Source: Flavobacteriales bacterium (lineage in GTDB: Bacteria; Bacteroidota; Bacteroidia; Palsa-965). From it: 42,271 nucleotides of DNA. The position numbers and the translations under genes are program-made. The notes under the pieces are model-generated. The model saw only the letters and a list, made by a program, of their open reading frames with translations, searched no databases and had not been told where the DNA came from. The DNA lies in the NCBI GenBank assembly GCA_040377305.1, contig JBEIPA010000037.1:1-42271 (forward strand). The letters run 5' to 3'. Numbering within the stretch: the stretch's first letter is position 1; every line of letters starts with the position of its first letter. Shown in pieces: positions 1 to 42,271 of the stretch.

Positions 1-57
1 GATCACTGCAACCATTAGGGTCACAATTACAGTTGGACGTTTCAATACTCGTTTCAT
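1..57 (-). CDS. 5' end of a probable exported protein, truncated by the window edge
   Basis: ATG at 57 reads MKRVLKRPTVIVTLMVAVI (basic then hydrophobic, signal-peptide-like). A near-consensus -7 box, TAACTTTA, lies just upstream on the minus strand. Confidence 0.55.
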   Translation of the reverse strand, partial: MKRVLKRPTVIVTLMVAVI

Positions 58-161
58 TGCAGAGATAAAGTTAAGTTGTTTTCCCGATAGGAATTCATAA
101 AAAAGGCAAAGCCTTCCGCTTGAGTGTACGTTGCAATCACCATTTCGGTGCCCGCACATTC

Positions 162-3100
162 CTAACGGATACGGACGCCTATCACACAAATATCATCGGT
201 CTGCTTCGAATCGCCCATCCAGGCGTTGAGCTGTTCTTCCAGCATCTTCTTCTGATCGTCGACAGGCAAGTGGTGAATACTCATGAGCAACTCGCGGAAA
301 CGACGATGCGACATTTTGCGATCATCCTCACCACCAAACTGATCCGGGTAGCCGTCGGTGAAAAGATAAATCATATCTCCACTCTGCAACTCCATTTCCT
401 GATTGGTGAACGGACGCATCTTGTTGTCGAAATAACTTCCGATCGAGAAACGATTTCCTTTTGACTGTATCAACATACCATCGCGGATGATATACATCGG
501 ATTGATTGCTGCTGCAAACTGAACTTTATATCGCGAGTGGTCGAATACGCACAGAGAAATATCCATACCGTCACGCAATTCACTGGCTGACTTGTACTGG
601 TTAAGTGTGTGCTGAACTCCCGCGTTGAGGTAATCAAGTATGGAAGATGGGCGCGACAAGTTTCTCTCATGCACCGCCTGATTCAGCAAGTTGTTGCCCA
701 TCAAACTCAGCAAGGCTCCCGGAACTCCATGACCCGTTGAATCGCATACAGCGAGATAAGTTAGATTATCCCGTTGCTCTGCCCAGAAGAAATCTCCGGA
801 GAGAACATCTTTCGGTCTGTAGAGCACAAACAAGTCATCGAACTGATCCTTGAGCATACTTTCCGGCGGAAGAATCGCTTCCTGAATACGGCGTGCGTAA
901 AGAATCGACGCTTCAATATCAGCGTTCTTCTGCTCGATGATTTCCAGATACTGCTGCTGCTGCAACGCAATCGCAATTGCATCAGCAACTTCCCGTACCA
1001 TGTCGATATCCTCGTCGGAAATTGCATTCGGTTTCGATGAAGCGATGTTCACTGTACCCAAAAGTTGATTCTGAGAATACACCGGCATCATCAGATAAGA
1101 ACGGATTCCAACCGACAATTGCTCCTTATCCGATTCGGAGATCTCTGCTTCTGCCTCAATGTCATCAACACGGAATACTTTATTTTCTTTCAACGACTGG
1201 AAGCTCTTGAACGAACGCAGTGGATACAACAACATTCCCGGAACGGCAGCGTTGTCTTTTACTACGTAATGCAATTCAACTTCCTGATTGCGTTCATCAA
1301 ATATCGCGAGCGACACACGCTTCACATAACTCATGCGTGTTGCAAGTCGGCCCAAAACATTCTGCGCAATTTCTTTTACGTTGTGCGAATTCAGCAACTC
1401 GTGTTTCGCCATGTTCAGCGTTTCAAGTCGCGCTGAATACATGTTGAGCTGTACTTCGTAACGTTTCTTCTCGGTGATGTCTGTGAAGATCTCGATCTGC
1501 TTCAACACAGTTCCGTTCTCGTCTACAATTGGTGAGTTCGCTACATCAATCCATATTTCATAGCCCTCTTTGTGGTATACAAGAAACTCCTTACGGAATC
1601 CTTCCGCTTCTGCAGAGGTTTGACGTACAACTGAAATAAGCCTTCTGTCTGTACGATCTCCTGCAAGTACGTCTCCAGGAAGTTTTCCTTTTACTTCCTG
1701 CAGATCATAACCTGTGATGCGGGAGAAACCTGTATTCACCCACTCAATTCGTCCTTGCGGATCACAAATGAGTACCGCGTTAATTGTTTCCGAAGCAACC
1801 AGAGAAAGTTTTTCGAGTTCTTCTTCGTACAGTTTCTTATCTGTGATGTCACGAGCGATCGCCTGGAATCCAGCGATAAGCGTAGGACGGAATGCGTCGT
1901 AAATGATACGAACCGTCTGACCGAGCCAACGCTTCTCTCCTTCCACGGTAATAATTGGAAACTCGAGATACGTACTCAACGTTTTCTTACGGAACTGTCG
2001 CGCGTAAAATGTTCTTACTTCATCAATCCAGTCCGGAGCAATTGTAGTGGTGAAATGGCGGCCGATGAGATCCTCATTCTTGTAACCGGTAATTTTCGTT
2101 ACCTCGCCATTAATGAACGTAAAGTTTCCGCGGTAATCGGCGGTATAAATGAGGTCGGTTGCAGCTTCAACAATGTGTTTGTAGCGTTCCTCAATTTCCT
2201 TACGATCAGAAACGTCCATACCGATTCCTACGCGGATCTCTCCCGGCAGTTCGGTGTCTACCCACTGAATCCATTTCTTGGTTCCGTTTTTCGCTGTAAC
2301 GATAGAAACATAAGGTGCCGTAGTTCCCTTGAACGTTGAAACCTTCTCTCGCATCTTCGCGTTCTCTTCTTCATCTTGCGAACGTACTTTCCACCATCCG
2401 TCACCCATCAATTCTTCAGGCTGGTAACCGAGAACTGCTTTGATACTCCGGCTCACGTAAACAATATTTCCGGTTGCGTCAGTCGCAATGACAAGACTGC
2501 GGGAGTTGTTAAGCGTTGTATCAGCGAAAATCAATCGGTTGAAGATGTTAAGTCGCGACACGACCGTAACGAAAGTGATGATGAGTGAAATCACTACACC
2601 GAGAAGTAACAACCACGTGTTGTACTCAGCCGTTTGCGACGACATGAACATGAGCAATGCCGTTGCGATGAGGATAGCAATCGAGTATGCAACTACGGCG
2701 CGAATGTGATCAAGCAAAAGTGAAGATGCCGCCATCACAACAAGCAGCGTCATCACAAGAACCGGATGCAAATTGTTAATGTGAGTGAGATAGAAAACGT
2801 GGACGCTTACAAAACTGAACCCAACATAAGCCAGTGTAGTAGAATACTTCCGAACGAATTCATTGATATAGGTTCCGAGGCCGACCAGCAACATGCATGC
2901 GCCAATAATCAGCTGAACGAAACCATTGACCTCCAGATCAGGAATGAATAATTTGCACAACACACCAGAAACCGGATAAACGACGCCACCAAAAAGTAAC
3001 ACTAATCGCGAAGTCGTGAGATGATGATCATAGAATGAGCGGTGCGTACGAACAAATTCTGTTTTGAAACTGCGATACGTTGTCAGCATCAAGATACTCA

Positions 3101-5384
3101 GTCCGGTCATTACCCCAAGAACAAGCAGGAAGAACCACCACGATCTCCAGAACGGCGGTGTAATTGCAAACCTGAACGTTTTTGTTGTGCTCCACAAATT
3201 GTTTGCATTGCGCGCGCGTACATTGAATGTGTAATCGCCGGGCTCCAGATTGGTAAAGCTGATCGAAGACGCATTCACTAATGGAATCCAATCTTCAGAC
3301 AAGCCGATAAGTTGATATTCGAACGTTACGTTTGAACCGGTTCCGTATTGAATTCCTGCGAGGTAGAATGTGATGCTGTTCTTGTCGTAGTCCAGTTCAA
3401 CATCATAAGGTAAGCCATTGTCGAGCAGTGAATCGGCATACTGTGCCCAATCAGTAACCGAATTGAACAGCAGTGCACGTTTGATCTCAACAGAAGGTGG
3501 TTTGTTTCTCGTGCGTTCTCCGATTGGCGAGTAAATAATTACACCTGTATTACTTCCGAGCCAGATATTACCTTCTTTGCCCAGAAGAATAACTCCGGGC
3601 GCAAAATTCTCTGTTCCGATTCCATCACTGAAGAAGAAGTGACGAACAGAGTTAGTATCGTTTGTGAATGAAACTTTATCAAGCCCGGTCATCGTAGCCA
3701 CGTACATGGAATTCTGATTGGTCCACAGAATCGACTCCGTGTATTCACTCGCTAATCCTTCCTGCGTGTTGAAGATTTCGAATCTGCCCTTTTCACGATC
3801 GTAACGGAATATGCCCGACTTCTGCGTCGCGAAATAGATAAAGGTCTCATCACCATCAACGTCGTAAATCAGCATCTTGTCTGTCCCGCGACCATCAGCA
3901 GCGGTAGGACGCACAGCATTACCTCCATCGATGCGCAACAAACCATGTGATGTACCCAACCACAATGTTCCTTCCACATCTACATACAAAGACCAGATTG
4001 GATTTCTCTTGAGTACGTTGCCCGCGTTAATCGCTTCAAACTTCCCATCTTTCATTTTGAAAAGTCCGTTGGCAACAGTACCAATCCAAACAGATCCGTC
4101 ATCGGCACAAATCATGCTGATAATCTCACCCACATTCAGTGAATCAGACGGACAATGCACAACGATTCTACCATCGCGCACTTCATTAACACAACCGTCC
4201 ATTGATCCCGTGTAAATCACTTCGCCATCGGTACAAATTGCGCCAAGACGATCATTAGACAATCCGTCTTTCTCCCTCCACGTCACAACTCCCGCACCAT
4301 CGTACATCGACAAACCGCCTACGGTTGAAATCCATGTATTGCCTTGTGCGTCCTGCACAATTCCTGTGATGTTGTTATCACCCAGTCCATCACTGGTCGT
4401 AATAGATGTGAAGTGCGATCCTGCGTAGAAGAATAATCCGTTGTTGTAGGAACCTATCCACGTGTTTCCATCGCGATCCGAACTCACACACGTGATCACA
4501 TCTTCGTTAAGTCCATTCTGCTTCGAATAATTCCGGAATACACCTTGACTGTAATGAACCAATCCACCGCCCCACGTTCCGAGCCAAACATCACCATTGT
4601 AATCTTTATGCAAACACGTGTACGCCGGATCACCCATCTCATCCGGCAACTTCAGGTTGGTAAGCGAACCCGCACCGAGAGAAAAAAGTCCGTTTCCGGA
4701 AGTGGCAATCCACAATTCTCCATTCAGAATTTCTTCAACGCCACGAATTCGTGCACTGACCAGGCGTTCCTGATCAGAATATGTTTCATTGGTGTATTTG
4801 CCGTTCACAAGTTGAAGCTGGAACAAACCATTGCGATCAGTTCCAACCCACATTCGCATTCTCGAATCAACAGTGATTGCTGTAACAAACAAATTGTCGA
4901 CCGCAGTACCCGTCGATACTTTGGTAATCTTCGCATTCTTGAATTCATACAATCCTTTGTCGGTTGCAAGAATCAGCTCGTTATTGAGACCGCGTGTGAA
5001 AGCAGTAATGTGCGTGAACGTATTCGGCGGATAGGTAATCCGAAAAAACTGCGCGTATTTGTATACAACAAGTCCGCTGTCGGTAGAAAATAAAACGCCG
5101 TCTTCTGTTGATTCCGAAATTGCATAAACAACACTCCCTGGAAAACCAGTGTTCGGATCGAAGAACTCGAATTCATCTCCGTCGTACCGGGCGAGTCCGG
5201 ATTCTGTACCAATCCACATAAAACCCGTTACGTCCTGATACGCAGCATTAACACGCGACACAGGAAGTCCATCGCTCACGGAGTAGTGACGAAAGTTGTA
5301 TTGTTGAGACAATAGCGTTCCCGATGCGATAAAGCACAGAAGAAGTACCAACGTAAAACGCAGTGAGCAGCGGAAGAAATTCAT
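162..5384 (-). CDS. Membrane sensor Ser/Thr phosphatase: Reg_prop beta-propellers + Y_Y_Y + multi-TM + 3 PAS + GAF + SpoIIE/PP2C (RsbU-like)
   Basis: Signal peptide; repeated 'DxxGxxWIGT' propeller motifs; Y_Y_Y motif (FTNLEPGDYTFNVRA...ITPPFW); ~7 hydrophobic helices; three PAS/PAC repeats; GAF; PP2C motifs SGDFFW, CDSTGHGVPGA, DGMD, FTDGYPDQFGG, QTDDICVIG. Confidence 0.92.
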   Translation of the reverse strand: MNFFRCSLRFTLVLLLCFIASGTLLSQQYNFRHYSVSDGLPVSRVNAAYQDVTGFMWIGTESGLARYDGDEFEFFDPNTGFPGSVVYAISESTEDGVLFSTDSGLVVYKYAQFFRITYPPNTFTHITAFTRGLNNELILATDKGLYEFKNAKITKVSTGTAVDNLFVTAITVDSRMRMWVGTDRNGLFQLQLVNGKYTNETYSDQERLVSARIRGVEEILNGELWIATSGNGLFSLGAGSLTNLKLPDEMGDPAYTCLHKDYNGDVWLGTWGGGLVHYSQGVFRNYSKQNGLNEDVITCVSSDRDGNTWIGSYNNGLFFYAGSHFTSITTSDGLGDNNITGIVQDAQGNTWISTVGGLSMYDGAGVVTWREKDGLSNDRLGAICTDGEVIYTGSMDGCVNEVRDGRIVVHCPSDSLNVGEIISMICADDGSVWIGTVANGLFKMKDGKFEAINAGNVLKRNPIWSLYVDVEGTLWLGTSHGLLRIDGGNAVRPTAADGRGTDKMLIYDVDGDETFIYFATQKSGIFRYDREKGRFEIFNTQEGLASEYTESILWTNQNSMYVATMTGLDKVSFTNDTNSVRHFFFSDGIGTENFAPGVILLGKEGNIWLGSNTGVIIYSPIGERTRNKPPSVEIKRALLFNSVTDWAQYADSLLDNGLPYDVELDYDKNSITFYLAGIQYGTGSNVTFEYQLIGLSEDWIPLVNASSISFTNLEPGDYTFNVRARNANNLWSTTKTFRFAITPPFWRSWWFFLLVLGVMTGLSILMLTTYRSFKTEFVRTHRSFYDHHLTTSRLVLLFGGVVYPVSGVLCKLFIPDLEVNGFVQLIIGACMLLVGLGTYINEFVRKYSTTLAYVGFSFVSVHVFYLTHINNLHPVLVMTLLVVMAASSLLLDHIRAVVAYSIAILIATALLMFMSSQTAEYNTWLLLLGVVISLIITFVTVVSRLNIFNRLIFADTTLNNSRSLVIATDATGNIVYVSRSIKAVLGYQPEELMGDGWWKVRSQDEEENAKMREKVSTFKGTTAPYVSIVTAKNGTKKWIQWVDTELPGEIRVGIGMDVSDRKEIEERYKHIVEAATDLIYTADYRGNFTFINGEVTKITGYKNEDLIGRHFTTTIAPDWIDEVRTFYARQFRKKTLSTYLEFPIITVEGEKRWLGQTVRIIYDAFRPTLIAGFQAIARDITDKKLYEEELEKLSLVASETINAVLICDPQGRIEWVNTGFSRITGYDLQEVKGKLPGDVLAGDRTDRRLISVVRQTSAEAEGFRKEFLVYHKEGYEIWIDVANSPIVDENGTVLKQIEIFTDITEKKRYEVQLNMYSARLETLNMAKHELLNSHNVKEIAQNVLGRLATRMSYVKRVSLAIFDERNQEVELHYVVKDNAAVPGMLLYPLRSFKSFQSLKENKVFRVDDIEAEAEISESDKEQLSVGIRSYLMMPVYSQNQLLGTVNIASSKPNAISDEDIDMVREVADAIAIALQQQQYLEIIEQKNADIEASILYARRIQEAILPPESMLKDQFDDLFVLYRPKDVLSGDFFWAEQRDNLTYLAVCDSTGHGVPGALLSLMGNNLLNQAVHERNLSRPSSILDYLNAGVQHTLNQYKSASELRDGMDISLCVFDHSRYKVQFAAAINPMYIIRDGMLIQSKGNRFSIGSYFDNKMRPFTNQEMELQSGDMIYLFTDGYPDQFGGEDDRKMSHRRFRELLMSIHHLPVDDQKKMLEEQLNAWMGDSKQTDDICVIGVRIR

Positions 5385-5430
5385 AGAAATGCCTACTCCT
5401 TAAAGATAAGGAAATACCAAGAGGAAAATC

Positions 5431-5510
5431 GGAATTGAGGGACTGGAGAATGAGGGACACTTTTAGGCACTGAATCTCTTATGCCCTAATTCCCTATTTC
5501 CTCAATTCCC
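5431..5510. repeat. Inverted pair of degenerate ~8-nt tandem repeats (GGAATTGA-type)
   Basis: ggaattgagg (5431-5440) is the exact reverse complement of cctcaattcc (5500-5509). The right arm reads ccctaatt-ccctattt-cctcaatt. Confidence 0.6.
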
Positions 5511-6107
5511 CTTCAGTTTTTTATAGTCAGCGAGACTAGCCAAAATCACTTCGCGCGCCTTCTCGCTACCATATTCCGCTGCAATTTCCACTGGAGTACT
5601 GCCACTATCCGGCGACAATTTATACGTCATGAAATAGTGCTTCAGACGGTTGAGGACTTTCGCAGGAACCTGAGATAAATCTGTGAGATTTCCATAGACA
5701 GCGTCGTTCACGAGAACAGCAACAATCTTGTCGTCGGCTTCTCCTTTGTCGATCATACGCAAACCGCCAATGGGAATTGCTTTGAGTACGATGTCGCCAT
5801 GAGAAATAGTGTGTTCTGTGAGCACAACAATATCAAGCGGATCCCCATCCCCATTCTCAACGCCCGCGAGTTTTGCAATCCCGGATCCACAAAACGTTTG
5901 TGGTATGAATCCGTAAAGTAATGGTGCAACATTCGAATACAATTGCGGACGATCAATTTTCAGATAGCCACTTTCCTTGTCGATCTCATACTTGATGGTA
6001 TCACCGGGAACAATCTCAATGAAACACGTTACTTCTTCCGGACAATTTTCCCCCGGGGAAATTCCATGCCATGGATGTGCTTTCTGCTGAGGAAATTTAT
6101 TTGCCAT
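5502..6107 (-). CDS. ppa: Family I inorganic pyrophosphatase
   Basis: HPWHG, IKYEIDK, YGFIPQT, DGDPLD and DKGEADDKI motifs. Confidence 0.96.
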   Translation of the reverse strand: MANKFPQQKAHPWHGISPGENCPEEVTCFIEIVPGDTIKYEIDKESGYLKIDRPQLYSNVAPLLYGFIPQTFCGSGIAKLAGVENGDGDPLDIVVLTEHTISHGDIVLKAIPIGGLRMIDKGEADDKIVAVLVNDAVYGNLTDLSQVPAKVLNRLKHYFMTYKLSPDSGSTPVEIAAEYGSEKAREVILASLADYKKLKGN

Positions 6108-6702
6108 CGCGTTTAAACATTCTGCGTACGAAGTAGAAAATAATTGCGAGTCCGAGTAAGCCGGCAGTAAGATATCCGAATGCGGTTCCTGCCCCAGGCA
6201 ATTTATTCTGGTGAAGATTGTCTTTGACTTCGGTTGGATCGAGAAACTCCTGAATACCCAAACTATCCCGAAGGAATTTGAGTTCTTCCGTATAAGTTCC
6301 GCGATCCTGAAGTGGTGTGTTCAATGAATCGTGGGCAGGTTGTATGCGACTGAATGTGCAGAAATTGGAAGTTGCAATACCGCGACGTTTTTCAATATCG
6401 TATTCCATCCACTTACCATAGATCGTCCAGACTTCACCCGGCATAAAAGACAAACTACAGTCGGCAGAAGGATCGTGTTGAAGCTCGATGGCTCCGAATG
6501 CTGCTCCTTTGTACAACTCAACAATGGTAAACTGCACTCGTTGTTCTGTCTCATCGCCGGATGTTGCAAGTACTTTTCCGGTGAATATCACATCGTACTT
6601 TTCAGTTGCTTTCTTAGAAAGTTTCCCGAGATCGTTGCACACACATGCAAATGCGGGCAAGCCCAACAACATCAACAGCACTATAGAGAAGATACGCTTC
6701 AT
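6097..6702 (-). CDS. Exported TIMP/NTR-like protein with C-terminal membrane anchor
   Basis: Signal peptide ends AFA, giving a mature N-terminus CVC. DVIFTGKV, CSLSFMPGEVWTIYG and SNFCTFS segments; C-terminal TM helix plus basic tail. Confidence 0.65.
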   Translation of the reverse strand: MKRIFSIVLLMLLGLPAFACVCNDLGKLSKKATEKYDVIFTGKVLATSGDETEQRVQFTIVELYKGAAFGAIELQHDPSADCSLSFMPGEVWTIYGKWMEYDIEKRRGIATSNFCTFSRIQPAHDSLNTPLQDRGTYTEELKFLRDSLGIQEFLDPTEVKDNLHQNKLPGAGTAFGYLTAGLLGLAIIFYFVRRMFKRDGK

Positions 6703-8204
6703 TCTGAAAAATTGTAAGAGGAAACGAACACGTTTGCCAGGGAAATATCTACGTACAACTCCCGGTCCTCACTCATGTGAGAAACTTTCGAGCGGAATGC
6801 CGCATGCAATTTCATGAGTGTATCCGATGATTTCAGATTTTCAATTTTCATTCTGAAATCGAGTGCTTGCGCAGCGTTCAGCAATTCAATCGCCAAAACC
6901 TGTTTCACGTTACGAACTACACGGAAACATTTCGTTGCTGCATTTGCTCCCATGCTCACGTGATCTTCCTGTCCGTTTGAAGAAACAATTGAATCAACGG
7001 AAGCCGGTGTACACAATTGCTTATTCTGACTTACGATAGAAGCAGCTGTGTATTGCGGAATCATGAAACCTGAATTCAGTCCGGCGTTGTCAATGAGCAT
7101 GGAAGGAAGTCCGCGCTTACCACTGATGAGCAGATAGGTTCTACGTTCCGATATATTTGCAAGCTCAGCAACAGCAATGGCCAGAAAGTCGAGCGCCAAT
7201 GCCAATGGTTGTCCGTGAAAATTTCCGCCGGAGAGGATATCGCCTTGTTTCGGAAACAAAGTCGGATTATCTGTCACCGAATTAATCTCCGTGAGCAACA
7301 CGCGTTCTGCGTAATCAATTGCGTCGCGTGACGCACCGTGTACTTGCGGAATGCAGCGGAATGAATACGGATCCTGAACGTCTTGTTTCTTGTTCTTCGG
7401 TTTGTTTGCGATCGGAGAATGTTCCAGGAAAGAATCGACGCGACCTGCAACGTGAATTTGTCCCGGGTGCGGACGAATGTCATGCAAGCGCGGATCGAAT
7501 GGCTCACGAAGTCCGTCGAAAGCATCAAGCGACAAGGCTCCAATCATATCGGCAGCATCGGCGAGATCCTTCGCAGTGAGCAAGGAGTAAATTCCCCAGG
7601 CGCTCATGAATTGTGTTCCGTTCAGAATTGCGAGTCCTTCTTTTGCACGAAGGCTTACTGGTGTCAATGAAAACTCTGCAAGCACTTCAGCTGCCGGACG
7701 AATTGTTCCGTAGTAATTCACTTCGCCTCTGCCGATCATGGGCAAGGCAAGATGTGCAAGCGGCGCAAGATCTCCGGAAGCACCAAGAGAACCTTGCTCG
7801 TACACAACCGGAAGAATATGATTGTTCCATAGTGCAAGCAACATATTCACTGTTGCGATCTGCACACCGGAATTTCCGTGAATGAGTCCCTGAATCTTGA
7901 ACAGAATCATGAGTCGCACTACATCAACCGGAACAGCATCGCCGGTTCCGCATGCGTGAGACATTACGAGATTCGCTTGTAATTGGCCAAGTTGTTCGTC
8001 CGACACACGCGTGTTTTTCAGATCACCGAATCCGGTATTCACACCGTAAATCGGATTCTGTGCAGCGGCAATAACTTCCTGCAACTTTGTGTGCGAAGTC
8101 TCCACGCGTTTTATGGCTTCAGCGGAAAGCGAAAGCTGTGGAAGCTCACGCAGTGTTTTGCGGATGCTGGCGAGTGAAAGAGGTTTTGTTGGACAGAGTT
8201 CCAT
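6699..8204 (-). CDS. hutH: Histidine ammonia-lyase
   Basis: YGVNTGFG, MIO-forming GASGDLAPL, KEGLAILNGT, QDPYSFRCIPQVHGA, GGNFHG, QEDHVSMG. ATG 8204 preferred over the upstream start in the ORF track. Confidence 0.95.
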   Translation of the reverse strand: MELCPTKPLSLASIRKTLRELPQLSLSAEAIKRVETSHTKLQEVIAAAQNPIYGVNTGFGDLKNTRVSDEQLGQLQANLVMSHACGTGDAVPVDVVRLMILFKIQGLIHGNSGVQIATVNMLLALWNNHILPVVYEQGSLGASGDLAPLAHLALPMIGRGEVNYYGTIRPAAEVLAEFSLTPVSLRAKEGLAILNGTQFMSAWGIYSLLTAKDLADAADMIGALSLDAFDGLREPFDPRLHDIRPHPGQIHVAGRVDSFLEHSPIANKPKNKKQDVQDPYSFRCIPQVHGASRDAIDYAERVLLTEINSVTDNPTLFPKQGDILSGGNFHGQPLALALDFLAIAVAELANISERRTYLLISGKRGLPSMLIDNAGLNSGFMIPQYTAASIVSQNKQLCTPASVDSIVSSNGQEDHVSMGANAATKCFRVVRNVKQVLAIELLNAAQALDFRMKIENLKSSDTLMKLHAAFRSKVSHMSEDRELYVDISLANVFVSSYNFSE

Positions 8205-8216
8205 AGCTTTATTCTT

Positions 8217-8276
8217 ACCACTAAGATCACAAAGACACAAAGTTTAAATTCTTTGTGCCTTGGTGTACTTCGTGGT
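8217..8276. repeat. Inverted pair of CACnAAG-type short repeats (hairpin between hisS and hutH)
   Basis: accactaagatcacaaagacacaaag-tttaaatt-ctttgtgccttggtgtacttcgtggt. Confidence 0.55.
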
Positions 8277-9679
8277 CAAATTATTTTTTCCAGAAGCTCT
8301 GCAAATCCAACAGCGAACTGTTCGCCGCTCTGCATATTCTTCAGTGTTATCGTATTCGTCTTTCTTTCGTTCTCACCCACAATGGCAACAAACGGAATCT
8401 TCTTTGCATCAGCGTACTTGAACTGCTTGGCCATCTTCACGGCATCGAGATAAATCTCCGCAGCGATTCCGGCATCACGCACTTGCTTCAGCAATTTCAA
8501 AGAATATCTTTCGTCTTCTCCACCGAAGTTGGCGAACAAAACACGTGTTCCTTCTTTCGCCGTAACGTCTTCCGGATATCCAACTTCATTCAGCACATCA
8601 AAAATCCGATCGATACCGAATGAAATTCCAACGCCCGAAACATTGGGCAAACCGAAAATACCTGTGAGATCGTCGTAACGACCGCCACCGCAGATAGAAC
8701 TTGTTAGTGTTCCGGTGTTTGCTTTTACTTCGAAGATTGCGCCGGTATAGTAGTTGAGACCGCGAGCAAGTGTGATGTCCAGTTCGACAGTCGCGCTTGG
8801 TGCTCGGTTCTCGGTGCTCAGTTCTGCAATCGAATTGAACATCCATTCGATTTCTTCAATTCCCTTCGTTCCAATTGTTGAAGAACCGATCAGATTTTTA
8901 AGCAAGGAGATCTTCGCTGCAAAATCACCAGAGAACGAAATCAACGGTTGCAGTTTTTCAATCGCAGTTTCGCTCACACCTTTTTCGGCGAGTTCCTTGT
9001 TCACACCGTCAACACCTATCTTGTCGAGTTTATCGATTGCGACTGTGATATCGACAATGCGCTCCTTCTCTCCTACTACTTCTGCAATTCCGGAAAGTAT
9101 CTTGCGGTTGTTGATTTTGATAAGCACCGGAACTTTGAAGCCGGTGAACACTTCATCAATCATCTGCACCAATTCAACTTCATTGATCAGCGAAGTACTT
9201 CCGATTACGTCTGCGTCGCACTGAAAAAATTCTCGGTAGCGACCTTTCTGCGGACGATCTGCGCGCCACACGGGTTGAATCTGGTAACGCTTGAATGGAA
9301 AAGTAATTTCGTTTTGGTGTTGAACGACGTAGCGCGCGAAGGGAACGGTTAGGTCGTAGCGTAATGCCTTCTCTGTTATCTCATCGCTATTAATGCTCTT
9401 CTGCAATGAAAGTTCGAATGCATCACGCATTTTCTGTTTCTTCTCGTCTTTTGCATCGAAAGGACGTGAATTCAGAATTTTGAACAGAAGTTGATCTCCT
9501 TCATCTCCATACTTTCCCGTCAACGTTTCGATATTCTCCATCGCCGGTGTTTCAATCGGCTGGTAGCCATACTTTTTGAAAACAGAACGGATGGTGTCGA
9601 AAATGAAATTCCGGCGCATCATTTCATCGGGAGAAAAGTCGCGGGTGCCTTTGGGAGTGGATGGTTTTTGGGAGGCCAT
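8276..9679 (-). CDS. hisS: Histidine--tRNA ligase
   Basis: [58 protein letters not shown]-terminal anticodon-binding domain. Confidence 0.98.
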
Positions 9680-9689
9680 AAATCAGGCA

Positions 9690-9697
9690 CAAATCTA
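9690..9697 (-). promoter_or_regulatory. Bacteroidota sigmaA -7 box (TAGATTTG) for hisS
   Basis: Matches the TAnnTTTG consensus 10 nt upstream of the hisS ATG. Confidence 0.6.
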
Positions 9698-9721
9698 CGC
9701 AAATGCGAGGCTTAATAGGAC

Positions 9722-9756
9722 GCGGATTGAGCGGATTAAGCGGATTTTCGCGGATT
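9722..9756. repeat. Four GCGGATT units at ~9-nt period
   Basis: gcggattga-gcggattaa-gcggattttc-gcggatt. Confidence 0.7.
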
Positions 9757-10450
9757 ACTGAAGAATAGTTGTCATCACTCCCGTCTTCGATTTTAACTCA
9801 CTCTTCACTACGCCTTTCGACGGCACAAACCATTCAATAAAATCGTAAGTCTGCTCGGATGGAATTTTTCCCAGTGCGCCGTAATCCGTAACACTTCCTT
9901 TTCTCATTGTGGCTGCAATCCGGACGGCCTGGAAGGTTTCTGTCCCGACCACAACATTCTCGATCGCCACTACTTTACGGTGGTTCACAATTACAAAACG
10001 TTCGTTGTTTCCGGTACCATAAATCAACTCACTGGCAGAAGCAGAAGGTAAAGTATCGCCGATTTCCATGGTGTAGGGATATACCAGAGAATCTGTCCGG
10101 AGACTCACGATAAAGTTTGATGAATACGCCACAGGTATGTTTAAGTGATTGAGTGCGTCTACGCACCAGTTAATCGTGTCATTATAAAAGTGCAACCTGT
10201 ACTGAAACGTGCTTTTATGCTGATCATTCAGACGATTATCATGAGCGAAGATGGACGTACCGCTTCCTCTCGTTAGAACATCCTTGATCTTCACTTCCGC
10301 ATAACTGATTGCTCCGTTCTCTGCAGTGATAGTAAACTTGACGATGTTATCCTTCGTGAAATACTGCTGTGGTCGGATGAAGTAAGGAACGATGAAGCTT
10401 ATCGCAAAAACAGAAAGGAAAATCAAAAAGGAAAATTCAGTTTTTCGCAT
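9755..10450 (-). CDS. DUF3108-like/TapB-type exported protein, paralog 5 of array
   Basis: N-terminal hydrophobic segment; LVYPYTMEIGDTLP and EWFVPSKGVVKSE motifs shared with neighbours. Start taken at ATG 10450. Confidence 0.7.
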   Translation of the reverse strand: MRKTEFSFLIFLSVFAISFIVPYFIRPQQYFTKDNIVKFTITAENGAISYAEVKIKDVLTRGSGTSIFAHDNRLNDQHKSTFQYRLHFYNDTINWCVDALNHLNIPVAYSSNFIVSLRTDSLVYPYTMEIGDTLPSASASELIYGTGNNERFVIVNHRKVVAIENVVVGTETFQAVRIAATMRKGSVTDYGALGKIPSEQTYDFIEWFVPSKGVVKSELKSKTGVMTTILQ

Positions 10451-10495
10451 ACAGCAATTTACAAAAATGTGGCGGCTCAGTCTCCAACACCTCAC

Positions 10496-11215
10496 CTATT
10501 TATAACCATCCAATGTAACACGGGTTAATCCATTACTATCATTGAATTCGGCTTTCACCACTCCGATTTCAGGGACAAACCATTCGGTAATCGCAATCGT
10601 TCGCTTTCTGATGTACTTCTCATTCAAGTCTGTCGAGCTGTTCTCTACGCGATTGCACTTCATTTGTATTTTGTACGCCAGCTTTGTTCCTGCCGGTGTA
10701 GTTAACGAATCCGCTGCGGTTACCACTCTGTTGACGTAGTCAACACGAACACGCTCATCGTAATACCGGAAGTGTTGCGTGTTGCTAGCCCATGCTCCGG
10801 TTAATGTGTCCCCGATTTTCATGCTTAAGGGATACCATAGACTATCACCCGCATAATCACCAGTGGAGTTGACGTGATTCATCACGATGAAAGCATAGTT
10901 GGCTGCATGTGCATAGAAGTTCACTGAATCATAAGCAAACTGCAGAGGATATCGCCCATAAAGTGCGCCGTTACGATTATATTTTACCAACTCTGCTGTT
11001 GAATGCGCAGCAAGTTGCTTGTCTGTTACGGAATTAATAGTCACTTCAATCCGGCTTTTGTTCCCGCCTCCCCCTTTTGGAAATTCCACCTGACTGAACA
11101 AGAGAACATTTTTCTCATTAAAAAAGTGCGTGGGCCAGTCAATCGCTACCCATGAAAAACCGAGCAAGACCGGAGTCACAAGCAGCATAACCGGAAAGAG
11201 AAAACTGCGTTGCAT
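10496..11215 (-). CDS. DUF3108-like/TapB-type exported protein, paralog 4
   Basis: YPLSMKIGDTL, TTPAGTKLAYKI, EWFVPEIGVVKAE. Confidence 0.75.
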   Translation of the reverse strand: MQRSFLFPVMLLVTPVLLGFSWVAIDWPTHFFNEKNVLLFSQVEFPKGGGGNKSRIEVTINSVTDKQLAAHSTAELVKYNRNGALYGRYPLQFAYDSVNFYAHAANYAFIVMNHVNSTGDYAGDSLWYPLSMKIGDTLTGAWASNTQHFRYYDERVRVDYVNRVVTAADSLTTPAGTKLAYKIQMKCNRVENSSTDLNEKYIRKRTIAITEWFVPEIGVVKAEFNDSNGLTRVTLDGYK

Positions 11216-11242
11216 AGATCAATTTACAAAATCCAAAAAGAA

Positions 11243-11956
11243 CTACTCCGTGCTGTATTTGTCCAGTGAAATGATGCTGAAATAGCGTACTCCTTTTTCC
11301 TGTGCCTTCACTATGCCAAGCTGAGGAGAAAACCACTCTGTCATGGTTACATAGTCCTGCACCTCTGTCTTGCCGGAATACTGTGAATTTCCTTTCGAAC
11401 TAATCACTCTCAGTGCTACTACACGATATGCAGCAACTTTGCCGCAGGGAAGACTCAATGTATCCAGTGCTTCAACAGAACGTCTCGTAAACTCCATCAA
11501 CCCGCTTGTGGTTTCTCCGCGATTGGTCAACATTATTTTACACCATGCGTCGGGAAGTGTGTCACCAACTTTCATCTGAAGGGGATAGATCAGGCTATCT
11601 CCGGAAGTTTCGTCTTCACCTTTCTTTATGGTTTCAATGTCACGATTAAGAAAATTCTGCGCGTGTACGTAATAGTTGAGTGAATCGCATGCAAACTGAA
11701 ACAGGAAAGTTTTGTTTTTAGGAACTCCATCGAAACCGTAAGTCATTGTGGCATTACAGGACCAATGCGAACCATCCTTCTTCACTTCGGTTATTTGGAA
11801 TGAAGAAGCGTACTTCTGCTTTTTCATATCGGTGAAATCGAAATCTCCCGTGAAGGAAAACTCCGCTCCCACCCTAAAAACTGATTCCGGACGGTTGATT
11901 TCTTCTGAACTTAGAAGTGCAGACAGAGAAAGCGCAATGCCCGCGAAGATCTTCAT
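11243..11956 (-). CDS. DUF3108-like/TapB-type exported protein, paralog 3
   Basis: YPLQMKVGDTLPDA, LSLPCGKVAAYRV, EWFSPQLGIVKAQ. Confidence 0.75.
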   Translation of the reverse strand: MKIFAGIALSLSALLSSEEINRPESVFRVGAEFSFTGDFDFTDMKKQKYASSFQITEVKKDGSHWSCNATMTYGFDGVPKNKTFLFQFACDSLNYYVHAQNFLNRDIETIKKGEDETSGDSLIYPLQMKVGDTLPDAWCKIMLTNRGETTSGLMEFTRRSVEALDTLSLPCGKVAAYRVVALRVISSKGNSQYSGKTEVQDYVTMTEWFSPQLGIVKAQEKGVRYFSIISLDKYSTE

Positions 11957-11961
11957 GACGA

Positions 11962-12687
11962 CTATTGACCTTTCGTGAAGGCGGTGAGCTCAGTGTATCC
12001 CTGAAGCTTGCCTTTCTGATACGATTCTGATCGTACTGATCCCACCTTGTTACTGAACCACTCTGTTGTTTGTGTGGGTGGCATCGGCATATTGAAAGTT
12101 CCCATTCGCGTTGATCCTTCAAGAGTAGCCGTAATTTTATAGCACTCCCAGGTGCCAGCCGGTGTTGTTCTCGACTCGATAGCTACACACTTACGATCCT
12201 TCACCGCAATGTTTGTAACCACCACGAGCGGACTGTCTTTTGTTTTTACAGTCACCTTAATATTTCCGCCGGGAAGGGCTTGACCCACTGTCATTGCTGC
12301 AGGAAAATCAAGCATATCTGCTTCAACTGATACTTCTGCATCCTTTCCTGCTCCCTGTGAACTCGCCTGCTGCTTAGCCAATGCTGAAAGATCCATGCGC
12401 ATCAATCCGTTCTCACAGATAAAATTGAACGCCATAGTGTCTTTTGCAACACCTGCAGCATCTTTCGAAATTGCATCAATGGCAGCAGTGGTCTTCGTGG
12501 CTTCAACAGTAATCGCTTTTACAGTTGCGTCGGTACTTCCCTGCACTTTGCCTGATGCATCGTAGCTGGTAGTAGTGTACTGCGTTCCTTTTACGAACTC
12601 GTTGAACAAAGCGCAGTCGGAGGCAACGAAGCTACTCGCTGTGAGAAGCAAAACTGTCGCAGAGAAAATGAGTGATGTCCTTTTCAT
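11962..12687 (-). CDS. DUF3108-like/TapB-type exported protein, paralog 2 (most canonical)
   Basis: Signal peptide; FPAAMTVGQALP, TTPAGTWECYKI, EWFSNKVGSVRSESY. Confidence 0.8.
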   Translation of the reverse strand: MKRTSLIFSATVLLLTASSFVASDCALFNEFVKGTQYTTTSYDASGKVQGSTDATVKAITVEATKTTAAIDAISKDAAGVAKDTMAFNFICENGLMRMDLSALAKQQASSQGAGKDAEVSVEADMLDFPAAMTVGQALPGGNIKVTVKTKDSPLVVVTNIAVKDRKCVAIESRTTPAGTWECYKITATLEGSTRMGTFNMPMPPTQTTEWFSNKVGSVRSESYQKGKLQGYTELTAFTKGQ

Positions 12688-12697
12688 GGGTTAGAGT

Positions 12698-13450
12698 TTA
12701 TTTTGGAGCATTGATTTTTGTCAGCTCCGAGTAGTTTGTAAGCTTTCCTTCTACGTATGCTTCACAACGAACGGTACCAATCCTGGGACTGAACCATTCA
12801 ATGCAATCCATTATGATGACGTCGGCTTTTCCTTCAGGCGTTTTTACCGTTAACTGGTTCTTATATCTGATCTTAAAACAAGTCCACGTTCCTGCAGGAG
12901 TTGTCACCGCATGAATGGAATCACAGATACGATCCTTCCATTTCATGATTGTAAGATAAGTCACAGAACCACCTCCACCATTAGGACCAGCGAGTGGGTT
13001 CGGCCCAGCTTTCAACTTGATGGTGACTGACGCTTTCGCATCCTGCAACGTATCACCGATCTTCATATCCTTTGGATAGACAAGCGGATCACCTGCATAA
13101 CTTTTATCCGCATCGCCACCGAGTGATTTACTGCTACCAGCTAAAAAATGTCGAGGGTCAATTGAGAATGTACCCATATTACATTTCCAGTCCGAAATTG
13201 TAGGAGAACCTGCTACACCATCCTTATCACGGGCCGTCGTTTCAATTTTCGCATTAAATCCTGTTGGATCAGTTACAAATGTCTTCACCACAAACTCTGT
13301 ACTCGTAATTGTTCCATTCTTTTCATCGTGATTTGTCCAAACTAACTGCGTCCCTTCAGCGAATTCACAGCTACATAAGTCTTCTCCCACAGCCGAAGTC
13401 AGTAGAACAAATAGTATCAATACACCACTCAGAAATAAACTGCGAATCAC
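12698..13450 (-). CDS. DUF3108-like/TapB-type exported protein, paralog 1
   Basis: Signal peptide; YPKDMKIGDTLQDA, TTPAGTWTCFKI, EWFSPRIGTVRCE. Confidence 0.78.
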   Translation of the reverse strand: MIRSLFLSGVLILFVLLTSAVGEDLCSCEFAEGTQLVWTNHDEKNGTITSTEFVVKTFVTDPTGFNAKIETTARDKDGVAGSPTISDWKCNMGTFSIDPRHFLAGSSKSLGGDADKSYAGDPLVYPKDMKIGDTLQDAKASVTIKLKAGPNPLAGPNGGGGSVTYLTIMKWKDRICDSIHAVTTPAGTWTCFKIRYKNQLTVKTPEGKADVIIMDCIEWFSPRIGTVRCEAYVEGKLTNYSELTKINAPK

Positions 13451-13460
13451 AACGTAATGG

Positions 13461-15131
13461 TTAAACGGTCAACTTTTTATAACGGAATCGTTTCGGCTCA
13501 CTATCACCCAAACGTTTCTTCTTGTTCTCTTCGTATTCGGTGTATGTTCCTTCGAAGAAATACACAGAAGAATTTCCTTCGAATGCGAGAATGTGGGTAC
13601 ACACGCGATCGAGGAACCAACGGTCGTGAGAAATGATTACGGCACATCCGGCGAAGTTTTCCAAAGCTTCTTCGAGTGCACGCATCGTGTTCACATCAAT
13701 ATCGTTGGTCGGCTCATCGAGCAGCAACACGTTCGCTCCTCCACGCAAAGTCAATGCCAGATGCAAACGATTGCGTTCACCACCCGAAAGCACTTTCACT
13801 TTCTTGCCCTGATCTTGTCCGGCGAAGTTGAACTTGGAAACGTAAGCGCGTGAATTCAATTTCATTCCGCCCAGCTCAACGTATTCTGTTCCACCAGTGA
13901 TGGCTTCGAATACGGTATGCTCCTGATTAATATCTGAGTGCGCCTGATCAACGTAAGCAACTTTCACAGTTGGTCCCACTTTGAACTCACCAGCATCGGG
14001 ATTCTGCTCACCCATAATCATACGGAACAAGGTCGTTTTACCCGCACCGTTTGGTCCTATGATCCCTACAATTCCTGCAGGAGGTAATTTGAAATTCATT
14101 CCTTCATACAGGACCTTATCGCCGAATGCTTTGGATACACCGATCGCTTCAATAACCTCATTACCCAAACGCGGACCGTTCGGAATGAAGAGCTCCAATG
14201 TTTCTTCTTTCGATTTCACATCTTCACCGAGCATCTTCTCGTAATTCGCAATACGTGCTTTGGATTTCGACTGACGGCCTTTCGGTCCTTTGCGCACCCA
14301 TTCCAACTCGCGCTCGAGTGTTTTACGACGCTTGCTCTCCGTTTTCTCTTCCTGTGCGAGTCGTTTCGATTTCTGGTCCAGCCAATCGGAGTAATTTCCT
14401 TTCCACGGAATTCCTTCACCGCGATCCAATTCAAGAATCCATCCTGCAACGTTGTCGAGGAAATATCTATCGTGTGTTACAGAGATAATTGTTCCCGGAT
14501 AAGTTGCCAGGTGATTCTCCAACCACTGTACTGATTCAGCATCTAAGTGGTTAGTCGGCTCATCAAGGAGAAGAATATCCGGTTGCTTCAGAAGCAAACG
14601 ACATAATGCAACGCGACGACGTTCACCACCGGAGCAAACTGAAATCGGAGTATCGCCTTCCGGACACTGTAACGCATCCATAGAGCGCTCGAGTTTGTTC
14701 TCGATATTCCATGCATCGAGCTGATCAATTTTCTCCTGCAGATACGCCTGACGCGCGATGAGCTTGTCCATATCCGCATCCGGATCAGCGAACTTGTTGT
14801 TCACTTCTTCGAATTCAGTGAGCACATCTGTAATTTCCTGAACACCTTCTTTGACGATGTCCATTACCGTTTTCGTTTCATCGAACTTCGGCTCCTGCTC
14901 GAGCATTCCGATGGAATATCCCGGAGAGAAGTGAATATCACCAATGTAATCCTTGTCGACACCAGCAATGATGCGCAACAACGACGATTTACCGGAACCG
15001 TTCAAACCGATTACACCGATTTTCGCGCCGTAATAAAACGAGAGATAAATATCTTTTAGAACCTGTTTCTGTGGAGGGTGAATTTTTGAAACATTCACCA
15101 TCGAGAATATAATTTGTCTTCCTTCTGACAT
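13461..15131 (-). CDS. ettA: Energy-dependent translational throttle ABC-F ATPase EttA
   Basis: Two ABC domains (GLNGSGKS, GPNGAGKT; SGGE; LLLDEPTN); EttA-specific GEGIPWKGNYSDWL and ELEWVR...RQSKSKAR linker; C-terminal RFRYKKL. Confidence 0.95.
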   Translation of the reverse strand: MSEGRQIIFSMVNVSKIHPPQKQVLKDIYLSFYYGAKIGVIGLNGSGKSSLLRIIAGVDKDYIGDIHFSPGYSIGMLEQEPKFDETKTVMDIVKEGVQEITDVLTEFEEVNNKFADPDADMDKLIARQAYLQEKIDQLDAWNIENKLERSMDALQCPEGDTPISVCSGGERRRVALCRLLLKQPDILLLDEPTNHLDAESVQWLENHLATYPGTIISVTHDRYFLDNVAGWILELDRGEGIPWKGNYSDWLDQKSKRLAQEEKTESKRRKTLERELEWVRKGPKGRQSKSKARIANYEKMLGEDVKSKEETLELFIPNGPRLGNEVIEAIGVSKAFGDKVLYEGMNFKLPPAGIVGIIGPNGAGKTTLFRMIMGEQNPDAGEFKVGPTVKVAYVDQAHSDINQEHTVFEAITGGTEYVELGGMKLNSRAYVSKFNFAGQDQGKKVKVLSGGERNRLHLALTLRGGANVLLLDEPTNDIDVNTMRALEEALENFAGCAVIISHDRWFLDRVCTHILAFEGNSSVYFFEGTYTEYEENKKKRLGDSEPKRFRYKKLTV

Positions 15132-15161
15132 GGGTATTTTTTATTGGGAGAATTTGGGGTA

Positions 15162-15169
15162 CAAATATA
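15162..15169 (-). promoter_or_regulatory. Bacteroidota -7 box (TATATTTG) for ettA
   Basis: TAnnTTTG match 30 nt upstream of the ATG. Confidence 0.6.
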
Positions 15170-15262
15170 CGCGTTCCCAGTTCTCAGTTTCCGGTTCCCT
15201 GTTGGGAAAAGTCGAGTATAATGCTAGAAAAGTGTCCGTATATTTCGAAAAACAGCACAACT

Positions 15263-15748
15263 ATGGCGAATCCGATAATCCAAAACCCTTGTCCGGAAAA
15301 ATGGGAAGGAATGACTCCCGACGAACAAGGACGTTTTTGCGGAAAGTGCTCCAAAATCGTGTTTGATTTTACGAAGAAGACAACCCAGGAAATTGTGGAC
15401 TTTTTGACAGCGCGAAAGGGCGATGATATTTGCGGAAAACTTAGAAAGCCTGCTTTGGTTCCTGTACGCGTATCAAAAGGAATAAAGCTCTTCGCAGCGG
15501 CAATTTATCTCGCGTTCGGTTCATTGCTTTTCTCTTCCTGCGGACCAACAGAACACGAGGAACCAATTGGAAAAGTTGGATTAGACAGCGCGGAAGCTGC
15601 AGAAAACCAATATCAATATGACTCGATGATGGCTGCTGATTCAATGGCTGTTCAGCCTACCAACGCAGACACAACAGACATGGATTCGGCAAAGATGATG
15701 AGCACGATTAACATACTCGACTCGATCATGAAAGCGAAGAATAAGTAG
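15263..15748 (+). CDS. Hypothetical protein with N-terminal Cys4 domain and internal lipobox-like TM segment
   Basis: NPCPEKWEGM...GRFCGKC...DFT...ICG motif common in Bacteroidota, then a hydrophobic stretch ending LLFSSC and a low-complexity tail. Start at ATG 15263. Confidence 0.7.
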   Translation: MANPIIQNPCPEKWEGMTPDEQGRFCGKCSKIVFDFTKKTTQEIVDFLTARKGDDICGKLRKPALVPVRVSKGIKLFAAAIYLAFGSLLFSSCGPTEHEEPIGKVGLDSAEAAENQYQYDSMMAADSMAVQPTNADTTDMDSAKMMSTINILDSIMKAKNK

Positions 15749-15749
15749 T

Positions 15750-16391
15750 TTACTTCGAAAAATACAACGGATGTTTCTCGTTGTATTTCCGCAAGTAAAT
15801 AAACGCCTGATCTTTCTTCTGACGCTTTTTCAATGCATCGTACTCTGCACCTAAAACCGGATCGCGTTGCAAAATGTAGGAGATTGTTTGCGGATTGAAA
15901 TCGTAAACGCTTCCTGTTTTTGTATCGAGCACATATTGCTGCAAGGATTCAACCGGCGTTCCATACTGCTGTGTTGGTGCACTTCCCGGTCCGGTATACA
16001 TGTAATTCGTAACGTACGCAGTGAAGTGACAAATGGTACCAATTACCACTACACGATTGAATGTGTAATTGTAACGTATGTAAACCGTTTTGTTTTCACA
16101 ATATCCCCACGTGGAAACAGTTTTTGTGGTGTGAAGAACTCCTGCCGTGTCGCGCCACTGAAAACTCGTCTTTGTTAATAGCAGACGAAGAAAGTCAAGC
16201 TTGCTTGTATCACCTTCAAAAACGAGTGCGCTTTTCGGAAGCGGGGAATTATTCCGGAACTGCTCGAAGGAGAGATAGATGCCAGAATTGAAAGAAAATC
16301 CTTGTGTGTATTGTATAGAATCGCTCTGTGCTGATGCAACCATCGTTAAACACAATAACAATCCTAATGTTCCTGCTCTCATTTGATTCAA
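15750..16391 (-). CDS. Hypothetical exported protein
   Basis: Signal peptide (ASA|Q); GIYLSFEQFRNNSP and WGYCENKTVYI segments typical of Bacteroidota hypotheticals. Confidence 0.75.
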   Translation of the reverse strand: MNQMRAGTLGLLLCLTMVASAQSDSIQYTQGFSFNSGIYLSFEQFRNNSPLPKSALVFEGDTSKLDFLRLLLTKTSFQWRDTAGVLHTTKTVSTWGYCENKTVYIRYNYTFNRVVVIGTICHFTAYVTNYMYTGPGSAPTQQYGTPVESLQQYVLDTKTGSVYDFNPQTISYILQRDPVLGAEYDALKKRQKKDQAFIYLRKYNEKHPLYFSK

Positions 16392-16449
16392 ATATCGTGG
16401 AAATTCACCGTTAATTCACGAACTTTATACTTCACATATATCATGCCGC

Positions 16450-18582
16450 ATGCGTTCACTTCTACTTGCATTTGCATTGCTCATTTCCGGTTCTGCATTT
16501 TCACAGCGATCTGCAAAAGTTCCGCTTTCTGTTGAACTTAAAACGGCAGGTTATGCGCCTGGACAATTCATCAGTCTTCTCGTTGAAGGTAATCCGCAAC
16601 AAATTGCGGCAACTGTGAAAACTCACGGTGGATTCCTGATGCATAACGAAGGAAACATCTGTTCGATACAACTTCCGTGTGGAGAAATGCATGCATTTGC
16701 GAATGAAGAATGCGTGATCCGTGTCGGAAATGCGCCGATTCACATGCAGGTGCTGAACGATACAATGAAAAAACAAACCGGCGTGCTCGATGTGCGCAAC
16801 GGATTGGCTCCACTTCCGCAAGGTTATACCGGTGCAGGAATTGTGATGGGAATCATTGACTCGGGTATTGACTTTAATCACCCCGATTTCAAAGACACTT
16901 CCGGAAATACACGCATTTATAAAATCTGGGATCAGCGCGATCAGCAAGGTCCTGCTGCAATGCCCTGGAATTACGGAACTCTGTGGGACAGTATGTCTAT
17001 CAATAACCAGACTTGTCAGCACAACGATTTGCAATATTACGGACATGGAACACACGTGAGCGGAATTGCTGCCGGTAATGGAAACAGCGCAACGATACTC
17101 GACATGAGTGGAGTTGCTCCTGATGTTGTGATCATTGCGGTCGCCCTGGATTTCTCCGGTAACATGAGTCCGACAGCAATTGCAGATGCTGCGAAATTTA
17201 TTTACGGAGAAGCACAGGCGTTAGGAATGCCTTGTGTGATCAATGCGAGTGTGGGCGACTATTACGGTTCGCACGACGGACAGGATCTGCAATCGTTGAT
17301 GATTGACTCCTTGCTGAATACGCCAGGAAGATTATTTGTAAGTGCTGCAGGAAATGCAGGTGGATTACCGATTCACGTTTCGTATCCGATTTCAAACGTC
17401 GACACGAATCTAACATGGTTCAATACCGGAAGCGGTCCGATTTACGTTCAGCTGTGGGCTGATCAAGGAAATTTCGGTGCAGCAGAATTTGCAATTGGAT
17501 GCACACGTCCTTCGGATTGGGCAGATCTTGATCGAACGAACTTCACCAATATTCTGGCGAATCTTTCTGTGAATGGCTTCGATACACTGCGCAACGGTAG
17601 CGGACAACGACTCGCAAGAATTGAACGACTCGGCTCCACGCAAGGTAATGCATACAGCATGGAGTTTGTGATCTATCCCGATTCGCAAGCTTACAATTTC
17701 GGATTGTACATGACCGGTGCCGGATTGTTCCACTGCTGGAGTTTTGATTTTTATAGTGGGTCATATCCCACAGCAGGACAGTATCCGCCAATCGTTGATT
17801 ACAAGTATCCGGATCTCACGCACAACATCGTTGGAGGATTCCAGTGTTCGGATCGTGTGATCTGCGTTGCGAACTATGTAAATCGCGATGAGTGGCCGGA
17901 TTACACAGGTGGAATCAGTTACGACACCACTGTAACCGCTGGCGAATTGATGTACAACTCCAGTGTAGGACCAACGCGCGACGGAAGAATCAAACCGGAA
18001 ATTGCAGCGCCGGGCGCGAATAATTTTTCGTGTATACTCACTCAAAATCAGGCGGCCGTTCTCGCGGGTGCACCCACAGAATGCACGGTCGACGGATGGC
18101 ATATACGCGGTGGCGGAACATCAGCTGCTTCTCCTGTTGTAGCGGGAGTTGGTGCGATGTGGCTCGAGCGATACCCGAATGCAACGTGGAGTGAATTCCG
18201 TTCTGCAGTGTGGTGGTGCGCAAAACAAGACACGTTCACCGGAACCAATTTGCCCAATGCAGATTGGGGCTACGGAAAAATTGACGCGTGGAGCATGTTC
18301 GTGAATTGCGCAACCAGCATGAGTGTAGAAGAACCAACGGTCTCCAATGGAATTTCGGTTTATCCGAATCCGTCCGATGAAAATACCGGCGTTACCATTC
18401 AACTCGCAAATACTTCTTCGGCAACGCCTGTGAATATTTACAACGCACTTGGTGAATTGATTTTCGTTGGCTACACCGACAATACCGGAAAAGTTGTTGT
18501 GAACGGATTGACTGCGGGAATGTATGTTGCTTCGGTGCAAACAGAAACCGGCAACTCCTCAACCAGGTTTGTGGTAAACTAA
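16450..18582 (+). CDS. S8 subtilisin-like serine peptidase with T9SS type A C-terminal sorting domain
   Basis: Triad IIDSGID / HGTHVSGIAAG / GGTSAASP; SAAGNAG; insertion between His and Ser regions; CTD 'VYPNPS...IYNALG...GMYV...RFVVN'. Confidence 0.92.
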   Translation: MRSLLLAFALLISGSAFSQRSAKVPLSVELKTAGYAPGQFISLLVEGNPQQIAATVKTHGGFLMHNEGNICSIQLPCGEMHAFANEECVIRVGNAPIHMQVLNDTMKKQTGVLDVRNGLAPLPQGYTGAGIVMGIIDSGIDFNHPDFKDTSGNTRIYKIWDQRDQQGPAAMPWNYGTLWDSMSINNQTCQHNDLQYYGHGTHVSGIAAGNGNSATILDMSGVAPDVVIIAVALDFSGNMSPTAIADAAKFIYGEAQALGMPCVINASVGDYYGSHDGQDLQSLMIDSLLNTPGRLFVSAAGNAGGLPIHVSYPISNVDTNLTWFNTGSGPIYVQLWADQGNFGAAEFAIGCTRPSDWADLDRTNFTNILANLSVNGFDTLRNGSGQRLARIERLGSTQGNAYSMEFVIYPDSQAYNFGLYMTGAGLFHCWSFDFYSGSYPTAGQYPPIVDYKYPDLTHNIVGGFQCSDRVICVANYVNRDEWPDYTGGISYDTTVTAGELMYNSSVGPTRDGRIKPEIAAPGANNFSCILTQNQAAVLAGAPTECTVDGWHIRGGGTSAASPVVAGVGAMWLERYPNATWSEFRSAVWWCAKQDTFTGTNLPNADWGYGKIDAWSMFVNCATSMSVEEPTVSNGISVYPNPSDENTGVTIQLANTSSATPVNIYNALGELIFVGYTDNTGKVVVNGLTAGMYVASVQTETGNSSTRFVVN

Positions 18583-18598
18583 GTAGTAGTTCCTTGTT

Positions 18599-18639
18599 AC
18601 CACGAAGAGCACGAAGGTTCACCTGGAGGTCATGAAGTA
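18599..18639. repeat. Degenerate CACGAAG-type short repeats
   Basis: accacgaagagcacgaaggttcacctggaggtcatgaag; same motif family as 8217-8276. Confidence 0.4.
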
Positions 18640-18672
18640 AGTCCTCTGAGTTGGTCTTGTCGATTCTGTGGC

Positions 18673-18680
18673 TAACTTTG
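18673..18680 (+). promoter_or_regulatory. Bacteroidota -7 box (TAACTTTG), probably leaderless transcript
   Basis: Exact consensus 4 nt before ATG 18685. Confidence 0.6.
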
Positions 18681-18684
18681 CCGC

Positions 18685-18948
18685 ATGAAGAAATACATTC
18701 CGTTTTTTGGCATCGCCGGATTGGTTTGCGGAATCATTTGTACGTTATCAGCTTTTCTTCCGGGAATAGGTGTTTTCATTTCCATGATTGTTATGGTCCC
18801 CGGATTTCTACTCAGTAGCTTGTATGTGATGTTCGCCACACGTTACGAAGTTGAAACGCCACGGATTAATCCCGGTTACATTGGGATGGCACTCTCTTCC
18901 ACTCCACTTTTGCTTTTCATTTTCTTCTTCGTAACAAGTGGAAAGTAG
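18685..18948 (+). CDS. Small hypothetical membrane protein (3 TM)
   Basis: 87 aa with three hydrophobic helices; overlaps the start of the ubiA-like gene. Confidence 0.7.
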   Translation: MKKYIPFFGIAGLVCGIICTLSAFLPGIGVFISMIVMVPGFLLSSLYVMFATRYEVETPRINPGYIGMALSSTPLLLFIFFFVTSGK

Positions 18949-19843
18949 CGCTGAACATAAATCCGGAGTCAAAGATTTCTTTTCGCTGGTAACGTTTAGT
19001 CACACCATTTTCGCAATGCCGTTTGCGATCATCGGTTACATGTACGGTTTTCTGCGTTTCGATCATATTGAATTTTCCTGGAAGCTTTTCGGACTCGTTA
19101 TTCTCTGTATGATCTTCGCACGTAATGCAGCTATGGGTTTCAATCGCTATGCCGACAGAAACATCGATGCAAAGAATGCCCGAACGGCCACCCGTGAAAT
19201 TCCTGCGGGAAAAATCTCCGCAACGTCAGCGCTGTGGTTTGTAATTGCAAATTCCTTGCTGTTCATCGCAACAACTTATTTCATCAATACAATTTGCTTT
19301 TACCTTTCTCCTGTTGCCTTGATCGTTGTTCTCGGTTACAGCATCACGAAACGATTCACGGCTCTTTGTCACATCATTCTCGGATTAGGATTAGCACTCG
19401 CACCAATCGGAGCCTATCTCGCTGTAATGGGTCGCTTCGACATGGGTCCACTTTGGTTTTCTTTTGCTGTTTTGTTTTGGGTGAGCGGATTCGATATCAT
19501 TTACGCTTTGCAGGATGCAGAATTTGATGAACTGCAAAAGCTACATTCAATTCCTGCATGGCTCGGAAAACAAAAAGCGCTGAACCTCTCCAAGTTTTTG
19601 CACGTGTGTTCTGCAACCTGCATTTGGATTGCGGGCTTCTACGGAAAATTCGGAACGCTTTATTTTATCGGTGCTTTGTTCTTCACCGGACTGCTCATCT
19701 ACCAACACACATTGGTAAAGCCAAATGACTTGTCGAAAGTCAATCGTGCGTTCTTCACCACCAATGGTATCGCGAGTGTGGTTTTTGCCAGCTTTGTGAT
19801 CACCGATCTTGTTTTTGGCTGGAGAATTTTCACCTACTTCTGA
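18938..19843 (+). CDS. ubiA: UbiA-family polyprenyltransferase (MqnP/SCO4491-like)
   Basis: FSHTIFAMPFA, RNAAMGFNRYADRNIDAKNARTATREIPAG, YSITKRFT, GFDIIYALQDAEFD, VNRAFFTTNG. Confidence 0.85.
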   Translation: MESSAEHKSGVKDFFSLVTFSHTIFAMPFAIIGYMYGFLRFDHIEFSWKLFGLVILCMIFARNAAMGFNRYADRNIDAKNARTATREIPAGKISATSALWFVIANSLLFIATTYFINTICFYLSPVALIVVLGYSITKRFTALCHIILGLGLALAPIGAYLAVMGRFDMGPLWFSFAVLFWVSGFDIIYALQDAEFDELQKLHSIPAWLGKQKALNLSKFLHVCSATCIWIAGFYGKFGTLYFIGALFFTGLLIYQHTLVKPNDLSKVNRAFFTTNGIASVVFASFVITDLVFGWRIFTYF

Positions 19844-20015
19844 TCGTCTGATATTTGATCGCAGACTGAGGAGCAATTTGACACCTTATTATCTTTGTCG
19901 AAATTCGCTTAAAAAAAGACTTAAATCTGTCTTTTTTGGACGAATAACGTATTCTGACGCCTTATACAAAAATCAGCGTTTTTATTGAGCAGTTGCCTTG
20001 CACGTGCTGAGCGGT

Positions 20016-20023
20016 TACATTTG
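20016..20023 (+). promoter_or_regulatory. Bacteroidota -7 box (TACATTTG) upstream of the SprB-repeat operon
   Basis: TAnnTTTG match; a second match, TATCTTTG, lies at 19890-19897. Confidence 0.5.
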
Positions 20024-20209
20024 CCATCGCAAAACCCGCCCGATGAACTCAGCTGCCCGGATCCTGTTCCCCCAGGATAAGCACGTGAATCGCAATGCTC
20101 CGGCATTGTTCCCTACCGAATTCTTCGGACAGAATTGCGCACACACAATTTCCTTCCATTGCCACCTTGAGTGCAGTCGAAGGGTCCACACTTACAAAAC
20201 CAATTGCTG

Positions 20210-23200
20210 ATGAAGAAGATCATTTTAAGAATGATGGCGTTTGCATTGCTGGCTGTACCGGCTCTCATGAACGCGCAAGCACCCACGTTCCGCTTTTCGT
20301 ATGACATAGGCGCATTCGATATTGCCGGAGGAATGGTGCAGACTCCAACCGGAGAATTTACTTACGCAGGCTTGAACAACTCCTTCGGTCCGTATTACGG
20401 AAACGCAATGCAAATTGACGCACAAGGACAAGTTGTTTGGGCGAAGTCTTACACTGCAGGATTTGCGAGTAGCTTTTCCGACATCAAGAACGTGAGCACA
20501 GGAGGATACATTGTTACCGGACAATCTACCAGTAGCGGTGGTGGTGCAATTCTTGTTCGTCTCGATGCAACAGGCAACATCGTGTGGTCGTTCCGTTATC
20601 AGCTTCCGAACATTCCTTCAGGTAATGCTTCAAGCGAATATGGTTCAGCCGTTATTGAAACTTCCGACGGTGGATTTCTCGTTGGTGGTGGTGTAGATTA
20701 TTTCTGGGACGGCGTTAGCGGAACAACTGTTGACACGACAAGCGCACTCGGTTTCAAAGTAAACTCAACCGGCACACTCTTGTGGAGTCATGTTTGGCCA
20801 ATTACTGTTACCAACCCCGATGAACATTATATCAGTGATGTTGCAGAATCAGCGGACGGATACTACTTCGCTGGTCAGTCTTCTGAAGGAACAGGAACAC
20901 TTAGTAGTAACGGAGATTATCCAAGCCAGGGGTTGCTGATCAAAACAAACATTGCAGGCACAACACAATTCGTGCGTCGGTTCGGAGCAGGAGGATCATC
21001 GCAAGGATTGAATTGCATTATTCGTCTTTCGACAGGCAATATGCTCTGCGGAGGATTCGATGCAGAGCATGCCATGATGTTCTCCATTAACGGAACAGGA
21101 AGCTCAACCCCTGTTGTTGCTTTTAACCGACGTCTTACTGGCGGACTTTTCACGAGTATTTATATGCTCAACGACATCGTGGAGAACTCCGACGGTAACT
21201 ATTCAATCATCGGAACACGATTGCAGTTCCTTTCTGTTGCATTAACCACAATGATCGTAAAAATCAACAGCACAACAGGTGCTCTGATGTTTGGAAGATA
21301 TTACGCACCAATCGGACTGAGTGGAATTCTTCCGGAAGGTGGATTGTGCAGTGATCAGGGATACTACATCTCTATTACCGATCAGCAATTAGCAGGTTTC
21401 AATGCGAATATCATCCGAACTGATCCAACCGGTCAGGTAAGTACTGCAGCAGGTTGTCAGGGTACAGCTTTCAGTCCGGCGCTTGCGGGACAAACCGTAA
21501 CGTGGAGCACACCTACCAGCGGGGATTTCAACTTACTAACTTCTTCCACCGCCACGTTTACCGTCAATAACCAGACTCCGACGCGCACGCAACATTGTTT
21601 GAATATTCCGGCGATTCTTTCTGCAACATCAACACGCACAAACGTTACTTGTTTTGGCGCATGTAACGGAACAGCAACCGCTACTCCTGTTGGTGGAACT
21701 GCTCCATATACTTATTCATGGAACTCTGCACCCGTGCAAACAACGGCAACTGCTACCGGATTATGTCCCGGGAACTATACGTGTACTATTACAGATAACG
21801 TGGGCGCAACGACCACGACTACTGTAAACATTACACAACCTGCAGCAGCTTTGAGTGCGAACATATCTTCTCAAACCAACCTGGCCTGTAACGCTGTCTG
21901 CAGCGGAGCAGCAACAGTGAGTGCGTCTGGTGGTACTGCAGGCTACACGTATGCCTGGGCTCCATCGGGAGGAACAGGAACAACTGCATCGAACTTGTGC
22001 GCTGGTGTTTACACCGTAACCATAACTGATGCCAACAACTGTACAACGACGCAAACTGCGAACATCACACAACCTACTGCGGTTACCGCGACAGCTACTT
22101 CTACTCCATCCAGTTGCGCCGGTAACACCGGAAGTGCAACAGCATCTCCGAGTGGTGGTGCAGGCGGATACACGTACAGCTGGAGTCCATCAGGACAAAC
22201 AACTGCAACTGCAACGAATCTGGCTCCGGGAGCTTATGTTGTTACCGTGACTGACGCGAATGGTTGTACAACAACTGCGAACGTAACTGTTTCAACAACG
22301 TCCGGACCGACTGCATCCTTGCTTGGTGCACCAACTGATGTTTTATGTTTCGGTGGAAACAACGGTAGTGCAACTGTGAATGTGAGTGGTGGTTCTCCGG
22401 GATACACGTATTCATGGGCTCCATCAGGAGGAACAACTGCGACAGGCACAAATCTTACCGCAGGAAACTATACGTGTACAATTACAGATCAGGCTGGTTG
22501 CGTAACGACACAAACCGTTGCGATAACAGAGCCTTCACTCCTTACAGCAACTGCTTCATCAGCGCAAACAAGCTGTACGAACACCGGAAGCGCTACTGCG
22601 AATCCAAGTGGAGGTGCCGGATCATACACGTATGTTTGGTCACCATCCGGAGGAACAGCGCAAACGGAAAACAACCTTGGAGTGGGAACATACTCGTGTG
22701 TAATAACTGATGCGAATGGATGTACAACTTCAACGTCAGCGTCAATTACACTCGGTACTCCAATTACAGTTGGTGTTTCTGCAACTTCATCTACGGTTTG
22801 CGCAGGAACTACGACTACACTCACCGCAAGCGGCGCAACGAACTACAACTGGCAGCCCGGTGGTCAGACCACAAATACAATTGTTGTTACGCCATCTTCT
22901 TCAACAACCTATACGTTGATCGGAACAGACGGTACAAATTGCGCAGATACAACGACATTCCTTGTTAACGTAAATCCTACTCCAACAGTTGCCGTTGTGG
23001 CAAACCCTGCTTCAATTTGTCAGGGCGACAGCGTGCAGATTGGTGCTGGTGGTGCAAGTACATACTTGTGGTTGCCGGGCAATCAAACAACTGCTGTGAT
23101 CACTGAATACCCAACAGCGACAACTACATACACCATCATCGGAACTGATGCTTTAGGTTGCTCAGACACAACAACTGTTACAGTCGTTGTGAACTCTACA

Positions 23201-24568
23201 CCTTCGATCACAGCAAGTGCAAGTACGGATACATCTTGCACAGGTGCTCCTGTAACACTTACAGGTACAGGTGCAAGTACATACAACTGGACACCAGGTC
23301 CGTTAACAGGAAACTCAGTCGTTGTGAATCCTACGGTGAACACAACGTATACCGTTATCGGCTTGAATGGCGTGTGTGCCGATACAGCAACAGTTGATAT
23401 TGCCGTTACACCAGGACCAACAATCAGCGTTTCTTCCGGCAATGACACAATCTGTCAGGGAAGTTCAAGCACAATGACCGCTAGCGGCGCTGTTACCTAT
23501 GCTTGGTCGAGCGGAGGAACAAACGCAAGTGAAACTGTTTCTCCATCCGCAAGCGCAACGTATACGGTAACAGGAACTGATGCAAACGGTTGTTCAACCA
23601 CTGCAACGTTCTCTGTAACAGTAAACATTCCTGCTGCAGTAATTGTTACAGGAACGAATACAATCTGCAACGGAAGCACATCAACACTCACAGCAAGCGG
23701 CGGTGTTAGTTATGTGTGGAGCACTTCTGCAACATCGACCTCGATCACGGTGAATCCAACCGCGTCTCAAACGTATTCAGTAGTTGGAACAGACGTGAAT
23801 GGTTGCACGAACAGCACAACTTACTCTGTAACCGTTGTTCCGCCTCCAACAGCAGGTGTAACAGGAAACACCGTTGCATGTCCGGGATCACCAGTAACAC
23901 TAACGGCTTCCGGTGGTGGTACATACGTGTGGTTGCCAACAGGTGGAACTTCATCAACAGAGATTGTGACTCCATCAGCATCGACGACTTATTCTGTTGT
24001 GGTTTCAAACGGTACTTGTACGGATACAGCATCAATCACTGTAACAGTCGGAACAGGTCCTGCTGCTAACGCCGGTGCTGATACTACAATCAACTACGGT
24101 GGTTCTGCACAGATCAACGGATCCGGTGGCGGAACTTATGCATGGTCGCCTTCGGGTACATTGGATGATGCCACAGCAGCGAATCCAGTAGCAACTCCAA
24201 CGGTGACGACAACTTATACAGTTATTGTAACAGATGCGAACGGTTGTACTGCAATTGACTCGATGACAGTTTATGTTGATTTCGATTGCGGAACGATTTT
24301 CGTTCCAAACATCTTCTCTCCGAACTTCGACCAGCACAATGATGAGTTGCAGGTTTACGGAACACTCTGCGTAGAGAATTTCCATTGGGCAATTTACGAT
24401 CGTTGGGGCGAACTCGTTTTCGAAACAACAGACCCGAATCAGAAATGGGACGGAACATACAAAGGGAAAATGCTTGATCCTGCTGTGTTCGTTTATCGTT
24501 TGACGTACAATGAACTCACAACCGGTGAGGCGAAAGAAGCACACGGAAACGTAACGTTGGTTAAGTAA
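20210..24568 (+). CDS. Large T9SS type B cargo: N-terminal beta-propeller, SprB repeats, Ig/PKD-like repeats, gliding-motility (CHU_C) CTD
   Basis: Signal peptide from MKKIIL; ~5 SprB repeats (CFGACNGTATA..GGTAPYTYSW); several 'ICxG..TLTASG..Y.W..P..TTTYTV.GTD.NGC' repeats; CTD FVPNIFSPNFD...IYDRWGE...WDG...VFVY. Confidence 0.9.
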   Translation: MKKIILRMMAFALLAVPALMNAQAPTFRFSYDIGAFDIAGGMVQTPTGEFTYAGLNNSFGPYYGNAMQIDAQGQVVWAKSYTAGFASSFSDIKNVSTGGYIVTGQSTSSGGGAILVRLDATGNIVWSFRYQLPNIPSGNASSEYGSAVIETSDGGFLVGGGVDYFWDGVSGTTVDTTSALGFKVNSTGTLLWSHVWPITVTNPDEHYISDVAESADGYYFAGQSSEGTGTLSSNGDYPSQGLLIKTNIAGTTQFVRRFGAGGSSQGLNCIIRLSTGNMLCGGFDAEHAMMFSINGTGSSTPVVAFNRRLTGGLFTSIYMLNDIVENSDGNYSIIGTRLQFLSVALTTMIVKINSTTGALMFGRYYAPIGLSGILPEGGLCSDQGYYISITDQQLAGFNANIIRTDPTGQVSTAAGCQGTAFSPALAGQTVTWSTPTSGDFNLLTSSTATFTVNNQTPTRTQHCLNIPAILSATSTRTNVTCFGACNGTATATPVGGTAPYTYSWNSAPVQTTATATGLCPGNYTCTITDNVGATTTTTVNITQPAAALSANISSQTNLACNAVCSGAATVSASGGTAGYTYAWAPSGGTGTTASNLCAGVYTVTITDANNCTTTQTANITQPTAVTATATSTPSSCAGNTGSATASPSGGAGGYTYSWSPSGQTTATATNLAPGAYVVTVTDANGCTTTANVTVSTTSGPTASLLGAPTDVLCFGGNNGSATVNVSGGSPGYTYSWAPSGGTTATGTNLTAGNYTCTITDQAGCVTTQTVAITEPSLLTATASSAQTSCTNTGSATANPSGGAGSYTYVWSPSGGTAQTENNLGVGTYSCVITDANGCTTSTSASITLGTPITVGVSATSSTVCAGTTTTLTASGATNYNWQPGGQTTNTIVVTPSSSTTYTLIGTDGTNCADTTTFLVNVNPTPTVAVVANPASICQGDSVQIGAGGASTYLWLPGNQTTAVITEYPTATTTYTIIGTDALGCSDTTTVTVVVNSTPSITASASTDTSCTGAPVTLTGTGASTYNWTPGPLTGNSVVVNPTVNTTYTVIGLNGVCADTATVDIAVTPGPTISVSSGNDTICQGSSSTMTASGAVTYAWSSGGTNASETVSPSASATYTVTGTDANGCSTTATFSVTVNIPAAVIVTGTNTICNGSTSTLTASGGVSYVWSTSATSTSITVNPTASQTYSVVGTDVNGCTNSTTYSVTVVPPPTAGVTGNTVACPGSPVTLTASGGGTYVWLPTGGTSSTEIVTPSASTTYSVVVSNGTCTDTASITVTVGTGPAANAGADTTINYGGSAQINGSGGGTYAWSPSGTLDDATAANPVATPTVTTTYTVIVTDANGCTAIDSMTVYVDFDCGTIFVPNIFSPNFDQHNDELQVYGTLCVENFHWAIYDRWGELVFETTDPNQKWDGTYKGKMLDPAVFVYRLTYNELTTGEAKEAHGNVTLVK

Positions 24569-24589
24569 ATCCTGCAAAAAGAAAAGATC

Positions 24590-25636
24590 ATGAAAAACTC
24601 ATTGAAATATACTTTATCAATTGCAGGTCTCGCACTCGGTGCGTTCACACTGCAGGCACAAGACATTCACCATTCCATGTTCAACGAAACGCCCGTGTTG
24701 CTGAATCCCGCACGCGCGGGTGTTCCGTTCGATGCACGCGCTATCCTGAACTACAAGAGTCAGTGGTCGACAGTTGCTGAGCCCTACAAAACAGTTGCTT
24801 TCAGTGGCGACCTGGCTCTGTTCAAGAAGAAGAACAAGAAAGCCTACATGGGACTTGGTCTTACATTCTACAACGACAAAGCCGGTGACGTAGGAATGAA
24901 AACAACACAAGTTGGACTTTCCATTTCCGGAGTTCTGAAAGTGAGTGACAACAGTTTGCTTTCTGCTGGATTGATGACCGGATTCGTTCAGCGCGGAATC
25001 GGAAGCGGCAACCAGCAATGGGGCGAGCAGTACGATGGAACACAGTGGAACTCGTCACTTGGGAGTGGAGAATCTTCAACGCTTCAGAATCACAACCTTG
25101 TTGATCTTGGTGTCGGTGTAAATTATTACTTCGGCAAAGGAGAGAAATATCTGTCGGCTAACGACGGAGTGAAAATGAACATCGGTGTTGCATTATTTCA
25201 CCCACACGGACCGAAGTATTCGTACTACATGGATGCAACGGAAAAATTATATGCGAAGTTTGTCGCGCATGGTTGGGCTTCCTTCGGAACTGGAAACAGC
25301 AATCTGTGCATCGAACCATCTTTCGTTTACTTCAGACAGGGAAGTCAGCAGGAATTTACACCAGGTGTAAACTTCAAGTACATTCTCAGCGAAGCATCGA
25401 AATACACCGGACGTAAAAAAGCTTCTGCATTTTCACTTGGAGGTTATCTCCGCGCGAAAGATGCATTCATTGCAACAACCATGTTTGAATTCAGCAGTTA
25501 TGCTGTTGGATTCAGCTATGATGTAAACGTTTCCTCACTACGAGTAGTGAGCCAAAAGCGTGGTGGATTCGAAGTGTTTCTGCGTTTCGTATTCCCGAAT
25601 CCGTTTGGAGCTCCTTCCAGCAAATCAATGATTTAA
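24590..25636 (+). CDS. PorP/SprF-family T9SS membrane protein
   Basis: QDIHHSMF..TPVLLNPA, NYKSQW, DKAG, GFSYDVNVSSL, GGFEV; immediately follows a type B CTD gene. Confidence 0.92.
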   Translation: MKNSLKYTLSIAGLALGAFTLQAQDIHHSMFNETPVLLNPARAGVPFDARAILNYKSQWSTVAEPYKTVAFSGDLALFKKKNKKAYMGLGLTFYNDKAGDVGMKTTQVGLSISGVLKVSDNSLLSAGLMTGFVQRGIGSGNQQWGEQYDGTQWNSSLGSGESSTLQNHNLVDLGVGVNYYFGKGEKYLSANDGVKMNIGVALFHPHGPKYSYYMDATEKLYAKFVAHGWASFGTGNSNLCIEPSFVYFRQGSQQEFTPGVNFKYILSEASKYTGRKKASAFSLGGYLRAKDAFIATTMFEFSSYAVGFSYDVNVSSLRVVSQKRGGFEVFLRFVFPNPFGAPSSKSMI

Positions 25637-25641
25637 GAACG

Positions 25642-27177
25642 ATGAAGATTTCTGTTTTTATTGCAGCTGCTTTTATTACCGGAACGAGTTTCGCACAGAA
25701 CGATTCTGTGAAAATCGAAATCAAGAATCTCGGGACGGATGTAAACTCGCCGTATGCGGAGTATTCACCGGTGATTTCGGCTGATGGTGCTATCATGTTG
25801 TTCACTTCGCGCAAGCCGAACAACGAGAAAGACATCAAGAAGAACAAGCAGAGTATGGAGATGATTTACGTATCGAACGCAAAAGGTTCGGCGTGGAATG
25901 TTCCTTCTCCTGCCCCATCTCCCGTGAATATTCCCGGTCGCAACAATGTTGTTCTCGGTCTTTCGAATGATGGTCAGCGCATGATGATCTATCGCGATGA
26001 CGATGCGGGCAACGGAAACATCTGGGAAACGGATCTGGAAGGCATGACGTGGTCTGAACCCGTTTTACTTCCGTCTCCGATTAACTCAACCAGTCATGAA
26101 TCATCTGCGAGCTTAGCTCCCGATGGAAATACGATTTACTTTGTAAGTGATCGTCCCGGTGGATTGGGTGGGCGCGACATCTGGATCTGTACGAAAGATG
26201 CGAGTGGAAATTGGGGAACGCCGATCAATCCCGGTTCTGCAATTAACACCAAAGACAATGAAGAAGGTGTGTTCATTCACCCGGATGGCGTGACGTTGTA
26301 TTTCTCTTCCCAGGGTCACAAAGGTTTAGGCGGTTATGATGTTTACAAAACAACGCGCGTAAACGGAATGTGGACAACCGCAGAAAATCTCAACGCGCCC
26401 GTGAATACTCCTGGTGATGAACTCTTCTACCAGCTCACTGCAGATGGTAAGAAAGCCTACTACAGTTCTTCAGGTCAGCCCGGAAGTGTGGGTGAGAAAG
26501 ATATTTACGAAATCACTTACACTGCGATCGAAAAAGCGAAAGACAAAGGTCCGAAGCTCACACTGCTGAAAGGGATTGTGATGGATTCACTCACGCACAA
26601 ACCACTTGCTGCGCGTATTGACATTTACGACAACGAGAAAAACGAACTCGTGACCTCGTTGCATTCGAATAGCGCGACAGGTGCTTACTTAGTTTCTCTT
26701 CCTGCAGGAAAAAACTACAACATCACAGCAACAGCCCCGGGATATCTTTTTCACTCCGACAATTTCGTTGTACCCGATAGTTCTTCGTACAAAGAAATCC
26801 ACCGTGACATTGAATTACAGAAGCTGGAAGTGGGAAGCAGTATTGTGCTGAACAATATCTTCTTCGATTACAACAAGGCAACCTTGCGTTCTGAATCGTA
26901 TGCAGAGCTGAATAACCTTTTGAAACTGATGGAAGAAAATCCAACGCTGGTCATTGAAATTTCCGGTCACACGGATAATCGCGGAACATCGGAGTACAAC
27001 AAGAAGCTTTCGAACGATCGCGCACACGCAGTTGTTGATTATCTGATTTCAAAAGGTGTTGCAGCCAATCGCATGACGTATGCGGGATACGGCTTTGATA
27101 AACCGGTTCGGCCGAATACGACAGAAGAGAATATGCAGATGAACCGAAGAGTGGAGTTTAAGATTATTTCGAAGTAA
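25642..27177 (+). CDS. PorE-like protein: PD40 repeats + carboxypeptidase-regulatory-like domain + OmpA peptidoglycan-binding domain
   Basis: PD40 repeats (EYSPVISADG, LAPDGNTIYFVSDRPGG, IHPDGVTLYFSS); OmpA motifs NIFFDY, IEISGHTD, LSNDRA, NRRVEF. Confidence 0.9.
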   Translation: MKISVFIAAAFITGTSFAQNDSVKIEIKNLGTDVNSPYAEYSPVISADGAIMLFTSRKPNNEKDIKKNKQSMEMIYVSNAKGSAWNVPSPAPSPVNIPGRNNVVLGLSNDGQRMMIYRDDDAGNGNIWETDLEGMTWSEPVLLPSPINSTSHESSASLAPDGNTIYFVSDRPGGLGGRDIWICTKDASGNWGTPINPGSAINTKDNEEGVFIHPDGVTLYFSSQGHKGLGGYDVYKTTRVNGMWTTAENLNAPVNTPGDELFYQLTADGKKAYYSSSGQPGSVGEKDIYEITYTAIEKAKDKGPKLTLLKGIVMDSLTHKPLAARIDIYDNEKNELVTSLHSNSATGAYLVSLPAGKNYNITATAPGYLFHSDNFVVPDSSSYKEIHRDIELQKLEVGSSIVLNNIFFDYNKATLRSESYAELNNLLKLMEENPTLVIEISGHTDNRGTSEYNKKLSNDRAHAVVDYLISKGVAANRMTYAGYGFDKPVRPNTTEENMQMNRRVEFKIISK

Positions 27178-27199
27178 ACGCTAATTCAAAATAAACCAG

Positions 27200-27240
27200 C
27201 AAGGGCACAGAAGATCACTTTCTGTGCCCTTGTTTCTTTC
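27200..27240 (+). terminator. Intrinsic terminator of the SprB-like/porP/OmpA operon
   Basis: Perfect 13-bp stem caagggcacagaa/ttctgtgcccttg, 7-nt loop, followed by tttctttc. Confidence 0.85.
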
Positions 27241-27272
27241 TACCTTTGGATGTGGTACTCCGGAAAATTGCG

Positions 27273-27929
27273 ATGTGGTTTATTAATTCAAGACTGAAAA
27301 GGTGGATATTCATCTACCTTCCACTACTCCTCGTCGCTTTCATCTTCACCTGCCATTTGCTCGTAGAAAATTCTGCGAACGGAAAAATCTATACGCGCGC
27401 GGAAGATGTTCCTCAGGTTTCTGCAGCTTTAGTTCTCGGCACGAGTCCAATGTCGAAGGGAAAAGTAAATCTCTACTATCAATATCGGATGGAAGCGGCT
27501 GCTGCGTTGTGGAAAGCCGGAAAAGTGAAATACATTATCGTGAGCGGAGATAATTCTACCGTGCAGTACGACGAAGCCACGTTTATGCGCAATACGCTGA
27601 AAGAGCTCGGAGTGCCGGATTCTGTAATCACACTCGACTATGCCGGATTCAGAACATTGGACTCTGTAGTCCGTGCATATTGGGTATTCGGACAAAATAA
27701 TATTGTGATCGTGTCGCAGGAATTTCACAACGAACGTGCAATCTATATCGCTGAACAATTCGGAATTAATGCAGTCGCTCTAAATGCAAAAGATGTTCCC
27801 GGAAATTACGGTTGGGCTACTGCGCTGAGAGAATATCTTGCACGCGTGAATGCCGTACTCGATGTTCATTTGTTGGGCACCACTCCCAAGTTCCCGGGAC
27901 CACCGGAGCCATTAGGACGTGTGAAGTGA
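27273..27929 (+). CDS. sanA: SanA/YdcF (DUF218) envelope protein
   Basis: ALVLGT, IIVSGDN, LDYAGFRTLDSVVRA, SQEFHNERA, REYLAR. The -7 box TACCTTTG at 27241-27248 overlaps the TTG start in the ORF track, so a later start (27252 or 27273) is likely. Confidence 0.88.
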   Translation: MWFINSRLKRWIFIYLPLLLVAFIFTCHLLVENSANGKIYTRAEDVPQVSAALVLGTSPMSKGKVNLYYQYRMEAAAALWKAGKVKYIIVSGDNSTVQYDEATFMRNTLKELGVPDSVITLDYAGFRTLDSVVRAYWVFGQNNIVIVSQEFHNERAIYIAEQFGINAVALNAKDVPGNYGWATALREYLARVNAVLDVHLLGTTPKFPGPPEPLGRVK

Positions 27930-27941
27930 TTCGTTGGCAGT

Positions 27942-30425
27942 TTACTGTCCTCTCACCAAATGCACAAATCCACTTTTCTCTCTGAGTTGTGTGCAGAACC
28001 AATAGTTCACTGCGTAATAGTAAACTCCATCGGCGCAAGGATTCCCGTTGAACGATCCATCCCAACCTATCTCGGGTTCAGTGGTGTGATACACTTTCGT
28101 TCCGTTGCGATCGTAAATAGTCAGATCGTATGCTTTGCTCACAATGTCACCTAGCAAGAATACATCGTTGATGCCGTCGTTGTTTGGACTGAACACGTTG
28201 GGAAGAGAAATTGTATCAACCAGATCGACACGCATATTCACCTTGAACGTACAGATGTCGTAAGGACCCGCGACGCTACCGTTCGAATACGCCCACGGTG
28301 TAGTTGAAAAATACGAACCGCCAATACACGCAGCCTGATACAGAACTCCGTTGTCATCGAAATGTCCGCTGCCACCATCAATGTGCTGACCCGTATAATA
28401 AGTTGACGAGAGCAATGCCGTCGCATCTTCTTCGATTACTCCAATGAAGAATTGATTGTCGAATGAATATGTGAACAATGTATCATCGGTTGTTGGCCAA
28501 CGGGAAATTCCAACGTATGCAGCAATGTAAACGCGTTCACATTCATCGACCATGAACGCTGTGATGGCATTGTTGTTTGGACGTAGCGGATCCGGACCGA
28601 CTAAAGATGGAGGTCCGGGAGAAGTTGGTCCTCCAACACCGGTTACCTGTAAGTTTGCAGGCGCAGGTTGACCGATGGTTGTTGAATACATCAGTTCTGT
28701 AAGCGAGGAATTGAACTTGGCAATAAACTGAGGCGCGTTTTCCATGAACCACACGCCATCTGTTACCGGAGTTCCTTGTCGTGATATTCCACAGATGTAA
28801 ACGTCACCGTCTTTGTCGAGGTCAATGTAGAACGCACAATCGAGAAGTGATCCCCCATAAAGCGTGCCTGCGTTCAATGTACTTCCATCTGAACTGAGAT
28901 TCACAACGAAAACGTCGGTACCGCCACCGGGTGTTGTATTCCAGCAGCCTGCCACCGTTGGAAATGGAGAGAACATATTATTTGTTCCGCCGCAAACATA
29001 AATCGACCCGTCCGCTGCTTCTTTCAATCCAAGTGCTATATCGTGCACGCCGCTTCCGAGATAAGTTGCCCACACCATTGTGGTGAGTGCGCTATTCATG
29101 CGCAGTACAACGGCATCCTGACCTCCGCTGGTTGTTGTTCTGTATGCGCCCGGAGTTGCCGGAAAATTATTTGAAGTTGTTGAACTGCTTACCAGCACAT
29201 CTCCATTTTTTGCAATCTCAATACAACCACGCAAGCGATCGGGATAATAGGGAGTGAGCAGACTGGACGCTTCTCCCCAGGTACCGCCCACAACTGTTGC
29301 ACCCAGTAAATTCGATCCGGTGTTGTCGAGATAACAGATGTACAGATCACAAATGCCATTCATCACCGTATCGAATGCTGTTGACAGTGTTGGAAAATCC
29401 CAGGAGAATGTTGCGCCGTAGATGTAGAGTTTTCCTTCGCTTACGGCAAGGTTCTGTGGAAAATCATATCCACCGCCACCGATGTAAGTACAATACAATA
29501 AATTGCTTCCATCGGGATTGAATTTAAAAATGGCCAGATCAGTTGCGCCGCTGAAGTTCACATTGTACGCCCCCAGTGAAACCGGAAGACCAAGTGAAAA
29601 TGCGTCACCTGCAGAATAAATATTTCCTGCATCATCATACGTTGCGCTGAATCCACCGGTAACGCCTACTCCACCGCTATAGGTAGATGCAACAACAAGC
29701 GGGTCGATGATCAAGGGTAATTCTTCGTTGTAACCCGACGGAAAATAAAACTGAACTTCATTTCCGGTCAGCACAAACCCGCAAGGAACTTCACGCTTCA
29801 CGCCATTGACTAACTGGTAAGCAACCGGAATTACTTCTTCGATCTTCGCGAAACCAATATCAATCATCAACGATCCCCGATCAAGACGAATTGAATTCTG
29901 TCCGTTGTACTTCATCACAATCTGCGCAGGATTACTTCCCGGCTCAACGATGAAGTCATACTTCAACTGATTGCCGGCGGAGTAATATTGTATATCAACG
30001 CCCGGATAAATTTCATTGTATTCAATGTTTTGATAAACAGAAACATTGTTCGCCCATTTCGATTCATCCTTACCAAGGAAATAGTTTACCTCATGCTTTT
30101 GTTTGCATCCAGGTACAACAGCGGGCGTTTGTGCATTTACAAACTCAACTTCAAAAGCAAAACAACGGATATTCTCCGGTCCGGTTGCGACAACAGAATC
30201 GCTCAGTGATTCGTTCTCTTCATGCACACGCTTCACATCGTCGCATGAATAATACGTGTAGGTGATTTTATTTTCTTCGAAGAATGCGACGCCGGAATGG
30301 ATTTCTGCACGATACAACACGCGCTCATTCCATTGATTCTTATTCGGAACGAATGTGATTTGTGCACCAGCGACTGAAAATAAAATCAGTGCCAAAAAAG
30401 TAAGTATAGAAGTGCGTACAATCAT
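27942..30425 (-). CDS. SBBP beta-propeller protein with T9SS type B CTD (paralog A)
   Basis: FVPNKNQW N-domain, YPGVD..Y...LKYDFIV.PG, LIIDP..ASTYSG, repeated TY.GG..D propeller units, CTD LPNVFSPNNDGIND...WDG...GVYYY. Confidence 0.88.
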   Translation of the reverse strand: MIVRTSILTFLALILFSVAGAQITFVPNKNQWNERVLYRAEIHSGVAFFEENKITYTYYSCDDVKRVHEENESLSDSVVATGPENIRCFAFEVEFVNAQTPAVVPGCKQKHEVNYFLGKDESKWANNVSVYQNIEYNEIYPGVDIQYYSAGNQLKYDFIVEPGSNPAQIVMKYNGQNSIRLDRGSLMIDIGFAKIEEVIPVAYQLVNGVKREVPCGFVLTGNEVQFYFPSGYNEELPLIIDPLVVASTYSGGVGVTGGFSATYDDAGNIYSAGDAFSLGLPVSLGAYNVNFSGATDLAIFKFNPDGSNLLYCTYIGGGGYDFPQNLAVSEGKLYIYGATFSWDFPTLSTAFDTVMNGICDLYICYLDNTGSNLLGATVVGGTWGEASSLLTPYYPDRLRGCIEIAKNGDVLVSSSTTSNNFPATPGAYRTTTSGGQDAVVLRMNSALTTMVWATYLGSGVHDIALGLKEAADGSIYVCGGTNNMFSPFPTVAGCWNTTPGGGTDVFVVNLSSDGSTLNAGTLYGGSLLDCAFYIDLDKDGDVYICGISRQGTPVTDGVWFMENAPQFIAKFNSSLTELMYSTTIGQPAPANLQVTGVGGPTSPGPPSLVGPDPLRPNNNAITAFMVDECERVYIAAYVGISRWPTTDDTLFTYSFDNQFFIGVIEEDATALLSSTYYTGQHIDGGSGHFDDNGVLYQAACIGGSYFSTTPWAYSNGSVAGPYDICTFKVNMRVDLVDTISLPNVFSPNNDGINDVFLLGDIVSKAYDLTIYDRNGTKVYHTTEPEIGWDGSFNGNPCADGVYYYAVNYWFCTQLREKSGFVHLVRGQ

Positions 30426-30480
30426 TGCCGAACTCTAAAGGTCGCAAATAAATAGCGACTTGTAAGGTTAATTGAAAGTC

Positions 30481-32895
30481 TTAATTGCCTCGAATGAGAT
30501 GGACAAATCCGGTCGTTACATGCGGATCTTCGAGACAGTAGCCGTGCTTGCATTCGACGTAATATACGCCTTCTTCACACTCGTTTTTTCGATAAGTGCC
30601 GTCCCAATGTTCAGTAAGATTTGTCGAGGAGAACACCTGAACTCCCCAACGATTGAAGATTTTAACTTCGAAGAAGTGTGCGGTGTTCAGACCAACTTCA
30701 TACACGTCATTAATCCCATCACCATTCGGTGTAAACACATTCGGAAGATTTGCTGAATCACGCTCTATCTGAAAATCAATTTTGAAAACGCAGATATCCC
30801 ACATATGTGTGTTAGTTCCATCCGCGTACGCCCAAGGTGTGATCGGAAACTCTGCCGAATCGGCGCACACTGCCTGATAAACGATACCGTCCTTGTCGAA
30901 TCTGCTTGTACCACCGTCGCAGTGCCACGATCCGTAAAGCGAACCAAACAAGAGCGATCCTGCATTGTCGGTGAGACAAGCAAGATACCATTGCGTGTGC
31001 GCATCCCAGGTGGTAAAAAGTGCATCTCCCGTCAGTGGCCAATTCTGGCTTCCTCCAAAACCGCCGAGATAAATTCGCTTACAATTGTCGACCATAAAAG
31101 CAGTGGGCAGAACTTTTCCTGCCGTCGTTCCATCACCAATAACAGTGGAGAATTTTAAAGTGGCCAGTGAGGGATCGAACTTCGCGATGAAATTGATGCT
31201 ACCAGGATTCGAATAAACACCGGGTGTTACAGGAGCATCCAGCGGACGGAGACCGGTTACGTATACGTCTCCATCGGAATCCAGATCGATGAAGTAGCCG
31301 ACATCCTGATTGGGTCCGCCGTAAAATGTACACGCCACCAAAGTCGATCCGGTGGGGTCGAACTTCGCGACGAACACATCAGTTCCACCACCGGCAAATG
31401 TTGTTTGATATCCGCCCGGTACCATTTGAAATCCTCCGAAGAGACCGCGGTAAGTTCCGCATACATAGACATAACCTGCGTCATCGACACGTATTCCCAT
31501 TCCCGCATCATTCAGTGAAGCACCGAGAAAACTACACCAGATCATTGTACTCAATGATGGATTCAGTTTAAATGCAACCACATCCACTCCACCGGAGTAT
31601 GTTGTGACATAAGCACCAGGTGTAACCGGAAAATTCTGCGACGTTGATCCACTGGCGATGTAAACATTTCCCGATGCATCCACTACAATTTCACCGCGGT
31701 TGCCATCGCCTAATCCAAGGTTAATGTAGTTCACACCATCGTGACCAGTGCTACCTACAAATGTGGACGCAATGAGAGTGGATAAATCTCCGGAGAGGTA
31801 AAACACCACAATGTCTTCCTGTCCGTTGTGTGTTTGATCAAACGCGCCAACTGTTGTAGGGAAATCCTGTCCGTTTGTTTTTCCATACACATAAAGATTT
31901 CCGTTGTGAACGAATGTGCTGAACGGAAACTCTTCTCCTGACCCGCCGACGTATGTGCAATTAAGCAGGTTGCTCCCGGTTGCATCAAACTTGCTGATTG
32001 CAATGTCGTGCATGCTATCAAATGCAAGATCATAAGCGCCTAAAGTCACCGGGTAACCTTGCGCATAGACAACACCAGCTACGTAAATTTCTCCTGCATC
32101 ACCTGGCGTCGACGTGAAGCCAAAGCACATCGCAGTTCCACCGCTATAGGTTGATGCAACAACTTCAGGATCGATGATCAGCTCTGCAGTAGTATCGTAA
32201 CCATCGGGAAACCGAAAGCTCACAATGTTACCTGTAAGCACATACTCGCAACGCACATTCGTTTTCTTCCCGTGAATGAACTGAAAAGCTGCAGGGATGA
32301 TTTCAGTAACCTGCAAAAATCCTGCATCAATCACCAACGCATTGTTCCGGATAGCAAGTGAACGTTGTCCGGTATACTGCATTTGGATTTCGGAAACATC
32401 AGCATTGGGCGCCACGATGAAATCATACTTAAGCGATGAACGTTTGTTGTGATAAATCACATCGATGCCATCGTAAAGGGAACTGTACTTTACAGTGTTA
32501 AACATTGGAAGTCCACCCCGCCATTTGGATGCATCGCTGCCTAAGAAATAACCCGCAGCCGATTTCTGTTTACCCATGCCATCTTGCATCACTGAATTCC
32601 CATTCACAAAATTCATTTCGTAAGCATAACACTCGACCCGCGCTTTCTTCAGTTCATCTTCAGCTTCTAAGCTGAAAGCCGAATCAATTCGCTCATGGGT
32701 TGCAGCAACGGTATTCGCATCGAAGAATGAATACCGGACTCCGTTCTCTTTCAAAAAAGCGCGGCCCGATTTAATATCCGCCTGAAACAAGATTTCAGAA
32801 TTCCATTGTCCCTGATTAGGTACGAAAGCATCCTGGGCGAATACAAACATCCTCGTCAGAAAAAAAAGTACAAACAGGAGTGATCTTAATTGCAT
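30481..32895 (-). CDS. SBBP beta-propeller protein with T9SS type B CTD (paralog B)
   Basis: Collinear with 27942-30425: FVPNQGQW, LKYDFIVAP, LIIDPEVVASTYSGG, LPNVFTPNGDGIND, GFVHLIR. Confidence 0.88.
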   Translation of the reverse strand: MQLRSLLFVLFFLTRMFVFAQDAFVPNQGQWNSEILFQADIKSGRAFLKENGVRYSFFDANTVAATHERIDSAFSLEAEDELKKARVECYAYEMNFVNGNSVMQDGMGKQKSAAGYFLGSDASKWRGGLPMFNTVKYSSLYDGIDVIYHNKRSSLKYDFIVAPNADVSEIQMQYTGQRSLAIRNNALVIDAGFLQVTEIIPAAFQFIHGKKTNVRCEYVLTGNIVSFRFPDGYDTTAELIIDPEVVASTYSGGTAMCFGFTSTPGDAGEIYVAGVVYAQGYPVTLGAYDLAFDSMHDIAISKFDATGSNLLNCTYVGGSGEEFPFSTFVHNGNLYVYGKTNGQDFPTTVGAFDQTHNGQEDIVVFYLSGDLSTLIASTFVGSTGHDGVNYINLGLGDGNRGEIVVDASGNVYIASGSTSQNFPVTPGAYVTTYSGGVDVVAFKLNPSLSTMIWCSFLGASLNDAGMGIRVDDAGYVYVCGTYRGLFGGFQMVPGGYQTTFAGGGTDVFVAKFDPTGSTLVACTFYGGPNQDVGYFIDLDSDGDVYVTGLRPLDAPVTPGVYSNPGSINFIAKFDPSLATLKFSTVIGDGTTAGKVLPTAFMVDNCKRIYLGGFGGSQNWPLTGDALFTTWDAHTQWYLACLTDNAGSLLFGSLYGSWHCDGGTSRFDKDGIVYQAVCADSAEFPITPWAYADGTNTHMWDICVFKIDFQIERDSANLPNVFTPNGDGINDVYEVGLNTAHFFEVKIFNRWGVQVFSSTNLTEHWDGTYRKNECEEGVYYVECKHGYCLEDPHVTTGFVHLIRGN

Positions 32896-32964
32896 AGCGC
32901 AACAAGTTTCGTTTGATAATTCTTTAACCGGGGATGGTTTCTAAATTACGAAAAGAAATAGATA

Positions 32965-33738
32965 TCAGACCGTTTTGGGCGGCTCCGTAGGACCTTTCGG
33001 AACTTTCTTTTTCCGCATGCGCATGTTGAGCAATTCAACAATGAATGCGAATGCCATTGAGCTGTACACGTATGGTTTTGGAACCTCCACATCGAAACTT
33101 TCCAATACGAGGAGGAAACCGATCATCAGGAGGAATGCAAGCGCAAGCATTTTTACCGTTGGATGTTTGTCGATAAACGCACTTACTTTTCCGGCGAAGA
33201 GAAGCATAATCACCATAGAAATGATGACGGCAGCAATCATAATAATGACTTCGTCAACAATTCCGACCGCGGTAAGAATAGAATCGAAAGAAAAAACAAC
33301 ATCGATGAGTACGATCTGCAAAACGATTGCTCGAACGCTGAATGACTTCTTCTTCTCGGTGAGTTCTTCTTCTGTATCATCCGCCATATCCATCTTCTCG
33401 TGAATTTCCGAAATGGTTTTCGCGAAAAGGAAAACACCTCCACAGAAGAGAATAATGTCACGACCACTGAATCCTTTTCCGAATAGCGTGAACAGATCAG
33501 CCTGCATGCCGATGATCCATGTGATCCCGAACAGCAATCCTATACGCATAAGCAAAGCGGCGAGTAATCCCCAGATTCTTGCTTTGCGCTGGTCTTGTTT
33601 ATCGGGTAGCTTACTGGCAATGATGGAAACGAAAATGATGTTGTCGATTCCCAACACGATCTCGAGCAAAGCCAGAGTGAAGAGACTGATTAAACCGTCG
33701 AAAGAAAATAAGTGAGCAAACTGAGTGCTGAAGTCCAT
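32965..33738 (-). CDS. TerC-family membrane protein
   Basis: LEIVLGIDNIIF, IDVVFSFDSILTAVG, FIDKHPTVKMLALAFL. The -7 box TACCTTTG at 33748-33755 supports ATG 33738. Confidence 0.92.
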   Translation of the reverse strand: MDFSTQFAHLFSFDGLISLFTLALLEIVLGIDNIIFVSIIASKLPDKQDQRKARIWGLLAALLMRIGLLFGITWIIGMQADLFTLFGKGFSGRDIILFCGGVFLFAKTISEIHEKMDMADDTEEELTEKKKSFSVRAIVLQIVLIDVVFSFDSILTAVGIVDEVIIMIAAVIISMVIMLLFAGKVSAFIDKHPTVKMLALAFLLMIGFLLVLESFDVEVPKPYVYSSMAFAFIVELLNMRMRKKKVPKGPTEPPKTV

Positions 33739-33760
33739 AATTGAGTGCAAAGGTAGGTAT

Positions 33761-33858
33761 GGATTTGGCGATTAAGGAATTGGCGGACTAGGGAAATTGA
33801 GCAAATTATGAGCCTTTAAAATCAAGTTAAAATCCCTCAATCCCCAATTCCTTAGCCC
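33761..33858. repeat. Inverted pair of ~8-nt GGAATT-type tandem repeats
   Basis: taaggaattgg (33773-33783) is the reverse complement of ccaattcctta (33844-33854); same family as 5431-5510. Confidence 0.6.
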
Positions 33859-33914
33859 AAAAATCGACAGTCTTTCAAAAATATAGTCTGATAATCAGTA
33901 ATATACGCACATAT

Positions 33915-33959
33915 TTAGTACTATGTATTGCATGATAGTAACTAATACATATATCTTTG
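33915..33959 (+). promoter_or_regulatory. padR-pspC promoter with overlapping palindromic operator
   Basis: -7 box TATCTTTG (33952-33959). TACTAT-N10-ATAGTA inverted repeat (33919-33940) spans the -33 region. Confidence 0.65.
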
Positions 33960-34022
33960 CGTCATACGTTAGTGAAATCAAAACGGTAGCTGCGGCTGTT
34001 TTTAAACCGTCAAAAAACAAAA

Positions 34023-34367
34023 ATGAATACTGAAAACACGAAAGCCCAAATGCGTAAAGGAGTGCTCGAGTTTTGCATCCTCTCCATCCTTGCCGATGGT
34101 GATGCATATCCGACCGAGATCATCGAGCGCATGAAAACAGCTAAGCTGGTGGTGGTGGAAGGAACGCTTTATCCTTTGCTCACGCGATTAAAAAATTTCG
34201 GACTTCTCACCTATCGCTGGGAAGAATCAACATCAGGTCCGCCGCGTAAATATTACCGACTTACCGAAAGTGGAACCGCATTTCTCAATGAGCTTTCTAC
34301 ATCCTGGGAAGAACTCGTTCAATCAGTTGCCCAGGTTACAAAAAAAGACACCCATAACGCTCTATAA
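34023..34367 (+). CDS. PadR-family transcriptional regulator
   Basis: MRKGVLEFCIL, VEGTLYPLLTRL, WEESTSGPPRKYY. Confidence 0.95.
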   Translation: MNTENTKAQMRKGVLEFCILSILADGDAYPTEIIERMKTAKLVVVEGTLYPLLTRLKNFGLLTYRWEESTSGPPRKYYRLTESGTAFLNELSTSWEELVQSVAQVTKKDTHNAL

Positions 34368-34376
34368 CAACCGGAC

Positions 34377-36107
34377 ATGAACAAGACCGTAACTATAAAC
34401 ATTTCAGGAATGGTTTTCCATATTGAGGAAGATGCATTCGACAGATTGAAATCGTACCTCGATTCACTGCGACATAAATTCAGTGGCGAAGAAGGTCGCG
34501 ATGAAATTCTCGCCGACATTGAATCACGCATTGCAGAAATTCTCACCGCGAAAAAAGGTCCGGCGCGTGAAGTTGTAATCATGTCTGATATTGAAGATGT
34601 CATATCAACTATGGGCGAACCGGAAACCATTTCCGAAGAAAGCAACACGCAAAATTCGGAACAGGCATCTTCTCAATCGAACAAAGAAGAACCAGAAGAT
34701 GATCGTCACCGTCGTACGCGTCGCAGATTATTCCGCGATCCGGATGAGCGTGTTGTAGGTGGAGTTTGCGCAGGACTTGCACACTACTTCGATCTTGATC
34801 CGGTGTGGATGCGTTTGATCTACGTACTATTCACGTGTATTACAGTGGGAACAGGAATATTTTTCTATCTGTTGCTGATGGTCATTATTCCGCGTGCTGA
34901 AACAACTGCAGAGAAACTGGAAATGCACGGAGAACCGGTTGACGTGAACAACATTCGTCGCAGCATTAAAGAAGAATTCGAAGAGTTTGGCGAACGGGTG
35001 AAAGAGTTCGGTAAGCAAACGAAAGCTGAATGGGGAAAAGGTGACTATGATAACCGGTACCGCTCCCGCTATCATAGGAGAAGCAATGCAGCGGAAGATA
35101 TATTGCGCGGAGTTGGGAAAGTAATCGGAAAAATTGTTGCGGTTGCTCTTGTATTCTTCGGTGTATTGATGCTCATCGGTTTGTTCACAGGAACTTTCTT
35201 CATCACTGATTTTGGTCCTGATCAGATCGGAGCACACGTGAAGAGTTTGTTTGATGATTCATCGAGCTATTACGTTGGCGTAATCGGTGGAATAATTGTA
35301 TTCGGTATTCCGATTATCATGATGATCTATTCCGGAATCACAATCCTCTTCCGTTTGAAACGCAGTAACAAAGTGATTGGCTTCTCTGCACTGGGAATCT
35401 GGATCATTGGAGTTGTGATGGGAATCCTTTCCATTATCAACATCGCAAGTGGTTTCTCTCAGGGATCTGATTCAGCTGAGCGCATTGCAGTATTGAATCC
35501 GCATGACTCAACCCTCACTATCAAGGTTAATATTGACGAAGGCATGCTTGGTCCATCGTATATAGATGAGTGGGATGGCAATAATGGAAACGGTTACAAT
35601 CATCGTTGGAAAATGGTGAGTGGTGATGAGAACGATTTGAAATTTGGTTACGCAGGATTGAATATCGTACCAGCGATTGGCGACAGTATTGAAATGTTTG
35701 TTTACAAGAAAGCACAGGGACGTACGAAGGTTGAAGCGCAGAACCGTGTGAAGTCAATCAATTATCCAATCGAACAAGACTCAAATGGCATTACTTTCCC
35801 TTCGCACTTCACTATTGGTGGACAAGCCTGGAAAGCGCAGGAAGTTGGAGTAGAACTTCGGATTCCGATCGGAACAGTGATCATGATTGATGCAAGTTGT
35901 CAATACCTGCTCGATGATGTGGAAAACGTTTCTAAGACATACGATGAGGATATGGTGAACCGCCGCTGGATCATGACTTCATACGGACTGAAATGCATTG
36001 ACTGCGCTGACCTTGGAATCCGTAAATGGGGACAACCCGATCCAAATCCGGATTCAGAAGACGACACAATCATTACAGACGACACCATCATTGTGAACCG
36101 CTGGTAG
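34377..36107 (+). CDS. PspC-domain envelope-stress membrane protein
   Basis: MNKTVTINISG..FHIEEDA N-domain; PspC motif RRLFRDPDERVVGGVCAGLAHYF; further TM helices and a periplasmic C-domain. Confidence 0.92.
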   Translation: MNKTVTINISGMVFHIEEDAFDRLKSYLDSLRHKFSGEEGRDEILADIESRIAEILTAKKGPAREVVIMSDIEDVISTMGEPETISEESNTQNSEQASSQSNKEEPEDDRHRRTRRRLFRDPDERVVGGVCAGLAHYFDLDPVWMRLIYVLFTCITVGTGIFFYLLLMVIIPRAETTAEKLEMHGEPVDVNNIRRSIKEEFEEFGERVKEFGKQTKAEWGKGDYDNRYRSRYHRRSNAAEDILRGVGKVIGKIVAVALVFFGVLMLIGLFTGTFFITDFGPDQIGAHVKSLFDDSSSYYVGVIGGIIVFGIPIIMMIYSGITILFRLKRSNKVIGFSALGIWIIGVVMGILSIINIASGFSQGSDSAERIAVLNPHDSTLTIKVNIDEGMLGPSYIDEWDGNNGNGYNHRWKMVSGDENDLKFGYAGLNIVPAIGDSIEMFVYKKAQGRTKVEAQNRVKSINYPIEQDSNGITFPSHFTIGGQAWKAQEVGVELRIPIGTVIMIDASCQYLLDDVENVSKTYDEDMVNRRWIMTSYGLKCIDCADLGIRKWGQPDPNPDSEDDTIITDDTIIVNRW

Positions 36108-36116
36108 ATATTGTAT

Positions 36117-36587
36117 ATGACAAACGCACAAGACATCATCAACAAATTAAATCTGCAGCCACATCCTGAAGGTGGTTGGTACTCGGAAATCTATCGCTCG
36201 CAGCAGTTAGTTGTTTCGGGTACACAATCGCGCAGCGCAATGACCAGCATCTATTTTCTTCTTGCTGAGGAAAAAGTCAGTCGCTGGCATTGCGTGGATG
36301 CAGACGAAGCGTGGCATTTTTATGAAGGCGACACACTGGAGTTATTGGTGGCTCCACCCGACTTTTCCCGGATCGAAATTATAGCTCTGGGAGAAGTTCG
36401 GGATAACAAGAAGCCGATTCATATTGTGCCCGCAGGTTGGTGGCAGGCCGCGCGAACAACGGGAAAGTTTTCGCTGGTTGGTTGTACAGTAGCACCCGGA
36501 TTTGAGTTTAGCGGTTTTCGATTTCTGAACGAAGAGGAGAAAGAAAAGATGAAAACAGTGAATGCGAATCTCAGTCAATTTCTCTGA
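36117..36587 (+). CDS. Cupin_5 (DUF985) protein
   Basis: LQPHPEGGWY, TSIYFLL, WH..DADEAWHFYEG, VPAGWWQAA, LVGCTVAPGFEF. Confidence 0.93.
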   Translation: MTNAQDIINKLNLQPHPEGGWYSEIYRSQQLVVSGTQSRSAMTSIYFLLAEEKVSRWHCVDADEAWHFYEGDTLELLVAPPDFSRIEIIALGEVRDNKKPIHIVPAGWWQAARTTGKFSLVGCTVAPGFEFSGFRFLNEEEKEKMKTVNANLSQFL

Positions 36588-36643
36588 TCCTCAGTCGATT
36601 TAAACCGTTCATGTTAAAATTCCTCAATTCCATCACAATTGCA

Positions 36644-36669
36644 GTAACAAACAGGGGTTAGCCACGTCT
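36644..36669 (+). promoter_or_regulatory. ECF sigma-type promoter (GTAAC-N16-CGTCT)
   Basis: gtaac at 36644-36648 and cgtct at 36665-36669 fit the AAC-N16/17-CGT ECF consensus. Confidence 0.55.
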
Positions 36670-36674
36670 TACTA

Positions 36675-36786
36675 TTGAATCATCCCCTTGGACTGGTTAG
36701 GTCAAGGTAAGACTAGGGGGTTCTGTTTCGTGCAATTGGTGTGCAAGAAGAGCCGGGTTTCGCAGCCTCGGCTCTTCGCTTTTTTT
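36675..36786 (+). ncRNA. Candidate ~110-nt small RNA
   Basis: Lies between the ECF-like promoter and an intrinsic terminator, with no credible ORF; 5' hairpin ccttggac/gtcaagg. Confidence 0.45.
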
Positions 36787-37100
36787 ATTGGATGTTGAAC
36801 ATTGCGCGTTTGGCGTTGAACATTGCTGTGATCCGAAGACCACGAGTGCAGTTGAACACCAAATGTAAAACGCCAAATTTTCAATGTTCAATGAAAGACT
36901 AAGGAGTTCCATTTCGTGCAATTGGTGTGCTCCGAAGGAGGTCCTTCGGACCAAGAAGAGCCGGGTTTCGCAGCCTCGGCTCTTCGCTTTTTGTTGGATG
37001 TTCAACATTGCGCGTTTGGCGTTGAACATTGCGGTGATCCGAAGACCGCTAGTGCAGTTAAACACTAAATGTCAAACGCCAAATGCTCAATTCTCAACGA
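36709..37100. repeat. Tandem direct duplication, 186-bp period (36709-36894; 36895-37100 with 22-nt insert)
   Basis: Shared blocks tttcgtgcaattggtgtgc, aagaagagccgggtttcgcagcctcggctcttcgc, aacattgcgcgtttggcgttgaacattgc and gtgatccgaagacc. Confidence 0.95.
36747..36786 (+). terminator. Intrinsic terminator (second copy at ~36955-36992)
   Basis: gaagagccg/cggctcttc stem followed by a T7 tract. Confidence 0.75.
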
Positions 37101-37104
37101 AACA

Positions 37105-37136
37105 AAAAGCGCGGCAGAAGATTCTACCGCGCTTTT
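37105..37136. terminator. Bidirectional intrinsic terminator
   Basis: aaaagcgcgg...ccgcgctttt, just downstream of the minus-strand gene ending at 37153. Confidence 0.8.
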
Positions 37137-37152
37137 ATTCAAGTGCTAATCA

Positions 37153-38751
37153 TTATTCTATGATTATCTCTTCATTCCTCTGCTCTCCTCCATTCGTCAC
37201 ACGCAACATGTAAACTCCCGGCTTGATGGATACCTTCGGAGTGTAGGTGTAAGTTGTTCCGCTGAACGTAAACGCATCCACTTTTTCTCCGAGTACATTC
37301 ATCAATTCAACTTGTACGTTCTCCACTTCCTGTGCGTATTGAATCGTGAACACGCCGCTATTCGGATTCGGGAATACTTCGAATGAATTTCCCGTCACCT
37401 TCGGAGCTTGACGGTTTGGATTTGGTCCTCCGTGACAACACTCATCAGGATAGCAGCACTCGCGGATTGAAAAATCATCCATACCGAAATCGTTTCCGAA
37501 GCTGTTCGTTTCGAGATTGACGATGCGTACTGTCATGGTGGTGTTCTTGTCCGACCACCAGCAAGGCACGGAATACTGACTCCAGTTCCACGCACCGAAA
37601 TATGGATTTCCTACTTGCGTCGACACAATTACATCACCGGTAACATTTCCGATAAAGTGAATTTCATAAATCGGTTGCACCTGATCTGCATCTGTTGCCC
37701 AGAAATTAAAATTGTAAATCGTGAATTGATTCACATTGACAGTTTGCTCCCACAGAACTGTTGCCGGAGATGCACCGTCCACTGACATATACATGTTATC
37801 TGAAGTCAGTGTGTGATCCGGTGTAGTCGGATCATACGTGCTGCTGAACCAACCCGGACCTACGAAATAATTTCCCGGTGTATAAACGCTCGAATAGGTG
37901 TGTCCGCTTGTGAACCCGGTGTTGCCAAGGCTGAAATCTCCATTGGTAAAGAGGTTCATGCCCATCATTGCAGGAGCCCACACCGTGAAGCTCGACGTGC
38001 AGCACTCACGGAATGAGAAATCGTCCATGCCGAAATCGTTCCCGTAGCTGTTTGTTTCGAGATTGATCACCTGAATTGTGACCGTGCGGTTCTCTTCCGA
38101 ATTCCAACAAGACACTGCATGTTTGTCCCATGCCCACGTGCCGGTATAAGGAACTCCGTTCTGCGTAGACACAATAACATCGCCGCTTACATCACCGATG
38201 AAGTGAATCTCATAAATCGGTTGCACCTGATCGGCACGCGATCCATGAAACGAGAATGTGTAATTCGTGAATGAGGTTACACTCATCGTTTCTTCCCAGA
38301 GCAATGTTGCAGGTGAACATCCATCAATCGCCATAAACATGTTGTCTGCAGTTGGCGTATTGTCCGGAAAATTCGGATCGAGTGTTGTACTGAACCAACC
38401 TGGACCTACAAAGTAGTTACATGGACTGTACACTGCAGCCAATGTTTGTCCGCTGATGAATCCCGTTGCACCCGCGCTGAAGTCGCCATTCACAACGAGT
38501 TCCGGCCCTATTACTGTGGATGCTGTAACGGTGTAACTCGCAGGAGTGGTTGTTGTAGGATTAGCAATGTTTGGATTGCTGACTAGTCCGGCCGGCGACC
38601 ATTGATACGTATCAAATCCCGGAGTTGCGTTGAGATAGGTTATTCCCTGACGGCAATCCTGATACGGATCTGCTACTACCTGGCAGGGAGAATCCTGCGC
38701 GAATAATTGTGCACCAGTGAAAGTGCTCAGTAGGAGAAGTAATTTTTTCAT
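37153..38751 (-). CDS. T9SS type A cargo with two tandem CBM/galactose-binding-like domains
   Basis: Signal peptide; two units at 182-aa period starting L..NGDFS.G and ending NDFGMDDFS.RECC; CTD VFPNPNSGVFTI...LMNVLGE...GVYMLRV. Confidence 0.85.
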   Translation of the reverse strand: MKKLLLLLSTFTGAQLFAQDSPCQVVADPYQDCRQGITYLNATPGFDTYQWSPAGLVSNPNIANPTTTTPASYTVTASTVIGPELVVNGDFSAGATGFISGQTLAAVYSPCNYFVGPGWFSTTLDPNFPDNTPTADNMFMAIDGCSPATLLWEETMSVTSFTNYTFSFHGSRADQVQPIYEIHFIGDVSGDVIVSTQNGVPYTGTWAWDKHAVSCWNSEENRTVTIQVINLETNSYGNDFGMDDFSFRECCTSSFTVWAPAMMGMNLFTNGDFSLGNTGFTSGHTYSSVYTPGNYFVGPGWFSSTYDPTTPDHTLTSDNMYMSVDGASPATVLWEQTVNVNQFTIYNFNFWATDADQVQPIYEIHFIGNVTGDVIVSTQVGNPYFGAWNWSQYSVPCWWSDKNTTMTVRIVNLETNSFGNDFGMDDFSIRECCYPDECCHGGPNPNRQAPKVTGNSFEVFPNPNSGVFTIQYAQEVENVQVELMNVLGEKVDAFTFSGTTYTYTPKVSIKPGVYMLRVTNGGEQRNEEIIIE

Positions 38752-38862
38752 GGGTTTAAGTTTTTAGATGAATGCTGAATTGTGAATTGTGATTCGAATC
38801 GGTATCGAAGCTATTTCAGCATAACATCAAAAACTGCGGGAATTTGCAATATGTCGGAATTG

Positions 38863-38893
38863 GTTTGTGGAATGCGGTGTTGAGTTGGTGGAA
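38863..38893 (-). promoter_or_regulatory. Putative LytTR binding site (10-bp direct repeat, 21-bp period)
   Basis: gtttgtggaa (38863-38872) and gttggtggaa (38884-38893), 9/10 identical, ~50 bp upstream of a weak -7 box (TAGCTTCG, 38806-38813). Confidence 0.55.
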
Positions 38894-38896
38894 ATG

Positions 38897-39123
38897 GGAA
38901 CGCGGATTTGGAACGCGGATTTTGTTGTCCGTAGTTTTCTACGGTCCCTTCGGATGACGAGGGTAAACTCAAATTCTCCGATACGATATTATGAGATAAA
39001 CTCAAACCTATCTCATAAAATCTGATTCTCGATTTGTCTATTCACCGCAGTGATCCGAATGAAAGTCTAACAAGTGCCCTACATAAAAATCCGCGTTCCA
39101 ATTATCTCAGAACCGCGTTCCAA
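38897..39123. repeat. Degenerate ~194-bp palindrome with 16-bp perfect terminal inverted repeats (MITE-like)
   Basis: ttggaacgcggatttt (38908-38923) pairs with aaaatccgcgttccaa (39086-39101). Inner pairs share the same centre, ~39004. Confidence 0.7.
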
Positions 39124-39125
39124 TC

Positions 39126-39848
39126 TCACAAACTGACATTCTTCAGTCTTTCCAGAAACTGTTCCTTATTCTTTCTCGCAATCTCTGCCGCAGATCCATC
39201 ATGCATTTCTGCAAACAATCCATCGTGGCTCACAAACTTGCTCACCTTCCTGAGGTTTACCACATGTGAATTGTGACAGCGATAAAAAACATCAGGATCA
39301 AGTTGCGCTTCGTATTCCTTCAGGCTTTTCGATGCAATATGTTTGACCTTATTATCAAGGTAAAAGACCGTATAACTTCCTGATGCTTCCAACCTGATGA
39401 TTTCAGAATGGCGAATGAAAATAATTCCATCCTTCACAGCAAGTCCTATCGTGCGTGGGTGCGTGGCTTGTATACGTGCTCCGACTTTATTACGCTCCGA
39501 CACAATTTTCTCAACGCAGCTTTGCAATTCATTCACGTCAATTGGTTTGAGCAGGTAATCGAACGCGTGATGCTTGATTGCCTGCAAAGCGTATTGCTGA
39601 TGCGCTGTCGTGAATACGAGATTGAAATCGCGATACTGCAGTTGTTCAAGCAAAGCGAAGCCGTTCATCTGCGGCATACTAATATCGAGAAAGACAATTT
39701 CCGGCCGGTAGTCTTCAATGGCGTGAATACCATCGTTCGCATTCGTAGTTGCACCAACAACTTTAACATTATTGACATGCTTGTCGATCATAAGCTGAAG
39801 TGAATTCAACCCGGAACGTTCGTCGTCAATCATTACGGCTCTTAGCAT
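39126..39848 (-). CDS. LytTR-family response regulator
   Basis: REC domain (IDDE, FLDISMP, FTTAH, YLLKP); LytTR domain (IIRLEASGSYT, FYRCHNSHVVNL). Confidence 0.95.
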   Translation of the reverse strand: MLRAVMIDDERSGLNSLQLMIDKHVNNVKVVGATTNANDGIHAIEDYRPEIVFLDISMPQMNGFALLEQLQYRDFNLVFTTAHQQYALQAIKHHAFDYLLKPIDVNELQSCVEKIVSERNKVGARIQATHPRTIGLAVKDGIIFIRHSEIIRLEASGSYTVFYLDNKVKHIASKSLKEYEAQLDPDVFYRCHNSHVVNLRKVSKFVSHDGLFAEMHDGSAAEIARKNKEQFLERLKNVSL

Positions 39849-39851
39849 GAT

Positions 39852-41366
39852 TTAGTTTTTTAAAATTGGAATGGTAATTTTTACACACGTTCCTTCACTT
39901 GTTCCGCTTGCGCTGGTCTTGTCGGTAATTTCTATTCCGTAATCGGCTCCCCATTCTTTGCGCATCAGTTCCAGACGTTGTGCGGTGAACTGAACACCAA
40001 GTGATTTCTTTTTAATCACATCAGGCGACACTTTGTTTAGATTCCGACCTGCGCCATTGTCATCGATGATACAACACAATGCTTGTTCGTTGAGATATTT
40101 AAAGCTGATGTTCAGGTTCTTGTCACTTTCCTTTTTAAGCAAGCCATGCCAGATGGCGTTCTCGACAAATGGCTGAATCAACATGTGCGGAATCCGGGTT
40201 TCCGGAGCATTGAGCTTGCCATCTACAACAATCTGGTACGTAAATGCACTCTCGAACCGCAGCGATTCAATCTCAATGTATTTGTTCAGGATGTCGAGCT
40301 CGTTATCCAACGTAATATTTTCCTCCGTACTGCTCTCCAGAATTTTTCGCAACAGTTTCGCAAACTTCACGAGATAGGTATTCGCATTCCCGGTATCATC
40401 AACGAGAATAAACTGCTGAATCGAGTTCATGGAATTGAAAATGAAATGCGGATTCATCTGTGCTTTGATCACGCGTGTTTCCATTTCAAAAACCTGCCTC
40501 TGAATTCTGTTCTTTTCCCGCTCGCGTTGAAGCGCCTTTCGAAATCGCCACACCATGATGGCAATGAGCAATCCAAGCAGGATGACTGATCCGAGAATAA
40601 TCAAGACGAGGTTCCTAAAACGATTCGGATCACCTACTTCATACAATTGTGCAACAGCATCTGCAGACAACACTGAATTGTAGATGGCAATATCGTCGAC
40701 ATAGCCCGAAAGAAAACGGCGGTTCTTTATATTGGCACTATAGCCCATCATTACCGAATCGGTATTCAGAAAACGGGTCTGAAAATTCTTCACCGCGCAA
40801 CTTTCCAAACGGCCATTGATGTAAAGACAAACAGACGAATCGCTGTAAGTCATCACAACGTGTTGCCATTCATTGAGTACAAAATTTCCCACTGAACGTG
40901 CGCAAACCTGATCTTGTGATGAAAGTGTGGAGGCTGCGGCGATCCTTTTATTGTTGAGATCGTAACAAACCGAATAGGCTTCGAAGAAATCGTCGCCTTC
41001 GCTATTCTTAGTCAGTATAAACGGATTGCACAAATAGCCGTCTCCGGAATATACTTCTCCAATCATCTTGGTCCAGAACGAGATGGTTCCTTCACGCGGT
41101 TTGAGTTTCGGATCAGTGCCGAGATTGAGATAGCTGTTTGCCGTTCCATTGAGAAAACATGCCGATTGATGATTCCCGAAACGGTCATCGCCATATGAAA
41201 TGCCCACTGCTTTCGCAGAAGCACCACCGAATTCATCGGAAGCATTTCCGTCATTAAACGTGAAGTAAACCACGGGAACAATTTCCTGCGCGTGAACATC
41301 AGGTGGGTTCAATACCGAGAAGCATATCCACGCCAAAAAAGCCAACGAAAGTTTCGGTTCCCCCAT
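39852..41366 (-). CDS. LytS-type sensor histidine kinase with periplasmic LamG/ConA-like domain
   Basis: LamG (TISFW, WQHVVMTY, LYING, GYVDDIAIYNSVLS); TM; AQMNPHFIFNSMN, LIQPFVENAIWHG, DDNGAG. Confidence 0.93.
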   Translation of the reverse strand: MGEPKLSLAFLAWICFSVLNPPDVHAQEIVPVVYFTFNDGNASDEFGGASAKAVGISYGDDRFGNHQSACFLNGTANSYLNLGTDPKLKPREGTISFWTKMIGEVYSGDGYLCNPFILTKNSEGDDFFEAYSVCYDLNNKRIAAASTLSSQDQVCARSVGNFVLNEWQHVVMTYSDSSVCLYINGRLESCAVKNFQTRFLNTDSVMMGYSANIKNRRFLSGYVDDIAIYNSVLSADAVAQLYEVGDPNRFRNLVLIILGSVILLGLLIAIMVWRFRKALQREREKNRIQRQVFEMETRVIKAQMNPHFIFNSMNSIQQFILVDDTGNANTYLVKFAKLLRKILESSTEENITLDNELDILNKYIEIESLRFESAFTYQIVVDGKLNAPETRIPHMLIQPFVENAIWHGLLKKESDKNLNISFKYLNEQALCCIIDDNGAGRNLNKVSPDVIKKKSLGVQFTAQRLELMRKEWGADYGIEITDKTSASGTSEGTCVKITIPILKN

Positions 41367-41698
41367 ACAATGAAGTATTAACCCGTGTCTCGGGCATTTG
41401 AAGGGGGCGACTATAAGTACGTAAAAGCAACGCAGAAGTTCTGATTAGGGATCGAATAATCACGACCAATTAGCGATTCAAGCGGTCGAAGTCCGATCTG
41501 CAGCTTCCGTTGGATCAGTCATTTCGACCTGACGATAAGCCGGCGAGTAATGTTGCTCAACAGGCGGATGGTGGCTAACATTTAAGGTTCCGCGCAGAAA
41601 AGTGACATTGAACTGTTGAAAATATCCCAATTTCGCCGCGTATACGCATACACCGCGTCTCCGTGGATATTATATTTGTGCCCATATCAATCCAAACT

Positions 41699-42115
41699 AT
41701 GGCACACCACGAATCTCACGACGATCACGGACACGATACCACGGAAGGAAACCGCCAGTATTATCCACAAGGCTGGTACTTACCTCTTGTAGGATTATTT
41801 GTAGTTGCATTCTTCTTCGCATTGGGCGGAGGATCGCTTCTCGGAATTTCAGGAACAGACAAGTGGGGCAAACACGAAGTGTGTCACACAGAAAATTGTG
41901 ACGGCCACTGCGGAATGGATCACGAGAAAGCGTGCTGCGCTGATGGAACGTGTGATCACTGCAAAGCTGAGCACGGAGATGCACACGGAACTCCAACTTC
42001 TGATCACAATCAGGATTCAGTTGCGGCTACTGCACCGACTCCAATGGGAGATAGTGTGGCGAAATCAGATTCAGTGAAACCTGCTGAAGAAGCACACGAC
42101 GGACACAGTCACTAA
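41699..42115 (+). CDS. His/Cys-rich single-pass membrane protein (putative metal binding)
   Basis: 138 aa with 16 His and 7 Cys; one TM; -7 box TATATTTG at 41671-41678; terminator downstream. Confidence 0.75.
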   Translation: MAHHESHDDHGHDTTEGNRQYYPQGWYLPLVGLFVVAFFFALGGGSLLGISGTDKWGKHEVCHTENCDGHCGMDHEKACCADGTCDHCKAEHGDAHGTPTSDHNQDSVAATAPTPMGDSVAKSDSVKPAEEAHDGHSH

Positions 42116-42136
42116 GAAAAGTCTAGAATTATATTG

Positions 42137-42166
42137 AAAACCGTTCACTTGTGGACGGTTTTTTTT
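42137..42166 (+). terminator. Intrinsic terminator
   Basis: aaaaccgttcac-tt-gtggacggtttt followed by a T tract. Confidence 0.85.
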
Positions 42167-42176
42167 GTGCCCCTTC

Positions 42177-42271
42177 GCTACTCTATGGAGTCGCATATTC
42201 CTTACAAAGGACTATGCGACCCCCCAGGGTCGAGACAAGTCTCCTGCACTCTCGCCACGCTTAGCGACCCC
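42177..42271. repeat. REP/BIME-like cluster of GCGAC-containing hairpins, truncated at the window end
   Basis: gtcgcatattcct/aggactatgcgac inverted repeat; cgaccc-cca-gggtcg palindrome; a further gcgacccc starts at 42264. Confidence 0.5.

What the first reader, a model, noticed from the sequence alone, without database searches (positions are those of the whole stretch)
9755..13450. Tandem array of five highly divergent exported DUF3108-like/TapB-type paralogs between ettA and hisS
Seen: five ~230-250 aa genes with 5-45 bp gaps. They share only [YF]P..M.[IV]G[DQ].L, T(T)PAGT....[KR]I (degraded in paralogs 3 and 5) and EWF....G.V[KR].E; their N-halves are barely alignable by eye. Each has an N-terminal hydrophobic or signal segment, and paralogs 1-3 carry extra Cys. 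Inference: a lineage-specific expansion of a periplasmic beta-rich ligand/lipid carrier, T9SS accessory or immunity-like family into a diversified repertoire. This is the best protein-level candidate for an undescribed system here.
Basis: partly seen in the sequence, partly recalled or inferred. Interest (0 to 1): 0.7.

Follow-up and report, generated by a model that had tools for sequence, protein, structure and literature searches.

The report
Variable array of exported DUF3108-like barrels
Five neighbouring genes encode very divergent copies of one known but functionally unexplained exported barrel-protein family; relatives carry one to five copies at the same spot, and the extra copies likely bind different small greasy molecules than the conserved original, a modest variation on a common bacterial pattern.

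Summary
The array is real: five intact minus-strand genes, 23-33% identical, all above the Pfam DUF3108_like (PF21347, NCBI 'TapB family') cut-off. Models of p2 and p4 share one beta-barrel fold whose clear matches are the unannotated structures 3FZX and 4FVS. It is not unique to this genome: 24 of 27 genus genomes carry the family, always just upstream of hisS, in 1-5 copies. One conserved 'core' gene (p2: three invariant Cys, Met-rich hairpins) is ancestral; p3-p5 belong to derived classes that lost the first Cys and the Met lining. Orthologous pairs show purifying selection (dN/dS 0.03-0.30); copies are gained by duplication and probably lateral exchange. No toxin, T9SS cargo or TPR partner is linked. 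Best reading: exported soluble barrels binding hydrophobic ligands, with re-lined pockets in the extra copies (function inferred, about 45%). Family and fold are known, and this genome has 20 tandem clusters of three or more homologues, so it is a new variant, not a new system.

The parts
12698..13450 (-). p1: core-type paralog (keeps the three Cys and TPAGT) but without the Met-rich hairpins and with a Gly/Pro loop insertion; possibly acquired laterally
   Evidence: PF21347 78.4 bits; 32% to p2, 46% to P0005; GC3 0.37, lowest 3% of 1341 genome genes of like size
11962..12687 (-). p2: the conserved core gene, orthologue of the single copy found across the genus and in other Bacteroidia; Cys25, Cys91, Cys182; predicted soluble YmcC-like barrel
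   Evidence: PF21347 139.2 bits; trees; model pLDDT 91.2; 3FZX E 2e-15, 4FVS Z 21.4
11243..11956 (-). p3: derived paralog of the class that usually follows the core gene; no Cys25, other Cys positions
   Evidence: PF21347 36.8 bits; orthologues up to 59% identical; starred clade of 11
10496..11215 (-). p4: most divergent derived paralog, no close orthologue found; same predicted fold as p2
   Evidence: PF21347 42.3 bits; model pLDDT 90.8; 3FZX E 4e-11, 4FVS Z 18.4; long end branch
9755..10450 (-). p5: derived paralog; likely start is the ATG at 10450 (frame is open from 10495)
   Evidence: PF21347 33.2 bits; 55% to its G015 orthologue; start supported by the leader shared with p4 and orthologue length
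13461..15131 (-). ABC-F ATPase (ettA): conserved upstream flank and likely first gene of the transcript
   Evidence: Pfam; upstream of the family in 23 of 24 genus genomes; 10-nt gap to p1
8276..9679 (-). hisS: conserved downstream flank
   Evidence: Pfam tRNA-synt_His; downstream in 24 of 24 genus genomes with the family
15162..15169 (-). TAnnTTTG box (Bacteroidota -7 promoter consensus) about 30 nt before ettA; candidate promoter of ettA-p1..p5
   Evidence: consensus as stated in PMC9723704 passages; such a box in 5 of 23 ettA leaders and 0 of 20 derived-paralog leaders: weak
9690..9697 (-). TAnnTTTG box 10 nt before hisS; candidate separate hisS promoter
   Evidence: same spacing in 4 of 23 hisS leaders
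11212..11231 (-). 20-nt leader of p4, 90% alike to the leader of p5 (10447-10466): remnant of duplication
   Evidence: repeat family D3
10447..10466 (-). 20-nt leader of p5, second copy of the shared leader
   Evidence: repeat family D3

Best explanation
This is a variable-copy tandem array of one known family (DUF3108-like/TapB): one conserved core gene plus four divergent copies, likely co-transcribed from the ettA promoter, whose products are predicted to be exported, soluble beta-barrels that likely bind hydrophobic ligands, the extra copies likely having re-lined the binding surface for other ligands. Shown: homology, family, copy number 1-5 at a fixed locus, core versus derived classes, purifying selection within classes, loss of the first Cys and of the Met-rich segments in the derived classes. 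Predicted: the fold (2 of 5 modelled). Inferred: Sec export to the periplasm (hydrophobic N-terminus, no lipobox, no T9SS tail); a Cys25-Cys91 disulfide in the core; that the uncharged, Met/Gly/Ser/Val-rich strand face lines a pocket; the ligand class (lipid or other hydrophobic molecule); growth by tandem duplication and occasional lateral gain in an insertion-tolerant slot behind a housekeeping promoter, then fast divergence and stabilisation (birth-and-death).
For: Family and fold. Fixed locus, variable number: 12 genomes with 1 copy, 6 with 2, 2 with 3, 2 with 4, 2 with 5, of 24 (G013, G007, G015, G042 counted across contig breaks); at least 6 changes of copy number on the 23-genome tree. 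Outside the genus 0 of 27 loci have a second copy within 1.5 kb. Core signature: first Cys 25 of 25 core rows against 0 of 35 derived; Met 12.1% against 2.7% and ILVFMC 31% against 21% in the lid and two long hairpins, counted between conserved anchors; strands alternate an uncharged with a charged face (7% against 34% KRDE in the core); aromatic residues on the uncharged face rise from 12% to 21% in derived copies. Selection: dN/dS 0.03-0.09 in four core pairs and 0.06-0.30 in five derived pairs. Duplication: p4/p5 shared leader; two neighbours in L083 are 81% identical over the first 27 residues and 39% after. Lateral gain: in L105 one core copy is 90% like G014's and the next 57% like the distant G019's and 33% like G014's; the last paralog of G015 and G007 is 87% identical in DNA and 88% in protein while their cores are 69% and 68%; p1's low GC3. 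The slot also takes unrelated genes. Lipid or hydrophobic-ligand binders recur among the weaker fold matches (LmcA Z 8.3/9.3, MucB/RseB 6-8.5, LolA/LolB/LppX 6-7.7, vitellogenin 7-8).
Against: No ligand, cavity volume or coordinates were seen; the 'inner' face was assigned by strand parity from the core's own charges, which is partly circular, and mean side-chain volume on it does not differ (137 against 140). All ligand-binder fold matches are at or near the Z of about 8 that the tool calls background, and below 12-stranded outer-membrane barrels (Z about 10). The two characterised relatives act through protein partners: TapB binds TprA (PMC4674972 passage) and GfcB binds GfcC/GfcD (PMC8592465 passages). 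Among the five, identity is as low on the uncharged face (22%) as on the charged one (20%), so divergence is not focused on the pocket. Between G000 and G015 the paralogs are no more diverged (55-56%) than neighbouring exported hypothetical genes (50-65%). This genome's own p2 is only mildly Met-rich (4 Met in 75 residues of those segments). Promoter evidence is weak (box in only 5 of 23 ettA leaders).
Confidence: 0.45

Rival explanations
1. The proteins are periplasmic protein-binding adaptors, like TapB (binds the TPR protein TprA) or GfcB (binds GfcC/GfcD); the Met-rich face grips partner peptides and each paralog has its own partner, or paralogs form hetero-oligomers.
For: Relatives are named 'TapB family protein' (2 of the 120 listed hits); TapB-TprA binding (review passage); GfcB homodimer and complexes; YmcC/GfcB 2IN5 is the next Foldseek match after 3FZX/4FVS (E 1e-3 and 5e-4); Met-rich surfaces that bind peptides are known (recalled, no call).
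Against: No conserved partner gene: among 56 of 86 neighbouring ORFs scanned from class-wide loci, one TPR protein and no T9SS cargo; no T9SS tail on the five; copy number changes freely, which fits poorly with a fixed complex; no lipobox, unlike GfcB.
Confidence: 0.27
2. The extra copies are near-redundant products of birth-and-death in a permissive slot, kept for dosage or split sub-functions of the ancestral job, without new specificities.
For: 20 tandem clusters of three or more homologues in this genome; 12 of 24 genus genomes manage with one copy; divergence like that of other exported genes.
Against: All full-length copies retrieved are intact, with dN/dS at most 0.30; classes persist across species with long stems and short tips; derived copies share a directional change in Cys and Met.
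Confidence: 0.13
3. The array is a bank of periplasmic immunity or decoy proteins collected against toxins or antimicrobials of competitors.
For: Tandem, divergent, exported, variable in number, with signs of lateral gain; the same slot holds an AbiLi/PDC-M38-like defence pair in G016, with similar-looking pairs in G021 and G041.
Against: No toxin gene beside the array in the window or the genus loci read; no PADLOC match for the five; whole-gene dN/dS far below 1; the ancestor is a single conserved gene among housekeeping genes; the single plasmid hit is a chromosome-like stretch with tyrS and rnpA.
Confidence: 0.08
4. The proteins are small outer-membrane beta-barrels, or enzymes using the invariant Arg/Glu/Trp cluster (as VioE does on a related fold).
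For: 12-stranded outer-membrane barrels rank second by VIA-align (Z about 10); PMC4364669 calls DUF3108 proteins outer-membrane barrels with the YmcC fold (passage); Arg144 is invariant in 60 of 60 rows and Glu188/Trp189 nearly so in the derived classes; VioE appears at Z 6.6-6.8.
Against: Mature proteins are hydrophilic (GRAVY -0.15 to -0.38), none ends in an aromatic residue, and one face is 26-38% charged; 4FVS stands far above the membrane barrels (Z 21.4/18.4); the core varies at Glu188 (18 of 25).
Confidence: 0.07

Closest known systems
Pfam PF21347 DUF3108_like / NCBI 'TapB family protein'; structures 3FZX (BF2203, Bacteroides fragilis) and 4FVS (BDI_3050, Parabacteroides distasonis)
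   Same: All five pass the Pfam cut-off; profile matches both structures (E 7e-15, 1e-17); models superpose over 201 residues; export signal.
   Different: Elsewhere in the class it is nearly always one gene; here a five-gene array in which p3-p5 lack the first Cys and the Met-rich segments and score only 33-42 bits.
Porphyromonas gingivalis TapB (PG2101) of the tapABC operon
   Same: Gives its name to the family; periplasmic (PMC4674972 passage).
   Different: TapB lies between two T9SS cargo genes (PMC10470040, PMC10101095 passages) and binds TprA; here the flanks are ettA and hisS. TapB's own sequence was not compared.
E. coli GfcB/YmcC (PDB 2IN5), group 4 capsule lipoprotein
   Same: YmcC-like fold (Foldseek E 1e-3/5e-4; Z 8.1/9.8).
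   Different: 5-11% identity; GfcB is a lipoprotein in a capsule operon; no lipobox or capsule genes here.
LolA/LolB/RseB-MucB/LprG-LppX and LmcA soluble lipid-binding barrels
   Same: Curved antiparallel sheet or barrel with an uncharged face; recur among weak fold matches (Z 6-9).
   Different: No sequence match; Z at background level; no Lol pathway linkage. A 'works like' lead, not membership.
Lineage-specific tandem arrays of exported paralogs in Bacteroidota (e.g. GLPGLI-family clusters, recalled, no call)
   Same: Tandem, divergent, signal-bearing copies; 19 other clusters of three or more occur in this genome.
   Different: This one is tied for the largest (5), is among the most divergent, and sits in a fixed housekeeping slot with a traceable ancestral copy.

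Membership tests
DUF3108-like (PF21347) / TapB family | Score over Pfam's gathering cut-off (27 bits) | tested here: met
   78.4, 139.2, 36.8, 42.3, 33.2 bits for p1-p5
DUF3108-like (PF21347) / TapB family | YmcC-like barrel as in 3FZX/4FVS | tested here: met
   p2 and p4 models: Foldseek E 2e-15 and 4e-11, VIA Z 21.4 (rmsd 2.7, 201 aligned) and 18.4 (3.4, 201); p1, p3, p5 not modelled, linked by sequence
DUF3108-like (PF21347) / TapB family | N-terminal export signal | tested here: met
   one hydrophobic N-terminal window in 5 of 5; no signal-peptide predictor was run
TapB in the strict sense (tapABC/TprA system) | Encoded between T9SS cargo genes tapA and tapC | tested here: not met
   flanks are ettA and hisS; the 544-569 aa inserts of G013/G010 have no Pfam match
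TapB in the strict sense (tapABC/TprA system) | Binds a TprA-type TPR protein | not testable with these tools
   needs binding assays; the primary paper was not held
LolA/LolB-type lipoprotein carriers | Sequence match to LolA/LolB profiles | tested here: not met
   no such Pfam family at E 0.05, no NCBIfam family at E 0.1
LolA/LolB-type lipoprotein carriers | Open barrel with lid enclosing a hydrophobic cavity | tested here: inconclusive
   Z 6-7.7, background level; uncharged strand face present; cavity not measured
LolA/LolB-type lipoprotein carriers | Binds acyl chains | not testable with these tools
   needs lipidomics or binding assays
GfcB/YmcC capsule lipoproteins | Lipobox with N-terminal Cys | tested here: not met
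   pattern found in 0 of the 5 and 1 of 62 aligned rows
GfcB/YmcC capsule lipoproteins | Located in a capsule export operon | tested here: not met
   neighbours
T9SS cargo or accessory | C-terminal T9SS sorting domain or linkage to T9SS genes | tested here: not met
   no Por_Secre_tail/CHU_C on the five, though found on six other window proteins; family found in only 51 of 301 class genomes
Orphan immunity arrays | Cognate toxin gene or known immunity domain | tested here: not met
Orphan immunity arrays | Positive selection | tested here: inconclusive
   whole-gene dN/dS 0.03-0.30; site models not run, too few close strains
Orphan immunity arrays | Cassette gain, loss and lateral exchange | tested here: met
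   the lateral cases rest on three observations, none tested by a formal tree test
Outer-membrane beta-barrels | C-terminal aromatic signal and lipid-facing hydrophobic exterior | tested here: not met
   C-terminal residues K, Q, E, K, Q; GRAVY negative

The most novel reading that the evidence does not exclude
The ettA-hisS slot is a swappable cassette locus in which one Bacteroidia lineage builds a repertoire of periplasmic binding barrels, by duplicating and trading them between species and re-lining a Met-rich pocket, to capture or neutralise a range of environmental hydrophobic compounds or competitors' antimicrobials: a natural series that could assign the first ligands to the DUF3108-like/TapB family.
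Probability: 0.2. Interest if true: 0.65.

Novelty: new variant of a known kind. Interest (0 to 1): 0.35.

Why it matters
PF21347 has two solved structures and a name borrowed from a P. gingivalis virulence-linked protein, yet no biochemical function turned up in my searches. A conserved core beside copies that lost one Cys and the Met-rich lining is a ready-made contrast for finding what the barrel binds. It is also a clean case of gene-family birth, turnover and exchange at a fixed housekeeping locus. It does not reveal a new multi-gene machine, and the organisms are uncultured, which limits genetics.

Tried and rejected
Complex prediction p2 + p3: score 0.01, no verdict, no evidence either way. 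Sequencing runs: no RNA holder listed; run X2 has no cover over p1, which shows nothing about absence. Deep profile search of the 1.84-billion representatives never ran, so the range of the derived classes rests. NCBIfam: nothing for the five. PADLOC: nothing for the five. Other copies in G000: none (next best E 0.09). Sigma-70 promoter and terminator scan: at chance level. The p4/p5 leader motif as a genome-wide start signal: 4 of 26 sites precede an ORF, dropped. A recombination tract anchored in hisS between G015 and G007: rejected, the first 210 nt of hisS are 82-91% alike in all seven pairs tried. Insert genes of G013/G010 as TapA/TapC equivalents: no T9SS tail, absent from G000. Conserved functional neighbourhood outside the genus: none. 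Mobile carriage: one plasmid record that looks chromosomal and one unannotated 8-kb phage-collection record at 24% identity, not followed. One origin or several for the derived classes: unresolved, support 79/64 and 87 with long branches. In one search the row for the first L105 copy was the wrong ORF; its identities there are void and were redone. Kondo et al. 2010 could not be read. Earlier findings of the scan: none returned.
Full report
Observation. All ten pairs align at 23-33% identity, with no meaningful DNA similarity. A profile of the five finds no other copy among 29,830 open frames of the genome. The genes around it (T9SS cargo, PorP, SprB repeats) place the organism in Bacteroidota; record titles of five related loci read uncultured Bacteroidia/Bacteroidota assemblies, three of them labelled Chryseobacterium.

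Family and fold. All five pass the cut-off of Pfam PF21347 DUF3108_like; two of 120 listed relatives of the core are named 'TapB family protein' by their sources; the ESM Atlas returns DUF3108 clusters for p2 and p4. The five-gene profile matches two solved sequences of 177,635, 4FVS and 3FZX. AlphaFold2 models of p2 and p4, the conserved and the most divergent copy, are confident (pLDDT 91.2 and 90.8) and have the same order of 13 strands with one short helix after the fifth. Both match 3FZX/4FVS first and E. coli YmcC/GfcB next by Foldseek; by VIA-align 4FVS scores Z 21.4 and 18.4, outer-membrane 12-stranded barrels about 10, and LmcA, MucB/RseB, LolA/LolB, LppX and vitellogenin 6-9, which is near background. 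p1, p3 and p5 were not modelled. Core and derived profiles align over 198 columns.

Distribution. In the genus 24 of 27 genomes carry the family; the three without are 66, 72 and 90% complete. In all 24 it lies upstream of hisS, in 23 also downstream of ettA (not seen in G020); copy number is 1 in twelve genomes, 2 in six, 3 in two, 4 in two and 5 in two (four genomes are counted across contig breaks, G013's fourth copy, G015's broken copy). On a tree of ettA+hisS+hutH for 23 genomes (G020 left out), the 3-5-copy genomes form one clade (support 100), and copy number changes at least 6 times. In the class, 51 of 301 genomes match and 44 pass the cut-off; none of 27 loci from outside the genus has a second copy within 1.5 kb. 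Of 80 metagenome loci, only 39 of which have 900 nt on both sides, 6 hold more than one family ORF: four of this genus's type, one outside pair (L156) and one split gene. Of 86 neighbouring ORFs from the class-wide loci I scanned 56; they show no shared function, though ettA, with or without hisS, flanks the single gene in four other genera. These counts include the unpublished genomes G012 (one copy; also a row in the alignments and trees) and G114 (one outside locus); leaving them out lowers the counts by one each and changes no conclusion.

Core and derived classes. Trees of 62 and 85 rows (partial ORFs left out in the first) put one gene per genome, p2 here, in a core group that includes the single genes of other families; p1 lies with or beside it; p3-p5 fall in derived classes with long stems and short tips. 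Three Cys are present in 25 of 25 core rows, against 0, 19 and 1 of 35 derived rows. Counted between conserved anchors, the lid and two long hairpins hold 12.1% Met and 31% ILVFMC in the core against 2.7% and 21% in derived copies; p2 itself is at the low end. Core strands alternate an uncharged face of Met, Gly, Ser and Val with a Lys/Glu/Thr face; derived copies put more aromatic residues on the first half of that face and charged residues on the long hairpins. That this face lines a pocket is inferred, without coordinates, and its definition from the core is partly circular.

Evolution. Nei-Gojobori dN/dS is 0.03-0.09 in four core pairs and 0.06-0.30 in five derived pairs; exported neighbours give 0.05-0.19; more distant pairs are saturated. 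So the copies are maintained, not decaying, and not under gene-wide positive selection. Duplication is visible in the leader shared by p4 and p5 and in two neighbours of L083 with near-identical N-termini. Three observations point to lateral gain: two core types of distant lineages side by side in L105, a terminal paralog 87% identical in DNA between G015 and G007 whose cores are 69% identical, and p1's low GC3. None was put to a formal tree test, and a proposed tract into hisS was rejected. The slot also takes unrelated genes: 544-569 aa exported proteins in G013/G010 and an AbiLi/PDC-M38-like pair in G016, with look-alike pairs in G021 and G041. TAnnTTTG boxes stand before ettA and hisS and nowhere inside the array, in line with one ettA-p1-p5 transcript, but the box is found in only 5 of 23 ettA leaders.

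How it most likely works. The proteins would be exported by Sec and, lacking a lipobox and a T9SS tail, stay in the periplasm as soluble barrels. The core would hold a hydrophobic ligand on its Met-rich face; extra copies, expressed for free behind a housekeeping promoter, would re-line that face and be kept for other ligands. I give this 0.45. The main rival, a protein-binding adaptor as reported for TapB and GfcB, gets 0.27; redundancy 0.13; immunity or decoys 0.08; membrane barrel or enzyme 0.07. Results against the best reading: ligand-binder fold matches are at background level; divergence is no greater on one face than the other; the characterised relatives bind proteins; one paper calls the family outer-membrane barrels.

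What is known. Papers seen: PMC4674972 (passages: TapB is periplasmic and binds TprA), PMC5581868 (passages), PMC10470040 and PMC10101095 (one passage each: tapABC operon, TapA/TapC T9SS cargo), PMC4364669 and PMC11402942 (one passage each naming DUF3108), PMC8592465 (abstract and passages on GfcB), PMC8972800 (abstract and passages on LmcA cavities), PMC9723704 (passages on the -7 box), PMC11885536 (search listing only). Kondo et al. 2010 was not available. Searches for DUF3108 (5 papers), TapB/TapA/TprA (8), YmcC/GfcB/3FZX/4FVS/2IN5 (5), TapB family/BF2203/BDI_3050/PG2101/PGN_0153/PF21347 (3) and YmcC-like/DUF3108-like/TapB protein (1) showed no account of tandem arrays or of a ligand; subscription journals and supplements were not searched and may hold proteomic or fitness data.

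Verdict. A real, well-supported array of a known family and fold with unknown function. It is tied for the largest of 20 tandem clusters of three or more homologues in this genome, so the pattern is ordinary for the organism; what is new is the traceable split into a conserved Cys/Met-rich core and derived, exchanged copies at a fixed locus. New variant of a known kind; interest 0.35.

Noticed in passing
window 9700-9760: Short GCGGATT-unit tandem repeat between p5 and hisS with 12 other blastn hits in the genome and loose ends in both runs; looks like a dispersed extragenic repeat.
   Followed up: partly
L023:3019-6376 (G013) and L028:5217-6851 (G010): One or two 544-569 aa exported proteins, 28-34% identical to each other, without Pfam or PADLOC match and absent from G000, inserted between ettA and the core gene.
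   Followed up: partly
L033:6473-8150 (G016); L031:5247-6892 (G021); L041:4997-6683 (G041): AAA ATPase + DUF3226 gene pair between the array and hisS; the G016 pair matches AbiLi/PDC-M38 defence models; the other two were judged by look only.
   Followed up: partly
L038:4320-4718 (G019): A PD-(D/E)XK_3 nuclease gene inserted between hisS and hutH.
   Followed up: no
P0066 against window 11962-12687: A close relative of p2 is 75-77% identical in the first half and 93-95% in the second, a possible mosaic.
   Followed up: partly
genome contig C52:183997-186767 and C52:147568-153894: Another five-gene cluster of short exported homologues (35-42% identity) and a four-gene cluster of about 500 aa homologues (71-88%).
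   Followed up: no
window 27942-32895: Two tandem DUF7948 + CHU_C T9SS-exported proteins of about 800 aa.
   Followed up: no
window 20171-27177: SprB-repeat/CHU_C cargo, PorP/SprF and PD40-OmpA genes in a row: a type B T9SS cargo cassette.
   Followed up: no
window 6097-6702, 15221-15748, 15750-16391: Three unannotated genes conserved in synteny across much of the genus; the 175 aa one has a Cys-rich N-terminus.
   Followed up: no
L156:1-1706: A tandem pair of core-type genes outside this genus, showing that duplication also happens elsewhere.
   Followed up: partly
L167 (NZ_OY725801.1): A record filed as a Parabacteroides plasmid carries tyrS, rnpA and lpdA around the family gene and looks like a chromosome fragment.
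   Followed up: no
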